Below, piece after piece: positions 1-64,000 of a DNA stretch of 64,000 nucleotides. Below the pieces are notes generated by a model. That model did not search any database, was not told where the DNA came from, and saw only the letters and a list, made by a program, of their open reading frames with translations. Each line of letters begins with the position of its first letter. Within the stretch, counting starts at the first letter, position 1. Position numbers and translations under genes: made by a program. This DNA comes from Dehalococcoidia bacterium (GTDB lineage Bacteria; Chloroflexota; Dehalococcoidia; UBA2979): the NCBI GenBank assembly GCA_965262725.1, contig OZ253555.1, forward strand, positions 1,216,001 through 1,280,000, given 5' to 3'.

Positions 1-165
1 GTCGGGTCCAAGGCCCGCACCCAGACCGAGGTCTGGACGCACATCGCGAAGAACCTCCCCGAGTGGGGCGCTCAGTTCGGCGTCACCTTTACCGAGGAGG
101 AGCGCGACGGGCTCTGCCACCGCGCCGCGATGGCGTGCATGTCGAACATCGACTTCCCCGACTAG
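1..165 (+). CDS. 3' end of a hypothetical protein (partial, runs off the window start)
   Basis: Frame 1 is open from base 1 to TAG at 163-165 (VGSKARTQTEVWTHIAKNLPEWG...SNIDFPD*) with GC3-rich codons typical of this genome. Confidence 0.65.
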   Translation, partial: VGSKARTQTEVWTHIAKNLPEWGAQFGVTFTEEERDGLCHRAAMACMSNIDFPD

Positions 166-278
166 GTTCCGCAGCGGTTCGCCGCTCGGCGGCGCGGGGG
201 AGTGGTGTAGCGGTCTGCGCTGTCTCCCCCCGGTTATCTATGTTGCCCGACCCACCGCCGCGGGCTGGATGAGGATGC

Positions 279-1388
279 TTGGCGACGGTCGTGCGACTAC
301 TCGCCCTTGAGCAGCTCCACGAGGCGGCAGGGGCGCGGTTCGCGCCCTTTGCCGGCTGGCACATGCCGCTCCAGTACCAGGGCATCGTCGCCGAGCACAC
401 GGCCGTACGCACGGGCGCCGGTGTCTTCGACGTCTCGCACATGGGCCGCGCGATTGTCGAGGGACCCCTAGCCGCCGAGCGCATTCGCGCTACCGTCAGC
501 TACGACGTGACGCGCCTCGCGCCGGGTGAGGGACACTACGCGCTCTACTGCACGGAGCAGGGGGGTATCGCCGACGACCTCTTCGTCTACCGCGTGGAGG
601 CGGAACGGTGGCTGGTCGTCCACAACGCCGCGAACGCGGAGCCGGACTTCGAGCGCCTGCGCGCCGCCGCGCATCGTCCCGGCGCCAGCGCGCACGATGT
701 GACGGGCGAGACGGTGATGCTCGCCGTCCAGGGACCACTCGCCCTCGACCGCCTCGCGATCGTGCTGGGCGACGGCATCGCCGATCTCAGGCCGAGGCGC
801 TGCGCCGAGTTCCTCTGGCACGGCGGCCCCGTCCTGGTCGCCCGCACCGGCTACACCGGGGAGGATGGTGCCGAGTGCGTGATGGACGCTGCGCGGGGCG
901 CGGAGCTGTGGTGGGCTCTGCTCGAGAGCGGCGTGGTGCCCTGTGGACTCGGTGCCCGCGACACGCTCCGCCTTGAGGCGGCGCTGCCCCTGCACGGGCA
1001 CGACATCGACGTCACCACGCACCCCCGGGAGGCACGCCTGGGGTGGACCGTGACGCTCGATGATGCGGCGCCCTTCGAGGGCCGGGCGGCGCTCGAGCGG
1101 CTCGCCGCCGAGCCCCCCTCCCGGTTGCTCGCATGCATCCGGCTGGAGTGGCGTGGCGTCCTCCGGGAGGGGCAACCGGTGCTCGATCCAGATCGGGCGG
1201 GCGCGCCTCCCATCAGCCGCTTGACGAGTGGTGCACACGGTCCGACACTCGGGGCCGGCATCGGCATGGCCTATCTCCCCCCGGCGCTCGCCGAGCCGGG
1301 CACGCCGCTCGCCATCGAGATCCGTGGTCGCGCGCTCCCTGCGCGGGTTGTCGCGCGCCCCTTCTACCGCCGCCCTCGAGGCGGGTAG
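279..1388 (+). CDS. gcvT: glycine cleavage system aminomethyltransferase T
   Basis: FAGWHMPLQY, GVFDVSHMG, RTGYTGEDG and GLGARDTLRLEA motifs; first gene of the gcvT-H-PA-PB run. Confidence 0.95.
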   Translation: MATVVRLLALEQLHEAAGARFAPFAGWHMPLQYQGIVAEHTAVRTGAGVFDVSHMGRAIVEGPLAAERIRATVSYDVTRLAPGEGHYALYCTEQGGIADDLFVYRVEAERWLVVHNAANAEPDFERLRAAAHRPGASAHDVTGETVMLAVQGPLALDRLAIVLGDGIADLRPRRCAEFLWHGGPVLVARTGYTGEDGAECVMDAARGAELWWALLESGVVPCGLGARDTLRLEAALPLHGHDIDVTTHPREARLGWTVTLDDAAPFEGRAALERLAAEPPSRLLACIRLEWRGVLREGQPVLDPDRAGAPPISRLTSGAHGPTLGAGIGMAYLPPALAEPGTPLAIEIRGRALPARVVARPFYRRPRGG

Positions 1389-1408
1389 AACGCCGAAGGG
1401 AGCAAGGG

Positions 1409-1804
1409 ATGGAGCTGCCGGCGGGGCTGCTCTACACGGCGGAGCACGAGTGGCTGAGCGTTGAGGGCGACCGCGGCACGATCGGGATCACCGACCACGC
1501 GCAGAAGCAGCTCGGCGACGTGGTGTACGTGGAGCTGCCCGAACCGGGGAGCCGCGTGGAGCCAGGGGCCGTCTTCGGCGTCGTCGAGTCGGTGAAGACA
1601 GTCTCGGATCTCTACGCTCCGGTGTCCGGCGAGGTGCTCGAGCGCAACGAGCGGCTCGCCGACGAGCCGGAACTCGTCAACGCGTCCCCCTACGGCGACG
1701 CGTGGATGCTGCGCGTGCGCATCGAGGACCCCCGACAGCTCGAGTCCCTGCTCTCACCGGAGGCCTACGACGAGTTCACCAGGCAGGAGCAGCGTGGCGC
1801 ATAG
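1409..1804 (+). CDS. gcvH: glycine cleavage system H protein
   Basis: YTAEHEW, IGITDHAQKQLGDVVYVELP, lipoyl-Lys motif ESVKTVSDLYAPVSG, VNASPYGDAW; ATG at 1409 after a purine-rich RBS. Confidence 0.96.
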   Translation: MELPAGLLYTAEHEWLSVEGDRGTIGITDHAQKQLGDVVYVELPEPGSRVEPGAVFGVVESVKTVSDLYAPVSGEVLERNERLADEPELVNASPYGDAWMLRVRIEDPRQLESLLSPEAYDEFTRQEQRGA

Positions 1805-3239
1805 CGAGACGCACTCGGGCGGCGCGCCTCACCCGTACATCCCTCATACGGACGAGGACCGCCGCATCATGCTCAAGCGGATCGGCTTAGCGTCGACCGC
1901 GGAGTTGTTCGACCAGATCCCGGAGCGCTTCCGCGATCCGCCGATCGATCTCCCGCCCGCGCTCTCCGAGCGCGAGCTGGTCGAGTTCATGGGCGCGCAG
2001 GCCGCCGAGAACGCGGCGGCCCAGGTGCATCCGACGTTTCTCGGCGCCGGTGCCTACCGGCGGGCGGTACCCGTGATCGCCGGGAGCCTCGTCCAGCGAG
2101 GCGAGTTCGCAACCGCCTACACGCCGTACCAGCCCGAGATCAGCCAGGGGACGCTGCAGGCGGCCTTCGAGTTTCAGTCGGTCGTCTGCGAACTGACGGG
2201 CATGGAGGTCGCGAATACCGGCCTCTACGATGTCGGGAGCGCGACCGCGGAGGCTGTGCTGATGGCGGCGCGCATCACGCGGCGCCGCTCCGTTGCCGTG
2301 CTGGAGCCGATCCACCCCGGCACGCTCGACGTGCTGCGCACCTACGCCTACGCCGCCGACCTCGAACTCGACGTGATCGGCGCGCCTATCGACGCCGCGG
2401 ATCCCGCCGCCGGCGTCGCGACGGCTCTCGGGGAGCGGCACGCCTGCCTCGTCGTGCAGCAGCCGGACTTCCTCGGGGCCATTGTGGATCTCGAGCTGCT
2501 CGCCGGAGTCGCTCACGAGACCGGTGCGCTCGTGATCGCCGTCTGCGATCCGCTCGCGCTCGGCTTGCTGCGCCCGCCCGGCGATGCCGGCGTGGACGTG
2601 GTGACGGGTGAGGGACGCGACCTCGCCGGTCCCGTCGGTTTCGGCGGTCCCTCACTCGGGCTCTTTGCCGCCCGCCACGATCACCTGCGCCAGCTCCCCG
2701 GGCGGATCGTGGGCCGCACGAGGGAGCTTCACGGAGCGCAGGGTGCGGACGGAGGGGACGCGGAGCCGCGCACCGGTTACGTGCTGACGCTTCAGGCGCG
2801 CGAACAGTTCATCCGGCGCGAGCGCGCCACGTCGAACTTCTCGACTGGGCAGCAGCTGGTTGCTCTCGGCTTCACCGTCGCGCTCGAGACGCTCGGCCCG
2901 CGAGGACTGCGTGAGAGCGCCGAGCTCTGCTACCAGCGCGCGCACGCGGCGGCCGCCCGCATCGACGCGCTTCCGGGCTACTCGGCCGCCGGGCGCGGGG
3001 ATTGGTGGTTCCAGGAGTTCCTGCTGCGGGGACCCGTCGCCCCGGGGGAGCTGCTCGCGCGTCTTGCCGAGCGGGGCATCACGGGAGGGCTCGATGTCTC
3101 GGGACGCGCCGAACCGGAGGCGCGCGACGCAATCCTCGTGTGCGTGACCGAGGCGACGCCGCCCGGCCACGTGGACGCTCTGGTGGGGGCGCTGGCATCG
3201 ACCGGCGGGGGCCAGGCGGCAGAAGGTCCCCCCGCATGA
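1794..3239 (+). CDS. gcvPA: glycine dehydrogenase (decarboxylating) subunit 1
   Basis: PYIPHT, FLGAGAY, TAYTPYQPEISQGTLQ, LPGRIVG, LQAREQFIRRERATSN motifs. Confidence 0.95.
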   Translation: MAHSETHSGGAPHPYIPHTDEDRRIMLKRIGLASTAELFDQIPERFRDPPIDLPPALSERELVEFMGAQAAENAAAQVHPTFLGAGAYRRAVPVIAGSLVQRGEFATAYTPYQPEISQGTLQAAFEFQSVVCELTGMEVANTGLYDVGSATAEAVLMAARITRRRSVAVLEPIHPGTLDVLRTYAYAADLELDVIGAPIDAADPAAGVATALGERHACLVVQQPDFLGAIVDLELLAGVAHETGALVIAVCDPLALGLLRPPGDAGVDVVTGEGRDLAGPVGFGGPSLGLFAARHDHLRQLPGRIVGRTRELHGAQGADGGDAEPRTGYVLTLQAREQFIRRERATSNFSTGQQLVALGFTVALETLGPRGLRESAELCYQRAHAAAARIDALPGYSAAGRGDWWFQEFLLRGPVAPGELLARLAERGITGGLDVSGRAEPEARDAILVCVTEATPPGHVDALVGALASTGGGQAAEGPPA

Positions 3240-4708
3240 ACGTCGTCGAGCGCGATATCGGCGCCCGCCTCGCCTTCGACCGCGGCGCACCGGGGCGACG
3301 GGCGGTGACCGTTCCCTCGTGGGAGGGGGAGCGCGCGCCGCTGCCGCCCGCCCGGCTGCTCCGCGATCGGCTCCGGCTGCCCGAGCTCTCGCAGGGCGAG
3401 GTCGTGCGCTACTACACGGCGCTCTCGCGATTGAACTATGGCATCGATTCAGGGACCTATCCGCTCGGATCCTGCACGATGAAGTACAACCCGAAGGTCG
3501 ACGACCTGATGGCAGCGCTTCCGGGATTCGCGGATGCCCACCCTCTGGAGGCGACGGAACGGGTCCAGGGGATCCTCCGCGTCGGCCAGGAGTTGCAGGA
3601 TGCGCTCTGTTCTCTCACCGGCTTCGCTGCGGCGAGCCTGGCGCCGGCGGCGGGGGCGCAGGGTGAGCTAGCCGGCGTCCTGATGGTGAAGCGCGCTCTC
3701 GCCGATCGCGGCGACCTCGCGACACGGCGCCGCGTCCTGGTGCCGGACAGCGCGCACGGCACGAATCCGGCGACGGCGGCGATGGCCGGCTTCACGGTGA
3801 CGCAGATCCCCTCCGCCGCCGACGGCTCCATGGATCGCGCGGCGCTCGAGAGCGAACTCGACGACAGCGTCGCCGCTGCGATGGTCACGATGCCCAACAC
3901 GCTCGGCCTCTGGGAGCGTGGCATCGACGAAGTGGCGGCACGGGTGCACGCGGCCGGCGCCTACCTCTACGCCGACGGCGCGAACCTCAATGCGATCCTT
4001 GGGCGGGCGCGCTTCAGGGATCTCGGTTTCGACGTGGCGCACGTCAACCTGCACAAGACCTTCTCGACCCCGCACGGTGGCGGAGGCCCGGGCGCCGGTC
4101 CCGTGCTGTGCGGAGCGGAGCTTGCCCCGTACCTCCCTGCCCCCGTCGTCGTGGCGGATGAGGTCGGCCTCTGTCTCGGGAGACCGGAGCGGTCGATCGG
4201 GCGCCTGCAGCAGTTCCATGGTTCATACGGCGTGCTCGTGCGCGCCTACGCCTACGTGCGGTCGATGGGGCTCGACGGCCTGCGGGCCGTCTCCGAGCAC
4301 GCAGTGCTGAACGCGAATTACCTGCGCGCGCTGCTCGTGCACGCGTACGACCTGCCGTACGACCAGGGCCGGGTCCTGCACGAGGTGGTGCTGGCGGGCA
4401 CCAGGCAGCGGCGCGAGCATGGGGTTCGCACGTACGACATCGCCAAGCGCCTCATCGACCACGGCTTCCACCCGCCGACCGTCTACTTCCCCCTGATCGT
4501 GGAGGAGGCGCTCATGATCGAGCCGACGGAGACGGAGCCCCGGGAGGCGGTGGAGGCATTCGCCGCCGCGATGCTCACCATCGCGGAGGAGGCGGCGCGC
4601 GACCCCGAACTCGTGCGCTCGGCACCAAGCGGCGCGCCGATCGGCCGACTGGACGAGGCGACGGCGGCTCGGCGGCCGGATCTGCGCTGGGTGCCCGCCG
4701 ACGAGTAG
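3236..4708 (+). CDS. gcvPB: glycine dehydrogenase (decarboxylating) subunit 2
   Basis: YPLGSCTMKYNP, PDSAHGTNPA, PLP-Lys motif HVNLHKTFSTPHGGGGPG, LMIEPTETE; ATGA overlap with the gcvPA stop. Confidence 0.95.
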   Translation: MNVVERDIGARLAFDRGAPGRRAVTVPSWEGERAPLPPARLLRDRLRLPELSQGEVVRYYTALSRLNYGIDSGTYPLGSCTMKYNPKVDDLMAALPGFADAHPLEATERVQGILRVGQELQDALCSLTGFAAASLAPAAGAQGELAGVLMVKRALADRGDLATRRRVLVPDSAHGTNPATAAMAGFTVTQIPSAADGSMDRAALESELDDSVAAAMVTMPNTLGLWERGIDEVAARVHAAGAYLYADGANLNAILGRARFRDLGFDVAHVNLHKTFSTPHGGGGPGAGPVLCGAELAPYLPAPVVVADEVGLCLGRPERSIGRLQQFHGSYGVLVRAYAYVRSMGLDGLRAVSEHAVLNANYLRALLVHAYDLPYDQGRVLHEVVLAGTRQRREHGVRTYDIAKRLIDHGFHPPTVYFPLIVEEALMIEPTETEPREAVEAFAAAMLTIAEEAARDPELVRSAPSGAPIGRLDEATAARRPDLRWVPADE

Positions 4709-4756
4709 CCCCGGCCACCGGCGTCCGTCGGCGACGCCTGGTCGGGGCGGCGCTCA

Positions 4757-5038
4757 CTACGGCCGGGCGGAATGCCCCCCGCCGGACATTGCCGGGAGGA
4801 TCTGAACCTCGGCGTCCTCGGGAACCGAGCGGACGAGGCCCGTGGCGGCGGTGACACCGTTCACGGCGAGCTGGATGCCCGGGCGCACCATGCCGTCCTC
4901 GACGATCAGCGCGTGGATGCCCGGGCACTCCGGATCTAGGTTCTCGATCACCTGCCGGAGCGTCGCCCCGTCGACCTCCACCGAGTGGCGGCCGCCGCAG
5001 AGCTGGCGCATCGACGCGGGGACAAAGACGATCGCCAT
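4757..5038 (-). CDS. MoaD/ThiS family sulfur-carrier (ubiquitin-like) protein
   Basis: Beta-grasp pattern VFVPASMRQLCGG...VDGATLRQVIENLD...LAVNG...VQILPAMSGG, with 6 extra residues after the GG. Confidence 0.85.
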   Translation of the reverse strand: MAIVFVPASMRQLCGGRHSVEVDGATLRQVIENLDPECPGIHALIVEDGMVRPGIQLAVNGVTAATGLVRSVPEDAEVQILPAMSGGGHSARP

Positions 5039-5111
5039 CGACGGCCCCCCAGGCCGGCGACAACCCCGCGGGGAGCCGCCGGCTTCTCTCGAGGTTGCGC
5101 CCGCGTCGTGT

Positions 5112-7394
5112 CTACTGCTCCGGCAGCATTTCCTCGAGTAGCACGCGCGGCGAGGCGGGAAGCGTCCGCGCCCGCACGCCGGTTGCCTGGTAGATGGCGT
5201 TTGCGATGGCGGCGAGCGGCGGCACGATCGGCACCTCGCCCACTCCGCGCACGCCGTAGGGGTGGCCGGGGTTCGGCTCCTCCACCAGGATGGTCTCGAT
5301 CTGCGGCACGTCGAGCGTGGTCGGCATGCGGTAGTCGAGCAGGCTCGCGTTGCGCATTCGGCCCTCGTCGTCGTAGACGTACTCCTCCGTCAGGGCCATC
5401 CCGATGCCCTGTACGGCACCTCCCTGAATCTGACCCTCTACGTAGTCGGGATGGATGGCCGTTCCGACATCCTGGATCGCGGTGTAGCGCAGCACCTGCA
5501 CCTTGGCAGTATCGGGATCGACCTCGACGTCGACGATGTGGCAGGCAAAGGTGGGCCCGACGCCCTCCGGCGTGACGTCCGCCTTCCCCTGCACCGTGCC
5601 GCCGGTGTGGTGCAGTTGCCTCGCAATCTCCACGAAGCTCAGTGATCGCTCCTCGGGGCCGCGGATGACGCCGTCGTCGTCGTAGTGCACGAGCGAGGGG
5701 TCGACCTCCCAGATGAGCGCTGCGCGGGCCTCGAGTTCGCGGCGAATCTCGAGGCCCGCCTCGTGGACGGCCCAGCCGGTGGCAAACGTGGTGCGGCTGC
5801 CGCCGGTGACGGCCGTGTAGCCGATCGAGTCGGTGTCGACGACGATGGGCTTCACCTGCTCGTAGTCGATGCCGAGCGTCTCGGCGATCTGCATGGCGAG
5901 CGCCGCTCGCTGCCCGCCGATATCCACCGAGCCCAGAACCAGACTGACGGTGCCGTCGCGGTTGACGGTAGCGTAGGCTGACGACTCCAGCCCGCCGTTG
6001 CTCCAGTAGCCCATGGCGATACCGCGTCCTCGGTTCGCGCCCTGCAGTTCTGAGTTCCAGTGTGGACTCTCCTCGGCGGCCGTCATCACGGCCTCGTTGC
6101 CGATCGAGTGGAAGGCGGCGCCGTCGATGCGGCGCGTGCCGTCGACGGCGGCGTTGTGCTGCCTGAGCTTGAGCGGATCGATGTCGAGCTGCTCGGCGAG
6201 CTCGTCGAGGGTCGATTCCATGGCGAAGGAGCCGGCAGGAGCCCCCGGTGCGCGGTAGGCGGAGACCTTGGGCTTGTTAACGATAACGTCGTAGCAGTCG
6301 GCGCCTTGGTTAGGGATTCTGTACGGGGAGAACATGCACATCCCGCCGGCGCCGACGGGCGACCCGGGATACGCGCCGGCCTCGTAGGCGAGGTAGGCCT
6401 CGGCGGCGGTGAGTGTCCCGTCGCGCTTCGCGCCGAGCTTCACGCGGATGTAGGTGGCCGATGTTGGCCCGGTGGCGGTGAGCACCTCGTCGCGCTGCAT
6501 GATCATCTTCACCGGGCGGCCGGTCTTCTTCGACAAGACGGCGGCCATAGGCTCCATGTAGATCGGGATCTTTCCGCCGAAGCCGCCCCCGATCTCCATC
6601 GGGACGACGCGGATCTTGGAGACGGGGAGCTTCAGCACGCGCGCGAGCTGGTCCCTCATCAAGAAGGGGCCCTGCGTGGAGAGCCAGACGGTCAACTCGC
6701 CGCTCTCGTTCCAGAGCGCCGTCCCATTGTGCGACTCGATGTAGCCCTGATGCGCCGTGCCCGTCTCGTACTCGCGCTCGATCACGACCTCGGCCTCGGC
6801 GAAGCCCTGGTCGAGGTCTCCGATCTCCAGGCGCAGGTGGCTCGCGGTGTTCGGGATGTCGTTCTCGCTGCGCGGGCCAGGGCTGAAGCGTGCCAGCATC
6901 TCCACCGTATGCATGTTGGGGTGGATGCGTGGGGCGCCCTCGGCCATCGCCTCGTGGACGGAGAGCACCGGCGGCAGCGGCTCGTACTCGACCTCGATGA
7001 GCTGGAGCGCGTCCTCGGCGATGTGCGGGTCGGTCGCGGCCACGGCAGCGACCGCATGCCCGTGGTAGAGCGCGCGGTCGGAGGCGAGCACGTTGTCGAC
7101 GAGCCACTTCAGGTTCGAGGCGGTCTCGCCGAGGTCCGTGATCGCGTCCTCCGCGGCTGGGAAGTCGGCCTGCGTGATCACCGCCTTCACTTCCGGTAGC
7201 GCGAGCGCCTTCGCCGGGTCGATCCGCACGATGCGGGCATGCGCGTGTGGGCTGCGCAGCACGCGCCCGTAGAGCATCCCAGGCAGCCGGATGTCGGATC
7301 CGTAGTTGGCTCGTCCGGTCACCTTGTCGGTTCCGTCCGGCCGCACGGGGCGGGTGCCCACCACGCGATACGGCTTCTTGGCGGGGGCGACCAT
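5112..7394 (-). CDS. xanthine dehydrogenase family molybdopterin-binding (large) subunit
   Basis: RPDGTDKVTGRANY, LRSPHAHARI, IGGGFGGK, AYRAPG, TGGSRTT, GQIQGGAVQGIG, RGVGE motifs. Confidence 0.93.
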   Translation of the reverse strand: MVAPAKKPYRVVGTRPVRPDGTDKVTGRANYGSDIRLPGMLYGRVLRSPHAHARIVRIDPAKALALPEVKAVITQADFPAAEDAITDLGETASNLKWLVDNVLASDRALYHGHAVAAVAATDPHIAEDALQLIEVEYEPLPPVLSVHEAMAEGAPRIHPNMHTVEMLARFSPGPRSENDIPNTASHLRLEIGDLDQGFAEAEVVIEREYETGTAHQGYIESHNGTALWNESGELTVWLSTQGPFLMRDQLARVLKLPVSKIRVVPMEIGGGFGGKIPIYMEPMAAVLSKKTGRPVKMIMQRDEVLTATGPTSATYIRVKLGAKRDGTLTAAEAYLAYEAGAYPGSPVGAGGMCMFSPYRIPNQGADCYDVIVNKPKVSAYRAPGAPAGSFAMESTLDELAEQLDIDPLKLRQHNAAVDGTRRIDGAAFHSIGNEAVMTAAEESPHWNSELQGANRGRGIAMGYWSNGGLESSAYATVNRDGTVSLVLGSVDIGGQRAALAMQIAETLGIDYEQVKPIVVDTDSIGYTAVTGGSRTTFATGWAVHEAGLEIRRELEARAALIWEVDPSLVHYDDDGVIRGPEERSLSFVEIARQLHHTGGTVQGKADVTPEGVGPTFACHIVDVEVDPDTAKVQVLRYTAIQDVGTAIHPDYVEGQIQGGAVQGIGMALTEEYVYDDEGRMRNASLLDYRMPTTLDVPQIETILVEEPNPGHPYGVRGVGEVPIVPPLAAIANAIYQATGVRARTLPASPRVLLEEMLPEQ

Positions 7395-7442
7395 GGTGCT
7401 TCCTTCCGTGCGGCGGCGCTGCCTTCAGCGCCCGCTCGCTCT

Positions 7443-7928
7443 CTAGCCCGCGGGAACGTCGACCCGGTCGGCGGCGTCCATGACGGCGGTGATGATCTTA
7501 TCGTAGCCCGTGCAGCGGCACAGGTTCCCGGCGAGCCAGTAGCGCACCTGCTCCTCGCTGGGACGGGGATGCTTGCTCAGGAGGGCGTGCGCCGCGACGA
7601 GGAAGCCCGGCGTACAGATGCCGCACTGCAGTGCGCCTCTCTCTAGGAAGGTCTCCTGCACAGGGATCAGCCCGTCGTGCCGGGCCAGTCCCTCCACGGT
7701 GGTCACCTGCGCGCCCTCGGTCTCGGCGGCCATCACCAGGCAGGCGTTCACGAGCCGGCCGTCTAGCATCACCGCACAGGCGCCGCAGTTGCCGTTGTTG
7801 CATCCCTCCTTGCTGCCCATCAGGCCGAGCCGATCCCGCAGCGCTTCGAGCAGCGAGTCGCGCTCGTCGGCGAGGAATTCCGTGGGTTCGCCGTTGATCT
7901 CGGCGGTGATGATGGTTCGGCTGCTCAT
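7443..7928 (-). CDS. (2Fe-2S)-binding small subunit of the molybdenum hydroxylase
   Basis: KEGCNNGNCGACAV...NAC and QCGICTPGF...GNLCRCTGY iron-sulfur motifs; ATG at 7928 overlaps the FAD subunit stop. Confidence 0.94.
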   Translation of the reverse strand: MSSRTIITAEINGEPTEFLADERDSLLEALRDRLGLMGSKEGCNNGNCGACAVMLDGRLVNACLVMAAETEGAQVTTVEGLARHDGLIPVQETFLERGALQCGICTPGFLVAAHALLSKHPRPSEEQVRYWLAGNLCRCTGYDKIITAVMDAADRVDVPAG

Positions 7929-8812
7929 GGGTGACTCGCGACCTCCTCGCCCCGGGCACGGCGCGCCGCGTCCCGCAGGGTGCGCTCCGTCAGCACGCCG
8001 GCCAGATGCCGCCGCTGCCGGACGGAGCCGCGCATGTCGTCGATCGGCCGCACCGCGGAGCTCGCGGCGGCGGCGGCGGCGGCGATGGTGTCGTCCGACA
8101 GCGGGTGCCCGACGAGCGCCTCTGTCGCCTCCTCCACGAGGAGCACGGTCGGTGCGGCGGCGCCGACCACGACGCACGCCTCGGCGACGTTCCCGCCATC
8201 GAAGCGCAGAGATGAGGCGACGTTGACGACGGCGATGTCCATCTCGTTCCGGGGGATGAACCTGAGGAAGCGTGCACCGCTCTCCGGTCTCGGCGCCGGC
8301 ACCTCGAGTGCGACCACGAACTCGCCCTCCTTGAGCACGTTCTGGCCCGGGCCCGTCGTGAAATGCGCCACGGGTACGCGCCGGTCGCCCCCCGGGCCGG
8401 CAATGATGGCGGTCGCGCCGAGCGCGATGAGAGGCGGAACGCCATCCGCCGCCGGCGACGAGTTGCAGAGGTTCCCCCCGAGGCTCGCGCGGCCCTGGAT
8501 TGCGGTTCCTCCGATCAGGGAGGTGGCGTCGATCAGCACGGGGTACGCTTTCCTGACGGCAGCATCGCCGTATATGCGGTAGCAGGGGGTCGCCGCGCCG
8601 AGGGTGAGTCCATCGCCATCCGCCCCGCGCACGGCGACCACTTCCGGGATGTGCTTGATGTCGACGAAGAGCGCGATCTCGTGGGTGCGCTCCCGCGCCT
8701 GGACGATCACGTCCGTGCCTCCGGCGAGGACGCGTGCGGTCGGCCCGCCGTCCGCGAGCAGCCGGGTGGCCTCCGCCACGTTCGATGCCCGCGCATACCT
8801 GAGGTCCTGCAT
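7925..8812 (-). CDS. FAD-binding medium subunit of the molybdenum hydroxylase
   Basis: LAGGTDV, IQGRASLGGNLCNSSPAAD, PIDDMRGS motifs; M-S-L gene order. Confidence 0.93.
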   Translation of the reverse strand: MQDLRYARASNVAEATRLLADGGPTARVLAGGTDVIVQARERTHEIALFVDIKHIPEVVAVRGADGDGLTLGAATPCYRIYGDAAVRKAYPVLIDATSLIGGTAIQGRASLGGNLCNSSPAADGVPPLIALGATAIIAGPGGDRRVPVAHFTTGPGQNVLKEGEFVVALEVPAPRPESGARFLRFIPRNEMDIAVVNVASSLRFDGGNVAEACVVVGAAAPTVLLVEEATEALVGHPLSDDTIAAAAAAASSAVRPIDDMRGSVRQRRHLAGVLTERTLRDAARRARGEEVASHP

Positions 8813-8857
8813 CCGCGCCCCTTTCGCAGTGCCGACGACTCCGCCGTCCGCACGAGC

Positions 8858-9616
8858 CTACTCTGGCGCCGCCACGTCGTCACGCGGAGCGGAAGCCTCG
8901 CGGGCGAGTCGCTCGAGCAGGTCGGCGACCAGCTCCGGTCGGTTGAGGAATGGCGAGTGCCCGACGGGCCACTCCACGACGGCCTCGGCCAGGCGTGAGT
9001 TCTCGCGCTGGGCGTCCGGCCGGATCGTGCGGTCGCGGCCGCACACCACGAACACCGCCGGGATCCCGCGCCATGCCACGCTTGTCGGCCGCTGTCGCGC
9101 CTCGGGCGGCCGCTCCTGCGGCGTGAGCCGCGCGGTCGCCCACGCCGCGTCCTCATCCGAGCAGTCTGAGTAGAAGGCCGTCCGCGCGTCGGCGGGTTCC
9201 ACGATGGTGGTCCCGTCGGGCTGCGGGCGCAGCGCAGCCTGGTATGAGGGATCCCGGTGGAGCACGGGATCGACGCCCTCCTCGTCGGGCATCGAGGCGC
9301 AGAGGTAGACGAGACTCCGCACGCGCCCGTGTCCCGCCGCGGCTTCCGTGATGATCGGCCCGCCGGCCGAGTGGCCGACGAGCACAAGCGGTCCGGGCGT
9401 GGCGTCCAGCGCCGCGCGTACGAGCCGCGCGTTCTCGTGCAGGTCGCCGATCACGCGCCGGTCGGGCGCAGTTGGGCGGCGGCGATCCACGAGCACGGTC
9501 GGAACGCCGCGCGGCTCGAGGGCGTCGACCACGCGTTCCCACGCCCACGGCCCGTGCCCGGCGCCGTGCACGAGGACGATCGTCGCCGCGGAGCTCGCGC
9601 TCGTGTCGTCAACCAC
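8858..9616 (-). CDS. alpha/beta fold hydrolase (esterase-like)
   Basis: LVHGAGHG, canonical GHSAGG nucleophile elbow, DRTI Asp and GHSPF His. Confidence 0.88.
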   Translation of the reverse strand: MVDDTSASSAATIVLVHGAGHGPWAWERVVDALEPRGVPTVLVDRRRPTAPDRRVIGDLHENARLVRAALDATPGPLVLVGHSAGGPIITEAAAGHGRVRSLVYLCASMPDEEGVDPVLHRDPSYQAALRPQPDGTTIVEPADARTAFYSDCSDEDAAWATARLTPQERPPEARQRPTSVAWRGIPAVFVVCGRDRTIRPDAQRENSRLAEAVVEWPVGHSPFLNRPELVADLLERLAREASAPRDDVAAPE

Positions 9617-10508
9617 GCGTCTCTCCCCCGCTTTGCGGGCCCGACGGCGCGGCCCAGCAGACTTGGATCCACGCGGCGAGCGAGGTGAGCGCCACGCCCC
9701 AGCCGTCCAGGCGCTCCCTAACCGCCGCCACGTCGACCTGGTGTCCCGAGCGCTCGCGCCAGCTCAGCAGCGCGCGCATCTGCTCCGGATCGCGGTCGCC
9801 GACCGTGTCGTCCGTGCGCTGGGCGTAGCGGACCGGCCGCCCGAGCGCGCGCGAGAATGCGCTGGCGACGGCCTCGAGCGTGAGTTCGTCGCCGGCGAGA
9901 TCGATCGCGGCCCCCTGCGTCTCCTCGGGTCGCGCAAAGACCTCAGCGACGACGGCGGCGATGTCGCGCACGGCGACGAGTTGCTGCCGCATCCCGGGGG
10001 CGAACGGGCCATCCAGCACACCTGCCTCGATGCGCTGGCGGCGAAGTAGGTAGTTCTCCATGAACGTCACTGGCCGGAGGAGCGTGTGCGGGACGCCGGC
10101 CTCGGCGAGGTACTGAGCGGCGCGCCACTTCACTTCGTAGTTCGTGACCCCGCTGCCGCCGTGCGCCGCCCCCGCCGAGGAGGAGTAGACGAGGTGTCGG
10201 ACGCCCGCGCCGGCGGCGGTGTCGGCCGCCCGGCACACTGATCGGAACTCGTGCTCCGGCGCGACGCCCGAGGGTTGCATCAGGAAGACGCCAGAGGCGC
10301 CGCGCATCGTCGCCACGAGGGAGGCCTCGGTAGTCCCGGTGGGGACGACCTCGACGCCGACCCGGGCGAGCTCGCGCGCCCGGGTCGAGGTGGTGTCGCG
10401 CGTCAGCGCGCGCACGCGCCACCCCCGGGCGAGCAACGCCTGCGACACGGCGTAGCCTTGTCGGCCGGTCGAGCCGAACACGACGACGGCGCTCCCGCGT
10501 CCGCTCAC
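9609..10508 (-). CDS. NmrA/HSCARG family NAD(P)-binding protein
   Basis: VFGSTGRQG, VRALTRD, HLVYSS, LRPVTFMENY, VAVRDIA. Confidence 0.88.
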   Translation of the reverse strand: MSGRGSAVVVFGSTGRQGYAVSQALLARGWRVRALTRDTTSTRARELARVGVEVVPTGTTEASLVATMRGASGVFLMQPSGVAPEHEFRSVCRAADTAAGAGVRHLVYSSSAGAAHGGSGVTNYEVKWRAAQYLAEAGVPHTLLRPVTFMENYLLRRQRIEAGVLDGPFAPGMRQQLVAVRDIAAVVAEVFARPEETQGAAIDLAGDELTLEAVASAFSRALGRPVRYAQRTDDTVGDRDPEQMRALLSWRERSGHQVDVAAVRERLDGWGVALTSLAAWIQVCWAAPSGPQSGGETRG

Positions 10509-11470
10509 GGTTCCCTCCGCGGCCAGCCGTCTGCCGCGCCGCCGTCTGGATCCGCGCCGGCTCCGAAGAAGTCGAGCAGGGCGTGTGCGTAGAGGTCGGG
10601 GGCGAGGAAGGGAGCGGCGTGGTCCATACCGTGCAGGATCCCGGCCCGCGCGTTCGGGATCGCCTCTACCACCCGCGCCTGGTCGGCGAGGGGATCGGCG
10701 CCGGACCGGAGCCGGCCCGCGTCACCGCAGAGCACGAGCGTCCTCGCGCGAATCGCCGCCACGCGCTCCCACGTCGCGTAGCACTCGATGGCGGCCGGGG
10801 CCGCGGCCGGCCAGCCCGCGGGGCCGTACGTGTCGGTGCCGGGGCCCGAGGCCTCCGCGCTCTCGCTCCGTCCGAAACCGCCACTCGACGGGGAGTCGGG
10901 CGGCGTGCCGGTGCCGTACTCGCTCTGGAACACGGAGAGGAAGCGGCGCTGCGCCTCGTCGAGCGTGACCCGATCGAGCATGTCCGAGTAGCGCTCCCAC
11001 AGCGCCAGGAGGTGCGCGCCATCGGCGGCGGGGGGCTCGTAGGGGACGCGTATGTGGTGTTCCTGGCTCTGGGCGCGCGCCCCGGCCCAGTCGAGGAACT
11101 CGACGAGGGCCAGCCGATCCACGCGCTCGGGGAAGGCGGCGGCGGCCTCGGCGGCGATCACAGCGCCAGTCATGTGGCCGAGAAGATGCGCGCGCTCGAG
11201 ACCGAGCCCGTCAAGCAGCTGCGGGACGCGCGCGGCGTACTGGGCCACCTCGCCGTAGGGGACCGGCGGTCGCGCCGAGTCGCCGCAACCGGGTGTGTCC
11301 ATCGCGATCGCTCGCAACTGCTCGCCGAGCAGCGGGAGCACCGCGTGAAAGAGTTGCGGGTTGGGCGTTGAGTGCAGCAGGACCAGCGGCGGGAGCGAGG
11401 CGGACCCCGCCTCGTAGTAGTGGAGCTGTCCCTCGGGCGTGTCGACGAAGCCCCGGCGGATGGATGCGAT
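10505..11470 (-). CDS. alpha/beta fold hydrolase-like protein with non-canonical elbow (GHMTG); start uncertain
   Basis: RRGFVDTPEGQLHYYEAG, LVLLHSTP, MDTPGCGDS, LLGHMTGAVIA; the best RBS (GAGGAGGAG) precedes an ATC codon at 11470, and the only upstream in-frame start in the ORF track is at 11587. Confidence 0.8.
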   Translation of the reverse strand: MASIRRGFVDTPEGQLHYYEAGSASLPPLVLLHSTPNPQLFHAVLPLLGEQLRAIAMDTPGCGDSARPPVPYGEVAQYAARVPQLLDGLGLERAHLLGHMTGAVIAAEAAAAFPERVDRLALVEFLDWAGARAQSQEHHIRVPYEPPAADGAHLLALWERYSDMLDRVTLDEAQRRFLSVFQSEYGTGTPPDSPSSGGFGRSESAEASGPGTDTYGPAGWPAAAPAAIECYATWERVAAIRARTLVLCGDAGRLRSGADPLADQARVVEAIPNARAGILHGMDHAAPFLAPDLYAHALLDFFGAGADPDGGAADGWPRREP

Positions 11471-11589
11471 TGCGCTCCTCCTCGCCCGCCCCCGCGCTAT
11501 GGCGGCGACTATAGTCGCTCGGCCGGCGGCGGCGTGCGCTACACTCCCCCGGCTCACGTTGAGCGCGCCGGTGAAGGAGGCGTCCACAG

Positions 11590-11916
11590 GTGATCTACGA
11601 GCTCCGTACGTATGAGGCCGTGCCGGGGAAGATGCGTGCTCTGCAGGCGCGCTTTCGCGACAAGACGCTTGCGATCTGGGAGAGACACGGCATCACGCCG
11701 GTGGGCTTCTGGACGTACGCTCACGGGGGGTGGACGAACCAGCTGGTCTACATGCTGCAGTTCGAGGATCTGGCGGACCGATCGGATCGCTTTGCGGCGT
11801 TTCGCACCGACCCGGAGTGGGCCGAGGCGGTGAGGGAGTCGGAGAAGGACGGGCCCCTCACGACGCGCACCCGCTCCGATTTCCTTCAGCCGACCGACTT
11901 CTCGCCGCTGAAGTAG
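11590..11916 (+). CDS. NIPSNAP family protein
   Basis: MIYELRTYEAVPGKM...HGITPVGFW...LVYML...FRTDPEW...LQPTDFSPLK; AAGGAGG RBS. Confidence 0.92.
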   Translation: MIYELRTYEAVPGKMRALQARFRDKTLAIWERHGITPVGFWTYAHGGWTNQLVYMLQFEDLADRSDRFAAFRTDPEWAEAVRESEKDGPLTTRTRSDFLQPTDFSPLK

Positions 11917-11956
11917 GGCTCCGGGCGGCGGCGGCGCCTGCCGGGGCTCCGGCGGG

Positions 11957-12736
11957 CTACCCCGTGAGGAAGGCGATGACCTCGCGCGCGAAGTGCTCGG
12001 GCTCCCGCGCGTAGAGCTGGCCTCCCACGTCCTTCACGAGCACGAGGCGGCCGTCCGGGACGAGGTCGACCGCGCGCTGATCCTCCTCGGCGAGCAGGTC
12101 GTGCTCCGGGGTGAGGAAGAGCGCCGGGCAGCCGAGCTTCGGCAAATCGGGAACAGGGTCGTAGCGGAAGGCCGCGTTGTAGGCCCAGTGGTATCGCTCG
12201 TGGTTGCCGACCATGTTCACGGCGGCGAGGGTCAGGAGCTCCAGCGAGGGCTCACCCCACCAGATCCGGCGGAAGCGATCCCAGGCGTACTGGAAATGGG
12301 AGCCGTCCGCGGCCAGTTCAAGCGGCGGCGCCCATGATTCCAGACGCGCGCGCCTCTTCTCCGGCGTGTAGGCGGGTATTCCCTGGAAGATTGCGTGGGT
12401 GACGCGGTCCGGGGCCGCCAGAGCGATGCGCAGGGCGATCGACGCGCCGGTGTGCGAACCGAAGATGGCGAACTGCTCCAGGCCGAGCGCGTCGATCGCC
12501 TCTAGGGTCGCCTCGGCGTAGACGGGGATCTCCTGCGCCTCGGGCGGCGGGTCCGACAGGCCGTAGCCGGGCGTGTCGAACGCGTAGGCGCGCAGGCGTT
12601 CGCCGAGCGGCGGCAGCGCCCACTGCAGGATGTCGGACGACTGCGGCGATTCATGCAGCAGCACGAGCGGCGGTCCGCTCTCGCCGTAGGCGCGGTAGTG
12701 CGCCTGCCCCCAACGGAAGTCCACGTAGCCGCGCAT
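11957..12736 (-). CDS. alpha/beta fold hydrolase-like protein with non-canonical elbow (GSHTG)
   Basis: MRGYVDFRWGQAHYR, LLHESPQSS, DTPGYGLSD, FGSHTGASIA; GAGGGAGG RBS before ATG 12736. Confidence 0.85.
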   Translation of the reverse strand: MRGYVDFRWGQAHYRAYGESGPPLVLLHESPQSSDILQWALPPLGERLRAYAFDTPGYGLSDPPPEAQEIPVYAEATLEAIDALGLEQFAIFGSHTGASIALRIALAAPDRVTHAIFQGIPAYTPEKRRARLESWAPPLELAADGSHFQYAWDRFRRIWWGEPSLELLTLAAVNMVGNHERYHWAYNAAFRYDPVPDLPKLGCPALFLTPEHDLLAEEDQRAVDLVPDGRLVLVKDVGGQLYAREPEHFAREVIAFLTG

Positions 12737-12872
12737 GCCGCCTCCCTCGCCAGCCGCTCGTCGGTCACCGGCCCCGGCGGAGGGCCGAGGGCCTCGGTAG
12801 CACCGTAGCGCCCACGCACACGCGCTGTCATCGACCGCCGCCCTCGGCCCCTGGGAGGGGCTGCGCCGTCCC

Positions 12873-12902
12873 TTGACAGGCGGAGCCGCCGGCGGTGACG
12901 AT
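12873..12902 (+). promoter_or_regulatory. putative sigma70 promoter for the thiolase-like operon
   Basis: Perfect TTGACA at 12873-12878, 18-nt spacer, weak -10 GACGAT at 12897-12902, about 50 nt upstream of ATG 12954. Confidence 0.4.
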
Positions 12903-12953
12903 GCCCGCGAGACCGCCGACGGGGCGAAGCGGTTCTCGCGGGGAGCGTGCGCG

Positions 12954-14105
12954 ATGGGCCTGCGCGGCACGGCGGCGATTATCGGCGTCGGCTCCGTTAA
13001 GCCGGAGCGGCGCATGCCGGGGCGCTCGGGTATCGGCGTTGCCGCCGAGGCCGGGATCAAGGCTGTGCGCGACGCCGGCCTCCGACGCGAGGACATCGAC
13101 GGGTTGATCACCCAGATGCCCGGTGAGACGCCGACGGCGCTTGCCGAGTACCTCGGGCTTCGCCCCACCTGGTCGCACGGCGTCGCGATGGAGGGGGCGA
13201 CCGGCACGACCTCCGTCACGCTTGCCGCGATGGCTCTCGATGCGGGGCTCGCGAAGAACGTCCTCGTCGTGATCGGAGGGCTCGCACCCGGCGGTGACAT
13301 GCCGACCGAGGGCGGAAGCCGCCTCCGCGAGCAGTTCGACGCGCCCTTCGGTCCAGCATCGGGCGCGACGGGCTGGTACGCGATGATCGCGAACCGCTAC
13401 GCCCATGAGTACGGCCTCACCGACGAGCAGCGCGCCGCCGTGGCCGTCCAGCAGCGCGAGAACGCCCACGGGAACCCCAACGCCATCTTCAAGGGCATTC
13501 CTCTGACCATCGAGGACGTCGTCACCTCGCGAATGATCTCCACGCCGCTGCGGCTGCTTGAGTGCGTGATGCCCACGGGCGGCGCCGAGGCGGTGCTGAT
13601 GACCTCGGCCGATCGTGCCAAGTCCGGCCCGCAGGAGCCGGTCTATCTGCTCGGCTCCGGGATGGCCGTCGACCACTACACGCTGGGCGGGGCATCCACC
13701 CTGACGACCTCGCCGGTCGCGATCTCGGCGCGGCGTGCCTTCGAGATGGCGGGCCTCGGGCCGCGGGACATGGACATGGTCTCGCTCTACGACTGCTACA
13801 CCATCACCGTTCTCATCTCGCTTGAGGACGCCGGCTTCGTGCCGAAGGGTCAGGCGGGCGCCTTCGTCGCGAGCACCGACATCACCTACAAGGGCGAGTT
13901 GCCGGTCAACACGCACGGCGGACAGCTCTCCTATGGGCAGCCCATGGTCGCCGGCGGGATGTCGCACGTGACGGAGTCGGTACTGCAGATGCAGGGGCGA
14001 GCGGGGGACCGGCAGGTCGAGAAGCTCGACTACTGCTTCGTCAACGGGTGAGGGGGCTTCCTGAGCGAGATGTGCTCGCTGGTCCTCGGGAAGGACCCCT
14101 CGTAG
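12954..14105 (+). CDS. thiolase-like (SCP-x/Ltp2-type) protein, predicted selenoprotein (TGA 14049-14051 read as Sec)
   Basis: AIIGVG, DAGLRREDIDGL, SRMISTPLRLLEC, LYDCYT, VNTHGGQLSYGQP. The ORF track stops at ...CFVNG, but the frame continues GGFLSEMCSLVLGKDPS* to TAG 14103-14105, which completes the usual family C-terminus. A hairpin follows the TGA. Confidence 0.85.
14052..14102 (+). promoter_or_regulatory. putative bacterial SECIS element
   Basis: 12 nt after the UGA: stem AGCGAG/CTCGCT closing loop ATGTG (17-nt minihelix); lower stems CTTCCTG/CGGGAAG and GGGG/CCCC. Confidence 0.6.
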
Positions 14106-14169
14106 CAGCGATGAGAATGCAATCGAGACCACCGGGCGGCCGTGTGCAGCGGGACGGGAGCTGATCCGG

Positions 14170-14589
14170 GTGAGCGAGGAATACGGTTTTCCCCTCCCGG
14201 TGCCGGGCGTCATTACGCAGCCCTTCTGGGATGGTCTGAAGGAGCATCGCCTCCTCGTGCAGCGCTGCCGCGCCGGGGGCCATCTCGTTCACTACCCGCG
14301 TGAATTCTGCCCGGTCTGCTACTCGGCGGATCTCGACTGGGAGCCCATGTCGGGCCGCGGGCGCGTCCACAGCTTCACGGTTGTGCACCGCGCCGCAAAC
14401 CCGGTCTTCCAGCAGGAGAAGGCACCGTACATCTTCGCGCTGATCCGGCTCGACGAGGGTCCGATCCTGACCTCGAATGTCGAGGGGATCCCGCACGAGG
14501 AGATACGGATCGAGATGCCGGTTGAGGTGTATTTCGACGACGTCACGGACGAGGTGACGCTTCCGAAGTTCCGCCCCGCCGCGCGCTAG
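14170..14589 (+). CDS. DUF35 family Zn-ribbon/OB-fold protein (thiolase partner)
   Basis: PFWDGLKEHRLLVQRC...YPREFCPVC...MSGRGRVHSFTVVH...PYIFALIRLDEGP...LPKFRP; adjacent to the thiolase-like gene. Confidence 0.92.
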   Translation: MSEEYGFPLPVPGVITQPFWDGLKEHRLLVQRCRAGGHLVHYPREFCPVCYSADLDWEPMSGRGRVHSFTVVHRAANPVFQQEKAPYIFALIRLDEGPILTSNVEGIPHEEIRIEMPVEVYFDDVTDEVTLPKFRPAAR

Positions 14590-14686
14590 TGCACCGAGGC
14601 CGGGATGTACCCGGTCGCGCATATGTCCGGAAGCAAGAGTCTCGCCGCATATGGGATGCGCGCGAACGCGAGAAGGGAGTCACGGG

Positions 14687-15058
14687 ATGAAAGTCGCCTA
14701 CGTTTTCAGTACATCGGGGCATACGGCGAGCTATAAGCTCGGTCAGATGATCCTGCCGCAGTTGGAGGCGGACGGACACGGCGTCGAGGTCGTCGGGATG
14801 ATGTTCTTCGACGACAACACGTTCATTCTCCGGCGCGGCGACCCGATCGGCGAGCGCCTGGCGAAGCAGGCCGCCGAGAAGAACATCCTGCTGATGATGT
14901 GCGATGGCTGCGCGCTCGAGCGCGGACTCGCGACCGGCGGCACCTGGCCCGAGAAGAGCGTCGCGGACGGCACGGTCGACGGAATCCACGTCGGCTGCTT
15001 CCCCGATCTCTACCAGGCGCTCGCCGGCAATCCGCCGGATCACGTGATCTCGCTCTAG
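14687..15058 (+). CDS. DsrE-related protein (SaoD/DsrE-like)
   Basis: MKVAYVFS...MILPQLE...HGVEVVGMMFFDDN...GERLAK...LMMCDGCALERGL...GCFPDLY...DHVISL; CxxC motif; AAGGGAG RBS. Family assignment is from memory of the pattern. Confidence 0.75.
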   Translation: MKVAYVFSTSGHTASYKLGQMILPQLEADGHGVEVVGMMFFDDNTFILRRGDPIGERLAKQAAEKNILLMMCDGCALERGLATGGTWPEKSVADGTVDGIHVGCFPDLYQALAGNPPDHVISL

Positions 15059-15098
15059 CGGGACGTCCCGCCGAAGGCGGCGGGCTGAGGGGGAGCCG

Positions 15099-15872
15099 AT
15101 GCCAGGGGTCAGGGAGGAGCTGATCGGCGGGGAGATCGCGCTCGTCACCCTCGACTTTCCGCCGGTGAATGCGCTCACGCCGGAGGCCTTCCTCGACATC
15201 ACGGCCACGTTCGACTCCTATCTCGCGCGCCCCGAGGTCCGGGTCTGCGTGCTGACCGCCGAAGGGGAGCGCGCCTTCTGCGCGGGCGTCGACGTGCGCA
15301 GTCGCCTCCCCGAAGGGGAGACGCAGGCGAGTCCCGGGGCGCACTACCGCCGGGCGCGCGAGACCTTCAACGCCATCTACGAGAGCGCCGTGCCTGTGAT
15401 CGGGGCGATCAACGGCCCGGCTCTGGGAGCGGGTCTCGCCATCGCCGCATCGTGCGACTACCTCGTGGCATCGACCCGCGCGAGCTTCGGCCTCCCCGAG
15501 ATCGATGTCGGGCTGCTCGGCGGTGCCCGGCATCTGCAACGCCTCTTCCCCCAGGGCGTGACCCGGCGCATGCACTACACCGCCGCGCGGGCGACGGCCG
15601 AGGAGGCGTACCGGCACGGCGCGGTGCACGCCGTGGTGCCGCCGGATGAACTCCTCGAGGCCGCGCTGGCCGAGGCGCGCGTGGTCGCCTCCAAGATGCC
15701 GGGTGGTATCCGCCTCGCCAAGGAGACGCTCAACCAGATCGAGTGGATGGAGCTGAAGGCGGGCTACCTCTACGAGCAGACGCGCACCGAGATCCTCCAG
15801 CGCACGGAGGACGCCGCGGAGGCGAAGCGGGCCTTCCTCGAGCGCCGTCCGCCCCGCTTCACCGGGAGCTGA
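15099..15872 (+). CDS. enoyl-CoA hydratase/isomerase (crotonase) family protein
   Basis: PPVNAL, AFCAGVD, PVIGAINGPALGAG, FGLPEIDVGLLGG, AFLERRPPRF. Confidence 0.92.
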   Translation: MPGVREELIGGEIALVTLDFPPVNALTPEAFLDITATFDSYLARPEVRVCVLTAEGERAFCAGVDVRSRLPEGETQASPGAHYRRARETFNAIYESAVPVIGAINGPALGAGLAIAASCDYLVASTRASFGLPEIDVGLLGGARHLQRLFPQGVTRRMHYTAARATAEEAYRHGAVHAVVPPDELLEAALAEARVVASKMPGGIRLAKETLNQIEWMELKAGYLYEQTRTEILQRTEDAAEAKRAFLERRPPRFTGS

Positions 15873-15908
15873 GCGGCCGCGCTCGGGCGCGCCTGTCGGC
15901 GCGCCGCG

Positions 15909-16856
15909 TCACGCGGTGGGGGACGGCCCCGGGCGATCGGCCGCAGGCGCCGCCCGATCGCGACGTGCTCGAGCGGCCGCCGCTTGCTCAGCGGCGTGGT
16001 AGGAGCTGCGCACCAGCGGGCCGGCCTCGACATGCGCGAATCCGAGTGAGAGCGCGTAGTCCCGCAGCGCCTCGAACTCATCCGGATGCCAGTAGCGCGC
16101 GACCGGGAGGTGCTTCGCCGTCGGCCGCAGGTACTGCCCGACCGTGAGCAGGTCGCAGCCCTGCTCGCGCAGGTCCTCGAAGGTGCGGTGGAGCTGCTCC
16201 ACGCGCTCGCCCAGACCGACCATCAGCCCCGACTTCGTCAGCATAGTCGGGTCGATCTTGTTGACGCGACGCAGCAATTCCAGGGAGCGGTCGTAGCGAC
16301 CCTTAGGCCGAACGCGAGGGTAGAGCTCGGCCACGGTCTCGGTATTGTGGTTGAGGACGGCGGGCCGGGCCTCCACGACAGTCGCGAGCGCCTCGCGGTC
16401 CCCCTCGAAGTCCGGGATCAGCACTTCGACCTCGCAGGTGGGGCGGCGGTGACGGACCGCACGGATGCAGGCGGCGAAGATCGAGGCGCCGCCGTCGGCC
16501 ACATCGTCGCGGTTCACCGCCGTGATCACCGCGTAGTCGAGGCCCATCGTCTCGACCGACTGCGAGAGGCGCAGTGGTTCGAGCTGGTCGATGGCGCCGG
16601 GCCGCCCGGACGTCACGGCGCAGAAGCCACACGCGCGCGTGCAGGTGTCCCCGAGGATCATGAAGGTCGCGGTACCAGAGTTGAAGCACTCGCCGATGTT
16701 GGGGCAGCGTGCCTCCTCGCACACGGTGTGGAGAGAGCGATCGCGGAGCAGGACGCGAATCTCCTCGAAGCGCTCCCCGGAGGGGAAGCGCGCGCGGAAC
16801 CACGGCGGCTTGCGCTCGCGGACGCGTGATCGCCGGCTCGTCGGCGCGCTAGTCAC
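15909..16856 (-). CDS. lipA: lipoyl synthase
   Basis: CEEARCPNIGEC, CTRACGFC radical-SAM motif, GQYLRP, GPLVRSSYHA. Confidence 0.97.
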   Translation of the reverse strand: MTSAPTSRRSRVRERKPPWFRARFPSGERFEEIRVLLRDRSLHTVCEEARCPNIGECFNSGTATFMILGDTCTRACGFCAVTSGRPGAIDQLEPLRLSQSVETMGLDYAVITAVNRDDVADGGASIFAACIRAVRHRRPTCEVEVLIPDFEGDREALATVVEARPAVLNHNTETVAELYPRVRPKGRYDRSLELLRRVNKIDPTMLTKSGLMVGLGERVEQLHRTFEDLREQGCDLLTVGQYLRPTAKHLPVARYWHPDEFEALRDYALSLGFAHVEAGPLVRSSYHAAEQAAAARARRDRAAPAADRPGPSPTA

Positions 16857-17595
16857 GACCGACCCCTCCCGCGGGGAGCGGCACCGCGCCCTCCCCGGCC
16901 TCGGCCGGCACCAGCTCCGCGTCGAAGCGCCGCTCGAACGCCGTGCCGAGCGCCGCCTCCGCCTCGGGCATCGCCACTGAGCGCCCGAGCGCGCGCTCGA
17001 GCGATGTCACGCCCGCATCCCGTATGCCGCACGGGACGATTGCATCGAACCAGCCGAGGTCCGTGCTCACGTTGAGTGCGAGCCCGTGCGCGGAGATGCC
17101 CAGCCGGATGCGGACGCCGACGGCCGCGATCTTCTCCAGAATCCCGTCCGGTCGGCCGTGCGCCGTCCACACGCCGGGTCGGCCAGAAACGCGCTCGGCC
17201 GGCACGCCGAAGTCGGCGAGCGTGTCGATCACCGTCGCCTCGAGCATGCGTACATAATCCGCCGCTCGCAGTCCGCGCCGTCTCAGATCGAGGATGGGGT
17301 ATACGACGAGCTGGCCGGGGCCGTGGAAGGTGATGTCGCCGCCCCGGTCCACCTGCTCCAGCGCCGCTCCCCTCGCCACGAGCTCGGCGGCGGGCACCAG
17401 CAGGTGCTCGAGGCCGCGCCCGTCGCCGCGGCTTCCGCTGCGGGCGCCGATCGTGTAGACGGGGGCGTGCTGGAGCAGCGCGAGCCGCTCAGCCCCTCCG
17501 CCTGCGGCGAGCGAGGCGTGCGCGCCCTGCATCCACGCCCGGGCGTCGGCGTACGAGATGGTGCCGGGGCGGTCGAGAAGGACAGGGCTCGCCAC
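16849..17595 (-). CDS. lipB: lipoyl(octanoyl) transferase
   Basis: LQHAPVYTIG, DRGGDITFHGPGQLVVYPILDL, KIAAVG, HGLALNV, IVPCGI; GTG start 6 nt after a TACGCT -10-like box. Confidence 0.95.
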   Translation of the reverse strand: MASPVLLDRPGTISYADARAWMQGAHASLAAGGGAERLALLQHAPVYTIGARSGSRGDGRGLEHLLVPAAELVARGAALEQVDRGGDITFHGPGQLVVYPILDLRRRGLRAADYVRMLEATVIDTLADFGVPAERVSGRPGVWTAHGRPDGILEKIAAVGVRIRLGISAHGLALNVSTDLGWFDAIVPCGIRDAGVTSLERALGRSVAMPEAEAALGTAFERRFDAELVPAEAGEGAVPLPAGGVGRD

Positions 17596-17736
17596 GCCGG
17601 TAGCGTACCTCACGAGCATGGCGGGTGGGGTAAAGTGTTCTCCCCTCGGCGGCGCGTGCCGCCTCGCGGCGGGGGATGATCTCCACGATGCGCGCCGCGG
17701 CGGGTGAGCCCGCTGCCGCGCGGAACGGGTGAGGCG

Positions 17737-20523
<2,787 letters not shown>

Positions 20524-20629
20524 CTCGCGCTCCCTGCTCCTGGAGCAAGGGAGATGCCCGCGAGCGCTCGATCGCGGAGAATCCGGCACGGCCGTGCCGC
20601 GCGCCCGGCCGGATCAGGTAAGGGGTGAG

Positions 20630-21976
20630 ATGGCCATCGTATTCGCGCTGCCCGAGCTCGGCGAGGGCATCGAGGAGGCGGACGTTCTCAGGGTGCTCGT
20701 CTCCCCCGGCGATACCGTCGAGGTCGAGCAGGGCGTCATCGAGGTCGAGACCGAGAAGGCGACCCTCGAGGTCCCCGCGCCTGCCGCCGGGCGCATCGGC
20801 GAGGTGCGCGTCTCGAGCGGCGAGACGATTCGCGTCGGACAGGTGATTGTGACGATCGAGGAGGCCGGGTCCGGTACCGCCGAGGCCGCTGCACCATGGG
20901 CGTCCGCACCGCAGCCCGAGCCCCCGCCTCTGGCTGAGCCGGAGCCGGTCGCAGTCGCGTCCGCGCCGGCTGCAGCTGCACCCCCGCCGGAGCTGGCGCC
21001 GACAGCGTCCCCGGCCGCCCCGGAGATGCCCCCGGCGACCCCCTCCGCCCCGCCGCCGGTGGCGGGCCAGCCCATCTTCGCCGCGCCTTCCGTCCGCACG
21101 TTCGCGCGCGAGATTGGCGTCGACATCCGCGAGGTCGCCGGGAGCGGGCCTGGCGGGCGCATCTCCCAGGAAGACGTCAAGCGGCATGCCAGGAGCCGAC
21201 CGCGTAGCGGCCTGGGCGGCGGGACGCCAGCGCCGGATGGCGGCGCCTCCGTCGATTTTGCACGGTGGGGCGAGGTGGAGCGGCTGCCGATGAGCCGCGT
21301 GCGCCGCACGACGGCGGATACGATCTCCCGCTCGTGGCGGAGCCCGCACGTCACCCTCTTCCAGAAGGCTGACGTCACCGAGCTGGAGGCGCTCCGCCGG
21401 AGTTATCGCGAGCGCGTCTCCCGGGCCGGTGGCGGCAATCTGACGATGGTGGCGATCCTGCTCGCGGTCTGCGCCTCGGCGCTGAAGCAGCACCCGCGCC
21501 TCAACGCGAGCGTCGACGCCGCGGCTCAGCAGATCGTCTACAAGAGGCACGTGCACATCGGCGTCGCCGTCGACACCGAGCGCGGACTGCTCGTGCCCGT
21601 GGTCCGCGACGCCGGCCAGAAGAACGTGACCCAGCTCTCCGCCGAGCTGGGTGACCTCGCGGTGAAGGCACGCGACGGGAAACTCGGCCTCGACGACATG
21701 CGCGGCGGGAGCTTCACCATCTCTAACCTCGGCGGACTCGGCACCGGCTTCTTCACGCCGATCCTCAACCCGCCCGAGGTCGGGATCCTCGGGGTGGGGC
21801 GCGCGGCGACGGAGGCCGTCTGGGATGAGAAGTCGGGCGCCTTTGCGCCCCGCCTGCTCCTGCCGCTCTCACTCTCCTTCGACCACCGCATCGTCGATGG
21901 AGCGGATGGCGCGCGTTTCCTCTCGTGGGTCGTCGAGGCCCTGGAGCAGCCCCTGCTCCTCGCGCTGGAGGGCTAG
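20630..21976 (+). CDS. aceF: dihydrolipoamide acetyltransferase E2 (one lipoyl domain)
   Basis: LPELGEGIEEA, ETEKATLEVP lipoyl motif, Pro/Ala linker, AAPSVRTFAREIGVD E3-binding domain, SFDHRIVDGADG. Confidence 0.93.
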   Translation: MAIVFALPELGEGIEEADVLRVLVSPGDTVEVEQGVIEVETEKATLEVPAPAAGRIGEVRVSSGETIRVGQVIVTIEEAGSGTAEAAAPWASAPQPEPPPLAEPEPVAVASAPAAAAPPPELAPTASPAAPEMPPATPSAPPPVAGQPIFAAPSVRTFAREIGVDIREVAGSGPGGRISQEDVKRHARSRPRSGLGGGTPAPDGGASVDFARWGEVERLPMSRVRRTTADTISRSWRSPHVTLFQKADVTELEALRRSYRERVSRAGGGNLTMVAILLAVCASALKQHPRLNASVDAAAQQIVYKRHVHIGVAVDTERGLLVPVVRDAGQKNVTQLSAELGDLAVKARDGKLGLDDMRGGSFTISNLGGLGTGFFTPILNPPEVGILGVGRAATEAVWDEKSGAFAPRLLLPLSLSFDHRIVDGADGARFLSWVVEALEQPLLLALEG

Positions 21977-21980
21977 CGGG

Positions 21981-23459
21981 ATGACGGTAACCGCGTCGAC
22001 TAGGAGTGGCGGCGCCGCGGCGCCGCGTGTCGTCGTCATCGGCGCGGGGCCGGGCGGCTACCCGGCCGCGTTTCACGCCGCGCACCTCGGCATGGACGTG
22101 ACACTGGTCGACCCGGAACCCAACCCCGGCGGGGTCTGCCTCTACCGGGGCTGCATCCCGTCGAAGGCGCTCCTCCACGTTGCCGGGCTGCTGCGCGAGA
22201 CGGAGGCCGCCGCCGACTGGGGGCTGCGCTTCGAACGCCCGGACATCGACCTCGACGCCGTGAGGGAGTGGAAGGGCCGGGTCGTCGGGAAGATGACCGG
22301 GGGCCTTGGCGTCCTGACAAAGCAGCGCGGGGTCCGCTACGTGCAGGGCCGGGCGCGGCTCGCCGGACCCAACATGGCCGTCGTCGAGCTCCCGGAGGGC
22401 GGTGACCAGACCCTCAACTTCGACTACGCGGTGCTGGCCACGGGGTCGCGTCCGGCAGTCATCCCCTCGCTGCTGCCGGGTTCCTCGCTGGTCATGGACT
22501 CGACCGATGCCCTCGAGTTGATCGACGTTCCGCCGACGCTCCTGATCGTGGGAGGCGGCTACATCGGTCTCGAGCTCGGAAGCGTCTACGCGGCGCTGGG
22601 CTCACGTGTCACGGTCGTTGAGATGACGCCCGGACTCCTCCCCGGGGCGGACCGCGACCTCGTTCAGCCGCTCCAGCGGAAGCTGGAGGGCCAGTTCGAG
22701 GAGATCCTGCTCGAGACGCGTGTTGAGTCGATGCGCGAGCAGGACGGCGGCATCGAAGTCGCGCTCGCCGCCGCGAACGTCGAACGTCCCGTCAGGCGTT
22801 TCGATCGCGCCCTCGTCTCCGTCGGCCGCCGACCGAACTCGGAGAGGCTCGGGCTCGAGAGCACGCGCGTGCGCCTCACGGAGCGCGGCTTCGTCGACGT
22901 GGACCAACAGCGTCGGACGGCAGAGCCGACGATCTTCGCGGTCGGCGATCTGGCCGGCGAGCCGATGCTCGCGCACAAGGCGACGCACGAGGGCCGTCTC
23001 GCGGCCGAGGCGATCGCCGGCCGTCCGGTCGCGTTCGATCCGTCGGCGATCCCGGCGGTCGTCTTCACCGATCCCGAGATCGCGTGGACGGGGCTGACCG
23101 AGGCCGAGGCGCGCGAGCGCGGGATCGACGTGGACGTGCTGCGCTTTCCGTGGGCGGCCTCTGGCCGCGCGACGACGCTCGGACGCACCAACGAGGGCAT
23201 GACGAAGCTCCTCGTCGACGCCCGCTCGGAGCGAGTGCTCGGTGTAGGCATCGTGGGAGCCGACGCCGGCGAACTCGTCGCCGAGGCGACGCTCGCGATC
23301 GAGATGGGCGCTCGCGTCGACGACCTGCGCGGGACGATTCACGCGCACCCGACCCTCTCGGAGACGCTGATGGAGGCGGCTGACCTCTTCACCAACGCGA
23401 GCCCCCACTACGTCGATCGCAGACGCGAGCGAGCGCTCCGCGGGCGCCTTGGTGGGTAG
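21981..23459 (+). CDS. lpdA: dihydrolipoyl dehydrogenase E3
   Basis: IGAGPGGY, GGVCLYRGCIPSK, GGGYIGLE, MLAHKA, HAHPTLSE. Confidence 0.96.
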   Translation: MTVTASTRSGGAAAPRVVVIGAGPGGYPAAFHAAHLGMDVTLVDPEPNPGGVCLYRGCIPSKALLHVAGLLRETEAAADWGLRFERPDIDLDAVREWKGRVVGKMTGGLGVLTKQRGVRYVQGRARLAGPNMAVVELPEGGDQTLNFDYAVLATGSRPAVIPSLLPGSSLVMDSTDALELIDVPPTLLIVGGGYIGLELGSVYAALGSRVTVVEMTPGLLPGADRDLVQPLQRKLEGQFEEILLETRVESMREQDGGIEVALAAANVERPVRRFDRALVSVGRRPNSERLGLESTRVRLTERGFVDVDQQRRTAEPTIFAVGDLAGEPMLAHKATHEGRLAAEAIAGRPVAFDPSAIPAVVFTDPEIAWTGLTEAEARERGIDVDVLRFPWAASGRATTLGRTNEGMTKLLVDARSERVLGVGIVGADAGELVAEATLAIEMGARVDDLRGTIHAHPTLSETLMEAADLFTNASPHYVDRRRERALRGRLGG

Positions 23460-23467
23460 GTGCCCGC

Positions 23468-24010
23468 CTAGGCGCCGGCCCGGCGCTCCCGCTCGTGCAC
23501 GGGTCGCTCGAGGCTGGCGCGCACGCAGACCTCGTCGATGAGCGCAGGCAGCCGCTCGATCCCGCTCTCGAGCGAGAGGTGCTCCCCCGTATGGGGGTGT
23601 AGCCGCCAGCGCACGTCGTCGTAGTCGGCGGCGCTCACCGACTCGATCTCCTCCCAGCGCAGCCGGCGCAGCTCGCGGCCGGCGTGCAGGGCGACGAGCA
23701 TCTCCCCAGTCAGTGCGACGGCCGTTGGCGTCCGGCGCCACGTGATCGCGACGACCGGCGCGGTCACGACCGTCATCGCGAGCATGAGGAGGCCGAAACC
23801 CGTCGCCTCGCCGATTCCGGCGAGCAGCCCCACGGCGAGCGAGGCGACAGCCGCGAGGAAGGGCAGGGCGAAGGAGGCGTTGTTCCACCAGTGCACGGGG
23901 TGCGGGTGCACGCCGACGACCCCGTCGAGGGCAGCGACCGCGCGCGCATCCGCCCCCCGGAGCCCGCGGGCCCCCTCCGTGGTGCCCCGTGGGCCGCCGG
24001 CTACGCCCAT
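23468..24010 (-). CDS. hypothetical membrane protein (two TM helices plus a PH-like C-terminal region)
   Basis: Two hydrophobic stretches followed by RRLRWEEIESV; overlaps the stop of the upstream AhpD-like gene. Confidence 0.65.
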   Translation of the reverse strand: MGVAGGPRGTTEGARGLRGADARAVAALDGVVGVHPHPVHWWNNASFALPFLAAVASLAVGLLAGIGEATGFGLLMLAMTVVTAPVVAITWRRTPTAVALTGEMLVALHAGRELRRLRWEEIESVSAADYDDVRWRLHPHTGEHLSLESGIERLPALIDEVCVRASLERPVHERERRAGA

Positions 24011-24621
24011 GTCGAGGTGTCGACGACGTGGCGGTCGCGCTCCTCGATGCGCGCCGCGAAACTCTCCATCTCCACTCCGAGGCCGAGCGACATGCGGTTC
24101 ATGTAGTTGAAGAGCGCTGTCTCGTGGACGATGTCGACGATCTCCTCGTCGGTCCAGCCCGCATCGCGAAGCACGTCAATATGGCTCTCGCGTACGGCGT
24201 CCGGCCGCCGGGTCAGCAGGTCGGCGAACTCCAGCGCTGCCATCATCCTGGGCGGGAGATCCGCCCGCCGGAAGTTGGACTTCAGCTGCTGTGTCAGTTC
24301 GACGGCGCCCCCGGCGCCGCGCGCCCCCTCGGCGTGCCCGACCGCTCAGTAGCGGCAGCGGTTGGCCACCGAGACGACCGTGTCGATCATGTCGTGTTCC
24401 GCCTTGGAGAGGCCGGAGTCCTCGTTGCGGAAGCTGACCGTGTGAGCGAGCCGCCACAGCGCCTCCATCTGGCGCGGCCGGATCGACATCGCCACGAAGT
24501 TCTTGCGGATGCGCCTGCGGATCTCGGCGGGCTCCGACTCGCCCGTCATTTCCTGGTAGGCGCTCAGGATCTCGCCCTCCGCATCCTGCGGCCCGACCGT
24601 GCGGACCCACGCGATTCCCAT
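24001..24621 (-). CDS. AhpD-like/carboxymuconolactone decarboxylase family peroxidase-related protein, predicted selenoprotein (CRYU)
   Basis: Track ORFs 24346-24795 and 24001-24246 are in the same frame, joined by one TGA (24346-24348): ...VVSVANRCRY-U-AVGHAEG...ALEFADLLT...DAGWTDEEIVDIV...FNYMNR; GGAGG RBS before ATG 24621. Confidence 0.88.
24312..24345 (-). promoter_or_regulatory. putative bacterial SECIS element
   Basis: After the UGA: GC-A-CGCC/GGCG-C-GC imperfect stem with apical loop GAGGG beginning at nt 16; the high GC content weakens this evidence. Confidence 0.4.
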
Positions 24622-24671
24622 GCTGACCTCCCGTGCCTGGATGACTTCTGTTCCACCCCGGCGATCCCTGA

Positions 24672-25523
24672 TCACCCGAGGAAGTCGCGAACGACCTCCG
24701 CGAGTTCGCGCGGCTTCGTGAACACGACGGGGTGGCCCGCGCCCTCGAATGACTCGTAGCGCGCTCGCGGGTTGAGCGCCTGGAGCTCCTCCCACAGCGG
24801 GCCGTCGAGCGAGGCGCCGGCCCCGAGCCTCCGCGCGACCAGCGTGGGGACCGTCAGCGAGGAGAAGTCGGCGCGAAGGTCCGACTCCGGCAGGCCGCAG
24901 AACGTCGCCATGCAGGACATCGAGTCCGGATCGTTGCGGAAGCGGAGCGTCGAGCCTTCGGCGGGCATCGTGGCCGCCTCCGCCCAGCGGCGCGCCTTCT
25001 CGTCCGTGATCTGCCAGTTGAAGTGGCGCCTGCGGAGCTTCTGCGCCCAGGCCACGGCCTCGTCGAGGTCGGTGAAGCGCAGCGCGCGCTGGCGCTCGGC
25101 ACTCTTCTCAAGAGCGTCCTTGCTCCCGGATGAGGGGAACTCGGGCGGCTGGTCATCCATGATCAGCGCCGAGACGCGTTCCGGCTGCCGGGCGGCGATC
25201 CGGAGCGCCGTCGCCGCTCCGAACGAGCTTCCCATTACGACGACGGGGGCGCTGCCGATCTCGTCGAGCGTTGCGATCGCATCGTCGAAGTAGCGCTCGG
25301 GCGTATAGCCGTCGGGCGGGCCCCACTCGGTGCAGCCGTGACCGCGGGCGTCGACGGCGACGAAGCGGTAGCGGTCGGCGATGAGCTCCGCGAACTCGTC
25401 GGTTTCCTCGGAGAGCCCGCTGTAGATGTGGAAATAGGCGATCGTGCGCGCGTCCCCGGATCCCGACTCCCGGAGGCGTGTGCGGATCCCGTCGATGGTG
25501 ACGTAGCGATCGGTCGGTGTCAT
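24672..25523 (-). CDS. alpha/beta fold hydrolase
   Basis: VDARGHG, canonical GSSFG elbow, GAGHPV His. Confidence 0.85.
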   Translation of the reverse strand: MTPTDRYVTIDGIRTRLRESGSGDARTIAYFHIYSGLSEETDEFAELIADRYRFVAVDARGHGCTEWGPPDGYTPERYFDDAIATLDEIGSAPVVVMGSSFGAATALRIAARQPERVSALIMDDQPPEFPSSGSKDALEKSAERQRALRFTDLDEAVAWAQKLRRRHFNWQITDEKARRWAEAATMPAEGSTLRFRNDPDSMSCMATFCGLPESDLRADFSSLTVPTLVARRLGAGASLDGPLWEELQALNPRARYESFEGAGHPVVFTKPRELAEVVRDFLG

Positions 25524-25604
25524 TGGCTTCCCCCTCGTCGCGGCGTGGACCCGCCCGGTCCCCCGGCGGGGCCATCGTAGCGCGGGCACTCGCTGCGGGC
25601 GGCC

Positions 25605-27005
25605 CTAGGGCGCCGGGAGCCGCTGGTGCCACGCGGTCGCCTGTTCGTAGGCGTGGGCGACGCGGCAGAGCATGACCTCGTCGAAATGGCGGGCGCCGAT
25701 CATCAGGCCAATGGGCAGGCCGCCATCGTCGACTCCGCACGGCACGCTGATCGCGGGGATGCCGGTCACGTCGTACGCCGCGGTGAGGCGCACGAGCCTG
25801 GCTTTGGGATCACCCTCGGCGATTGTGGGCGCGGTGCGCTCGGTCGTCGGGGAGACAAGCACGTCGACCGCGGAGAGCGCGGCGCTCGTCTCCTCGATCA
25901 AGAGCCGGCGCATCCGCTGCGCGTTGATGTACGTCGTGGCCGACACGCGGCTCACGAGCTCCAGGGACGCTCGAACATCATCGCCGTAGCCCTCGGGCCG
26001 ATCGCGCAGCCAGCGCGCGTGGTAGGCGCCGGCCTCGGCGAGCAGCGCGCGGTGAAGGCGCCCGCGCTCCATCCTCCGCATCTCGGCGAGCAGCGGCAGC
26101 TCCACCTCCCGTACCTCGGCCCCGAGCGCGCGCAGCGTCTCCACCGCCTCCTCGCAGGCCGCCCGCACCGGCTCGTCCACGTCAAGCCAGAGCGGATTGC
26201 GCGGCAGCCCGACGACGACGCCCTCGATGCGGCGCCCGAGCTCGGCCGCGGCGTCCGGCACCGGCTCCTGCGCGGAGCCGGCGTCGTCGGGGTCGTATCC
26301 GGCGATGGCGTTCAGCACGAGCGCTGCATCCTCGACGCTCCGCGCGAGCGGGCCCACGTGGTCGAGCGACCACGCCAGTGGGAGCACGCCCCGGCGGCTG
26401 ACGCGTCCGTAGGTGGCCATCAGGCCTACGACGCCGCAGAGAGCGGCCGGGATACGGATCGACCCGCCCGTGTCGGAGCCGATCGCCGCCGTCGCCGAGC
26501 CGACCGCGACCGCAACGGCGCTCCCGCCGGAGGAGCCGCCCGGGCTGCGCTCCGTGTCCCACGGGTTGCGCACGGGTCCGAAGTGCGGGTTGGCGCTGGT
26601 GGTGCCGAAGGCGAACTCGTGGAGGTTCAGCTTCCCCGGCAGCACTGCCCCCGCCTCCGAGAGCCGGGTGACGATCGTCGCGTCGGCCGTCGGGATGCGC
26701 TCGCGGAGGAAGCCGGAGCCGCCTGTGGTGGGGATGCCGGCCGTGTCGACGAGATCCTTGAGCGCTACCGGGATGCCGTGCAGCGGCCCCCGATCACGCC
26801 CCGCCGCCAGTTCGGCGTCCGCCTCAGCCGCCTGCTTCCGCGCGTGATCGGCGGTGACCCTGATATAGGCGTTGAGCCGGGGCTCGGTTTCCTCGATCCG
26901 GGCGAGGGTTGCCTCCACGAGGGCGCTCGCCGAGAGGCGTCCGGCCCTCAGCTCGGCGCCGGCGTCGCGGATCGAGAGCAGCGTGGGCGGGGTGCTCCCG
27001 CTCAC
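25605..27005 (-). CDS. amidase signature family enzyme (GatA/AtzE-like)
   Basis: GPLHGIPVALKD, GKLNLHEFAFG, SPGGSSGGSA, GSDTGGSIRIPAALCG (Ser-cisSer-Lys); GTG start overlaps the stop of the upstream small ORF. Confidence 0.92.
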   Translation of the reverse strand: MSGSTPPTLLSIRDAGAELRAGRLSASALVEATLARIEETEPRLNAYIRVTADHARKQAAEADAELAAGRDRGPLHGIPVALKDLVDTAGIPTTGGSGFLRERIPTADATIVTRLSEAGAVLPGKLNLHEFAFGTTSANPHFGPVRNPWDTERSPGGSSGGSAVAVAVGSATAAIGSDTGGSIRIPAALCGVVGLMATYGRVSRRGVLPLAWSLDHVGPLARSVEDAALVLNAIAGYDPDDAGSAQEPVPDAAAELGRRIEGVVVGLPRNPLWLDVDEPVRAACEEAVETLRALGAEVREVELPLLAEMRRMERGRLHRALLAEAGAYHARWLRDRPEGYGDDVRASLELVSRVSATTYINAQRMRRLLIEETSAALSAVDVLVSPTTERTAPTIAEGDPKARLVRLTAAYDVTGIPAISVPCGVDDGGLPIGLMIGARHFDEVMLCRVAHAYEQATAWHQRLPAP

Positions 27006-27217
27006 CGCGCGCTCGGCGAGTCGCCCGCAATAAGGAGGTCGATCCTCAGGGCGGATGCCGGCTCGGTCTCTCCGAAGTCGTAGCGGTCGAGAAGCGACTC
27101 CCCGAGCCGTCGCCCCTCGACCGCGGTGAGTGGCCGCTCGTCCGGGTATGCGTCCTCGTCCGGGCGCGCTGGCCCGCGCGTGGACTCCGGCTCGGGGCCG
27201 CCCGGGCGTTCGCTCAT
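27002..27217 (-). CDS. small protein upstream of the amidase (putative GatC/AtzG-like partner)
   Basis: 71-aa ORF with GAGGGAG RBS, GTGA overlap with the amidase start, C-terminal YDFGETEPASALR. Confidence 0.55.
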   Translation of the reverse strand: MSERPGGPEPESTRGPARPDEDAYPDERPLTAVEGRRLGESLLDRYDFGETEPASALRIDLLIAGDSPSAR

Positions 27218-27241
27218 CACGTCTCCCTCGAGCGCGGGCAT

Positions 27242-27268
27242 GAGGATAGCAGAGACACTGGTATCCTC
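27242..27268. promoter_or_regulatory. imperfect palindrome (operator or back-to-back -10 boxes) between divergent genes
   Basis: GAGGATAGCAG-agaca-CTGGTATCCTC, 10 of 11 positions paired; gives TATCCT on both strands. Confidence 0.45.
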
Positions 27269-27322
27269 CCCGGGACCGGGCCGGGACGGCCGTCCCGGGG
27301 GCCACAGAGGTTGCGAGGGGCG

Positions 27323-28009
27323 ATGGAGCGCATCGTGCTGTCGCTGAACGTCGGGCGTTCGCGCCCGCTGCACCATGCGAGCGGTGAAGTGCAGAGCGCC
27401 ATCCGCAAGGAGCCCGTCCCGGGGGCGCTGGCGCTCGGCCCGCTCGGCCTCGACGGCGACGAGCAGGCCGACCGGCGCTCGCACGGCGGCGTCGACAGGG
27501 CGCTCTGCGTCTACCCGCGCGAGCACGCCTTCTGGTGGGCGAACGAGCTCGGGATCGAACTCGCCCCCGGGGGGGCCGGTGAGAATCTTTCGACGGTTGG
27601 CCTCCGTGAGGCCGAGGTCGTGATCGGGGACGTGTACCGCATCGGCGCCCTTTCGGGAGCGACGCCTGGACCGCTCATTCAGGTCAGCCAGCCCCGGCAG
27701 CCCTGCTACAAGCTCGCGGCCGCTCACGGTAGCCCGAAGATCGCGCTCGCCGTCCAGGAGGCGGGCGTGACCGGCTTCTACGTGCGCTGCATCGAACCGG
27801 GGCTCCTTCGCGCGGGAGCGCCGATCACGCTCGTCGAGCGTCCCGCGCACGGTGTGACCATCGCCGAGTCGAATCGCGTCATGCACCGCGATCGGGACGA
27901 CGCCGACGGGCTGCGCCGCCTCATCGCCGTGCCCGAACTCGCGGACGGCTGGCGCACCACCTTCGAGCGCCGACTCGGGGGCGGGCTCGAGACATCGCTC
28001 CCCGCGTGA
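27323..28009 (+). CDS. MOSC domain protein (YiiM-like)
   Basis: SAIRKEPV, GLDGDEQADRRSHGG, GENLST, QVSQPRQPCYKL, TGFYVRCIEPG, 3-alpha tail. Confidence 0.9.
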   Translation: MERIVLSLNVGRSRPLHHASGEVQSAIRKEPVPGALALGPLGLDGDEQADRRSHGGVDRALCVYPREHAFWWANELGIELAPGGAGENLSTVGLREAEVVIGDVYRIGALSGATPGPLIQVSQPRQPCYKLAAAHGSPKIALAVQEAGVTGFYVRCIEPGLLRAGAPITLVERPAHGVTIAESNRVMHRDRDDADGLRRLIAVPELADGWRTTFERRLGGGLETSLPA

Positions 28010-28025
28010 GCCCCCCGGAGTAGCG

Positions 28026-29327
28026 TCAGCCGGGAATGTACGCCGTCAGATCCGAGGCGAGCGTGAGCCCCGGAATGATGTGCGGGCCGGTGACGCCGAC
28101 CACGGTCACCGCCGGCGGGTCGGCGGCGAAGGCGTCCCGCCACGGGCCGAGAGCCGGCGCGATCTCACGCAGATCGGTCCCGAAGAGCTGCACGCGAACC
28201 ATGTCCGCGAGTGAGCCCCCCGCCGCCTCGCAGATCGCTGCCGCATCCTCGAGCATCGCCTGAAGCTCCTCGCGACCCGGGGAGACGACGAACGGCGACG
28301 CCGGGTGTGGTCTGGCCCGGGGTGTGATGCCGTCGTCGCCGGCGGCGTGGCGGCCCGAGAGAAAGAGGTACGGTCCGACCTTGAGCCCCTGCGGGGCGTG
28401 GAAGTGCGGGCGAGGCGCCCGCTCGGTCTCGATCACCCGCACCGGAATCTCGCTGTCGTCGCGGAGCGCGATGCAGTTGATCTCGACGCGTGAGCCCGTC
28501 ATCCCCATCTGGTCGATGGGTACTATCGTCGTCGCCGGCGGATTGTCGCCGAAGGTCCGCTCCCACACGTTCCGCAGTCCCGGCAGGTCGCGGCTGTCGG
28601 TCAGGTAGACGTTCGCCTTCACGATCCGCGTGACACTCGAGCCCGCCGCCCGGAGGTAGAGATCGAGCTTGTGCAGGTCGTAGGCGGCCTGCTTCTCGAT
28701 CTCGGACCCGTACCAGTAGTTGGGGTCGACCTGGACCTCGTCGGGTTGGGTGTGACCCAACGCGCCGGGGTAAGCGGAGCGCGTGACGAAGTCTGTGGGC
28801 GAGGACCCCGAGCACCAGAGCCAGTCGCCGTAGCGGATCGCGAGCGAGTACCCCGCCCGCGGCCGCGGCGCGTCCGGCGCGTCGATCGCCTCCTTGACAC
28901 GCCCCTCGGTCGGTACGACCGCGATGCCGTCGACCTGCATCGTCGCGCCCGGCACGAGCAGATCCTTGATCGCGAGCGCCGTCGATCCGGGCCGGTCGTG
29001 GGTGAGGTACCGGTCACGGACTGGCAGGTAGTGGCGGAACTGGTCGTGGTACGGCGTGAACTGGTCGATGCGGACCATGTTGTCGAGCGTCGTGCCTCCC
29101 GCCTCGAACAGCGCCTTCACCCGGCGGTAGATACCGTGCGTCTGGCGGTCCATGTCGTAGCGGTCGTAGGGGAAGTCGCGGGGCGGCCGCGAGTCGCCCT
29201 CGATGCCCGTCTCCCAGTCCGTTGCCATCGTGCCGCCGAGGAAGAGCCAGTCGCCTGCGAGGATCGCGGGCGCGGCCGGGAAGGGCGCTGCGGGTACGCT
29301 CGATACGCTCAGTGTCTGACGACTCAT
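28026..29327 (-). CDS. RidA/YjgF/UK114 family protein with three tandem domains
   Basis: Three repeats of G(D/P)xL(F/W)x(S/G)G...Q...AxGx(T/S)L..(M/I)V(R/K)...P..T...: GDWLFLGG/RPGST, GDWLWCSG/PPATT, GPYLFLSG/PPAVT. Confidence 0.85.
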   Translation of the reverse strand: MSRQTLSVSSVPAAPFPAAPAILAGDWLFLGGTMATDWETGIEGDSRPPRDFPYDRYDMDRQTHGIYRRVKALFEAGGTTLDNMVRIDQFTPYHDQFRHYLPVRDRYLTHDRPGSTALAIKDLLVPGATMQVDGIAVVPTEGRVKEAIDAPDAPRPRAGYSLAIRYGDWLWCSGSSPTDFVTRSAYPGALGHTQPDEVQVDPNYWYGSEIEKQAAYDLHKLDLYLRAAGSSVTRIVKANVYLTDSRDLPGLRNVWERTFGDNPPATTIVPIDQMGMTGSRVEINCIALRDDSEIPVRVIETERAPRPHFHAPQGLKVGPYLFLSGRHAAGDDGITPRARPHPASPFVVSPGREELQAMLEDAAAICEAAGGSLADMVRVQLFGTDLREIAPALGPWRDAFAADPPAVTVVGVTGPHIIPGLTLASDLTAYIPG

Positions 29328-29525
29328 ATCGCCCCCTTCGTCGGAAGAGCCCTCTTGGTCCGCCCCTCGTCGAGCGGTAGTCACAGGGCTCCCTGCACAC
29401 CGGTGCTCTCTCCGGGCAGAGCGCTCCCCATCACCCGGTCGGGCACGGCTCGCCGCCGGGCCCGCGCCGCCGGTCTCGATGCTTCTCCGTCCGGTCCGTC
29501 GGGCGTGGAGCCCGGCACGAGCCCC

Positions 29526-30959
29526 CTAGACGCCCCGCTTCCGTCGATCCTCGAAGCGACGCGGCTTCGACTCGATACCGAAACGCGTCAGCTCCTGCAG
29601 CTCGCCCGGCCCTCGGACGTCGACGGCGATCGAGACGGAGAGCTGCGCCCGCAGCGCGTCGGCGACGTCCGAGGCGATCGCCTCGCGTTGCGACGGGTCG
29701 ACGTGCTGCGCGCTCTCGACGTAGAGCGTCATCTGGTCGCGGCCCTCCACGCGATCGGCGATGCAGAAGAACTCGCTCCCCACGCGCTCGTCGCGGCGCG
29801 CCACGTCCCCGCAGGCCTCGGGCCAGACGTTGACGCCGCGAAGCTTCACCATCGTGTCGGCGCGCCCCTGCAGGAAGTCGATGCGGGTGAGCTCTGAGCC
29901 GCATTCGCAGCGCTCGCGGGCAAGCACGCGGGTCGTGTCTTTGGTGTCGTAGCGCACGACCGGGACGCCGGTCTTGTAGAGCGCCGTCGTGACGATGGAA
30001 CCCACCTCCCCGTCGGGGACGGGTTCACCTGTCTCGATGTCGACGACGTCGATGACGAAGGCGTCCTCCCAGAGGTGCATGCCGGCGCGAGCGGGGCACT
30101 CCGACGCCATCACCTGCGTCTCGTGCATGCCGTAGTTCTCGAGCGCCGGGACGCCCCACTCCTCCTCCACCAGCCGCGGGTTGCCGCCCATAGTAGAGAT
30201 GTGGGCGAGTTTCAGGTCGCGGCCGATCTCGAGCCCCATCTCTCTCGCGGTGTGGGCGAGCTGGATCACGTAGTCCTGGAAGCCGACGAGTCCGCGCACG
30301 TTCCAGTCGCGCATGATCTCGATCTGGCGCGTGCTCCTGGTCACGATGCCGGCGCTCGTCGTGACCGGCACGCAGCCCAACCACTGGTAGAGGGCCTCGT
30401 CGACGATGAACGGGCCGTTGTGCGTCGAGTAGAGCATCGTGTTCTGCACGGCGTCACCGGGCCGAAAGCCTGCGAGGTAAAAGGCGCGCTGCCTCAGGAT
30501 CGCCCCGACCTGCCGGTCGCGCAGCGTGTAGAGAGTGGGGCGGGGGCGCCCCGTTGTACCCCCGGACGTGTGGATGCGCACGGGCCCGGCGTCGGCGGTG
30601 TCTTCGAAGCGAACGCCCTGATAGGTGCCGAAGGGCGGCGTTCCCTCGATGCTCCGCCTGAGGTCGTCCACGACGTACGTCGGGAGCGCGCGCAGATCAT
30701 CGAGCGTGCGCACCTCTTCTGGACCCCGTACCCCGGCCGCCTGCCAGCGCTCGCGGTAGAACTCGGTGCCCCAGGCGTGGCTGACGCACTTCGCGATGCG
30801 CTCAGTCTGCAGTCGTCGCACCTCGTCCGGGGGGAGCAAATACGTGCCGTCGAAGAAGGCCGGCGCCGGCTCGTACTCGCGGACCGTCCCCTCCCAGTCG
30901 AGGGAGGAGTAGAGATACGGCACGCGCACGCCGGCCGTGTCGATCAGCGAGTTGCCCAC
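29526..30959 (-). CDS. phenylacetate-CoA ligase (PaaK)-like AMP-forming ligase
   Basis: FYRERWQAAGV, HTSGGTTGRP, NYGMHE, MHLWEDAF, VVRYDTKD, GRADTMVKLRGVNVWP. Confidence 0.88.
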   Translation of the reverse strand: MGNSLIDTAGVRVPYLYSSLDWEGTVREYEPAPAFFDGTYLLPPDEVRRLQTERIAKCVSHAWGTEFYRERWQAAGVRGPEEVRTLDDLRALPTYVVDDLRRSIEGTPPFGTYQGVRFEDTADAGPVRIHTSGGTTGRPRPTLYTLRDRQVGAILRQRAFYLAGFRPGDAVQNTMLYSTHNGPFIVDEALYQWLGCVPVTTSAGIVTRSTRQIEIMRDWNVRGLVGFQDYVIQLAHTAREMGLEIGRDLKLAHISTMGGNPRLVEEEWGVPALENYGMHETQVMASECPARAGMHLWEDAFVIDVVDIETGEPVPDGEVGSIVTTALYKTGVPVVRYDTKDTTRVLARERCECGSELTRIDFLQGRADTMVKLRGVNVWPEACGDVARRDERVGSEFFCIADRVEGRDQMTLYVESAQHVDPSQREAIASDVADALRAQLSVSIAVDVRGPGELQELTRFGIESKPRRFEDRRKRGV

Positions 30960-31000
30960 GCCACCTCCGCCTCCCCTCCCCGGCGTCGTCGGACCTGCGC

Positions 31001-32227
31001 CTACGGCGCGCTCAGCCGGTCCGGAAGGTAGATTCCGCGGGTCGCCGGCTCATACGGGCCGGCGCCGCTCTTCTTCGGGATGACGCGAATGAGGTCGCGG
31101 CCCGCCTCGATCTTCGCGTCGAAGGCGTCCCGCAGGAAGTCCGCCATGTAGTAGTAGACATCCTCGCCGCCGAGCCCCTCGATCGCGGGGGGCGAGTGGA
31201 AGTCGTCCTCGAGCACCCACATCTCGCGCGGGCCCTGAATCTCCTCCCAGATCGGGATCGCCTCGTCGAGCGGACAGAGCGGATCGTACTCGCCGATCAC
31301 GGTGAGGGAGGGGCAGGTGATGCCGGCGGCGCGTCCCTCCATCGTCATTCTCACGGCCATGTCGTCGAAACGGTCCTCGTCGTGGGTGCCGGCCATGTAC
31401 ATGAACATCTGCTTGAACCGCGGCGAATCTTCCTCGAAGATCGCCCGCTTCGCCGAGAAGCACGCCGAGGCCGTCGCGACCGCGGCGACGCGCCCGTCGT
31501 GGGCCGCGATGCGCATGCCCCAGAACGACCCCATTGAGATCCCCGAGATGCCAATCCGGCCGGCGTCGACCTCCGGCTGTTCCACGAGCCAGTCGATAAC
31601 CGCTGAGCCGGCTCGCTCGTAGTTGTCGTCGGTCACGCGGATCTTCCGCATGTTGCTGGTGCCCTGGCCGGGCCCGTCCATCGCAAGCACGTTCATTCCA
31701 CGCTGCACGAAGGGGTTGCGGGTCGGCCGCGGGAAGGTCTCCTTGGTCTGATCCATTCCCGGGACCTCGATGACGGTCGGGGCGTTCGCCTCCCCGGTCA
31801 TGTGGAAGAGGCACTGGATCTGCCGACCCTCGAAGGGCACCTCGACCAGCCGGATCGGGTAGGGGGCGAACTCGATCACCTTCTCGTAGCACTCGAGCAG
31901 CTTCCCGTGCAGGTAGATCTTGTCGGGGTGATCGTCCCAGTAGAGCGGGTGCTGGGCGTCGCGGTAGAGATCGGCGGCGCGCCAGTAGTGCTCGAAGGCC
32001 GTCTCGCGGTGTCCCGCGGCCTCGGCGCCGTGGGCGACCTGCTCCACGTGGCGCGCGTAGCGCTCGATGACCTTGGGAATCTGGCGGTAGGTCTTGACCT
32101 CGGGCGGATGCTGGCGCGTGTCGTAGGCGAAGTTCTGGACGCGCCCAGTCGTCTTCGCCATCCAGTCGAGCAACCACTGCTGTCCGTCGCGGCGCCGCTC
32201 CTTGCGCGACACATCGGTGGGTCTCAT
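31001..32227 (-). CDS. alpha/beta hydrolase, 2,6-dihydroxypseudooxynicotine hydrolase/FrsA-like
   Basis: N-terminal helical region (HRETAFEHYWRAA), PGMDQTKE, MDGPGQG, GISMGSFW elbow, GEYDPLCP. Confidence 0.8.
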   Translation of the reverse strand: MRPTDVSRKERRRDGQQWLLDWMAKTTGRVQNFAYDTRQHPPEVKTYRQIPKVIERYARHVEQVAHGAEAAGHRETAFEHYWRAADLYRDAQHPLYWDDHPDKIYLHGKLLECYEKVIEFAPYPIRLVEVPFEGRQIQCLFHMTGEANAPTVIEVPGMDQTKETFPRPTRNPFVQRGMNVLAMDGPGQGTSNMRKIRVTDDNYERAGSAVIDWLVEQPEVDAGRIGISGISMGSFWGMRIAAHDGRVAAVATASACFSAKRAIFEEDSPRFKQMFMYMAGTHDEDRFDDMAVRMTMEGRAAGITCPSLTVIGEYDPLCPLDEAIPIWEEIQGPREMWVLEDDFHSPPAIEGLGGEDVYYYMADFLRDAFDAKIEAGRDLIRVIPKKSGAGPYEPATRGIYLPDRLSAP

Positions 32228-32387
32228 CCGCCGCTTCCCTCCCGCCGGCCGCTCCGCTGATGCCCCCAGCCCCCGCGTGCCGGCCGGGCGGAGCCTGCGC
32301 TGCGCGCAGGCGTGCCCCCGGGTGTCGACGCTAGAATGGGCGCTCCGGCTGGGCGCCACTCTGCCACAGCCGCTCGAAAGGAGCACG

Positions 32388-33302
32388 ATGTCGCTCTCCG
32401 ACGTCAAGCCCATCGACGTTCACATCCACCCGTTCACGGTGGAGACGCGTCTCGGTCACGGACCGTCCTACACCGAAGCCCACGACGGGTATTTCGGCCG
32501 CTCGGAGGAGGCACCACACCACGGCCGCCTCGATATCCCGATCGACGTGAGCTACGAGACCTTCAGGGAGGCGGGCGTGGAGCGCGCGGTGCTGGTGAAC
32601 ATGGTCTCATACCACCGCTGGGGCCGCGCCCTTCCCAACGACTACATCGCCGAGTACTGCCGACGCCACCCCGACATGTTCCTCGGCTTGGGCGGCGTCG
32701 ACCCGCACATGGGTGCGAAGAACGCGGTCGGCGAGCTCGAGCGCTGCATGAACGAGCTGGGGCTGCTCGGCTTGAAGTTCCACCCGGCGTACCAAGAGGT
32801 CGATCCGGCCGACCGCGCCCTGATGTATCCGATCCTGGAGGCCTGCGAGGCGATGGACGCAACGGTCCTGATCCACACCGGGACGACGCGCATGACCTAC
32901 AGCAAGATCCGGACGTGCAACCCGATCTCAATCGACGACGTTGCGACGGATTTCCCGAATCTGCGCCTGATCATGACGCACTTCGGATGGCCCTGGACCG
33001 CGGAGGCGCTCGCCGTCATATGGCGGCACGAGAACGTCTACCTCGACCTCTCGGGGTGGCTGCCGCGGTACGTCTACCAGGCGGAGCCGATCGTCTTCCA
33101 GTACATGAACACGGTGCTGCAGGACAAGTTCGTCTTCGGCTCCGACTACCCGGCGATCGACCCGAAGGTCTGGCTGGACGACTTCGACGCCATCGTCGAG
33201 CAGGGCTATGTCTGGGGCGGGGAGCGGCGGGAGTTCCGCCCCGAGGTCTACGAGAAGTTCGTGCGCACGAACGCGCTGCGCGCGCTGAAGCTAGATCTCT
33301 AG
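32388..33302 (+). CDS. amidohydrolase family 2 metal-dependent hydrolase
   Basis: IDVHIH, GLKFHP, LIHTG, MTHFGWPW, NVYLDLSG, FGSDYP; AAGGAG RBS and upstream TAGAAT. Confidence 0.9.
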   Translation: MSLSDVKPIDVHIHPFTVETRLGHGPSYTEAHDGYFGRSEEAPHHGRLDIPIDVSYETFREAGVERAVLVNMVSYHRWGRALPNDYIAEYCRRHPDMFLGLGGVDPHMGAKNAVGELERCMNELGLLGLKFHPAYQEVDPADRALMYPILEACEAMDATVLIHTGTTRMTYSKIRTCNPISIDDVATDFPNLRLIMTHFGWPWTAEALAVIWRHENVYLDLSGWLPRYVYQAEPIVFQYMNTVLQDKFVFGSDYPAIDPKVWLDDFDAIVEQGYVWGGERREFRPEVYEKFVRTNALRALKLDL

Positions 33303-33331
33303 CTCACCGGGCGGCCGGAGGGGGGTGGCAG

Positions 33332-34150
33332 ATGGCGATGGAGCAGGCCGTGGCCGGCACGCCCGACGGAGGCCGTGAGAGGCCGCTCTCGACCGTGGAG
33401 CGTGCCATGGGCACCTACTCGGCGTACGGGTGGCGGGCGCGCATCGGAATCATCGTTCCGCCCGGCAACACGTCGAACGAGGCCGAGTTCAACCTGATGG
33501 CACCCGAGGGCGTCTCCGTCCACGCGGCGCGCTCCCCCGCCTTCCACGACGTGGAGCGTGCCCCGGAGATGCTCGACTGCCTGCGCGACGGCGTCGCACA
33601 GATCGGCGGAGGCTCGCGCTTCGACGTCGTCGCGCTCGGGTGCACGACGAGCTCGATGCTCCTCCCGGTCGAGGAGCTCGATCGGAAGATGTCCGAGATC
33701 GTGGGAGGCGCGACGCCGACTACCTCGGCCGGGGGGGCCGTCGTCCGCGCCCTGCGCGCGCTGGGAGCCCGTCGCATCGGCGTTGCCACGCCGTATCCCG
33801 AGTCGCGCAACGTGCTGGCGCGCAGCTTCCTCGCGAGCGAGGGCTTCGACGTCCTCACCCTCGAGGCGTTGGGGATCGGGGAGGAGGCATGGCAGATGCA
33901 GGGCGGCTTCCTCGCCCGCATCCCGCCGGAGGTCGCCTACCGCCTGGCGCGGCAGGCGGATCGCGAGGAGGCGGACGCCCTCCTCATCAGCTGTACCGAC
34001 CTGCCAACGCTCGCGATCGTCTCGCGGCTGGAGGAGGCGCTGGGCAAGCCCGTGGTCACCAGCAACACCGCGATGTTCTGGGACTGCATGCGCCGCGCGG
34101 GGCTGAACGAGCGCACGGACGGTTTCGGGACGCTCCTTGCCGAGCACTAG
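33332..34150 (+). CDS. maleate cis-trans isomerase/Asp-Glu racemase family protein
   Basis: GWRARIGIIVPPGN, LGCTTSS and ISCTDLPT catalytic Cys pair, IGVATPY, LGKPVVTSN. Confidence 0.88.
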   Translation: MAMEQAVAGTPDGGRERPLSTVERAMGTYSAYGWRARIGIIVPPGNTSNEAEFNLMAPEGVSVHAARSPAFHDVERAPEMLDCLRDGVAQIGGGSRFDVVALGCTTSSMLLPVEELDRKMSEIVGGATPTTSAGGAVVRALRALGARRIGVATPYPESRNVLARSFLASEGFDVLTLEALGIGEEAWQMQGGFLARIPPEVAYRLARQADREEADALLISCTDLPTLAIVSRLEEALGKPVVTSNTAMFWDCMRRAGLNERTDGFGTLLAEH

Positions 34151-34196
34151 ACCGGTGGCCACCCACGCCGCCGGAGGGGACCGATAGGGGGCGATC

Positions 34197-35624
34197 GTGA
34201 CCGACGAAGCCAGCGGCCCGACGCTCAGCCAGCGTCTCGGCGCGTTCGCCGCCGCGCTCGGTCCCGGCGACCTTCCCGCAGCCGTCGCCGACAAGGTGAA
34301 GGCGCTGCTCCTGCACGCGTTGGTGGTCGGGCTGGCCAGCCATGCCGAGAGCGATGTCTCCCTCGCGCGTCGCGTCGCGCTGGCGGGCGGCCAGCCGCTC
34401 GCGGCCGGGGGCGCGCGGATGCTCGCGAGCGGCGACCGCGCCGGCCGCCGGGACGCGGCCTTCGTCAACTCGGTCCTGATCCACGCCCGCGGTCAGGACG
34501 ATTCCTACCGCATGCTCACGCACCCCGGGTGCGCCATCGTCCCGGCGGCGCTCGCGGAGGCAGAGGGGCGGGGCGTCGACGGCGCCGGCCTGCTCGCGGC
34601 GCTGGCGGCGGCTTACGAGGTCCATTGCCGCCTCGCCCGCGACCTCGTCCCCTCCACCCAGAATCACGGCTTCCGCTCCTCGGCGCTCTTCGGAGTCTTC
34701 GGTCCCGCCGTTGCGGCGTCCCGGCTTCGGGGTCTCACAGCGGAGCAGACGGCGGACGCGATTGCCCTCGCGGTGAGCTACGCGTTCGGCAACCTGGAGA
34801 CGAGTCGGGCGGGCACTCGCGAGATGACCTTCCAGGAGCCCGTGGCGGCCCAGTCGGGGATGACCGCCGCAGCGCTGGCGGCTGAAGGCGTGACGGGCGC
34901 CCCGCACTGCATCGAGGGTGCCGTCGGCTTCCTTTACTCCTTCGCCGGCAGCGCGGAGGGCGCGCTCACGGGCAGCTTCGTCGGCACCGAGCGCGTCGAC
35001 GTGCCGGAGATCGGTGCCGATCTCGGGGAACGCTGGGAGCTCCTCGGCGCGACCATGAAGATCTACTCGGGCGCAGGCTTCGTCCAACCCGTCATCGATC
35101 TCTGCGCGCGGCTCGGTCGCGAGCATCAGATCGACCACGCGCAGGTTCGCGAGATCCGCGTCGAGATGAATGAGTGGGAGACCTACTACCCGTCGCCGCG
35201 CTTCCCGCGCCCCGCGACCGATGAGTGGAACAACGCCTACTTCGCCGCGAAGGCGCTGATCCAGCGCGGCTACGCCTCCACGGGCAGACGCCTCTCGTAC
35301 GGCGGCCGCGACGCGGCGGCCGCGGACGAGCCGCCGGAGGTGGAGGCGCTCTCGCGTCGGGTGCGCGCGTTCGCGGCCGATCGGGGGCAGTACTCTCCGC
35401 GCGTCACGGTGGAGCTCAACGACGGGACGACGCACGTCGCCGAGGCGGACGGGACGGAGTTCGCCTGGGATCTCGCGACCACGCGCGAGCGCGACCGGGC
35501 GCTCTACGAGGCGCTCCCGTTTCCCGAAGCGCACGCGGAGCGGCTCGCCCGCGCGGTCGAGTCCCTCGAGTCGCTCGCCTCGGTCGACGAGCTTGTCGAC
35601 CTCTGCGTCGCGCGGCCGTCGTAG
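34197..35624 (+). CDS. MmgE/PrpD family protein
   Basis: AAFVNSVLIHARGQDD, HPGCAIVPAALA, AAYEV, AAEGVTG..HCIEG..GF. Confidence 0.85.
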   Translation: MTDEASGPTLSQRLGAFAAALGPGDLPAAVADKVKALLLHALVVGLASHAESDVSLARRVALAGGQPLAAGGARMLASGDRAGRRDAAFVNSVLIHARGQDDSYRMLTHPGCAIVPAALAEAEGRGVDGAGLLAALAAAYEVHCRLARDLVPSTQNHGFRSSALFGVFGPAVAASRLRGLTAEQTADAIALAVSYAFGNLETSRAGTREMTFQEPVAAQSGMTAAALAAEGVTGAPHCIEGAVGFLYSFAGSAEGALTGSFVGTERVDVPEIGADLGERWELLGATMKIYSGAGFVQPVIDLCARLGREHQIDHAQVREIRVEMNEWETYYPSPRFPRPATDEWNNAYFAAKALIQRGYASTGRRLSYGGRDAAAADEPPEVEALSRRVRAFAADRGQYSPRVTVELNDGTTHVAEADGTEFAWDLATTRERDRALYEALPFPEAHAERLARAVESLESLASVDELVDLCVARPS

Positions 35625-35628
35625 CCGC

Positions 35629-36573
35629 CTACGAAGGCAGCGTGTCCAGGACCGCCGCGATCTCCTGGGCTCGCCGCACGAAGTCGTAGCCGGCCACCTT
35701 GTAGACGACCATGCCCGCCTCCATGATCACGAGCCCCTCGGCCTCGCGTACCTGCGCCAGGGTCGCCCCGTTCACCATCGCGGCGCGCAGGTGCGCCTCG
35801 CCGCCCCAGGGGTTGTTCAGGATGGTGTCGCTGACGACGGCGTTCAGCTCCTTCACGATCTTCGGGGTATGGCCGCCCTCCTCCGGGCGGCGCATCGTGT
35901 AGCGCCTCAGGAGGTAGTAGCCCTCCAGCAGTCCGCCGCTCTCGCGGCCGAGTGCGGCCCAGAACTCTGGCATGGGAGCGTTGAAGCTGCGCTCGAAGTA
36001 GGCGTGGATCGCCGGCATGGCGTCGCCCGTAGGCGGTTCCCGCGCGGGCTGCTCACCCGGCGGCTGCTCTCCCTGTGGCAGCCCGGCGTCGGCCCAGCTC
36101 GCCGGGATCTTGACCATCGGCATCGGCTCGGGGTCCGGCTCATAGTTGCCCGATTCGATCACCTCGCGCGCTGCGCGGATGCAGCGCTGGCCGATCTCCC
36201 GGAAGGTCGACATCCCCTGCCCCGTGATGTTGAAGCCGATCACCTCGAGCAGCTCCTCAAGCATCAGTCCCCAGCGCGCGCCGACGCGTGACCACCACTC
36301 GGCAGCCTCGCCGTTGCGGGCGGTCATCGCGATCGAGGCGCAGAGGAGGGCCTTGTAGCGGCGCGGCAGTGCCCCACCCTGAGAGGGGTCGCGCATCAGC
36401 TCGCGCCACATGCGGTCGTGGCCCTGGAGCGAAGAGGGAGCGACCTCCGCCAGCAGGGCGAGATGGGGCGGAAGTTCGCCGACCTCCGCACGGAAACGCT
36501 CCACGATCTCCTCGATCGACCGTTCGTCGACGATGGGCGGCGGGCTCGATGCGCTCTCGGCAGCGGTGCTCAT
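35629..36573 (-). CDS. two-domain carboxymuconolactone decarboxylase (CMD/AhpD-like) family protein
   Basis: Two CMD-like repeats (GALPRRYKALL...GLMLEELLEV and TPKIVKEL...HLRAAMVNGATLAQVREA); AAGGAGG RBS and TAGAAT -10 at 36612-36617. Confidence 0.8.
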   Translation of the reverse strand: MSTAAESASSPPPIVDERSIEEIVERFRAEVGELPPHLALLAEVAPSSLQGHDRMWRELMRDPSQGGALPRRYKALLCASIAMTARNGEAAEWWSRVGARWGLMLEELLEVIGFNITGQGMSTFREIGQRCIRAAREVIESGNYEPDPEPMPMVKIPASWADAGLPQGEQPPGEQPAREPPTGDAMPAIHAYFERSFNAPMPEFWAALGRESGGLLEGYYLLRRYTMRRPEEGGHTPKIVKELNAVVSDTILNNPWGGEAHLRAAMVNGATLAQVREAEGLVIMEAGMVVYKVAGYDFVRRAQEIAAVLDTLPS

Positions 36574-37121
36574 CTCGTTCCTCCTTCGGCCGGCGCGATA
36601 CTGGCGGCCGCATTCTACGGCGTTCGTCCGCCGGGAAGGGGACCTCTCGCGGTGGTGGGAGCCGGGCTCGGAGGCACGTCGTTCCCCTCGCGCGGCGGGT
36701 GCTGGTGGCGGTGCCTCACTCTCTCTCGGTATCCGGCTGAGGGGCCCCGCGGAGTTTCACGCTCGCCTGCCTTCGCACCCGGGAGCGAGCGGCGACGCGT
36801 GTCGAACTCACGGAGGGCGGACGAGTGGATGCAGGCCTCGGCGCGCGCGCGACGGCCACCAGCTCGTGAGCAGCACCGAGCGCCATCCTCGCGCAGGCGG
36901 GATCGGCACGGCCGAAGTGATCGAGGCGGCGCGCGACCCAGAAGGCGCGTACGGTCGGCCCAGCCGCTGGGTAGGTGCGAGGACGTCAACAGCAGCACCG
37001 GAGCAGGTGAATCGTGCACGTCGCCGGGGGACGGTGTCAGGAGGATCGGCAGCGGGCTGCTCTCCGTCTCGACACGACATAATCGACACGCACAACACAT
37101 CGCCGTGCTACGTTACGGCGC

Positions 37122-38075
37122 ATGACGAGAGGTGTGGTCGGCGTCAATATCGCGGCGGGCAGCGCGCGCGCGGCGGTCGAGCAGATCGCGGACGCGGAGC
37201 GTGCCGGGATACCGGCGACGTGGGGCACGATCGGCATGGCCGGCGGACACGATCCGATCGCGGCCTTCGCGGCGGCTGCGGTGCAGACCGAGTCAGTGCT
37301 CATGGGCACCTGCATCATCCAGACGTGGCCCCGGCATCCGCTCGTCATCGCGCAGCAGGCGCTGGCGCTCGAGTCGCTGGCGCCGGGGCGCTTTCGCCTC
37401 GGCATCGGGCCGGCACACCAACCGGCGATGGAGTCCTCGTACGGCGTCACGTGGCGCAAGCCGCTCACGCAGTTGCGTGAGTACCTCACGGTGATCCGCT
37501 CGCTGTTCGACGAGGGCGAGGTCGACTTCCAGGGCGAGCACGTCGTGGCACGCGCGAAGCTCCGTGGGCCGGTGGCGGCGCCGGTGATGGCGTCTGCGCT
37601 GCGCCCGAAGTCCTTCGAGCTCTGCGGTGAGCTCGCCGACGGCGCGATCTCGTGGATGTGCCCGCGGGCCTACCTCGTAGAGCAGGCGCTCCCGGCTCTC
37701 GAGCGCGGTGCGAAGGCCGCCGGCCGTGCGGCTCCGCCCCTGGTCGCGCACGTGCCGGTGATGGTCGAGTCGGATCGGGAGAAGGCGCGCGCCGCCGTTC
37801 GGGGGTCGCTCGGGTACTACGCTCAGAGCGCGAACTACCGCGGCATGTTCGAGGTGGCGGGTTTCCCCATCGCCGAGACCTACTCCGACGACCTTCTCGA
37901 CGACCTCGCCATCTCGGGAAGCGCCGACGAGGTCGCGGCGGGACTCGTGAGCCTGCTGGATGCGGGCATGGGCGAGGTGCTCGCCCACCCGGTCATCGAC
38001 CGTGACGATCGCTCCGGCTCTCTCGACCGCGCCTTCCAGGCGATCGCGCTCGCCGCTCAGCAGGTCGAGGGCTAA
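37122..38075 (+). CDS. LLM class flavin-dependent (possibly F420-dependent) oxidoreductase
   Basis: MGTCIIQTWPRHP, GRFRLGIGPAH, LREYL, SALRPKSFELCGELADG; extended -10 TGcTACGTT 7 nt upstream of the ATG. Confidence 0.9.
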   Translation: MTRGVVGVNIAAGSARAAVEQIADAERAGIPATWGTIGMAGGHDPIAAFAAAAVQTESVLMGTCIIQTWPRHPLVIAQQALALESLAPGRFRLGIGPAHQPAMESSYGVTWRKPLTQLREYLTVIRSLFDEGEVDFQGEHVVARAKLRGPVAAPVMASALRPKSFELCGELADGAISWMCPRAYLVEQALPALERGAKAAGRAAPPLVAHVPVMVESDREKARAAVRGSLGYYAQSANYRGMFEVAGFPIAETYSDDLLDDLAISGSADEVAAGLVSLLDAGMGEVLAHPVIDRDDRSGSLDRAFQAIALAAQQVEG

Positions 38076-38254
38076 CAGACCCTTTCGCCCCGTCGCTCGG
38101 CTCGAAGTGATCCACCGCGGCTCTCGCGTGGAGCGGGGCATCCCGCAGAGAGAGCAGGGCGCGCTCCCCGAGGTGCGCGCCCGTCCTTGCTGACCGTCGT
38201 CTCGTCAGCGCCCGGCGATGTCTCAGCGGACGGAGGCCGGACGGGCCGCCGCTG

Positions 38255-39802
38255 CTACCACCAGCCCATGATCTGGCGGTGCGCCGACCACACGGTGGTT
38301 GTGGCGCCGAGGAAGGCGGGATCCAGAGCCCACGGATCGACGTCGGCGCGGAAGACCCAGCCGGTGTCGATCTCGGCGACGTGCGCACACGGCGCGAAGT
38401 CGAGCAGGTCGCGCTGGAGATCCTGGAACATCCCGGGCTGGTCGGCCGAGTCCGCGGCGTGCACGGCGCGGATGCGCGTCGTCCACTCCCGGTCGAGGTT
38501 GTTCTTGCCGCCCCACATCCCCATCGGCGGGTCGTAGTCGTGCGCCAGGTCGTACATTGGCTCGTAGAGCGCGTGCCCGCATTCCTCCTTGAACCACAAC
38601 GGGACCTTGGTGCCGAACGGGAGCTGCGTGTCGAGCCGGACATCGACCTGGATCCCGAGCGGGATCAGGGCCTGCTGAGCGATGTGCGCGAAGCGCAGCG
38701 ACTCGTACGACGGCTTGATCCAGAGTTCCGTCTCGAAACCGTCGGGATGACCGCTCTCCTTCATCAGCGTGCGCGCACGCTCCACGTCGTAGCGGTAGGG
38801 GTCGTGCTCCGCCGAGTGAAACTCAGAGGTGGAGCAGATCGGGCTGTGACTCGGCCGTGCATGGCCCCCGTAGACCTTGTCGAGGATGCGCTCGTAGGGG
38901 AGCGCGTAGCAGATCGCCTGCCGCACCTTCTGGTCGTCGAAGGGCGCCTCGACCCAGTTGAACTCGAGTGTCGAGTGGTTGGCGCGCACCTTCCGCGTCG
39001 TGAACTCCGGGCGCCGGGCGTAGCGTGCCAGCTCCTCCGGGTAGAGGCCGAGCGCCATGTTCGCCTCGCCCGTGTCGAGCAGGCGCAGACCCTCCTCTCG
39101 CCCGTCGACGCCGACTTGGACGATGGAGTCGACGCCGGGGCGCCCCATCCAGTGCTCGGCGCGCGCCGAGTACTGGATCTCATCATCGGTCTGCCGCTCG
39201 ACCGCGAACTGGCCGAAGCCGCAGGCGTTGCGCGCGAGCCATGCCGTCGCCCAGGGATCCTCAGCGGTGGCGTGCCGCCGCGCCTCGGTGGAGTCGACGA
39301 CGTTGCCCGAGGCGAAGAGCAGGTACTGCGGGAACTGCGGGTTGGCGCCCCGGAGGCGGAAGCGCACTGTGTAGGTGTCGACGGCCTCCACGTCCTCGGC
39401 GGCGTTGATCCCGGCGAGGCGACGCAGCCTCCAGAGCCCGACGCCCCGCAGCGCGAAGACGCGCTGGACCATCCACACGACGTCCTCGGCCGTCAGCTCG
39501 TTACCGGCGTGGCTGCGCACGCCGGAGCGCACGCGGACCGTCCACGTGCGAGCGCCGTCTGTGGACTCCCAGCTTTCCGCGAGCCGACCCTGGAGTTCAC
39601 TCGCTACGGGGTACCGGGTCCCGTCGGCATCGAACGCGATCTTCGGGGTCGTCAGCGGATCGTAGGGAATGTGGATCGTGTGGTACGGCGCGGGCTGCGC
39701 AGCGCCTCCGAGGTGCGGCTGGTCGGGATCCCACCCGGCTTGGATGCCGCTACGCCTCTCCACCGGCCACACGAGATTCTTCGGAGACGGACCGCTCGCC
39801 AT
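38255..39802 (-). CDS. family 5 (peptide/nickel-type) solute-binding-like protein without signal peptide
   Basis: LAESWES.DG..TWTVRVRSGVRSHAGNELTAEDV, VDTYTVRFRL, PFDDQKVRQAI, YDVERARTLMKESG; TATGAT -10 upstream. Confidence 0.85.
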   Translation of the reverse strand: MASGPSPKNLVWPVERRSGIQAGWDPDQPHLGGAAQPAPYHTIHIPYDPLTTPKIAFDADGTRYPVASELQGRLAESWESTDGARTWTVRVRSGVRSHAGNELTAEDVVWMVQRVFALRGVGLWRLRRLAGINAAEDVEAVDTYTVRFRLRGANPQFPQYLLFASGNVVDSTEARRHATAEDPWATAWLARNACGFGQFAVERQTDDEIQYSARAEHWMGRPGVDSIVQVGVDGREEGLRLLDTGEANMALGLYPEELARYARRPEFTTRKVRANHSTLEFNWVEAPFDDQKVRQAICYALPYERILDKVYGGHARPSHSPICSTSEFHSAEHDPYRYDVERARTLMKESGHPDGFETELWIKPSYESLRFAHIAQQALIPLGIQVDVRLDTQLPFGTKVPLWFKEECGHALYEPMYDLAHDYDPPMGMWGGKNNLDREWTTRIRAVHAADSADQPGMFQDLQRDLLDFAPCAHVAEIDTGWVFRADVDPWALDPAFLGATTTVWSAHRQIMGWW

Positions 39803-40032
39803 GTTCTGCTTCCCCCTGACTGCCGCCGCATCATACGGAACGGCCCGGCCCCTGTGCATTCGGGAAGCCGCCGGAGCGGTCGCGGAGGGATGCGAGGGTG
39901 CGACCCGAATGTGCGCGTGGCTGGCGGGCGCAGCCGCCGCGTTGGCCCGAACCGCCGGCCACGCCGTACCCTCCTGCCGGAAGGCCTCCCCATCCCGGGG
40001 TCGAGGGCACCGAAGCGATCGTCGGGGGCAAC

Positions 40033-40896
40033 GTGGCCGAACGGACACGCCGCCGCCTGCTTGAGACGCCACACGGCTACATGGAGTGCCGGGAGGTGGG
40101 CCGCGGCGCCCCGCTCATCCTGCTGCACGCGACTCCCACGTCCTCAGCGATGTACGCCGATCTCCTGCCCCATCTGGCCGCCGGCTTCCCGGGGGAGGGC
40201 ACTGGCGTGCGCGCGTTCGCACTCAGCACCATGGGCTACGGCGCCTCCGACCGTCCGCCGGCGCCCTATACGACCGTCCGCGAGTTCTCGCAGGCGGTGG
40301 TATGGGGGATGGACGCGCTCGGCGTGGAGCGCGCCGACGTGTTCGCCACGCACACGGGTGCCGTGATCGGTGTCGAGCTCGCCGCGACCTGGCCGGAGCG
40401 TGTCTCCGCGCTCATCCTCGAGGAGATCAACGACTACAACAACGACGAGGGCCGCGCCTTTCACGAGGGGCGCCACTTTTTCCGCGAGCCCCGCGCGGAC
40501 GGCGACCACCTGCTCGAGCTCTGGTCCGACCTCGCCGTGCTCGGACCGAGCCCCAGCCTGCGGCTCTCCGGCGAACGCTACCTCGACACCCTGCGCGTCA
40601 ACGCGCTGGCCCCGGATGGGGCGTACTTCCATATGGGATGGCGGGGCGCGGGTCCATACACGATCTGCCGCTATCCCCTCTGGGAGCGGCTGCCGCTCGT
40701 GAGCGCGCCCGCGCTGATCATCCACGGGACGAACAGCCGCATCCGCCCGCTGCACGAGCGCGTCGTCGAGGCACTCCCGGACGCGCGTGGCGTGCTGGTA
40801 CCGAGCCGCGCCGTCTTCACGCCGAACGAGAATCCCGCGCTGCTGGCTCGCATCACGCTCGCGTTCCTGCGTGAGCACGGCCTGGCGTCGGCGTAG
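40033..40896 (+). CDS. alpha/beta fold hydrolase-like protein with non-canonical elbow (ATHTG)
   Basis: ETPHGYMECREVGRG, LLHATPTSS, TMGYGASD, VFATHTGAVIG. Confidence 0.82.
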   Translation: MAERTRRRLLETPHGYMECREVGRGAPLILLHATPTSSAMYADLLPHLAAGFPGEGTGVRAFALSTMGYGASDRPPAPYTTVREFSQAVVWGMDALGVERADVFATHTGAVIGVELAATWPERVSALILEEINDYNNDEGRAFHEGRHFFREPRADGDHLLELWSDLAVLGPSPSLRLSGERYLDTLRVNALAPDGAYFHMGWRGAGPYTICRYPLWERLPLVSAPALIIHGTNSRIRPLHERVVEALPDARGVLVPSRAVFTPNENPALLARITLAFLREHGLASA

Positions 40897-40918
40897 GGGT
40901 CGGGGAGGGGGGATCCGG

Positions 40919-41467
40919 ATGATCGACGAGCGGCTGATGGCGATCCGCGACTTCATCTCGTCGCGCGAGGCGGGGGTGACGAGCTTCCTCACGACCGTGA
41001 ATCGCTACGGCGACGCCTACGTGCGGCAGGTGAGCTGCCTGGTCGAGAACTTCGAGTCGGGGCTGCGGCTCGGGACCATCGGCCGCGTCCGTGAGGGCGA
41101 CCTGAAGGCGCGCCACCTCGCGGACAACCCCCGCGTCACGATGCACTGGGTGCAGACGGAGGGGATGGGCATCGGCCCGAGCGGGCGCGCCGCCCGCAAC
41201 GTGACCGTGCAGGCGGACGTCGAGATCGTGCGCGATGAGGCCGGGATCCGCGACTTCTTGGAGCGCCGGTCGCGGGCGTGGGGACAAGGCACCAACCTCG
41301 AGGTCGACTACGAGCGCTACGTGATGGTGATGGCTCCGCGCAGGCTGCGGGCAGAGGGCTTCAGCGAGGTCTTCGAGGAGATCGTGGTCCTCACGGATTT
41401 CGCGCATCCGGAGCGCTACCGCGTGGTCAACTACCGCGCGGGCATCGGACCCTCGCGCGGGGCGTGA
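40919..41467 (+). CDS. pyridoxamine 5'-phosphate oxidase-like (split beta-barrel) flavin/F420-binding protein
   Basis: FLTTVNRYGDAYVR, KARHLADNPRVT, VTVQADVEIV, VMAPRR. Confidence 0.7.
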   Translation: MIDERLMAIRDFISSREAGVTSFLTTVNRYGDAYVRQVSCLVENFESGLRLGTIGRVREGDLKARHLADNPRVTMHWVQTEGMGIGPSGRAARNVTVQADVEIVRDEAGIRDFLERRSRAWGQGTNLEVDYERYVMVMAPRRLRAEGFSEVFEEIVVLTDFAHPERYRVVNYRAGIGPSRGA

Positions 41468-41624
41468 CTGGAACGGGAGCCTTCTCCGGCGCGGTGGCCT
41501 TCGCCGCGCCTCGCCGTGGACGCGCGCCGCGGCGGGGAGTCGCCTCCGGGGTGCACGTGGCCGCGTGGCCCAACCGGGCGCACGCTCCCTCGCCGGGCGC
41601 GCGGCCGCGGGGTCGGCGCCTCGC

Positions 41625-43166
41625 TCAGCGGATCGCCGGCAGCACGTACCGAGCCGCCGACCACATCAGGCTCGAGAGCGGGAGGTACGCCGGACTGAGG
41701 AACCAGGGGTGCAGCCCCTCCCGCACGGCGACCACGTAGCTGTGCCCCGCGAGCGGGACCACGGCGGCGCCGTCGAGGAGGTCGATCTGCAGCTGCTGAT
41801 ACATGGCGGGCTGATACTGCGCGGGGGCCTGGCGGATCGCGCGCATCATGGAGGTCAGGCGCAGCGACTCGAAGAGCCGCCCCGGCATGCCGCGCGGCGC
41901 GGCGAAGTCGATGCCGAGATCGTAGTGAGGGTCGGCGATGCCGTGGCTGCAGTCGCCGCGCAGGTACATCTCGGGGACCTCGCCCGCGCCCAGGTCGTCG
42001 ATCGCCACCACGCGGACCACGAGCCCGGCGCCCTCGAGCGCCTCGGCGACGAGCGCGCCGATGCGCGCCCCCTCGGCCGATCCGGGGACGGCGAAGGTGA
42101 CGGCGGCGCCGGCTGCGCCCGCGTCGGAGACAAGCCGACGTGCGTGCGCGACGTCTGTGTCGTAGGCCCAGCCGGACTCGTTGTAGCCCGGCGTGTTCCG
42201 CTGGTAGATCCCGCGCTGCGCCTCGGCGAATCCGAGGTAACCCTCCTCCACGATGCGCTCGTAGGGAACGGAGCGGAGGACCGCCTCGCGAATCGCGCGG
42301 TTCCGGAAGGGCGCGCGAGAGTGGTCCAGCTCGATGGTGGCGTGGTTTGTGCGGCCGAGCAGCAACCGCGTGCCGACGAGGCGCTCGACGCGCCGCGCCT
42401 CGTCAGGATAGAGGCCGGCCAGGACGTTCACCTCGCCCGCCTCGAAGAGCTCGAGGCCTCGCTCCCGCGTCGGCGCGGCGACGTAGGCGACCCCGTCGAC
42501 GGGGGGATCGCCGCCCCAGAACTCGGCCCTCGGGGCGAGCTCGAGCCGCTCCGCGTCGCGACGCGTCATCGTGAAGGCGCCAAAGCCGCAGGGGATGTCG
42601 GCGAGGTAGTCCGTCGACCAGGGGTCGGCGGCGGTCGCGTGCCGTCGGGCCTCGGTGGAGTCGATGATCGCGGCCGTGGCGTAGCTGAGGAAGCGCGGGA
42701 AGTCGGGGCAGTGTCCGTCGATCCGGAACTCGACGCGGTGTCGATCGAGGGGGCGCACGCCCCCCTCGCGGGCGACGCCGGCGATGGTGGAGGCGCGCCA
42801 CATCCCGATCGCCCGGAGCGCGAACACGCGCTCGTAGCTCCACGCGACGTCCTCCGCCGCCAGCTCGTTTCCGGCGTGGCTTCGCACCCCCTCCCTGAGG
42901 GTGACGACCCAGCGGCTGGCGTCGTCGTGGGGCTCGAAGGAGCGGGCGAGGCGACCGACCATCCGGGAGTAGTCGGCGTAGGAGCGGCCGTCGGGCAGCG
43001 TATCGATGGTCGGCGCTGCGAGCGCATCGAAGACGTGGTACGCGAGGTGGTAGGGGCGCGCGGGCCCGCGCCCGACGTTGCCGCTCGGCGGATCGCAGTC
43101 GAGCGCCGCCTCAGTGGACTCCATCGCCATGACGAGCGTGCGCCCGCCCGGGGCCGCCTGCGCCAA
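41625..43166 (-). CDS. family 5 solute-binding-like protein without signal peptide (paralog of 38255-39802)
   Basis: LREGVRSHAGNELAAEDV, DSTEARRHATAADPW, PFRNRAIREAV; TTG start after a GGAGGAG RBS. Confidence 0.85.
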   Translation of the reverse strand: MAQAAPGGRTLVMAMESTEAALDCDPPSGNVGRGPARPYHLAYHVFDALAAPTIDTLPDGRSYADYSRMVGRLARSFEPHDDASRWVVTLREGVRSHAGNELAAEDVAWSYERVFALRAIGMWRASTIAGVAREGGVRPLDRHRVEFRIDGHCPDFPRFLSYATAAIIDSTEARRHATAADPWSTDYLADIPCGFGAFTMTRRDAERLELAPRAEFWGGDPPVDGVAYVAAPTRERGLELFEAGEVNVLAGLYPDEARRVERLVGTRLLLGRTNHATIELDHSRAPFRNRAIREAVLRSVPYERIVEEGYLGFAEAQRGIYQRNTPGYNESGWAYDTDVAHARRLVSDAGAAGAAVTFAVPGSAEGARIGALVAEALEGAGLVVRVVAIDDLGAGEVPEMYLRGDCSHGIADPHYDLGIDFAAPRGMPGRLFESLRLTSMMRAIRQAPAQYQPAMYQQLQIDLLDGAAVVPLAGHSYVVAVREGLHPWFLSPAYLPLSSLMWSAARYVLPAIR

Positions 43167-43219
43167 CGCTCCTCCCTCCCAGTCGACGATCGAGTGGGCC
43201 GCCGGGCGTGACTGGCCGG

Positions 43220-43615
43220 TTACGCCTCTTCAAAGTCGAGCGAGAGCGAGTTGATGCAGTAGCGCTCGCCCGTGGGCTGCGGACCATCCGGGAAAACGTG
43301 GCCGAGGTGAGAACCGCAGCGACCGCACGAGACCTCGGTGCGGATCATCCCGTAGCCGACGTCCGTCTCCATCTCCACGGACTGCTCGGCGACCGGCTCC
43401 CAGAAGCTGGGCCAGCCGGTGCCGGAATCGTACTTGGTGGAGGAGCGGAAGAGCTCGCCGCCGCAGGCGGCGCAGCAGTAGGTGCCGTCCCCCTTCTCGT
43501 CGACGTGGCGGCCGCTGAAGGGCGGCTCGGTGCCGCGCTCGCGGAGCACGTGAAACTCCTCCGGCGTGAGCCTCTGTCGCCACTCCTGATCGTCGCGCGC
43601 GATGCTCTTCGTCAT
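43220..43615 (-). CDS. msrB: peptide-methionine (R)-S-oxide reductase
   Basis: GTEPPFSG, CAACG, KYDSGTGWPSF, CGRCGSHLGHVFPDGPQPTGERYCINS. Confidence 0.97.
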   Translation of the reverse strand: MTKSIARDDQEWRQRLTPEEFHVLRERGTEPPFSGRHVDEKGDGTYCCAACGGELFRSSTKYDSGTGWPSFWEPVAEQSVEMETDVGYGMIRTEVSCGRCGSHLGHVFPDGPQPTGERYCINSLSLDFEEA

Positions 43616-43738
43616 ACCCGCCCCCTGCCGCGCGTTCCACGATGTCGGGGGACAGCGTACCAGCAGAGACGGGGTGACCGACGGGCGCGCAGGGAGCCCC
43701 GCCCCCCGTCCCCCCGCCCTGGGCGTACACTCGCCACC

Positions 43739-44815
43739 GTGAGCAGCCTGCGCGTCGGCGTGATCGGGGCGGGCTTCGGTGCCGCCGTCCACGCTCCCGC
43801 CTTCCTGTCGGAGGGCTGGGAGGTCGTGGCGCTGTGGGGACGCTCGCCCGGGCGGACGCGGGAGGCCGCGCAGCGGCTCGGCGTCGCGGCGTGGGAAGAG
43901 AGCTGGCGCGATCTGGTCGAGCGCGAGGACATCGACGCGGTCGCCGTCGCCACGCCTCCGGCGCCCCACCGGGAGATGGTGCTCGCCGCGATCGCGGCCG
44001 GCAAGCACGTGCTCTGCGAGAAGCCCTTCGCGCTCGACGCCGCCGAGGCGGCGGAGATGGTGTCGGCGGCGCGCGGTGCTGGCGTCACCGCGATGATCGC
44101 CCACGAGTTCCGGCATGCTCCCCAGCGCTCGCACATCCGCCGCCTGCTCGATGAGGGCTACATCGGCGAGCCGCGCTTCGCGTCGATCGAGCTGTTGATC
44201 GGGAGGCCGCCGGCTGCCGAGCCGCCGCCTTTCACGTGGGGGGCGCGCGCGGCCGACGGCGGCGGCCTCCTCGGGGCGCTCGGCTCGCACTACATCGACG
44301 GGCTCCGCCACTGGTTCGGCGACGCGCGGGAGGCGAGCGGCCGGCTCTCGGTGTCGCGGCCGGAGCGCCGCGACACCGCCAGCGGCGCCGCCGCGACCGC
44401 CGACGCCGACGACACGTTCACCTTCCAGCTGGGCTTCGAATCGGGCGTCTTCGCCACGATGACCGCCAGCTCGGCGGCGTCCCCCGCCGCGGGGGCGCGG
44501 GTCCACGTCGTCGGTTCGGAGGGAGTTCTCGCGGCCGAGCAACGGGGACCGAATCCCGAGCCCAACGGCGTCGTCTCGGGCGGCCGCGCCGGCGACGGCC
44601 GCCTCCGCGAACTGGCGATGCCCCCGGAGCTCGTTCCCTTCGACGACGACCGCGACCACCGGCTGATGGCGTTCCGCTTGCTCGTCCGCGACTTCGGGCG
44701 AGGCATCCGAGAGCGTCGCTCCCCCGCCCCCTCCTTCGAGGACGGGGCCGCGACCCAGCGGGTGCTCGACGCCGTGCGCGAATCGGCGGCCGCGGGTCGC
44801 GTCGTCGCGCTCTAG
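43739..44815 (+). CDS. Gfo/Idh/MocA family oxidoreductase
   Basis: VGVIGAGFG, DIDAVAVATP, GKHVLCEKP, GGGLLGALGSHYID; TACACT 7 nt before the GTG. Confidence 0.92.
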   Translation: MSSLRVGVIGAGFGAAVHAPAFLSEGWEVVALWGRSPGRTREAAQRLGVAAWEESWRDLVEREDIDAVAVATPPAPHREMVLAAIAAGKHVLCEKPFALDAAEAAEMVSAARGAGVTAMIAHEFRHAPQRSHIRRLLDEGYIGEPRFASIELLIGRPPAAEPPPFTWGARAADGGGLLGALGSHYIDGLRHWFGDAREASGRLSVSRPERRDTASGAAATADADDTFTFQLGFESGVFATMTASSAASPAAGARVHVVGSEGVLAAEQRGPNPEPNGVVSGGRAGDGRLRELAMPPELVPFDDDRDHRLMAFRLLVRDFGRGIRERRSPAPSFEDGAATQRVLDAVRESAAAGRVVAL

Positions 44816-44929
44816 TTCGCGCGACCTCGCGTGCCAGCCCGGATTCACCGGGAGCGTAGACGGTTCATCCCCCGCCTGGCACGGTCGACCGCGCGGCGAC
44901 AGTCGCGCGGCCTCGGTGGAGGGAGCCCG

Positions 44930-45328
44930 ATGGTGCTGAGCTACGAGCAGGCGGAGCGGGCGCTGCGAGCAGGGATCGCGCGGGCGCGTGAGCTCGATGC
45001 GCGAGTCGGGATCGCCATCGTCGACGAGCGCGGCTACACCGTGTCGGCGGGGCGGATGGACGGGACGCGGGCTTTCGCGGCGGACATCGCGGCGGGGAAG
45101 GCGCGCGCCGCCGCGCTCTTCGGCCTCCCGAGCGGCTCGATCGACGTCTCGGAGCAGGTCGCGCTGGCGGCGGCGGAGCTGCACGGGGGCCGGTTCGTGC
45201 GCTCGCGGGGCGGCGTCCCGATTCGCATCCGCGGGGAGCTCGCGGGAGGGATCGGTGCCGGCGGAAGCTCCGCGGCGAACGACGAGATCATCGCGCAGGC
45301 CGGCGCCGACGCCGCGACCGAGGACTAG
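44930..45328 (+). CDS. GlcG/HbpS family heme-binding protein
   Basis: IAIVDERG...RMDG...IAAGKARAAA...GGVPI...GGIGAGG...DEIIAQAG. Confidence 0.88.
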   Translation: MVLSYEQAERALRAGIARARELDARVGIAIVDERGYTVSAGRMDGTRAFAADIAAGKARAAALFGLPSGSIDVSEQVALAAAELHGGRFVRSRGGVPIRIRGELAGGIGAGGSSAANDEIIAQAGADAATED

Positions 45329-45372
45329 GCTCGGCTGTCGCGCCTCCCTGGTCGGGGGACCGTGGGCGGCCG

Positions 45373-45630
45373 CTACCCTCCCGTCCCCGACCCGATCACC
45401 GAGAGAAGGGCGTAGAGCACGAGAATCGCGATCATGGGCGTGATGTCGACCATGCCGATGCGGGGGATGAGGCGCCGTAGCGGCCCGAGCACCGGCTCCG
45501 TCACGGCGTCGAGGCCGCGCAGCAGCGGCCCGCTGCGGTCGATCGGGAACCAGGTGATGATCGCGCGGATGAAGATCGCGAAAATCAGCCCCTGGATCAT
45601 CACCTCGATGAGTGCGACGAGCACTGCCAC
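45373..45630 (-). CDS. yggT: YggT family membrane protein
   Basis: RAIITWF...VTEPVLGPLRRLIPRIGMVDITPMIA; lies in the yggS-proC-yggT context. Confidence 0.9.
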   Translation of the reverse strand: MAVLVALIEVMIQGLIFAIFIRAIITWFPIDRSGPLLRGLDAVTEPVLGPLRRLIPRIGMVDITPMIAILVLYALLSVIGSGTGG

Positions 45631-45632
45631 TG

Positions 45633-46433
45633 TTACTCTCCGAGTTCCTGCGCACGTGAGTAGGCCGCCTCGATGGCGTCGTCGAAGGCTGCCCGCACGC
45701 CTGCGGCCTCGAGCTCCGCGATAGCGGCGGCGGTCGTGCCCCCGGGCGAGGTCACAGCGTAGCGTAGCTCAGCGGGCGCCGTCTCGCTCACCATCGCGTA
45801 ACGCGCGGCGCCGGCGACCGTGGCCAGCACCAGGCGCTGCGCATCCGAGCGCTTCATCCCGAGGCGGACGCCCGACTCGATCATCGACTCGACCACCATG
45901 TAGACGTAGGCGGGTCCGGATCCGTGCACGGCCGTCGCGAGGTCGATCGCATCATCGTCCCCGACCTCCACCACGACGTCCGAGACGGCGGAGAGGACGT
46001 GCTGGACCGTCTCCTGCTGGGTTGAGGAGAGGTCCGCCGCAGCGTAGTAGACGGTGGCTCCCTCGCCGATGGCGGCGGGGAGGTTCGGCATCACGCGCAC
46101 GCTGACCCGGTGCCGCGCGTGCCGCTGCACGTCGGCGAGCCGGATGCCGGCCGCGATCGAGAGCAGGACCGCCGAGGTCGGGATCGCGCCCGCCAGCGCC
46201 TGCACTGCAGCCTCGAAGTCCTGCGGCTTGATCGCGACCAGCACGACGTCGGCGCCGATGCAGGCGCTCTCCGCGTCATCGGTGATGCGGACGCCATGCT
46301 CGCTCAGAGCGGTGCGCCGCGCCGCCGAGATCTCGGCGACCGCGATCTCGGAGGGGCTCGCGACCTCGGCGCGCAGCAAGCCGCGCAGGAACGCCTCGCC
46401 CATGAACCCGCCGCCGATGATCCCGACCCGCAC
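45633..46433 (-). CDS. proC: pyrroline-5-carboxylate reductase
   Basis: GIIGGGFMG, AIKPQ, SIAAGI, RVMPNLP, GSGPAYVY, VTSPGGTT. Confidence 0.95.
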   Translation of the reverse strand: MRVGIIGGGFMGEAFLRGLLRAEVASPSEIAVAEISAARRTALSEHGVRITDDAESACIGADVVLVAIKPQDFEAAVQALAGAIPTSAVLLSIAAGIRLADVQRHARHRVSVRVMPNLPAAIGEGATVYYAAADLSSTQQETVQHVLSAVSDVVVEVGDDDAIDLATAVHGSGPAYVYMVVESMIESGVRLGMKRSDAQRLVLATVAGAARYAMVSETAPAELRYAVTSPGGTTAAAIAELEAAGVRAAFDDAIEAAYSRAQELGE

Positions 46434-47185
46434 TAGCCTGCTCCAGTCACCCGCTCGCCGAACAGAACGCGCCCGATTCGCACGATCGTCGCCCCCTCCT
46501 CGACGGCGACGCGGTAGTCGCTCGTCATCCCCATCGAGAGTCCGGCGAGCCCGTGCTCCCGGGCTAGGCGCGCGAGCGCGCGAAAATGCGACCTCGCGGA
46601 CTCCGGCTCCCCCTCGGGGGCGACCGTCATTAGTCCGCGCACGGCAACGGCCTCGCTTGAGCGTGCCGCATCGAGCAGGGCCGGCAGCCCGTCGGGCAAT
46701 ACGCCGTGCTTGGCGGGATCGCCCGCCACGTTCACCTGAAGGTAGCAGGGGAGAGGGGATGCGGCACCCCCGCCCGTGTCCCGGAGTCGGGCTTGCTCGC
46801 GCTCGATCGCGGCAAGGAGTCGCTCCGAGTCCAGCGAGTGAAGGCAGGTGATGAGCGGCAGCACGTCGCGCACCTTGTTGCGCTGTACGTGCCCGATGAA
46901 GTGCCACCGCGGTGCCCGCCCGGCGCTCGGGGGCTCCGCGTTCGGCTTCCCCTCGTCGGCGAGAGTTCGCACCTTCGGTCCGAGTTCCTGAGCCCTGCTC
47001 TCCCCAAGGTCGGCGAGACCGGCCGCGAGCGCGTCGCGGGCCCGCGCGACGGGGTGCCCCTTGGTCACGGCGACGATCGTCACCTCGTCAGCCCCGCGCC
47101 CGGCGCGCGCGCACGCCTCGGCGATCTCAGCGCGGAGGGAGGTGAGCGCCGGGACCAGATCGACGGAAGGCGAGGTGGCCGTCAT
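46433..47185 (-). CDS. yggS: YggS family PLP homeostasis protein (alternative start 47212)
   Basis: VAVTKG, GESRAQE, WHFIGHVQRNK, LQVNV, GLMT, LSMGMTSDY..AVEEGATIVRIG. Confidence 0.93.
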   Translation of the reverse strand: MTATSPSVDLVPALTSLRAEIAEACARAGRGADEVTIVAVTKGHPVARARDALAAGLADLGESRAQELGPKVRTLADEGKPNAEPPSAGRAPRWHFIGHVQRNKVRDVLPLITCLHSLDSERLLAAIEREQARLRDTGGGAASPLPCYLQVNVAGDPAKHGVLPDGLPALLDAARSSEAVAVRGLMTVAPEGEPESARSHFRALARLAREHGLAGLSMGMTSDYRVAVEEGATIVRIGRVLFGERVTGAG

Positions 47186-47245
47186 CGGGGGCTCGCCAGC
47201 TGGCGGCCGCATGCCGGGCGTGCTGGACGTTGGGGCGCCACTCCG

Positions 47246-47494
47246 TCAGCGCGCCGGAGGACCGCGGCGTCGGCCACGGAGCGAGATCGCGATCACGACC
47301 GCGACTCCGAGCGCCAGGTAGGTGAGGCCGGCGAGCGCGTGCAGATCGAACAGGACGAAGGCGAGCGCGAGGAGCACGACGACGGCCGCGGCGAACAGGG
47401 CAAAGCCGAACAGGATGCCGTAACTGTCCAGCGCTATCGCGAACGCCTGGCGCCAGCTGTTCGGCGGCGGGTCGTCGGGGTCTGTCCATCGCAT
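47246..47494 (-). CDS. small membrane protein (two TM helices)
   Basis: MRWTDPDDPPPNSW followed by two hydrophobic helices and a basic tail; TACACT 6 nt before the ATG. Confidence 0.7.
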   Translation of the reverse strand: MRWTDPDDPPPNSWRQAFAIALDSYGILFGFALFAAAVVVLLALAFVLFDLHALAGLTYLALGVAVVIAISLRGRRRGPPAR

Positions 47495-47598
47495 GGAACG
47501 AGTGTACGCGTCACGCCGTGCGCTCGCCGCCACCGGGGCCGGCGTGACCGGGCGCGATCCGCGTCGGCGGATCTCTTCGCTGCCCGTGTCCCCCTCGC

Positions 47599-48183
47599 CT
47601 AGGTTGCCGCGGCGGGTCCGGCCATGCGCTCACGGGCCTCGGCGATGGAGAGGGGCACCTCCGGGAGCTCGGCGGTGCCCTCGACGATGCGATCGGCCTC
47701 ATCTCCGAAGAGCCGCGGTTGATCGGCCGGCCGCCGCGGTGAGAGCGCGAGGCGGTGCAGCTCATCCAGCATGTCGTCGACAGAGAGGAAGTCTCGGTAG
47801 TCGGAGGCGAAGCGGATGTAAGCGATGGGATCGAGGCGGCGGAGGTGCATAATCGCCATCTCCCCGATCACGCGACTCTCCAGCTCCGGTCGACCGCTGG
47901 CCACGAGCCGTGCCTCGATCGCCTCGACGACGGCATCGAGTGCGCCGGCCGGCAGCGGGCGCTTCCCGGCGGCCCGGCGCAGCCCCTCGAAGAGCTTGCC
48001 CCGCTGAAAGGGCTCGCGGCGCCCGTCCCGCTTCACGACGAGCATCGGCTCCCCTCGCAGGCGCTCGTCCGTGACGAAGCGCTCCCGGCAGGCGGGGCAT
48101 TCGCGCCGCCGCCGCACGCTCTCGCCGGAGGCGCGGGCGTCTAGGACGCGTGTGGAGTCAGAGCCACAGGAGGGGCATCGCAT
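47599..48183 (-). CDS. nrdR: transcriptional repressor NrdR
   Basis: MRCPSC...VRRRRECPAC..RF.T.E, VVKRDGRREPF ATP-cone, LDPIAYIRFAS. Confidence 0.96.
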   Translation of the reverse strand: MRCPSCGSDSTRVLDARASGESVRRRRECPACRERFVTDERLRGEPMLVVKRDGRREPFQRGKLFEGLRRAAGKRPLPAGALDAVVEAIEARLVASGRPELESRVIGEMAIMHLRRLDPIAYIRFASDYRDFLSVDDMLDELHRLALSPRRPADQPRLFGDEADRIVEGTAELPEVPLSIAEARERMAGPAAAT

Positions 48184-48401
48184 CGGGCGTTCTCGTTCCG
48201 GTCAGGGGAGGACGGCGGGCGTCTCGGGCACGCCGTGGAGTACAGCACGCGGAGCCGTCGGAGGCATGGGGCACGTCCACACAGTTCCCCCCCACCTGTC
48301 CACGCCGTGGCGGCGGGCATCGCTCGACCCGTCGCCCACCGCCCCCGCGCCCGGGAGGGCGCCGGGGGCGGGCGACTCGGAGCCTCCCCGCGCGCCGCTC
48401 C

Positions 48402-49508
48402 CTAGCGTGCGGGGAACGTCCGGCGCAGGAAGGTCGGCAGGTCGGCCTCCGTCAGCTGGGCGAACGCGGGGTCCGGCTGGAGGTCGGCGAGCTTGATCGG
48501 CGCCGGCTCGGCCGCCTCGATCGTCCCCATCGTGAGCGGGCGGGTTCCGGAGAACCCCGTCGCGATCACCGTGATCCGCACCTCGTCGTGGAGGTTCTCG
48601 TCGATCGAGGTACCGAAGATGATCTCCGCCTCGGGATCCACCACCTCCGCTATCACGCGCGCGGCCTGATCCAGTTCGCGGAGGCCGAGGTTGCCCGGCC
48701 CCGAGACGTTGAACAGGACGCCGGTCGCGCCAGTGATGTCGACCTCGAGCAAGGGACTAGCGATGGCCGCGCGCGCGGCCTCGACGGCCCGCGTTTCGCC
48801 GCGACCGGTCCCGATCGCCATCAGCGCCGGGCCCGCCTCCGCCATGACCTTGCGGACGTCCGCGAAGTCGAGGTTCACCATCCCGGGCACCGTGATCAGT
48901 TCGCTGATGCCCTGGATCCCCTGCCGCAGCACGTCGTCGGCCGTGCGGAATGCCTCCGTCACGGAGACATCGTCGCCGCAGATGTGAAGGAGCCGGTCGT
49001 TCGGGATGACGATCAGCGTGTCGACCTTCTCCTGCAGGTCGCGGACGCCCTCCTCCGCCTGCTGACGGCGGCGGGCGCCCTCGAAGGTGAAGGGCTTCGT
49101 GACCACGCCGATAGTGAGGGCGCCGAGCTCGCGCGCCGCCTCCGCGACGACTGGCGCGGCGCCGGTCCCCGTCCCGCCGCCGAGGCAGGCCGTGACGAAG
49201 ACCATCTCCGCACCGCTGAGAGCCTCATGGAGGAGCTCGCGCGATTCCTCGGCAGCGCGCCGGCCGGTCAGCGGCTCCGATCCGGCGCCCAGGCCACGCG
49301 TCGTGCGCTCGCCGATGCGCACCGTCACCTCGGCGTCACAGCCGGCCAGCGCCTGGTGGTCCGTGTTGACCGCGACGTACTGCACGCCCGGCAGCCTCGA
49401 GGCAATCATGCGGTGCACGGCGTTCGAGCCGCCTCCGCCCACGCCCACAACCTTGATCGGCGGGAGACCGTCGTGGTAGGCCATCTTTCCTCGGTTGGTG
49501 CGTCCCAT
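48402..49508 (-). CDS. ftsZ: cell division protein FtsZ (frame is open upstream to 49895)
   Basis: [24 protein letters not shown] tubulin signature, NLDFADV, C-terminal DLPTFLR; GGAGGTGA RBS before ATG 49508. Confidence 0.96.
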
Positions 49509-49891
49509 GGCGCTCACCTCCGTGTCGTGTCCGCGCTCGGACTGTGCCCTGGACTCTCTCTTTGCTTCCCTGCGGTGTCCCGCAGCGACGGACGGACTCT
49601 CCACCCGGGCGGCCGCGTCGAAGACGCGCAACTCCTCCCCGGCGATATCGAACTCGGAGTAGCTGGCCGGCGGCGGCGGCTCCCACGAGAGGTCGAGGGG
49701 CGCCGGGGCGTTCGACTCCGAGCGTCCCCAGCCCGCGTCGGTGGGATCCTCGGCGCCCTCGCGGGGGGTGCGGGACCGCGCCGCGAGATAGTCAAAGAGC
49801 GGCCCCTCGGAGCGCCGGCCGAAGAGCCCGGCCTCCCCGGAACCGTCGCCCGCCTGTTGCTGGGGGTTCGGTTCGTGGCGGTTCTTGGCAC

Positions 49892-51133
49892 TCATTGCGG
49901 CAGGACCACGCGCATCATGTGCGCCACCTTCCTAAGCAGGCCGCCGATGGGGACTGCCGACGCGGGGGAGGACGAGCGAAACTGGATCTCCTGCTCGCGC
50001 AGGGACCAGCGGAGAAGCCCCACGGATGTGGCGTACGCCGGGTCGTGGAGCAGATCAGAGAGGCCCGCGAGGTGGCGCGGGCGGCCGACGCGAGCCGGGA
50101 GGCCGATCACGTCCTCCGCGAGGAGCTCGATGCCGTCGAGCGAGGCCGCGCCGCCAGTGAGCACGACGCCGGCGGAGAGCAGCTCCGGCTCGGCGCCGCG
50201 CCGCACCTCGGCGCTCACCATCTCGAAGAGCTCCTCAATGCGCGCCTGCAGCACCTCGGCGAGCCGGCGCCGCGGCACGCTCTTCGTCCCGTCGGCGCCG
50301 AATGCGTCGATCTCGATCGTCTCGTCGGCCTCGACCATCGACGGGATCGCGTGGCCGTACTCGCGCTTCGCGCGCTCGGCGGACGGGTGCGGGACGCGCA
50401 GCGCGACAACTAGGTCTCGGGTCATGGCGACACCGCCGATCGGCAGCACCGCGGTGTGCGCGACCGCGCCGTTCACGTAGACCGACAGATCCGTCGTGCC
50501 GCCGCCGATGTCGCAGAGCACGACGCCGTGCCGCAGTTCCTCGGGGTCGATGGTCGCCTCGGCTGCGGCCAGCGGCTCGAGGACGAGCGAGTCGACGCGC
50601 ACACCCGAGCCCTCGACGCACTGGACCAAGTTGTGAATGGCGGCCGAGGCCGCCGTCACGACATGGGTCTCCACGTCGAGCCGGGAACCGAACATACCGA
50701 CGGGATCCACGACGTGGTCCTGCCCGTCGACGACATAATAACGCGGTATCACGTGAACCACGTCGCGATTGGTGGGGGCGTTGATGATGCGCGCGGCATC
50801 GAGCGCCCTTTGGACATCGCTCTCCGTGACGGGGTGTCGGGGATCCGCCACGGCGACGATGCCGCGCGAGTTCATCGACGAGACGTGGGGGCCGGCGATC
50901 CCGATATGGGCGGAGAAGATGCGGCTCCCGGAGGCGCGCTCGGCTCGCTCGACCGAGGAGGCGATCGCCTCGATGGCGGCGGGGATGTTGTCGACCATTC
51001 CGCGCGTGAGTCCGGCGGAGGGGCCGATGCCCACGCCCAGGATGCGAAGCGCTCCGTGGGGGGTGACCTCCGCGACGATCGTGCAGACCTTGGTGGTCCC
51101 GACGTCGATGGCGGCGAACGAGCGGACGGCCAT
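49892..51133 (-). CDS. ftsA: cell division protein FtsA
   Basis: [40 protein letters not shown]. Confidence 0.96.
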
Positions 51134-51197
51134 CAGCGCGGCCCTCCCGCCGCACGGCGGCCGCCCGTCGCGTCCCCGTGTCGCATCCACTCGCGCC

Positions 51198-52109
51198 TCA
51201 TCGCAGCACCACCCGGCGCCCGAAGCGCAGGTCGATCTCAGTCACCTCGAGCTGATCGCGCTCGATCCGATCGAGCAGCGCGCCCCACGCCACGACCTTG
51301 AACTCGTAGTCGTTGGAGTCGCCAAGCAGCGCGTTGGGGCCGTCCTCGATCACCACCGTGAGCCCGCGGTCGGGGTCGAAGACGAAGGCGTCCGGACGGA
51401 CGCGCAGGCGCACGAAGGTGCCGTCCGTGAGCAGGCGGTCCACGAGCTGCACGGTGTCGGGGTCGGGGGCGAGTCCGGCGGTAGGCCCGGACGGGGCCGC
51501 GATTTCGAAGATCGTCACGGCTCCCGGATCGGGCGGACGGGCGTGGGTCAGTACTCGGCCGCCCGAGTCGATGACGTTCCGCGTGTCGCCCCGCTGCCAG
51601 TAGCCCCAGCCCTGCTCCTCAATCACTGTGATCGAGAGCCCGTTGGGCCAGTCGCGGCCGACGAGCGCCTCGCGCACGGCCGGGAGCTCCTCGATGCGCC
51701 GCGCAACCTCGGCGTCGTCGAACCAGAGCAGGGAGGCTCCATCGGCGTCGGCGGCAGCGGCGACCGCCAGCGGCTGCGCAACCTCCAGACCGTCGATGCG
51801 GATCTCCTGCACCCGGAAGGTGTCGCCCCCCACGAGGTGCCAGCCGCCGATCCCGGCGCCGGGGAGGATGAGGAGCACCAGCACCGCGAGGGCGAACCGG
51901 CGCCATGTCAACCACGCGAGCCGCGCGCGGGGCGCGCGGCCCTGGGCGGGCGCGGGTGCCCGACCGAGCATGAAGCGCCCGGTCGGCGCGGGGCGATCCC
52001 CCCGCGCGGCGCGCCGCCTCCCCCGGGATGGCCAGCCGCCTAGTGGACCCCGGGCCTCTCGGCGTTTGCGACCGGGCCAGCCGAGCGGGAGATGCGGGCG
52101 TCTAGGCAC
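51198..52109 (-). CDS. ftsQ: cell division protein FtsQ/DivIB (start uncertain)
   Basis: Basic N-terminus, single TM helix, POTRA (LPAVREALVGRDWPNGLSITVIE), terminal IDLRF; lies between ddl and ftsA. Confidence 0.85.
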   Translation of the reverse strand: MPRRPHLPLGWPGRKRREARGPLGGWPSRGRRRAARGDRPAPTGRFMLGRAPAPAQGRAPRARLAWLTWRRFALAVLVLLILPGAGIGGWHLVGGDTFRVQEIRIDGLEVAQPLAVAAAADADGASLLWFDDAEVARRIEELPAVREALVGRDWPNGLSITVIEEQGWGYWQRGDTRNVIDSGGRVLTHARPPDPGAVTIFEIAAPSGPTAGLAPDPDTVQLVDRLLTDGTFVRLRVRPDAFVFDPDRGLTVVIEDGPNALLGDSNDYEFKVVAWGALLDRIERDQLEVTEIDLRFGRRVVLR

Positions 52110-53217
52110 GGGTTCCCCCCTCCTGAGCGCGCCCGTGGCGTTCGAGCGCGAGCTTGACCAGCCGCGTGATCAGCTCCGCGTAGGGGAGACTCGCCTCCAG
52201 CCAGAGCCGGGGGTACATCGAGATCGGCGTGAAGCCGGGGAGCGTGTTCAGTTCGAGCACGTGGATCTGCGGCTCCGCCGTGCTTTCCTCATCGACGAAG
52301 AAGTCGACGCGCGCGAGGCCAGCGCAATCGAGCGCGCGGAAGGCTTGGATCGCGTAGCGCTGGACCAGCCGGGTCGCCTCCTCCGAGACGGCGGCCGGGA
52401 CCACCAGCTCGGCGGAGTCGTCCTCGTACTTGGCCGCGTAGCTGTAGAAGCCGCCCGGTGCCCGGATCTCGCCGAGCGGGGAGGCCTCGGGCTCCGCGTT
52501 GCCGAGCACGGCGCACTCCACCTCGCGCCCGGTGAGCGCCCGCTCGACGAGCACTGTGCGGTCGTGGTGCGCGGCGAGCTCGAGCGCGCCCCTGAGGTCC
52601 CCGGCCGCAGCGACCGGGCTCACGCCGACCGACGATCCTCCGCACGCCGGCTTCACGAAGCAGGGGAAGCCGATCTCCCGCTCGACCCGCTCGCTTGCTG
52701 CGTGCTCGTGGCGCTCGAGGTCGCGCAGCACGAGGTGGCGCGGCTGAGGCAGCCCCGCCGCGCTGAATGACCGGCGCATGAGCGCCTTGTTCATGCCGAG
52801 GGCGCTCGCGGCGACGCCCGAGCCGACGTACGGCAGCTCCGCCAGCTCTAGGAGCCCCTGCAGCGACCCGTCTTCCCCCTGCGCCCCGTGCACGATCGGG
52901 AAGACCACGTCGACGGTGGCGAGCGTGGCGAGCGCCGCAGCCGACCCGAGCAGGCCGGGCTCCGCTTCGTCGCCCAGGCTGCTGTACCCGTGGCCGCTCG
53001 CGAGGCGCTCGCGCGTCGCCTCCTCCGTCAGCCAGCTACCGCCGCGGGTGATCCCCAGGGGCACCGTCTCGAAGCGGCGGCTGTCGCTCTCATTCAGGAT
53101 CGAGCGCGCGGACATGACGGAGACCTCGTGCTCCGCTGAGCGTCCGCCGAAGAGGACTCCGAGCCGCAGCCTCCGGTCGCGGTCGCCGCTGCGGCCGCCC
53201 CCGTGCGGGCGCGTCAC
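52102..53217 (-). CDS. ddl: D-alanine--D-alanine ligase
   Basis: FGGRSAEHEVS, HGAQGEDG, FVKPACGGSSVG, GREVEC, YSYAAKY, ELNTLPGFT..SMYP. Confidence 0.96.
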   Translation of the reverse strand: MTRPHGGGRSGDRDRRLRLGVLFGGRSAEHEVSVMSARSILNESDSRRFETVPLGITRGGSWLTEEATRERLASGHGYSSLGDEAEPGLLGSAAALATLATVDVVFPIVHGAQGEDGSLQGLLELAELPYVGSGVAASALGMNKALMRRSFSAAGLPQPRHLVLRDLERHEHAASERVEREIGFPCFVKPACGGSSVGVSPVAAAGDLRGALELAAHHDRTVLVERALTGREVECAVLGNAEPEASPLGEIRAPGGFYSYAAKYEDDSAELVVPAAVSEEATRLVQRYAIQAFRALDCAGLARVDFFVDEESTAEPQIHVLELNTLPGFTPISMYPRLWLEASLPYAELITRLVKLALERHGRAQEGGTRA

Positions 53218-54713
53218 GGCGTCGCCCCTCGCGCCAGAAGGCGGGCTCGCACCATCGGCAGCAGGCGGTCGACGGGGCCCGCGCCCAGGGTCATGAAGAC
53301 GTCGCCCGGCTCAAGCTCGGAAACGACGCGGTCGGCGCCTGTATGGAGGTCCTCAAGGTAGGTCGCGGCCGGCCGCTCGATCTCGCGCGCGAGCGCGCGA
53401 CCGTCGAGACCTGCCGACTCGGGCTCGCGCGCCGCGTAGGTCGGGATCACATAGAGCCGCGCGAGGCCCTCGAAGCACCCGCGGAAGCCCTCGAGCAGGT
53501 AGGACGAGCGCGAGAAGGTGTGGGGCTGGAAGCAGCCGACGAGCCGCCGGCCCGGGTACCTCTGACGCGCCGCCGCGAGCGTGGCGCGAACCTCGGTTGG
53601 GTGGTGCGCGTAGTCGTCGAGCAACGTCACGACACCCCGGTCGAGCGCGACCTCTCCGTGCTCCTCGAATCGCCGGTGCACGCCGGTGAACGCCGCGGCC
53701 GCGGCTGCTGCGCGGTGGAAGTCGACGCCGGCGCGCATCGCCGCGGCGAGCGCGCCGAGGGCGTTGAGCACGTTGTGGCGGCCCGGGACGCGCAGCGAGA
53801 GGCGTCCGAGGTCCGTACCGTCCCAGCGCACGACGAAGTCGAGGCCGCCGGCGTCGTTGCGGCGCAACTGCGTGGCGCGCCAGTTGACCTCGGCGCCCGC
53901 CGCGTCGATCCCGTACCTCTCGACGCGCGCGCCCGCGGCCTCGCGGTCCGTTCCGAGCATCGCGGCCCCGGGCTCGTCGGCGCAGACCACGAGCGTGCCG
54001 TCCTCCACCACTCGCGCGGCGAAGCCGGCGAAGGCCTGCCGGAGGCGCCCCTCGGTTCCGTAGTAGTCAAGGTGGTCGGGCTCGACGCTGGTGACGACCG
54101 CGATCCGCGGCGCGTAGCGGAGGAAGGCCCCGGCGTACTCATCGGCCTCCACCACGGCGTGCCTGCCGGAGCCGTCCCGAAGCGCCGTGCCCTGCGCCGG
54201 CGTCTCGACCTTGCCCGGCCGGGCGAGGGCTGCGAGGTCGCGAGATTGACCGCCGAGGAGGACGAGTGGGTCGAGCGCCCCGTGGACCAGCATCAGCGCC
54301 AGCAGGGTGGAGGTCGTCGTCTTCCCGTGGGTTCCGGCGACCGCGAGCAGCTCGTGTTCCGCCACGAAGTGCGACACCATCTCCGCTCGCATCAGCACTC
54401 TGGTCCCCCGCGCGCGCGCGGCCTGCAGCTCGGGGTTGTCCTCCCCGGCGGCGGCCGTCGCCACGACGAGCTCTGCGCTGCCGATCTGTGAGGCGTCGTG
54501 GCCGATGTAGACGGTCGCGCCGAGCACCCGCAGCCGGCGCGTGATCGCGCTCGCGGCGAGGTCGGATCCGCTGACGAGATGCCCACGGGCGAGAAGCAGC
54601 TCGGCGATCGCGGACATGTGGATACCGCCGACGCCCACGAGGTGCACGCGCGCCGGGATTGGTCCGGGGCGCTCGCGCCCGCCGGCGCGTCGCGGGAGCA
54701 GGCGCGCCATCAT
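53214..54713 (-). CDS. murC: UDP-N-acetylmuramate--L-alanine ligase
   Basis: HLVGVGGIHMSAIA, AGTHGKTTTS, VEADE, DHLDYY, DDYAHHPTE, FQPHTFSR. Confidence 0.95.
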   Translation of the reverse strand: MMARLLPRRAGGRERPGPIPARVHLVGVGGIHMSAIAELLLARGHLVSGSDLAASAITRRLRVLGATVYIGHDASQIGSAELVVATAAAGEDNPELQAARARGTRVLMRAEMVSHFVAEHELLAVAGTHGKTTTSTLLALMLVHGALDPLVLLGGQSRDLAALARPGKVETPAQGTALRDGSGRHAVVEADEYAGAFLRYAPRIAVVTSVEPDHLDYYGTEGRLRQAFAGFAARVVEDGTLVVCADEPGAAMLGTDREAAGARVERYGIDAAGAEVNWRATQLRRNDAGGLDFVVRWDGTDLGRLSLRVPGRHNVLNALGALAAAMRAGVDFHRAAAAAAAFTGVHRRFEEHGEVALDRGVVTLLDDYAHHPTEVRATLAAARQRYPGRRLVGCFQPHTFSRSSYLLEGFRGCFEGLARLYVIPTYAAREPESAGLDGRALAREIERPAATYLEDLHTGADRVVSELEPGDVFMTLGAGPVDRLLPMVRARLLARGATP

Positions 54714-55783
54714 GCCGCCGCCTCGCGCACCAGCGCCGCGAGGCGGGCCGCGGCGTCGGGGCGCGCCAGGCCGCGCATCGCCTCTGCCATCGGCGCGAGC
54801 TTGTCCGGGTCGCGCAGCAGCAGAGTGACGAGGTCGGGGAGGGCGTCGATGTCGCCCTCGGGGAGCACGCGGGCCGCACCCCGCTCGATCAGGAAGGCGG
54901 CGTTGTGGTCTTGGTCGGAGAAGCGCCCGGGCACGACGACTGCGGGGAGTCCCATCGCCGGCAGCTCTCCGAGGATCGAGGCTCCGCCCCGGGTCACCGC
55001 GAGGTCGGCGGCCGCCATTGCCCACGCCATCTCGTCGGTGTAGGCGTGCAGGTGGTAGCGCTCGCGCTGCCACTGCGGGAGGCGTTCGCGCTCCCGGGCC
55101 AGCCATGGCTGCTCGGCCGGCCCGGCGATGTGCACGACCTGGGCGTGCGTCAGGAGATCCCGGAGCGCAGCAGCGATCACGGCGTTGAGGTGGTGGGAGC
55201 CGAGCGAGCCGCCCGCGACGAGTAGTGTCGCGATGCCGGGCGCGAGGCCGAAGCGGCGAATCCCCTCCTCCCTGGTCGCCATCGCGAACTGGCGCCTGAC
55301 GGGGTAGCCCGTCACGACCCGCGACTGGGCGTGGAGCGAGCCGAGCGAGCCCTCCACGCTGCACGCGACGGTGGCGGCGTAGCGCTCGAGGAACCGCACG
55401 GCCCATCCGGGCTTCACGTCCGGGAGGAAGACGACGAGGGGGATGCCGTTCCGGTGCGCCGCGCGCCCGATCGGGGCGGCCGCGTAGCCGCCGGTCGCGA
55501 AGACGGCGCTCGGCCGATCGCGCCTGAGGTGGCGTCCGGCCTCCCGGCTGCCGCGCACCAGATTCCATGCGCCGTGCAGGATTCTCACCGGGGAGCCGCG
55601 AAACTGCGACGCAGGCACCCTCCGGAAGGGGATGTCGCTCTGCCCGGCGATGGCGCGCTCCGGCCCGTGTGCCGTGCCGTAGTAGACGAGCTCCGTTCCA
55701 GAGTCGCCGCGCAGCGCCTCGCCCACCGCGATCGCGGGGTAGGCGTGGCCGCCGGTCCCGCCGCCCGCGAGGACGAACCTCAC
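54710..55783 (-). CDS. murG: undecaprenyldiphospho-muramoylpentapeptide beta-N-acetylglucosaminyltransferase
   Basis: AGGGTGGHAYPA, TGGYAAAP, TGYPVR, GGSLGS, RGGAS, DQDHNA. Confidence 0.94.
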   Translation of the reverse strand: MRFVLAGGGTGGHAYPAIAVGEALRGDSGTELVYYGTAHGPERAIAGQSDIPFRRVPASQFRGSPVRILHGAWNLVRGSREAGRHLRRDRPSAVFATGGYAAAPIGRAAHRNGIPLVVFLPDVKPGWAVRFLERYAATVACSVEGSLGSLHAQSRVVTGYPVRRQFAMATREEGIRRFGLAPGIATLLVAGGSLGSHHLNAVIAAALRDLLTHAQVVHIAGPAEQPWLARERERLPQWQRERYHLHAYTDEMAWAMAAADLAVTRGGASILGELPAMGLPAVVVPGRFSDQDHNAAFLIERGAARVLPEGDIDALPDLVTLLLRDPDKLAPMAEAMRGLARPDAAARLAALVREAAA

Positions 55784-57075
55784 CTCGCACCGTCCCCGAG
55801 CATGGCGCGCGTCGGGGCATTCGCGCGGGAGTGCAGCGCGGCACCCCGGGCCGCTGCCGCCTCCGCCGCCACCGGCGGGTTCGCCAGTGCCGCGCGGCGC
55901 GAGATCGAGAGCAGAAGCCCGACGGCGACCAGGGTGACGGTGAGCGAGGATCCTCCGGACGAAAGGAAGGGGAAGGGGATCCCGGTCAACGGGATCAGCC
56001 GCGTGACGCCGCCGGCGTTGATCAGCGACTGGAAGCCGATCCACGCCACGATTCCCGTTGCGAGCAAGGAGCCGAACGGATCGCTGGCGCGCCGCGCGAT
56101 CAGAAGCCCACGCCACAGCAGCATCGCGACGAGCGCGACCACGACCAGGACGCCGACCAGTCCCAGCTCCTCGCCGACGATCGCGAGCACGCCGTCGGTG
56201 TGCGAGCCGGGGACGAAGAAGAACTTCTGGCGCGAGGCGCCGAGCCCCAGCCCCGAGATCCCGCCGGAGCCGAAGGCGACGAGGAGTTGCAGCGTCTGGA
56301 AGCCGACGCCCTCGGGGTCGGCCTCCGCGGAGGTGAAGGAGAGGATGCGATCCATGCGGTAGCCGCCGGTCGTGATCAGCAGGAGCGCCGTCAGGAGCCC
56401 GCTCGCGCCGAGCACCAGCACATGCCACAGTCGCGCGCCCGCCACGAAGAAGAGCGAGCCGGTGATGATCGCGATGACGAGGGCGGTGCCGAGATCGGGC
56501 TCGAGCATCACGAGCGCGCCGACGATGCCCACCATCCCGACGAAGGGAACCACCCCCAGCGAGATCGAGCGCACGGCCTCGCCCTTGGTCGCGAGCCAGG
56601 CGGCCAGGTAGATGGTCACGGCGAGCTTCGCGAACTCGCTCGGCTGGATCGACGGCAGCGATCCGATCTGCACCCAGCGCTGTGCGCCGTTCTGCTCGAC
56701 GCCGAGGCCGGGCACGAGGACAGCGCCGAGGCCGGCGAGAGCCGCGAGCATCACGAGCGGCGAGAGGCGCAGCAGGACCCGGTAGTCCAGCTGCATCGCC
56801 GCGAGCATCCCCAGCAGGCCGAGCGCAGCCCAGGCAGCCTGGCGCTTCGCGAAGTAGTGCGCGTCGCCGAACTGCAGGAAACCGAGTGCGAACGACGAGG
56901 AGTAGACCGCGATCAGCCCGATGATCACGAGCATCGCGACTGCGGTGAGGAGCGGGTAGTCGGGGGCGTGAGGAGCCGGTCGGTCGCGCGCGTCTGCGGG
57001 AGCCTGCGCCGCGCCGGCGGCCGCCGGGCGCCGGCCGCCGGGCCGCCCCGGCGACTGCAGTACGCGGGCGCTCAT
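55780..57075 (-). CDS. ftsW: SEDS peptidoglycan polymerase FtsW
   Basis: NGAQRW, QPSEFAKL, EPDLG, GLGASRQK, HTDGVLAIVGEELG, IPLTGIPFPFLSSGGSS. Confidence 0.95.
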   Translation of the reverse strand: MSARVLQSPGRPGGRRPAAAGAAQAPADARDRPAPHAPDYPLLTAVAMLVIIGLIAVYSSSFALGFLQFGDAHYFAKRQAAWAALGLLGMLAAMQLDYRVLLRLSPLVMLAALAGLGAVLVPGLGVEQNGAQRWVQIGSLPSIQPSEFAKLAVTIYLAAWLATKGEAVRSISLGVVPFVGMVGIVGALVMLEPDLGTALVIAIITGSLFFVAGARLWHVLVLGASGLLTALLLITTGGYRMDRILSFTSAEADPEGVGFQTLQLLVAFGSGGISGLGLGASRQKFFFVPGSHTDGVLAIVGEELGLVGVLVVVALVAMLLWRGLLIARRASDPFGSLLATGIVAWIGFQSLINAGGVTRLIPLTGIPFPFLSSGGSSLTVTLVAVGLLLSISRRAALANPPVAAEAAAARGAALHSRANAPTRAMLGDGAR

Positions 57076-58514
57076 CGTGTCCACCGCCGCCGTGCGCGAT
57101 TGGCGTCGGACGGCACGAACCCGCGGAGCCCGGACACCGCGTCGCGGAAGGCGCGTCCACGCTCCTCGAAGCTCACGTAGGAGTCGAACGAGGTTGCGGC
57201 CGGGGACAGGAGCACGACATCGCCGGGCCGCGCGAGGCGCGCCGCCGCTTCCACCGCCTCGGGGACGCCGTCCGTCAGCTCGATCGCGGGCCCGCCCGGA
57301 GGGGAGGCGGCGGCGACCGCTCGCGCGAAGAGATCGGCTGACTCGCCGAAGGTGACGACGGCGCGGCAACGCGCGACGGCCTCGGCGGCGAGGTCGGCGG
57401 TCGGCAAGTGCTTGTCGCGCCCGCCGAGCAGGAGCACGAGCGGCTCATCGTAGGCCCGTAGGGCGGCGCGGGCGCGCTCCGGCGTCGTCGCGATCGAGTC
57501 GTTGACGTACCGGACCCGGTCCGCGCTCCCGACCTCCTCGAGGCGATGCGGGATCCCCTCGAAGGACCGGGCCGCCGCGGCGCACGCCGACTCGCTCGCG
57601 CCGAGGTGCGAGGCGATGGCGATCGCCGAGAGGACGTTCGCGACGTTGTGCTCGCCCCGCAGCCGGATGTCGGCGCGCGGCAGCACCGCGTGGTCGGCGC
57701 CGCCCGTGCGCCTGGTGACGACGGGGCCGCCCGTGCGGCCCGGGTCTGCGTCCAAGAAGACCCCGTCGGCAGGGATATCCGCGGACATCGAGGTGCGCTC
57801 TACCCGGCCAGGTGCGTCGTCCGCAAAGCCCGCGCAGACTTCGTCGTCGTGGTTCAGGATCACGGTGTCGCCGGCCCGCTGGAACTCGAAGATTCGCCGC
57901 TTCAGCGCGACGTAGTCGGACCACGAGTAGCGGTCGAGGTGGTTGGGCGTGACGTTGGTGACGCAGGCGAGCGCCGGGCTCGCCTCGACGCTCGCGAGTT
58001 GCGTGTGCGAGAGCTCGACGAGGACGCGGGTGGTGGGCTCGATGCGCGGCAGGAGGCCGAGCAGCCCGATGCCGATGTTACCGCCGATCACGTGCTCGAC
58101 GCCGGCCGCCTCGAGCATGGCGCCGGCGAGCGCCGTCGTCGTGCTCTTCCCCGAGGAGCCGGTGATGCCGGCGACGGGCGCGGGGCACCGCTCCACAAAG
58201 AGCGCGGTCATCGATGAGATGGGGATCCCCGCCCGTCGCGCCGCCAGCAGCGCCGGGATCTCGGGCGGGACCCCCTGCGAGGCAAACACGAACTCTGCGT
58301 CAAGCAGGGCGTCCTCCCCCTGCTCGCCCAGGACCGCGCGCGCGCTCGCGTCCTCGATTGCGGCGAGTCGCTCCCCCAGCGCGGCGGCCGGCCGCGCGTC
58401 GGAGATGGTGACCACAGCACCCTCGGCCGCGAGGTAGCGGATCAAGTCGATTCCCTCGATCCCCAACCCGACCACGGTCACTCGAAGACCGCGGAAATTC
58501 TGCGGAAGCGTCAT
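57072..58514 (-). CDS. murD: UDP-N-acetylmuramoyl-L-alanine--D-glutamate ligase
   Basis: GLGIEG, ITGSSGKSTT, GGNIG, NVTPNHLDRY, HRLE, NDSIATTP, LLSPAATSFD...ERG. Confidence 0.95.
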   Translation of the reverse strand: MTLPQNFRGLRVTVVGLGIEGIDLIRYLAAEGAVVTISDARPAAALGERLAAIEDASARAVLGEQGEDALLDAEFVFASQGVPPEIPALLAARRAGIPISSMTALFVERCPAPVAGITGSSGKSTTTALAGAMLEAAGVEHVIGGNIGIGLLGLLPRIEPTTRVLVELSHTQLASVEASPALACVTNVTPNHLDRYSWSDYVALKRRIFEFQRAGDTVILNHDDEVCAGFADDAPGRVERTSMSADIPADGVFLDADPGRTGGPVVTRRTGGADHAVLPRADIRLRGEHNVANVLSAIAIASHLGASESACAAAARSFEGIPHRLEEVGSADRVRYVNDSIATTPERARAALRAYDEPLVLLLGGRDKHLPTADLAAEAVARCRAVVTFGESADLFARAVAAASPPGGPAIELTDGVPEAVEAAARLARPGDVVLLSPAATSFDSYVSFEERGRAFRDAVSGLRGFVPSDANRARRRWTR

Positions 58515-58546
58515 CGCACCTTAGCCAATTTTAACCGCACTTCACT

Positions 58547-59539
58547 TCACACCGAAAGGGCCAACGCGACGCCGACCATCGCCCCCGAAACGGCGATCAG
58601 CCACAGGCGCATGACGACCTGAGGCTCGCTCCATCCGATCAACTCGAAATGGTGGTGCAGGGGCGTCATCCGGAAGAGCCTGAGCCCGCCGGTCGCCTGG
58701 AAGTAGGCGATCTGCATCAGAGCCGAGCCCGCCTCCGCCACGAAGACGACACCGATGACAGGCAGGAGGAGCCAGTGTCCCGTCATCAGCGCCACCGTCG
58801 CGAGCGTGGCGCCGAGCGGGAGCGCTCCCGTGTCTCCCATGAAGAGGCTCGCGGGGTGCGAGTTGTACCAGAGGAACCCGAGCAGGGCGCCGACCACCGT
58901 GAACGAGAAGGTGGCGAGAAAGTCCTGTCCCTGCACGAAGGCGATTACCGCGTAGGCGGCGAAGGCGACCGCCGCCGTTCCGCCCAGCAATCCGTCGAGT
59001 CCGTCGGTGATGGCGACGGCGCTCGTCGTGCCCACGACGGTGGCCATCGCGATCGGAATGTAGATGAGCCCGAGCTCGTACTGCCCGACCCACGGCACGT
59101 TGATGCTGCGCGCCTCGAACCCGTGGTAGAGCACGAGCGCCACGCCGAGGGAGAGCACCACCAGGAAGCCCAGCTTGAGGCGCCACGGGAGTCCCCGCTG
59201 CGTGCGCCCGATGAGGGTTCCGGCGTCGTCCAGCGCCCCCACCAGCATCGCCGAGATCAGGACCACCACCGGAAGCAGGATCGAGCGCCGCGCTCCCCCT
59301 TCGCCGAAGAGCGAGGGGATTGCGTCGGTGAGGTTGGTCGGCACCGTGATCATGGCGACGGTGCCGAAGATCAAGAGTCCGCCCATCGTCGGAGTGCCCG
59401 CCTTGGCGGCGTGCGTCGACGGCCCCTCCGCCGAGATCGACTTCCCCAGGCGCTGCCAGCGCAGGAACCGGACGACGTGCCCTCCTCCGAGGAGGGCGAG
59501 CAGGAAGGACGAGCCCCCGACCAGCAGCGAATAGATCAC
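58547..59539 (-). CDS. mraY: phospho-N-acetylmuramoyl-pentapeptide-transferase
   Basis: KAGTPTMGG, GALDD, TDGLDGL, FMGDTG, FRMTPLHHHFE. Confidence 0.96.
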   Translation of the reverse strand: MIYSLLVGGSSFLLALLGGGHVVRFLRWQRLGKSISAEGPSTHAAKAGTPTMGGLLIFGTVAMITVPTNLTDAIPSLFGEGGARRSILLPVVVLISAMLVGALDDAGTLIGRTQRGLPWRLKLGFLVVLSLGVALVLYHGFEARSINVPWVGQYELGLIYIPIAMATVVGTTSAVAITDGLDGLLGGTAAVAFAAYAVIAFVQGQDFLATFSFTVVGALLGFLWYNSHPASLFMGDTGALPLGATLATVALMTGHWLLLPVIGVVFVAEAGSALMQIAYFQATGGLRLFRMTPLHHHFELIGWSEPQVVMRLWLIAVSGAMVGVALALSV

Positions 59540-60942
59540 CGGGCCCTCCTCGATAGGGCATCGACCACGCGCTCGAGCGCCATGGCGCGGGATCCCTTGA
59601 CGAGCAGCACGTCGCTGGCCCGTAGCTCGCGCGCGAGCTCGTCGGCAGCCTCGTCCGCGGAGCTCACGTGGCGAACGGCGTCGGGCGCGGCGCCGGCCTC
59701 GATCGCCGCCTCGGAAATCGCGCGACCGAGGTCGCCGATTGTGTAGAGCACGTCGACCACGGCGCCGGCGCGGCGACCCACGTCGCGGTGCAACGCCACC
59801 GAGAGCTCGCCGAGTTCTCGCATGTCCCCGAGCAGCGCAAGCCTCCGGCCCGGCAGCTCGGCGAGCAGCTCCAGCGCGGCCAGCGTCGCGGCGGGGCCCG
59901 CGCTGTAGGTGTCGTCCATGAGGGTCACGCGTCCGGGGAGCTCCCGCATGACCAGCCGCGGCCCCGGCGCGAGACGCTCCAGCGCACATGTCACCTCGTC
60001 CAGCGTCAGCCCCTCGGCGAGCCCGACGCACGCCGCCGCCAGCACGTTCGGGACGAGGTGGGCGCCCGGGGTCGGGATGTGCACGCGCCTCGAGCCCGCG
60101 GGCGCGAGGCCGGAGGTCAGGAGCGTGAACGCGAAGCCGCTGGCGCCGCGGCTCTCGACATCGTCGGCGCGCACGTCGGCCGCCTCCGCGCGGCCGACGT
60201 GCCAGACGCGGGCGGGCGTGTGCTCGGCCATCGCGCCCACCCGCGGGTCGTCGATGTTGAGAACGGCATTGCCGTCGGCCGGCAGGGCCTCCACCAGCTC
60301 GCGCTTGGCGCGAGCGATGCGCTCCATGGAGCCGGCGCTCTCGAGGTGCACCGGCCCGACATTCAGCACCACGCCGGTGCGCGGCCGCGCCCACCTCGCG
60401 AGGTCGGCGATCTCGCCGGTCGTGTACATCCCCATCTCGACGACGGCTCGCTCCACCTCGGGCTCGAGCGAGAGCAGGCAGAGCGGGACGCCGATCTCGT
60501 TGTTGTAGTTGTTCTCCGTCGCGTGGACGCGGTAGCGCGCACGCAGCACGCCCGCTGCCATCAGCTTCGTCGTCGTCTTCCCGACGTTGCCGGTGATGCC
60601 AACCACGACCGTCTCGGGAAGCGCGGCGCGCCAGGCCGCGGCGAGGCGTTGGAGCGCGGCGAGCGGGTCCGCCACGAAGAAGCGGGTCGCCTCGTCGATT
60701 CCCTCGACGGGCCTCGCGAGGAGGGCGCCCGCGGCACCGGAGCGTACCGCCTCCGACGCGAAGTCGTGCCCGTCGTGGCGCTCGCCAAGAAGCGCCACGA
60801 AGAGGTCACCCGGACCGGCCTCGCGCGAGTCGACCACGGCGCGGCGGAAGCGCCGCTCCGGATCTCCCGCCCGACCTCTGAGCGTCTCGCCGAGCGCGGC
60901 GGCGACGAACGCCGCGTCGAGAGCGGGCCGAGCCGGCGTCAC
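59536..60942 (-). CDS. murF: UDP-N-acetylmuramoyl-tripeptide--D-alanyl-D-alanine ligase
   Basis: DSRE..PGDLFVAL.GERHDGHDF, ITGNVGKTTTK, NNEIGVP, VEMGM, DDTYSA, GDMRELG, VKGSR. Confidence 0.94.
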   Translation of the reverse strand: MTPARPALDAAFVAAALGETLRGRAGDPERRFRRAVVDSREAGPGDLFVALLGERHDGHDFASEAVRSGAAGALLARPVEGIDEATRFFVADPLAALQRLAAAWRAALPETVVVGITGNVGKTTTKLMAAGVLRARYRVHATENNYNNEIGVPLCLLSLEPEVERAVVEMGMYTTGEIADLARWARPRTGVVLNVGPVHLESAGSMERIARAKRELVEALPADGNAVLNIDDPRVGAMAEHTPARVWHVGRAEAADVRADDVESRGASGFAFTLLTSGLAPAGSRRVHIPTPGAHLVPNVLAAACVGLAEGLTLDEVTCALERLAPGPRLVMRELPGRVTLMDDTYSAGPAATLAALELLAELPGRRLALLGDMRELGELSVALHRDVGRRAGAVVDVLYTIGDLGRAISEAAIEAGAAPDAVRHVSSADEAADELARELRASDVLLVKGSRAMALERVVDALSRRAR

Positions 60943-62672
60943 GGCGAGGCCACCAGTTCGCTGCTCGACGGCACGCGCAGGTAGTCCATGAGCCGCGTCG
61001 CGAGGCGCGAGAAGAGCGGTGCCGCGACCTCGCCCCCGAGATTCCGCTCGCCGCTGGGCTGGTCGACCTTGACGAGGATCGAGATGCGTGGAGATTCGTA
61101 CGGAAGGAATCCGGCGAACGAGGCGATCGTGGTGTCGAGGTCGTAGCCGGTGGGGATCGACACCAGAGTCGTGCCGGTCTTGCCGGCCACGTGGTACCCC
61201 TCCACCCGCGCCCCCGAATATGGGGAGGTCTCCACGACGTCGAACATGAGCCTCGCCATCACCCGCGCCGTCTGCGGCGAGACGACGCGCCTCACCTCGA
61301 CGGGTTCGAAGCGGCGCACCTCGGTGGGAGTGACGATCTCCGAGACGATGTAGGGGCGCATGAGCACGCCGCCGTTGGCGAACGTGTTGATCGCGGTCAG
61401 CACCTGCAGCGGGGTCGCGGCGAGTCCTTGCCCGAAGGAGTTCGTCGCCCGGTCCGCCTCGTACCAGTCAATGTCGTCCGGCGTGCGCAGGAGCCCCTCC
61501 GCCTCGCCGGCCAGGCCGATGTGGGTCGGCTCCCCGAGGCCGAACGCTTGCAGGTATTCGTAGAAGGGCCGAGCGCCGATCCGCTCGGAGAGCCACACCG
61601 CCCCGGTATTCAGCGATCGCTGCAGGTACTCCGTCACCGTCACCTCGCCGTGGGCCTGGAGGTCCCAGTTGCGAATGGTGTAGCCGCCGACCTCGACGGC
61701 ACCCTCGTCGACGTAGGTGCTCTGGGGCGTGACACGGCCGAGGTCGATGGCAGCCGCCGTGGTGAGCGTCTTCAGGACCGAGCCGGGCTCGTAGAGGTCG
61801 GTGACCGCCCTGTTGCGGACGAGGTGGGAGAGCTCGGGGTCGTCGAGGTCGATCTCGGTGAGCCGGACGGCGGGCTGCGAGGCCAGCGCCAGCACCGCCC
61901 CGGTGTGGGGGTCCATCACCACGATCGAGCCGGACCGCGCGCCGTGCTGCTCGATCGCCTGGGCGAGCTCCTGCTCGGCCGCGCCCTGGATGAAGGCGTC
62001 GACGGTGAGAACCACGTCCCCGCCGCGCTCGGGCGGGTGCTCACGCCGGGCGCTGAAGGCGATCGGACGCCCGAGCACGTCGCGCTCTGTGTAGACGATG
62101 CCGGCGCGTCCCCTGAGCACGTGATCGTAGTCCGCCTCGATGCCCCAGAGGCCCGTGTCGTCGAGCCCCACGTGCCCGATGAGTTGCCCGGCGATGTCGC
62201 CCTCGGGGTGGATGCGGACGGAGGATGGGGTCAGTCGCACGCCGACGAGACCGGCACGCTCGATGGCGAGGCCGGTCTCGTAGTCGATGTCGCGCATGAG
62301 CAGGGCGGTGCCGGTGGCGTCCTCGGTGCCGAGCGCGTAGATTGCGTCGGCCTCGAGACCCAGCTCGCCGGCGAGGTCGCTCGCCGCTCGGGCTGCGCTC
62401 TCGCGATCCCGCCACTGGGCGCGATCGACGTAGACATTCCATGTGTCGATCGATGTCGCGAACGGGTAGCCGTTGGCCGAGATGATCGCGCCGCGGGGCG
62501 CCGGGACCTCCGTCGCGCCGTAGTGCAGCAGCGCCGCCTCTTCGCGGTAGCGGTCGTGCTCGAGGACCTGGATCACGACCAGCCGCCACACCAGCGCGGC
62601 CGCTCCGGCGAGCAGCAGGAGCACGAGCGAGAGATGTCGCCAGGTCAGGTGGTCGGGTCGCGCGTCGTTCAC
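60939..62672 (-). CDS. ftsI: class B penicillin-binding protein (FtsI/PBP3-like)
   Basis: N-terminal TM, RGAI, EPGSVLK (SxxK), SLN (SxN), GKTGT (KTG). Confidence 0.9.
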   Translation of the reverse strand: MNDARPDHLTWRHLSLVLLLLAGAAALVWRLVVIQVLEHDRYREEAALLHYGATEVPAPRGAIISANGYPFATSIDTWNVYVDRAQWRDRESAARAASDLAGELGLEADAIYALGTEDATGTALLMRDIDYETGLAIERAGLVGVRLTPSSVRIHPEGDIAGQLIGHVGLDDTGLWGIEADYDHVLRGRAGIVYTERDVLGRPIAFSARREHPPERGGDVVLTVDAFIQGAAEQELAQAIEQHGARSGSIVVMDPHTGAVLALASQPAVRLTEIDLDDPELSHLVRNRAVTDLYEPGSVLKTLTTAAAIDLGRVTPQSTYVDEGAVEVGGYTIRNWDLQAHGEVTVTEYLQRSLNTGAVWLSERIGARPFYEYLQAFGLGEPTHIGLAGEAEGLLRTPDDIDWYEADRATNSFGQGLAATPLQVLTAINTFANGGVLMRPYIVSEIVTPTEVRRFEPVEVRRVVSPQTARVMARLMFDVVETSPYSGARVEGYHVAGKTGTTLVSIPTGYDLDTTIASFAGFLPYESPRISILVKVDQPSGERNLGGEVAAPLFSRLATRLMDYLRVPSSSELVASP

Positions 62673-62754
62673 CTGCAACCGCTCCCTGCGAATCGCTCCT
62701 CGCGCGGCGTGGGCGCCGGGTGGCGGTCCCCCACCGCGTTCTCGCCCTGCGTCG

Positions 62755-63315
62755 CTACGTGCCCCCTCCCGGCAGCCGATCGAGCAGCGTGCGCCAGAGG
62801 GATGCCGGCGGGTCGGGCGGTTCATCGAGGGGCGGCACGTAGCGCTCCGGCAGACGGAGGGTCGGGGGTGCGGCGACGTCCACGGCGACGGTTAGCGCGG
62901 GGGTCGTCTCGACCATGCCGAGTTCGGTCGCGGCGCGGTGCGCGAGATTGTCGCCGCGCGAGAGTCCGGCGATGCGCCCCTCGAGGAGGCGCACCTCCGC
63001 CGCCAGTCGCGTGCGCTCGCTCTCGAGCGCGAGCAGATCGTAGCCGACCTCGGCGATACGGCTGGTCTGCAGGACCTGGTAGACGCCGAGTGCGCCCACC
63101 GCGACGAGGAGGAGCCCCAGGAGGAAGAGCCCCGGGATGCGCTGCCAGCGCGACTGCACGATGACGGCCGCCCCCTCGAGGGCGCGGCGCGAGATGACGC
63201 CGCGCGCGGGCTGGTGCCCGGCCTCGCCCGGGGGCCCGTGCCCGGCGACCGCTCGCCCGACGGGCAGGCGGGGTCCCGCTGTGAGCGATGCTGCGCGCGG
63301 GTGCGCGGCCATCAC
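62755..63315 (-). CDS. FtsL-like cell division protein (start uncertain)
   Basis: Single TM helix, leucine-zipper-like coiled coil, ATELGM; position between rsmH and ftsI. Confidence 0.72.
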   Translation of the reverse strand: MMAAHPRAASLTAGPRLPVGRAVAGHGPPGEAGHQPARGVISRRALEGAAVIVQSRWQRIPGLFLLGLLLVAVGALGVYQVLQTSRIAEVGYDLLALESERTRLAAEVRLLEGRIAGLSRGDNLAHRAATELGMVETTPALTVAVDVAAPPTLRLPERYVPPLDEPPDPPASLWRTLLDRLPGGGT

Positions 63316-64000
63316 GCCCCCTCGCTCGCCGGGAGGCGCTCTGCCGCCCGCAGCCTCGCCGAGCGGGCCCGGGGGTTGCGCGCCACCTCGGAGGCGTCGG
63401 GGCGCAGCGGGCGGCGGGTCAGCTCCGCAAGCGTTGCGACGTGGCCGCAGACGCAGGCCGGGCTGCGCGGCGGACAGAGGCAGTCCGTCGCTTCGCGACG
63501 GAGGAACCGCTTCACGATGCGGTCCTCCAGCGAGTGGTACGAGAGGACGACGAGGCGGCCACCGACAGCGAGCAGGCCGTGAGCACCGGGGAGCGCCGAG
63601 TCGAGGAGCGAGAGCTCCCCGTTGACGGCGATCCGTAGGGCTTGAAACGTCCGGGTAGCGGGGTGGATGTTTTCTGGACGTCCCCGGCCCGGTCCCACGG
63701 CCTGCTCGATGGCGGTGACGAGTTCCCCCGTTGTCTTCAGCGGGCGGCGCGCCATCACCGCCCGTGCGATCGCACGGTGCCGCTTCTCCTCTCCGAATTC
63801 CCGGAGGATGCTCGAGAGCTCCCGCTCTGCGTAGCCGTTGACGATCTCGGCGGCGCTCGGCCCGTCCGTCGTCGAGTCCATGCGCATGTCCAGCGGCTCG
63901 TCCCGGCGGAACGAGAAGCCCCGTCCGGGTGCCGCGAGTTGCAGGGACGAGACGCCGAGGTCGAAGAGCACGCCGTCCACATCACCGAAGCCGGCGTCGC
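63312..64000 (-). CDS. rsmH: 16S rRNA (cytosine1402-N4)-methyltransferase (partial, 5' end beyond the window)
   Basis: DLGVSSLQL, RGFSF, LDMRMD, HPATRTFQALRIAVN, SYHSLEDRIVK, NPRARSARLR. Confidence 0.96.
   Translation of the reverse strand, partial: DAGFGDVDGVLFDLGVSSLQLAAPGRGFSFRRDEPLDMRMDSTTDGPSAAEIVNGYAERELSSILREFGEEKRHRAIARAVMARRPLKTTGELVTAIEQAVGPGRGRPENIHPATRTFQALRIAVNGELSLLDSALPGAHGLLAVGGRLVVLSYHSLEDRIVKRFLRREATDCLCPPRSPACVCGHVATLAELTRRPLRPDASEVARNPRARSARLRAAERLPASEGA

Follow-up and report, generated by a model that had tools for sequence, protein, structure and literature searches.

In this study, a 64,000-nucleotide stretch of a Dehalococcoidia bacterium genome (the window) was investigated, and we observed in it a gene that is, with a probability of roughly 0.85, a genuine bacterial selenoprotein gene, encoding a thiolase-fold, aldolase-like enzyme with selenocysteine (Sec) at residue 366. 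Both the insertion of selenium and its catalytic role are what we infer here, and the gene almost certainly encodes a selenoprotein not catalogued before. A sequence-only reading of the same DNA had already proposed Sec at this residue in a non-classical thiolase or aldolase, and our data support it, with the catalytic role of the selenol deduced from its position. The best solved relative is CtSal, the bile-acid side-chain aldolase of Comamonas testosteroni (PDB 9MYR, with the DUF35 domain of Shy). The gene and its recoded end are as follows.

12954..14105, + strand: predicted selenoprotein gene, thiolase-fold and Sal/Ltp2-like, 383 residues including U366 (from the frame, Pfam, the AF2 model and the CtSal relative)
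14049..14051, + strand: TGA, predicted Sec (U366 of V-N-G-U-G-G), kept by 75 distinct sequences
14052..14102, + strand: the 17 codons after the UGA (GGFLSEMCSLVLGKDPS), including the oxyanion-hole Gly368 and the last beta-strand 372-379

The frame opens with ATG at 12954 and reaches the TGA at codon 366, and beyond it the same frame runs on as far as the TAG at 14103-14105, the true stop, so that the sequence around U366 reads ...FVNG-U-GGFLSEMCSLVLGK. What the sequence-only reading had stated about the open frame, the TGA, the continued frame and a minihelix behind it was all verified on re-reading. The Pfam domain Thiolase_C_1 is matched at 1.2e-51 over residues 236-380, and as this covers profile positions 1-144 of 144, the match extends beyond the TGA; the whole profile is matched only when the tail after the TGA is included. 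The AF2 model of the read-through protein has a pLDDT of 91.5, falling below 50 at residues 114-136, with strands at 360-367 and 372-379, the latter being the last strand of the protein at a pLDDT above 90. The tail is homologous to the C-terminus of full-length relatives. Database entries for these genes are truncated and named "thiolase family protein" or "acetyl-CoA acetyltransferase".

The TGA was found in the same column in the 30 orthologous loci examined first, over 42-97% identity, and in 75 distinct sequences overall, with V-N-G-U-G-G kept; where the TGA-bearing sequences are named, their labels are all Dehalococcoidia, SAR202 or Chloroflexota. Among the class-wide matches listed, 110 of 150 have in-frame TGAs, one in 64 and two in 46 by hand count, and in some Dehalococcoidia genomes there are as many as four copies, many of them having two predicted Sec codons. 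The codons past the TGA evolve as coding sequence: comparison with a 77% identical relative (L030) gave 11 synonymous and no non-synonymous codon changes in the 13 codons after the TGA, the variable columns downstream fall 10, 5 and 13 on the first, second and third codon positions, and the +1 frame has stops in 25 of the 30 sequences. Of 30 TGA-bearing genes, 29 have TAA or TAG as their real stop, and TGA ends 11 of 28 controls. The sequence-only reading had tied its claim to homologues sharing the TGA and to conservation downstream of it, and both are present across this whole range of identity.

The same reading had also reckoned with an error in the reads. Positions 14049-14051 are identical in contigs of runs from three other studies (two near-identical, and possibly this DNA's own source), and a sequencing or assembly error is ruled out by the same TGA in independent assemblies. 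In run X19, which is RNA only by guess, a 206-nt contig spans the TGA; it was not counted as expression evidence.

With reference to the Sec machinery, which the sequence-only reading had named as a check, selA, selB, selD and tRNA-Sec are all present in the genome. The profile matches are 284.9 bits for selB, 542.9 bits for selA and 356.9 bits for selD, all above curated cut-offs; the tRNA-SeC has the anticodon TCA, and selD itself has an in-frame TGA, in SCAG-U-AGK. Global reassignment of TGA is ruled out, because TGA is the commonest stop in the genome, ending 1882 of 3348 long open frames. Among the relatives holding a TGA-type gene, selA was found in 13 of 15, the two exceptions being drafts 71-73% complete, and a TGA-type gene is absent from all six selA-less genomes of 90% completeness or more. 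The UGA would be decoded as Sec by Sec-tRNA(Sec) and SelB, directed by a stem-loop in the next ~50 nt. The structures of this region are as follows.

14064..14080, + strand: hairpin A, the minihelix AGCGAG / AUGUG / CUCGCU of the sequence-only reading, capping the long stem of the MFE fold
14050..14101, + strand: the long, irregular stem-loop that the MFE fold contains, in competition with hairpin B, as only one of the two can form
14081..14097, + strand: hairpin B, GGUCCU / CGGGA / AGGACC, candidate family-wide SECIS element, its loop 35 nt after the UGA

The minihelix that had been called SECIS-like is real and caps the long stem, but the family-wide tracking of the TGA is mainly by hairpin B. 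Hairpin A (AGCGAG-ATGTG-CTCGCT) starts 12 nt after the TGA, and the MFE fold of 14049-14108 has -30.4 kcal/mol (z = -2.63), with one of 200 dinucleotide shuffles folding as well. In a fixed-column test of hairpin A, 71.6% of cells were paired and 12 were double-change cells, which none of 500 shuffles reached; it separates TGA genes from controls only weakly (median -3.9 vs 0, p = 0.001). The bSECIS model (PMC13188914) takes a loop of 3-9 nt with G among its first two bases, a stem of at least 4 bp, a distance of 16-37 nt from the UGA and an energy of -7.5 kcal/mol or lower, and hairpin A, with its loop G at position 3, fails it. The gene itself agrees with the model through a scan hit of -16.3 kcal/mol at spacing 16 and through hairpin B at spacing 35. 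These constraints were passed by 93% of 75 TGA genes (median -12.2 kcal/mol), compared with 52% of 87 TGA-less homologues, GC-rich controls with a median of -7.8 kcal/mol (Mann-Whitney p = 2e-13, among kin that are not independent).

Comparatively, hairpin B has a median of -8.3 kcal/mol in TGA genes, 71% of them at -5 or lower, vs 0.0 in TGA-less homologues (7%), and it is weak or absent in all six Asn-type genes nested in the Sec clade. Its counterparts in other clades read GUCCUCG-GGUC-CGAGGAC or GGUGCUCG-GUU-CGAGCGCC, and its spacing of 35-37 nt is at the far end of the allowed range. RNAalifold on a fixed TGA-anchored alignment gave no common structure, only a weak 5-bp outer helix; since the hairpins shift register between clades, a fixed-column consensus fails, and per-sequence hairpin scans against controls were used in its place. 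The Rfam search returned no bacterial SECIS family, its sole match being a chance-level mir-611 (E 0.41), and model-type hairpins were not enriched at the second TGA that the two-Sec relatives carry (median -7.5 vs -7.0, p = 0.63). Going by these scans, the family-wide SelB element is most likely the hairpin with a G-containing apical loop 35-37 nt after the UGA.

Directly downstream lies the gene of a putative partner protein.

14170..14589, + strand: DUF35 protein, ChsH2-type zinc ribbon and OB fold (Pfam zf-ChsH2 1.3e-12, OB_ChsH2_C 1.8e-21)

A same-strand DUF35 homologue begins no more than 400 nt downstream in 52 of the 59 Sec-type loci and in 70 of the 81 TGA-less ones. The stem-loop sits just upstream of this gene, and gene callers end the protein at the TGA, with 51 of the 120 closest database clusters ending in ...VNG, as would be expected if the TGA were a real stop, a conserved truncation or shared nonsense codon, and the conservation behind it belonged to an RNA element, for example one coupling DUF35 translation. 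It is nevertheless scarcely credible, as the tail shows synonymous-only substitutions and is homologous to the C-terminal end of full-length relatives, and without it the protein would lack both its last beta-strand and the oxyanion-hole Gly; TGA-less genes with the same DUF35 neighbour are, moreover, without the hairpin.

The sequence-only reading had expected TGA to alternate with Cys at column 366, and this was not borne out there, since relatives without the TGA almost never have Cys: it was seen in 2 of 150 representatives and in none of the 120 closest clusters. Asn is common in the TGA-less relatives, the nearest of which have Asn, and Thr and many other residues also occur. Cys homologues at the Sec column are a usual, though not an obligatory, feature of selenoproteins. 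An alternation of Cys and Sec is seen instead at column 281, where the second TGA of the two-TGA genes coincides precisely with C281 (17 of 17). The Asn-type genes nested in the Sec clade are six, with near-identical peptides, and in the tree the Sec clade is weakly supported (0.63). In relative L100, a TGA lies in a U-G-S motif, resembling the thiolase C-x-S nucleophile fingerprint.

The missing Cys counterparts, together with the atypical SECIS geometry, could be taken to mean that the UGA is read as one of the standard amino acids (Trp, Cys, Gly or Arg, near-cognate) or recoded in some way other than as Sec. We regard this as very improbable, given that the genome has a complete Sec system and uses it, in selD, that the TGA-type gene tracks selA and the hairpins track the TGA, and that a cost-free sense codon would serve, yet the TGA is kept over 42-97% identity.

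Decoding as Sec, as preferred here, would give the full 383-residue enzyme of the Sal/Ltp2 aldolase branch, paired with the DUF35 zinc-ribbon/OB protein. Its active site was mapped through the following positions.

13194..13196, + strand: G81, at the thiolase nucleophilic Cys position (CtSal Gly89)
13788..13799, + strand: Y279-D280-C281-Y282, corresponding to CtSal Y302-D-C304-Y; column 281 is TGA in two-Sec relatives
13923..13940, + strand: Q324 to Q329 (GGQLSYGQP), counterparts of CtSal Gln347 and Gln352, with Q329 where GHP has its His

In the profile alignment, G81 pairs with the Cys of the C-G-S motif in the genome's own classical thiolase, P0153; the NEAF motif position reads YDCY, and TIGR01930 scores 23.4 bits against a cut-off of 240.55. 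The loss of the N-domain nucleophilic Cys and the change of GHP to GQP, both remarked on in the sequence-only reading, are thus as described, and without the nucleophilic Cys classical thiolysis is not possible. Judged by its residues, the protein is not a classical thiolase, as it has no nucleophilic Cys and keeps the CtSal catalytic residues. The equivalents of the CtSal set (Y279, C281, Q324, Q329, G81 and G368), the two Gln among them, do not vary among the 19 Sec-type sequences in alignment A3. U366 corresponds to CtSal Thr389 and G368 to Gly391, the oxyanion-hole amide; in human T2 thiolase, with C413-x-G415, Gly415 is the oxyanion-hole amide. Mapped through CtSal Gly391 and T2 Gly415, U366-G367-G368 lines up with C-x-G and U366 would take its Cys position, which favours the register that the earlier reading had feared to be off by one; as the profile alignment to P0153 ends at residue 343, this mapping rests on CtSal and T2 residue numbers from papers. 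The oxyanion-hole Gln161 of CtSal aligns to the low-confidence region 'GPASGATGW'. About 20 near-active-site positions differ systematically between Sec-type genes and Asn/Thr-type relatives, positions 78-80, 86, 89, 90 and 373 change together with column 366, and at the residue preceding the nucleophile position, Sec-type genes specifically have Met, His, Gln or Glu in place of Gly.

According to PMC12329534, Tyr302 of CtSal is the catalytic base, Cys304 the catalytic acid, and the two Gln stabilise the thiolate. The roles here may be the same, with Tyr279 the base and Cys281 the acid, Gln324 and Gln329 in the places of the two Gln and the Gly368 amide in the oxyanion hole. Sec366 would lie in the Cbeta4-Cbeta5 loop, two residues before Gly368, at the classical acid/base Cys position, and its selenol(ate), beside Cys281 at the substrate alpha-carbon, could be a proton donor or acceptor or a relay partner of Cys281. 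The enzyme most likely breaks or forms a C-C bond, by a retro-aldol or related reaction, in a substrate of the 3-hydroxyacyl-CoA type, and in the relatives with TGA at both columns the dyad would be entirely selenium. A second gene of the neighbourhood bears on the substrate.

15099..15872, + strand: enoyl-CoA hydratase, crotonase family (Pfam ECH_1 4.6e-44)

The hydratase is a possible supplier of the 3-hydroxyacyl-CoA substrate, by a weak link: of the 59 Sec-type loci, many of them short-flanked, only 4 have a homologue downstream, and conservation of the association is unsupported.

Other roles of the residue were also weighed. Known selenoproteins are mostly redox proteins (review text), and the loops holding Sec366 and Cys/Sec281 supply the acid/base Cys of classical and SCP2-type thiolases, respectively, so that the two residues are probably neighbours. 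This leaves room for Sec366 as a redox switch or protective partner: bonded to Cys281 as a selenylsulfide, or in a diselenide in the two-Sec forms, it would gate the aldolase or keep the catalytic Cys from being over-oxidised; the replacement of Sec by Asn in the nested relatives also fits a non-essential catalytic role. We hold such a switch to be rather unlikely, though deserving real weight, for there is no thioredoxin-like partner and no CxxU-type motif, column 366 belongs to the oxyanion-hole loop adjoining the substrate alpha-carbon, and the co-changing positions of the active-site region suggest a remodelled site rather than an added switch. C361 and C374 would be unlikely selenylsulfide partners, to judge from strands 360-367 and 372-379, in which alternate residues point to opposite faces.

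It is also conceivable that Sec366 is a covalent nucleophile, whose acyl-selenoester replaces the lost N-terminal Cys and makes the protein a true 'selenothiolase'. The N-terminal nucleophile is missing while a very good nucleophile has been gained in the active site, the Gly before the nucleophile position is replaced in Sec-type genes, and the U-G-S of L100 resembles C-x-S. Such a role is distinctly improbable, considering that the C-x-G position of classical thiolases faces the alpha-carbon and not the beta-carbonyl, that the GHP His (oxyanion hole 1) is Gln here, and that the full CtSal aldolase set is kept. We also tentatively put forward a wider proposal, that a whole Dehalococcoidia/SAR202 clade may have rebuilt a two-chalcogen active site, with Sec at C-x-G and Cys/Sec at H-D-C-F, in a nucleophile-less thiolase fold, where the selenol would act covalently or as acid/base in CoA-ester C-C cleavage.

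These genes are common in Dehalococcoidia and are systematically mis-annotated as truncated thiolases, and gene finding by Sec/Cys pairs would miss the family because the counterpart residue is Asn. With this family, the bacterial selenoproteome would gain a CoA-ester C-C lyase family of non-redox fold, and it would help to explain the large selenoproteomes reported for Dehalococcoidia (BSepDB paper). The natural Asn, Cys/Sec and Sec/Sec variants amount to a natural experiment on Sec at an acid/base position adjoining the Sal-type catalytic Cys. If the two-chalcogen proposal is true, C-C bond chemistry would gain its first selenoenzyme, one whose double-Sec versions could form diselenides and which has no functional Cys equivalent.

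Among known systems, CtSal is matched by phmmer at 7e-84 with ~40% identity, and by Foldseek at E 8e-47 with a TM of 0.91 (9myr_A). The two have in common Y-D-C-Y, two Gln, Gly at the nucleophile position, the oxyanion Gly at 366+2 and a DUF35 partner, whereas CtSal has Thr389 at the Sec column, and its DUF35 partner is fused to a MaoC-type hydratase (Shy), the DUF35 gene being separate here and the nearby hydratase crotonase-type. CtSal performs a retro-aldol reaction on 22-hydroxy bile-acid CoA esters with Shy as hydratase partner, as given in PMC12329534, and no steroid-degradation genes were seen in the 10 neighbouring ORFs scanned. The steroid aldolase TcLtp2-ChsH2(DUF35) (PDB 6OK1, 2e-47) has the same fold and DUF35 pairing, and its Tyr294 corresponds to Y279; Ltp2 uses Y-D-H-F and Tyr344, while here Cys281 replaces the His and Met331 aligns with Tyr344.

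The fold is likewise shared with classical thiolases (C-x-S, NEAF, GHP and C-x-GGG-x-G, as in P0153 and human T2), and Sec366-G-G would lie in their C-x-G loop, in which the Cys is the acid/base and the Gly amide forms oxyanion hole 2; their nucleophilic Cys, NEAF Asn and GHP His are G81, Y279 and Q329 here. The 'selenium-containing thiolase' of Clostridium kluyveri is reported to contain selenomethionine and not Sec. SCP2-type thiolases (H-D-C-F) take their catalytic Cys from the x-D-C-x loop and normally have no Cys at C-x-G; unlike them, this protein has a chalcogen in both loops (Cys281 and Sec366) and no nucleophile. The 2026 catalogue of 119 selenoprotein families (PMC13188914, Table 1) holds no thiolase-fold or CoA-ester C-C lyase family, and its members are mostly thioredoxin-fold or redox proteins with Cys counterparts, in contrast to the Asn counterpart here. 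With the catalogued bacterial selenoproteins, the gene nevertheless has the recoding signature in common, namely an in-frame UGA, a downstream stem-loop and selABCD in the same genome.

We hold it highly probable that the gene at 12954-14105 is a real selenoprotein gene of an uncatalogued family, and the features of the locus that bear on this are as follows.

12954, + strand: ATG opening the frame, which runs to TGA 14049-14051
14049-14051, + strand: in-frame TGA, residue 366 of the 383-residue read-through product
Tail after the TGA, + strand: 17 codons in the same frame, GGFLSEMCSLVLGKDPS, ending at TAG 14103-14105
14064-14080, + strand: hairpin A, AGCGAG-AUGUG-CUCGCU, apex of a long stem in the minimum-free-energy (MFE) fold
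14081-14097, + strand: hairpin B, GGUCCU-CGGGA-AGGACC
14170-14589, + strand: next gene, encoding a DUF35 protein that combines an OB fold with a zinc ribbon of ChsH2 type

The sequence-only reading had described a frame that stops at TGA 14049-14051 and then continues in frame to a TAG, and the 17 codons were confirmed in this window, whose G+C is about 70%. Pfam Thiolase_C_1 matched residues 236-380 over profile positions 1-144 of 144 (E 1.2e-51), so that the domain is complete only when the tail is translated. In the orthologue L030, which is 77% identical, the 13 codons after the TGA showed 11 synonymous and 0 non-synonymous changes; in 30 sequences, the variable tail columns were distributed 10/5/13 over the three codon positions, and the +1 frame was closed in 25 of the 30. 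The tail is also homologous to the C-termini of full-length solved relatives (9myr ...SGTGGVMSEQGALIL, 4u4e ...HGTGGVLSSAGTAILG), and an AlphaFold2 model built from 54 sequences (pLDDT 91.5, pTM 0.92) formed its final beta-hairpin from residues 360-367 and 372-379 with block-mean confidence above 90. Translation goes on beyond this TGA. Separately, 50-nt short contigs at higher depth in sequencing runs X2 and X11 matched 14059-14105 only, with 2 differences, and two more from X2 (records 7 and 8) matched 14069-14099 only, record 7 having 240 unlike letters beyond 14099; these short contigs are probably from relatives with the same conserved tail and hairpin region.

With reference to the homologues, the source genome has three other paralogues, all without an in-frame stop, and in 41 related genomes the best match carried an in-frame TGA in 15 (identity 43-97%). 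A class-wide sample of 401 genomes gave a match at E 1e-70 or better in 133, and among the 150 matches listed, counted by hand, 64 had one in-frame TGA, 46 had two and 40 had none. In-frame translation placed V-N-G-U-G-G, with the TGA in one identical column, in 30 loci, while a sub-clade (L097, L129-L133) displayed the different loop context V-N-T-U-R-G with the TGA still at column 366. The proposed search for homologues sharing this TGA thus ended, after fetched regions and named records were added, with 75 distinct sequences, and the independent sequence sought over 14049-14051 came from contigs of runs from three other studies, which covered it without difference, two of them being near-identical over the whole stretch and possibly the source of the DNA itself. 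An error or a lone lesion is ruled out by the same-column TGA in relatives together with the identical contigs elsewhere. Real stops were TAA or TAG in 29 of 30 genes with an in-frame TGA, and TGA in 11 of 28 TGA-less homologues. Three distant members with 36-38% identity (G021:C3:73628-74758, G020:C4:101244-102350 and G020:C5:114499-115590) each harbor one in-frame TAG.

The source genome, a single contig of 3.67 Mb, holds the full selenocysteine (Sec) gene set, for which the sequence-only reading had proposed a search.

selB: G000:C1:1290211-1291359, about 10 kb past the window's right end, 284.9 bits (cut-off 242)
selA: 542.9 bits
selD: G000:C1:2792527-2793462, 356.9 bits
tRNA-Sec: Rfam 71.6 bits; ARAGORN calls it tRNA-SeC, anticodon TCA

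The selD gene has its own in-frame TGA in SCAG-U-AGK, which fits UxxK, the catalogued Sec position of selD (PMC13188914), and a hairpin, GGGUC-CGGC-GACCC, with its loop 16 nt after the UGA. Genome-wide reassignment of TGA was ruled out, since 1882 of 3348 open frames with at least 350 codons terminate at TGA, more than at any other stop. Fifteen of the 41 relatives have a TGA-type gene, and a selA match above the cut-off was obtained in 13 of them, the remaining two genomes being 71% and 73% complete; none of the six selA-less genomes of at least 90% completeness had a TGA-type gene.

The bacterial SECIS model considers a loop of 3-9 nt with a G within its first two positions, a stem of at least 4 bp, a location 16-37 nt after the UGA and an energy of -7.5 kcal/mol or lower (PMC13188914, Fig. 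2 legend).

Hairpin energies (kcal/mol) in TGA genes and TGA-less homologues; p values are from Mann-Whitney tests and overstate, as relatives are not independent
First set, genes with a hairpin of -7.5 or lower: TGA genes 29/29; TGA-less 14/28; p 2.6e-6
Full set, genes with a hairpin of -7.5 or lower: TGA genes 93% of 75, median -12.2; TGA-less 52% of 87, median -7.8; p 2e-13
Hairpin A, spacing 16-24: TGA genes median -3.9; TGA-less median 0; p 0.001
Hairpin B, spacing 30-37: TGA genes median -8.3, -5 or lower in 71%; TGA-less median 0.0, -5 or lower in 7%; p 1e-14

The minihelix first noticed in the sequence is present as hairpin A atop its long stem, and the MFE fold of 14049-14108 reached -30.4 kcal/mol (z = -2.63, equalled by 1 of 200 shuffles). 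Hairpin B, the family-wide SECIS candidate, displayed the loops GGUC (n=26), CGGGA (n=13), GUU (n=8) and GUUC (n=6). Six Asn-type genes nested in the Sec clade encode nearly the same peptide (e.g., LVLGSAATL vs LVLGSGATL) with hairpin B weak or absent, -4.1 at best, while in ten Sec-type sequences set beside them it lay at -7.8 to -13.7 in nine and at -6.2 in L062; this natural control supports hairpin B as the SECIS element. The proposed model and covariation check was borne out in the enrichment and in paired changes: L030, from an AT-richer genome, kept both hairpins (AGUGAA/UUCACU and GGUUCUA/UAGAACC), and counting at fixed columns of hairpin A showed 71.6% of cells to be paired, with 12 double-change cells, a value reached by 0 of 500 shuffles. 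Against it, RNAalifold found no shared helix, and Rfam gave nothing relevant. Counting against the SECIS reading, the loop G of hairpin A is at position 3, outside the model's first two, hairpin B stands about as far from the UGA as the model permits, and hairpin B and the MFE fold are mutually exclusive in the window.

The expectation that Cys would alternate with TGA at column 366 did not hold. Out of 1.84 billion proteins, the 150 best representatives varied widely at this column (among others N 30, T 14, Q 12, V 10, S 10 and L 10, with C in only 2), and 51 of the 120 closest clusters end at ...VNG, the 69 extending past it having Asn in 61, Lys in 1, Ile in 1, Cys in 0 and 6 unplaced. A FastTree phylogeny of 158 sequences gathered the 72 Sec366 leaves into one clade together with six nested Asn-type leaves, 78 in all (support only 0.63). 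Positions separating Sec-type from Asn- or Thr-type sequences cluster around the loop and helix of the nucleophile (78-80, 86, 89, 90), with others at 204, 237, 305-310 and Met373 (last strand, opposite Sec), and the active site seems to have been remodelled as a whole. In the best 80 loci from 185,579 species, scanned with patterns that included Y-D-C and are thus biased at column 281, all 26 Sec-type rows (24 records) were labelled Dehalococcoidia, SAR202 or Chloroflexota, and homologues of other phyla had Asn, Thr or Gln at column 366.

A DUF35 gene follows the Sec-type gene at 52 of 59 loci, and for the other loci the figure is 70 of 81. Conservation does not extend to the crotonase-type hydratase (15099-15872), which recurs at 4 of the 59 Sec-type loci; the remaining neighbours are alpha/beta hydrolases, an NmrA-like protein and lipoate enzymes. 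Between the DUF35 and hydratase genes, a 135-codon ORF (14651-15058, + strand) had no Pfam match; just 2 of 59 Sec-type loci have a homologue of it downstream, and in DNA this GC-rich the frame is possibly not a real gene. A 1115-codon frame (16849-20196, - strand), adjoined by the lipoyl synthase gene (15909-16856), has as its sole recognised domain an LplA-B catalytic domain at its C-terminal end (residues 882-1087), its long N-terminal part being probably non-coding.

The sequence-only reading knew of no described Sec-thiolase family, and none came to light here: the literature titles and abstracts listed pointed to no thiolase-like selenoprotein family, including for Dehalococcoidia and SAR202, and the 119 families or subfamilies in Table 1 of a 2026 review (PMC13188914) include no thiolase-fold entry. 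Thiolase, acetyltransferase, acyltransferase and lipid-transfer are absent from the main texts of PMC13188914, deep-Sep and BSepDB, whose supplementary lists could still hold such a family. Homologues are named in databases only as "thiolase family protein" or "acetyl-CoA acetyltransferase".

No NCBIfam model reached its cut-off (best PRK06158, 320 bits vs 421). The closest solved structure was 9MYR, from Comamonas testosteroni (Sal-Shy(DUF35) aldolase, CtSal; phmmer 7e-84, Foldseek E 8e-47, TM 0.91), followed by 4U4E (putative thiolase, Sphaerobacter) and 6OK1 (Ltp2-ChsH2(DUF35) aldolase). In profile comparison with the source genome's own classical thiolase (NRICGSG, NEAF, GHP, CIGGGQG), the nucleophilic Cys is G81 here, N-E-A-F is Y279-D-C281-Y and the GHP His is Q329, so the protein cannot be a classical thiolase; the missing Cys and the GQP motif had both been noticed correctly. 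With Gly at the nucleophile site, a rival reading would make Sec366 a relocated nucleophile.

Two-TGA genes had their second TGA at column 281 (Y-D-U-Y) in 17 of 17 examined and in further ones, a clean Sec/Cys pair at the position of CtSal's catalytic acid, with no enrichment of model-type hairpins after it (p = 0.63), a result that also counts against the SECIS reading. Such homologues occur in other Dehalococcoidia genomes (L068, L070, L084-L096, L106, L107, L112, L114, L116, L117, L120-L123, L156), often in tandem, some genomes of about 2 Mb having up to four family members. One locus, L100 (G393:C136:4792-5955, minus strand; 52% identical), has Asn at column 366 and a lone TGA in V-G-K-U-G-S, at the nucleophile position or adjoining it, like the thiolase C-x-S fingerprint, the register being ambiguous by one residue; this single instance may be a third Sec position of the same active site.

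According to PMC12329534, CtSal uses Tyr302 as base and Cys304 as acid, both in Y-D-C-Y, with the thiolate possibly stabilised by Gln347 and Gln352, the nucleophile replaced by Gly and an oxyanion hole of the Gly391 amide and Gln161. Ungapped alignments (offset +23) equate Tyr302, Cys304, Gln347, Gln352, the nucleophile-site Gly and Gly391 with Y279, C281, Q324, Q329, G81 and G368 here, all invariant in 19 Sec-type sequences. Residue 366 is Thr389 in CtSal, two residues before Gly391, and human T2 thiolase has identical spacing in its C-x-G (Cbeta4-Cbeta5) loop between the acid/base Cys413 and Gly415, whose N forms oxyanion hole 2 (PMC6790690). U-G-G would therefore occupy C-x-G, the loop in which the sequence-only reading had placed the TGA with a possible shift of one residue, and published residue numbers point to a chalcogen residue in both loops, Cys281 and Sec366. 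Such a pair might instead be part of a redox Se-S switch; we prefer the reading in which the protein would be a Sal-like C-C lyase whose Sec366 selenol pairs with Cys281 in acid/base catalysis. SCP2-type thiolases, as portrayed in PMC7682436, are without the C-x-G Cys and draw their catalytic Cys from H-D-C-F.

Follow-up and report, generated by a model that had tools for sequence, protein, structure and literature searches.

The window, that is, the entire analysed stretch of 64,000 nucleotides, contains four genes on the same strand that encode, in this order, a thiolase-fold protein with an in-frame TGA codon, a stand-alone DUF35 protein, a DsrE-like protein and a crotonase-family protein (Table 1). 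The genes are separated by gaps of 62, 97 and 40 nt, respectively, and each of the four starts is preceded by a GGAG-type Shine-Dalgarno-like motif, as read from the sequence. An earlier note on this DNA had described exactly such a co-directional row with gaps below 100 nt, and the arrangement is confirmed, as are its gene identities at the family level, by Pfam and NCBIfam profile matches. The ‘TTGACA promoter' of that note stands only in part: the hexamer is there, but a scan of positions 12500-16200 found no full sigma-70-type promoter; no intrinsic terminators were found in the same scan. Because the upstream flank is an alpha/beta hydrolase gene on the minus strand and the downstream flank is a convergent lipA, the four genes form a bounded unit. 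There is no 3-hydroxyacyl-CoA dehydrogenase gene within this unit.

Table 1. Features of the four-gene unit, in positions of the window
Feature	Position	Strand	Remarks
Predicted Sal-like thiolase-fold retro-aldolase gene (selenoprotein, 383 aa)	12954..14107	+	TAG stop 14105-14107
In-frame TGA, read as Sec 366	14049..14051	+	same alignment column across relatives
SECIS-like hairpin	14064..14080	+	6-bp stem (14064-14069 with 14075-14080), 5-nt loop AUGUG
Stand-alone DUF35 gene	14170..14589	+	GTG start; zinc ribbon and OB fold
DsrE-like gene, NCBIfam NF040913 (DsrE_rel_ELSE)	14687..15058	+	profile match
Crotonase-family gene (NF005073)	15099..15872	+	profile match
TTGACA hexamer, -35-like only	12873..12878	+	within the 218 nt between the aldolase gene and its divergent upstream neighbour

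Judging from comparative analysis, the TGA is a genuine, previously unannotated selenocysteine (Sec) codon. Homologues of the aldolase that carry the TGA were detected in 15 of 41 related genomes, at protein identities from 97% down to 42%, and the codon always falls in column 366 (VNG-U-GG), both in the 16 aligned genes from 13 genomes and in two more genomes. The protein sequence after the TGA stays conserved in frame among the homologues, and Pfam Thiolase_C_1 is matched over its full length (1-144 of 144, 174.7 bits) straight through the codon. The SECIS-like hairpin begins 13 nt after the UGA, and its stem is paired in 85.4% of 96 alignment cells, with both sides changed in 11 cells that involve three of the six pairs; none of the 500 shuffles matches either value and slid controls are 14.6-51% paired, the SECIS call itself being based on the stem-loop position and covariation rather than on a dedicated bacterial SECIS model. 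The genome encodes selB (284.9 bits), selA (542.9 bits), selD (356.9 bits, itself with one TGA) and a tRNA-Sec (71.6 bits; anticodon tca according to ARAGORN). Among the 15 genomes with the TGA-type gene, 13 have a detectable selA, and completeness is 73% and 71% for the remaining two. TGA-type genes are absent from all six selA-lacking genomes with at least 90% completeness. On the tree of the aldolase homologues, two changes suffice to account for the Sec label among 118 rows, compared with a mean of 38 for shuffled labels.

The Sec reading put forward in the earlier note is thus upheld, and the artefact that it had named as grounds for refutation is contradicted by the recurrence of the codon in one column of 15 genomes with conserved coding sequence behind it. 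It is very unlikely that the protein ends at Gly365, with the TGA as a real stop, a lesion in a pseudogene or a mistake of the assembly. Such a reading would agree with the public gene calls, given that 51 of the best 120 homologues (of 3239 matches) end exactly at …VNG, under names such as ‘thiolase family protein', with the lack of a Cys homologue at position 366 among the read-through sequences, and with the modest stability of the local fold at the TGA (-30.4 kcal/mol, z only -2.1, for a single sequence). It does not, however, account for the covariation of the downstream hairpin or for a Sec machinery that tracks the TGA trait among relatives, and truncation would cost the predicted model the last strand of its fold. 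Contigs from two other runs, which are possibly not independent of the source, span the whole stretch and show no difference at the TGA.

The product of the TGA-containing gene, labelled ‘Sec-thiolase' in the earlier note, is predicted to be a thiolase-fold aldolase of the Sal-like variety and not a thiolase. Its top match in the PDB (phmmer, 7e-84) is 9MYR, the bile-acid side-chain aldolase CtSal-Shy(DUF35) of Comamonas testosteroni (Rolfe et al., J Biol Chem 2025, PMC12329534), and a Foldseek comparison of the predicted model (pLDDT 92.7) with this structure gives a TM score of 0.93 at 40% identity. The motif Y279-D280-C281-Y282 aligns with Y302-D303-C304-Y305 of CtSal, and Q324 and Q329 with Gln347 and Gln352; Tyr302, Cys304 and Gly391 of CtSal correspond to Y279, C281 and G368 here (with a 24-residue offset of the PDB chain). 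In CtSal, Tyr302 and Cys304 proved essential on mutagenesis, and the oxyanion hole has been proposed to include Gly391 (PMC12329534). Across 105 aligned homologues, Y279, D280, C281, Q329 and G81 do not vary. The features shared with the CtSal system include the YDCY motif, the Gln pair, the Gly at the thiolase nucleophile position and the G-G oxyanion-hole loop, along with a predicted DUF35 partner that has a Cys3His1-pattern zinc ribbon and a candidate hydratase to supply the substrate. The Sal-like assignment is made by best match and motif, not by placement in the Sal clade, and there are clear differences: CtSal has Thr at the Sec position and no counterparts of C204 and C361, its DUF35 forms one protein with a MaoC-type hydratase (Shy) whereas here DUF35 is stand-alone and the hydratase candidate is the crotonase, and CtSal acts on the bile-acid C5 side chain; the host here is a Chloroflexota lineage.

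The likeness to Ltp2-ChsH2-type sets of hydration and retro-aldol cleavage, suggested previously for this locus, is borne out by both PDB sequence matches and Foldseek, with the steroid aldolase TcLtp2-ChsH2(DUF35) (PDB 6OK1), likewise an aldolase of the thiolase fold that works with a DUF35 protein and a hydratase, coming third in each (2e-47 for the sequence match). The Ltp2 residues Tyr294 and Tyr344 and its YDHF motif are not reproduced, as the window's protein has YDCY and a residue other than Tyr at the Tyr344 position. Classical and SCP2-type thiolases, with their fingerprints CxS, NEAF/HDCF, GHP and CxG, share the fold, with Y-D-C-Y occupying the HDCF loop and U-G-G probably the CxG loop, but two of their defining features are missing: alignment with the archaeal thiolases 7yvy and 6esq places G81 at the position of the nucleophilic Cys, and Q329 takes the place of the GHP His. 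Because both these residues are absent and the aldolase motif of CtSal is present instead, ‘Sec-thiolase' is a misnomer. In the same vein, the protein scores below the Pfam cut-offs for both Thiolase_N and Thiolase_C and below those of all NCBIfam thiolase models (at best, 320.3 against 421).

The site occupied by Sec is unusual. U366-G367-G368 lies in the oxyanion-hole loop, with Sec366 two residues before the oxyanion-hole Gly368 in the alignment with CtSal, where the equivalent of U366 is Thr389. Among the best 120 of 3239 matches, 68 homologues are read through, and in these position 366 is Asn 66 times, Lys once and Ile once, and in no case Cys; Sec in place of Asn, with no Cys homologue among these 68 sequences, is atypical for selenoproteins. 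Sec covaries with two extra cysteines: C204 and C361 are each present in 51 of the 52 sequences of the Sec group, and in the Asn group position 204 is Ile in 60 of 66 sequences and position 361 is Ala in 55 of 66. We take U366-x-G368 to be equivalent, residue by residue, to Cys378-x-Gly380 of thiolase. Given this motif equivalence, which puts Sec366 at the ‘CxG' position, and the CtSal paper, Sec366 should lie close to Cys281, and would likewise be near C204 and C361. If the strand is regular, however, C361 and U366 would face opposite ways, which counts against their proximity. A literature search found no paper on Sec in this aldolase clade.

Selenocysteine surpasses cysteine both as a nucleophile and as a leaving group, and the protein could accordingly be imagined as a true C-C lyase of the thiolase type after all, in which Sec366 is the nucleophile, an acyl-selenoester forms on a 3-ketoacyl-CoA substrate and Cys281 serves as acid/base. 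The placement of Sec in a U-x-G equivalent of the thiolase C-x-G, beside the oxyanion-hole Gly, would suit such a mechanism, as would the gain of two further cysteines in the Sec clade, and thiolysis would indeed need a new nucleophile because the canonical one is missing. We consider this unlikely: the Tyr, the Cys and both Gln of the CtSal catalytic set are invariant in the Sec and the Asn forms alike, which argues for one shared aldolase chemistry, the four-gene unit provides no 3-hydroxyacyl-CoA dehydrogenase, and the CxG Cys of classical thiolases is the acid/base and not the nucleophile.

The DUF35 protein (139 aa; OB_ChsH2_C, 76.3 bits; zf-ChsH2, 47.7 bits) is expected to be the scaffold partner of the aldolase, and of 20 other loci with the aldolase, 19 have a DUF35 gene directly beside it. 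Its zinc ribbon, C33-x4-H38-x8-C47-x2-C50, has a Cys3His1 sequence pattern, the type reported for the zinc finger of the Shy DUF35 (PMC12329534); among the relatives compared, this ribbon lacks one Cys only in the window's genus. The crotonase-family protein matches ECH_1 (151.1 bits) and narrowly NF005073 (297.5 bits, cut-off 296), and is presumed to be the hydratase of the module. It keeps the first catalytic Glu, E134, but has His159 aligned to the Glu in the ‘ALEW' segment of 2pbp, which we take to be the second catalytic Glu, and this counts against the assignment. Only 7 of 20 related loci have a crotonase-family gene within about 6 kb, and in just three of them does the encoded protein reach 62% identity; the crotonase gene of one relative, G004, contains an in-frame TAG. 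In G019, which belongs to another genus and has an aldolase 77% identical to that of the window, the order is aldolase-DUF35-crotonase, with the 62%-identical crotonase directly after DUF35 (gap about 50 nt) and no DsrE gene between them. Judged by gene order, the core module is the aldolase with DUF35, together with the crotonase.

The DsrE-like protein had been likened in the earlier note to SaoD, and the profile search it proposed places the protein elsewhere, namely, in the non-SAO branch NF040913 (‘SaoD/DsrE family protein'; 190.7 bits, cut-off 152). SaoD itself (NF040732) was rejected at 116.2 bits against a cut-off of 169, and Pfam DsrE scores 18.3 bits, under its cut-off of 22.7. SaoD, from the selenoprotein-rich SAO locus, is a sister family with the DsrE fold, an invariant CxxC and a third Cys, but there are no SAO genes beside the window's DsrE-like gene; the usual neighbours of NF040913 are metal-uptake genes (Haft and Gwadz preprint 2022). 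Ten DsrE-like sequences share invariant H31, C72-x-x-C75 and C104, a CxxC plus His/Cys pattern that suggests metal or metalloid binding. The predicted fold resembles those of YchN, DsrE and TusD (TM 0.63-0.67) and, as read from the sequence, C72 sits at the active-site Cys position of DsrE and TusD. Unlike the sulfur-relay proteins, however, the window's protein occurs as a single copy and has no DsrF/H or TusB/C partner in its neighbourhood.

The DsrE-like gene was probably inserted into the operon in this lineage only, and recently by the look of it. A thiolase, DUF35 or crotonase homologue lies within up to 8 kb in only 3 of the best 80 loci of DsrE relatives, and these three are the window's near-identical relatives, so that the recurrence of the linkage with this aldolase clade, which was to be checked, is confined to them. 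The DsrE gene does not share a contig with the Sec-type aldolase gene in four other genera (G019, G010, G011 and G013). The congeners G003 and G004 each have a transposase between DUF35 and DsrE, and the two transposases are only 28% identical, that is, they belong to unrelated IS elements. The DsrE protein is 77-80% identical to proteins from four MAGs titled Entotheonellaceae, Alcaligenaceae, Acidobacteriota and Methylocapsa, with which it groups in the FastTree tree, and only 60-67% identical to the DsrE proteins of its own family.

Elsewhere, the commonest partner of the DsrE gene is a CUAEP-tail radical SAM gene (17 of 77 other loci), followed among the neighbours noted by ZnuA (5 loci) and a ZigA-like GTPase (4 loci). 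The radical SAM gene is also present in eight of the nine DsrE-positive relatives and in four of five distant DsrE-positive genomes; in none of these five does any aldolase homologue reach E ≤ 1e-50. In the genome analysed here, a cassette of an NfuA-like gene, a radical SAM gene (one TGA, 518.8 bits) and an ATP-grasp gene is located at C1:930645-934159, 298 kb away. The DsrE gene of G011 adjoins a CoA-transferase gene, and that of G013 a 31%-identical crotonase paralogue.

On the view of the earlier note, the DsrE-like protein would be a working part of the unit, either relaying sulfur or selenium to restore or load the aldolase's selenol or contributing to C-S, C-Se or C-metalloid chemistry with a CoA ester as substrate. 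A fair number of observations are compatible with this: the gene adjoins the module genes in all five genomes of the window's genus, with gaps under 100 nt, a Shine-Dalgarno-like motif for each gene and neither a promoter nor a terminator match; the invariant CxxC, Cys and His reside on a DsrE fold; relatives of the protein accompany selenoproteins, in the SAO locus and with the CUAEP-tail radical SAM; and the Cys loss in the DUF35 zinc ribbon is restricted to this genus. Moreover, all nine DsrE-positive relatives (five of five genera) have the Sec-type aldolase, compared with 6 of the 32 DsrE-negative ones, although the 41 genomes in this comparison are kin, so that it is not an independent test. 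Some role for the gene could also be read from its CoA-related neighbours in G011 and G013, from the adjacency of the radical SAM gene in no more than 17 of 77 loci, and from a GC3 of 0.879, which is not anomalous. Nevertheless, a role of the DsrE-like protein in acyl-CoA chemistry is not supported, because the linkage is confined to one lineage, is absent in the nearest other genus (G019) and is interrupted by two unrelated IS elements. The relay appears improbable also in view of the 77 of 80 loci that lack acyl-CoA genes nearby, the separate contigs in four other genera, the absence of the aldolase from the distant DsrE-positive genomes, the six Sec-aldolase genomes with no match to the DsrE protein, and a gene tree that suggests separate acquisition.

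Taken as a whole, with moderate confidence, the locus can be interpreted as a three-gene module for acyl-CoA side-chain cleavage with a Sec-containing aldolase, into which a functionally separate DsrE gene was inserted. The crotonase-family enzyme would convert a 2-enoyl-CoA to a 3-hydroxyacyl-CoA, hydration being assumed, and the aldolase, held by DUF35, would then cleave the C-alpha-C-beta bond in a retro-aldol reaction to yield a short acyl-CoA together with either an aldehyde or a ketone. Homology with CtSal suggests Tyr279 as the base and Cys281 as the acid, with Gln324, Gln329 and the backbone of Gly368 completing the site. UGA-366 would be decoded as Sec with the aid of the downstream hairpin, and Sec366, if located beside Cys281, could form with it a selenol/thiol acid-base dyad that might close to an Se-S bond, perhaps supported by the covarying Cys204 and Cys361. 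The DsrE-like gene, presumably acquired separately by this genus, would have landed between DUF35 and crotonase and most likely plays no part; it probably belongs functionally with the cassette of the NfuA-like protein, the CUAEP-tail radical SAM selenoprotein and the ATP-grasp protein. A bolder scheme, to which we give little credence, makes the Sec-type clade a new kind of selenoenzyme, a retro-aldolase of the thiolase superfamily in which Sec, having replaced Asn at the former CxG site of thiolases, creates together with the two added cysteines a selenium/sulfur active site for selenium-dependent C-C (or C-S/C-Se) chemistry on CoA esters, for example, via an acyl-selenoester, and in which the selenol is serviced, within this genus, by a DsrE-like relay taken over from the system of the CUAEP-tail radical SAM selenoprotein.

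If the Sec reading is right, these proteins are an unrecognised selenoprotein family in the acyl-CoA metabolism that cleaves C-C bonds, where selenium was unexpected, and one whose catalytic loop has Sec in the place of Asn and not of Cys. Many of the clade's public gene models, those of 51 of the best 120 homologues among them, would then be short by 17 or more residues. For enzymologists, the homologues offer a natural Sec/Asn/Thr series at a single active-site position of a Sal aldolase. The NF040913 DsrE-like family is linked to the ArsL-related CUAEP-tail radical SAM (seleno)protein, and as both are uncharacterised, this connection is a testable lead for the two families. For the organisms themselves, the Sec reading would mean that part of the capacity of these Chloroflexota to degrade organic matter is tied to the supply of selenium.

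The four genes of the unit are co-directional and separated by gaps of 62, 97 and 40 nt, in agreement with the compact arrangement (gaps <100 nt) described in the earlier note, and the family-level gene labels proposed there were likewise recovered by the family scans. Each of the four starts is preceded by a GGAG-like motif, and the unit is bounded because an alpha/beta hydrolase gene on the minus strand lies upstream and the convergent lipA lies 37 nt downstream. Of the TTGACA promoter that had been suggested, only the hexamer itself, at 12873, could be recovered: when positions 12500-16200 were scanned for consensus elements, neither a complete sigma-70 promoter nor an intrinsic terminator was detected. 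A metatranscriptome contig (12992-13178) and a contig from a run guessed to be RNA (12939-13175) overlap the 5' region of the aldolase gene; no such contig reaches the DsrE-like gene or crosses a junction between genes, an absence that carries no weight either way.

Genes of the four-gene unit in the window
Gene	Position	Strand	Remarks
Thiolase-like (Sal-like aldolase)	12954-14107	+	in-frame TGA 14049-14051 (codon 366), TAG stop 14105-14107
DUF35	14170-14589	+	family scan
DsrE-like	14687-15058	+	family scan, NF040913
Crotonase	15099-15872	+	family scan

The upstream neighborhood (279-12736) encodes the T and P subunits of the glycine cleavage system, a three-subunit molybdenum hydroxylase, three alpha/beta hydrolases, an NmrA-like protein and a NIPSNAP protein, and the downstream neighborhood (15909-20523) encodes LipA, LipB and pyruvate dehydrogenase E1; no gene for a 3-hydroxyacyl-CoA dehydrogenase or a CoA ligase adjoins the unit among the genes of these two segments. 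The closest loci in the collection of genomes bear Dehalococcoidia or Chloroflexi MAG titles.

By the criteria of its active site, the predicted product of the first gene is a Sal-like retro-aldolase rather than a thiolase. Among the solved structures, it most closely resembles the Sal-Shy(DUF35) aldolase of Comamonas testosteroni (CtSal; 9myr), with a phmmer E-value of 7e-84 and, for an AlphaFold model with a mean pLDDT of 92.7, a Foldseek TM score of 0.93 at 40% identity, followed by 4u4e, an uncharacterized Sphaerobacter protein, and 6ok1, the Ltp2-ChsH2 aldolase. In the CtSal study (Rolfe et al. 2025, PMC12329534), Tyr302 and Cys304 of the Y-D-C-Y motif are described as essential, a thiolate-stabilizing role is proposed for Gln347 and Gln352, the oxyanion hole is proposed to be formed by Gln161 and the backbone of Gly391, and glycine is found at the position of the nucleophilic cysteine of SCP2-thiolase. 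In a HMMER alignment (the PDB chain numbering is offset by 24 residues), Tyr302, Asp303 and Cys304 correspond to Y279, D280 and C281 of the window protein, Gln347 and Gln352 to Q324 and Q329, Gly391 to G368, and the glycine at the nucleophile position to G81, which is aligned with the nucleophilic cysteine of the archaeal thiolases 7yvy and 6esq. G81, Y279, D280, C281 and Q329 are invariant across 105 aligned homologs, and none of the NCBIfam thiolase models reaches its cut-off. The thiolase identity assumed in the earlier note thus gives way, with Gly81 and Gln329 occupying the sites of the nucleophilic cysteine and the GHP histidine and the Y279-D280-C281 motif of CtSal in place, and the comparison made there with hydratase/aldolase sets such as Ltp2-ChsH2 was apt, both 9myr and 6ok1 being among the top solved relatives. 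The window system differs from that of CtSal, in which DUF35 is fused to a MaoC hydratase, in having a free-standing DUF35 accompanied by a crotonase.

The reading of the in-frame TGA as selenocysteine (Sec) is borne out by its recurrence at one alignment column, by a covarying hairpin and by the selenium machinery of the genome. The Thiolase_C_1 profile is matched over its entire length (1-144 of 144), straight across the TGA. The genome encodes selA (542.9 bits), selB (284.9 bits), selD (356.9 bits) and a tRNA-Sec (71.6 bits; ARAGORN anticodon tca). The selB gene (G000:C1:1290211-1291359, locus L001) is located ∼10 kb past the end of the window, and selD (G000:C1:2792527-2793462, locus L010) itself contains one in-frame TGA, so that the organism makes a Sec-containing selenophosphate synthetase. 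Aldolase homologs with the TGA were identified in 15 of the 41 related genomes, at identities from 97% down to 42%, and in every gene extracted (16 genes from 13 genomes, plus two further genomes), the TGA column is identical (V-N-G-U-G-G) and the protein is conserved beyond it. The hairpin, with a 6-bp stem and a 5-nt loop (14064-14080), starts 13 nt past the UGA; among 16 sequences, 85.4% of the cells are paired and 11 cells, in three of the six pairs, show changes on both sides. Neither value was reached in any of 500 shuffles, and sliding the partner by 1-3 columns reduced the pairing to 14.6-51%. Furthermore, selA is present in 13 of the 15 genomes with the TGA-type gene, the remaining two being only 73% and 71% complete, and the TGA-type gene is found in none of the six genomes that lack selA and are at least 90% complete. 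The stretch is also spanned completely by contigs from two other runs, which might not be independent of the source; they show 1 and 4 differences, with the TGA unchanged in both. An artefact or a true stop is, against this background, a barely credible explanation of the codon.

In the maximum-likelihood tree of 118 homologs (built without three rows of under 330 aa and with every sequence cut ahead of column 366), the Sec label requires two changes, compared with a shuffled mean of 38, and a two-member reversal to Asn is nested within the Sec clade. These two proteins (P0034 and P0041; NNNGGG) also have alanine in place of Cys361, so that, judging from the alignment, Sec and its partner cysteine appear to have been lost together. 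In a Sec-type paralog of another relative (G029, L132:6001-7146), a second TGA replaces the codon of the catalytic Cys281 (YD-TGA-YT); the hairpin that follows this codon does not exceed the shuffles (z -0.74), and a Cys/Sec pair in the catalytic acid position is as possible as a pseudogene lesion.

The Sec residue, U366, is aligned with Thr389 of CtSal, two residues ahead of the oxyanion-hole Gly391. The resulting U-x-G arrangement sits in the loop that, in classical thiolases, holds the acid/base cysteine of the C-x-G motif, the residues of which we take to be Cys378 and Gly380. The cysteines of HDCF and CxG are reportedly spatially equivalent, a point attributed to Harijan et al. 2013. The thiolase motif names used here are those of PMC7682436. 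Among the best 120 of 3239 database homologs, 51 stop exactly at ...VNG, one is truncated far earlier and 68 read through, with residue 366 being Asn in 66, Lys in one, Ile in one and Cys in none of these 68. The Sec and Asn groups differ at only five well-conserved positions, two of which are new cysteines, namely, position 204 (Cys in 51 of the 52 Sec-type proteins versus Ile in 60 of the 66 Asn-type ones) and position 361 (Cys in 51 of 52 versus Ala in 55 of 66). This pattern suggests that the selenol is placed beside the catalytic Cys281 and that two thiols were gained along with it. Given this putative proximity, Sec366 and Cys281 would form an acid-base dyad able to close to a Se-S bond. 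An alternative in which Sec366 is the nucleophile, making the enzyme a true ‘selenolytic' thiolase, appears improbable; the Sec-Cys281 dyad is the reading that we favor.

The shortened forms of these proteins are publicly named ‘thiolase family protein' or ‘acetyl-CoA acetyltransferase'. In the part of the literature that was searched, no account of a Sec-containing thiolase or thiolase-fold protein was found, where family lists in paper supplements could bear on the novelty, and the word ‘thiolase' does not occur in the text of the Haft preprint. Of 301 genomes sampled evenly across the phylum, 2 have a TGA-type aldolase gene, and therefore, the clade is concentrated in the family of the window's organism and a few neighbors.

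The DUF35 gene directly follows the aldolase gene in 19 of the 20 other loci examined. The window DUF35 protein contains a zinc ribbon, C33-x4-H38-x8-C47-x2-C50 (14266-14319, residues 33-50), of the Cys3His1 type that, in PMC12329534, is reported only for Shy-type DUF35 domains. This pattern is confined to the genus of the window's organism: none of the 14 aligned orthologs from other genera has it, most of them keeping CxxC...CxxC. The genus with the Cys3His1 DUF35 is also the one in which the DsrE-like gene lies directly downstream, perhaps by coincidence. At 7 of these 20 loci, a crotonase-family gene is found within ∼6 kb, but only three of these genes are close orthologs. In G019, from another genus, a Sec-type aldolase (77% identical) is followed by DUF35 and a crotonase (62% identical to that of the window), with ∼50 nt between the latter two genes and no space for a DsrE gene. 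The window crotonase keeps E134 and has His159 at the position of the expected second catalytic Glu, so that the hydration step has to be assumed.

The DsrE-like protein had been labeled SaoD/DsrE-like, with reference to the selenoprotein-rich SAO locus, but HMM classification places it in the non-SAO branch, NF040913 (190.7 against a cut-off of 152), the SaoD score of 116.2 being under the cut-off of 169. Its model (pLDDT 92.7) matches YchN, DsrE and TusD with TM scores of 0.63-0.67, a search of PDB sequences with the DsrE profile returned nothing meaningful, and H31, C72, C75 and C104 are invariant in 10 DsrE-like sequences. The family is rare in the class (6 of 401 genomes) and widespread elsewhere. 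Within its own genus, the DsrE-like gene is kept beside the other genes of the unit in all five genomes, and the Sec-type aldolase is present in all nine DsrE-positive relatives (5 of 5 genera) versus 6 of the 32 DsrE-negative ones, which might speak for the DsrE-like protein as a working part of the acyl-CoA unit, as the earlier note proposed; these genomes are kin, however, and do not make an independent test. A shared selenium trait alone does not account for the overlap because many members of the class use Sec (31 of the 41 genomes have selA). The pattern breaks in distant DsrE-positive genomes, none of the five having an aldolase homolog at E <= 1e-50. Nor does the linkage recur across genomes: in the best 80 loci from a survey of 599 candidate stretches (546 confirmed), a thiolase, DUF35 or crotonase homolog within <=8 kb was found in three, all near-identical relatives of the window. 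In the four other genera of the family with the DsrE-like gene, this gene and the Sec-type aldolase are on separate contigs, and the DsrE neighbors are, respectively, an ABC permease and a cyclase, a NifU-like protein, a CoA-transferase and a crotonase paralog; the latter adjacency, in G013, was rejected as a conserved pair, this crotonase being only 31% identical to that of the window. We therefore consider a working role of the DsrE-like protein in the acyl-CoA unit unlikely.

Several observations are evidence that the position of the DsrE-like gene in the unit is local and recent. Two congeners carry a transposase with an integrase (rve) core domain between DUF35 and DsrE (G003, L037:2012-2995; G004, L038:1985-2923), and the two transposases are only 28% identical, which implies independent insertions at one junction. 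The window DsrE-like protein is 77-80% identical to proteins of MAGs titled Entotheonellaceae, Alcaligenaceae, Acidobacteriota and Methylocapsa, with which it also groups in a FastTree phylogeny (read without support values), whereas its identity to the family's own proteins is only 60-67%; base composition gave no sign of a foreign origin of the gene. In the crotonase ortholog of G004 (L141:5150-5917), an in-frame TAG takes the place of the Gln146 codon, which may point to decay of the unit's downstream half in this genome or may be a sequencing error. A two-chain complex prediction for DUF35 and DsrE scored 0.00 against a mark of 0.32, a result that has no bearing on binding either way.

No other neighbor of the DsrE-like genes is as common as the ArsL-related ‘CUAEP/CCAEP-tail radical SAM (seleno)protein' (NF040546), which is found in 17 of the 77 other loci (609.8 and 645.4 bits for representatives); rarer neighbors are NfuA-like, ATP-grasp, ZnuA and ZigA-like proteins. 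This radical SAM protein is present in eight of the nine DsrE-positive relatives versus 11 of the 32 DsrE-negative ones, and in four of the five distant DsrE-positive genomes. The window's genome contains an NfuA-like/radical SAM/ATP-grasp cassette (C1:930645-934159, L147), 298 kb from the DsrE-like gene, in which the radical SAM gene has one in-frame TGA and scores 518.8 bits with NF040546 (cut-off 500); the same set of genes also flanks NF040913 genes in other phyla. In the Haft preprint, the CUAEP-tail radical SAM protein is described as uncharacterized, and metal-uptake genes as the usual neighbors of the non-SAO DsrE branch. Together, these associations suggest an uncharacterized system of DsrE-like and ArsL-related radical SAM proteins. 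The association of the DsrE-like family NF040913 with the CUAEP-tail radical SAM (seleno)protein is a secondary lead, and the clade of Sec-type, Sal-like aldolases is the finding to carry forward.
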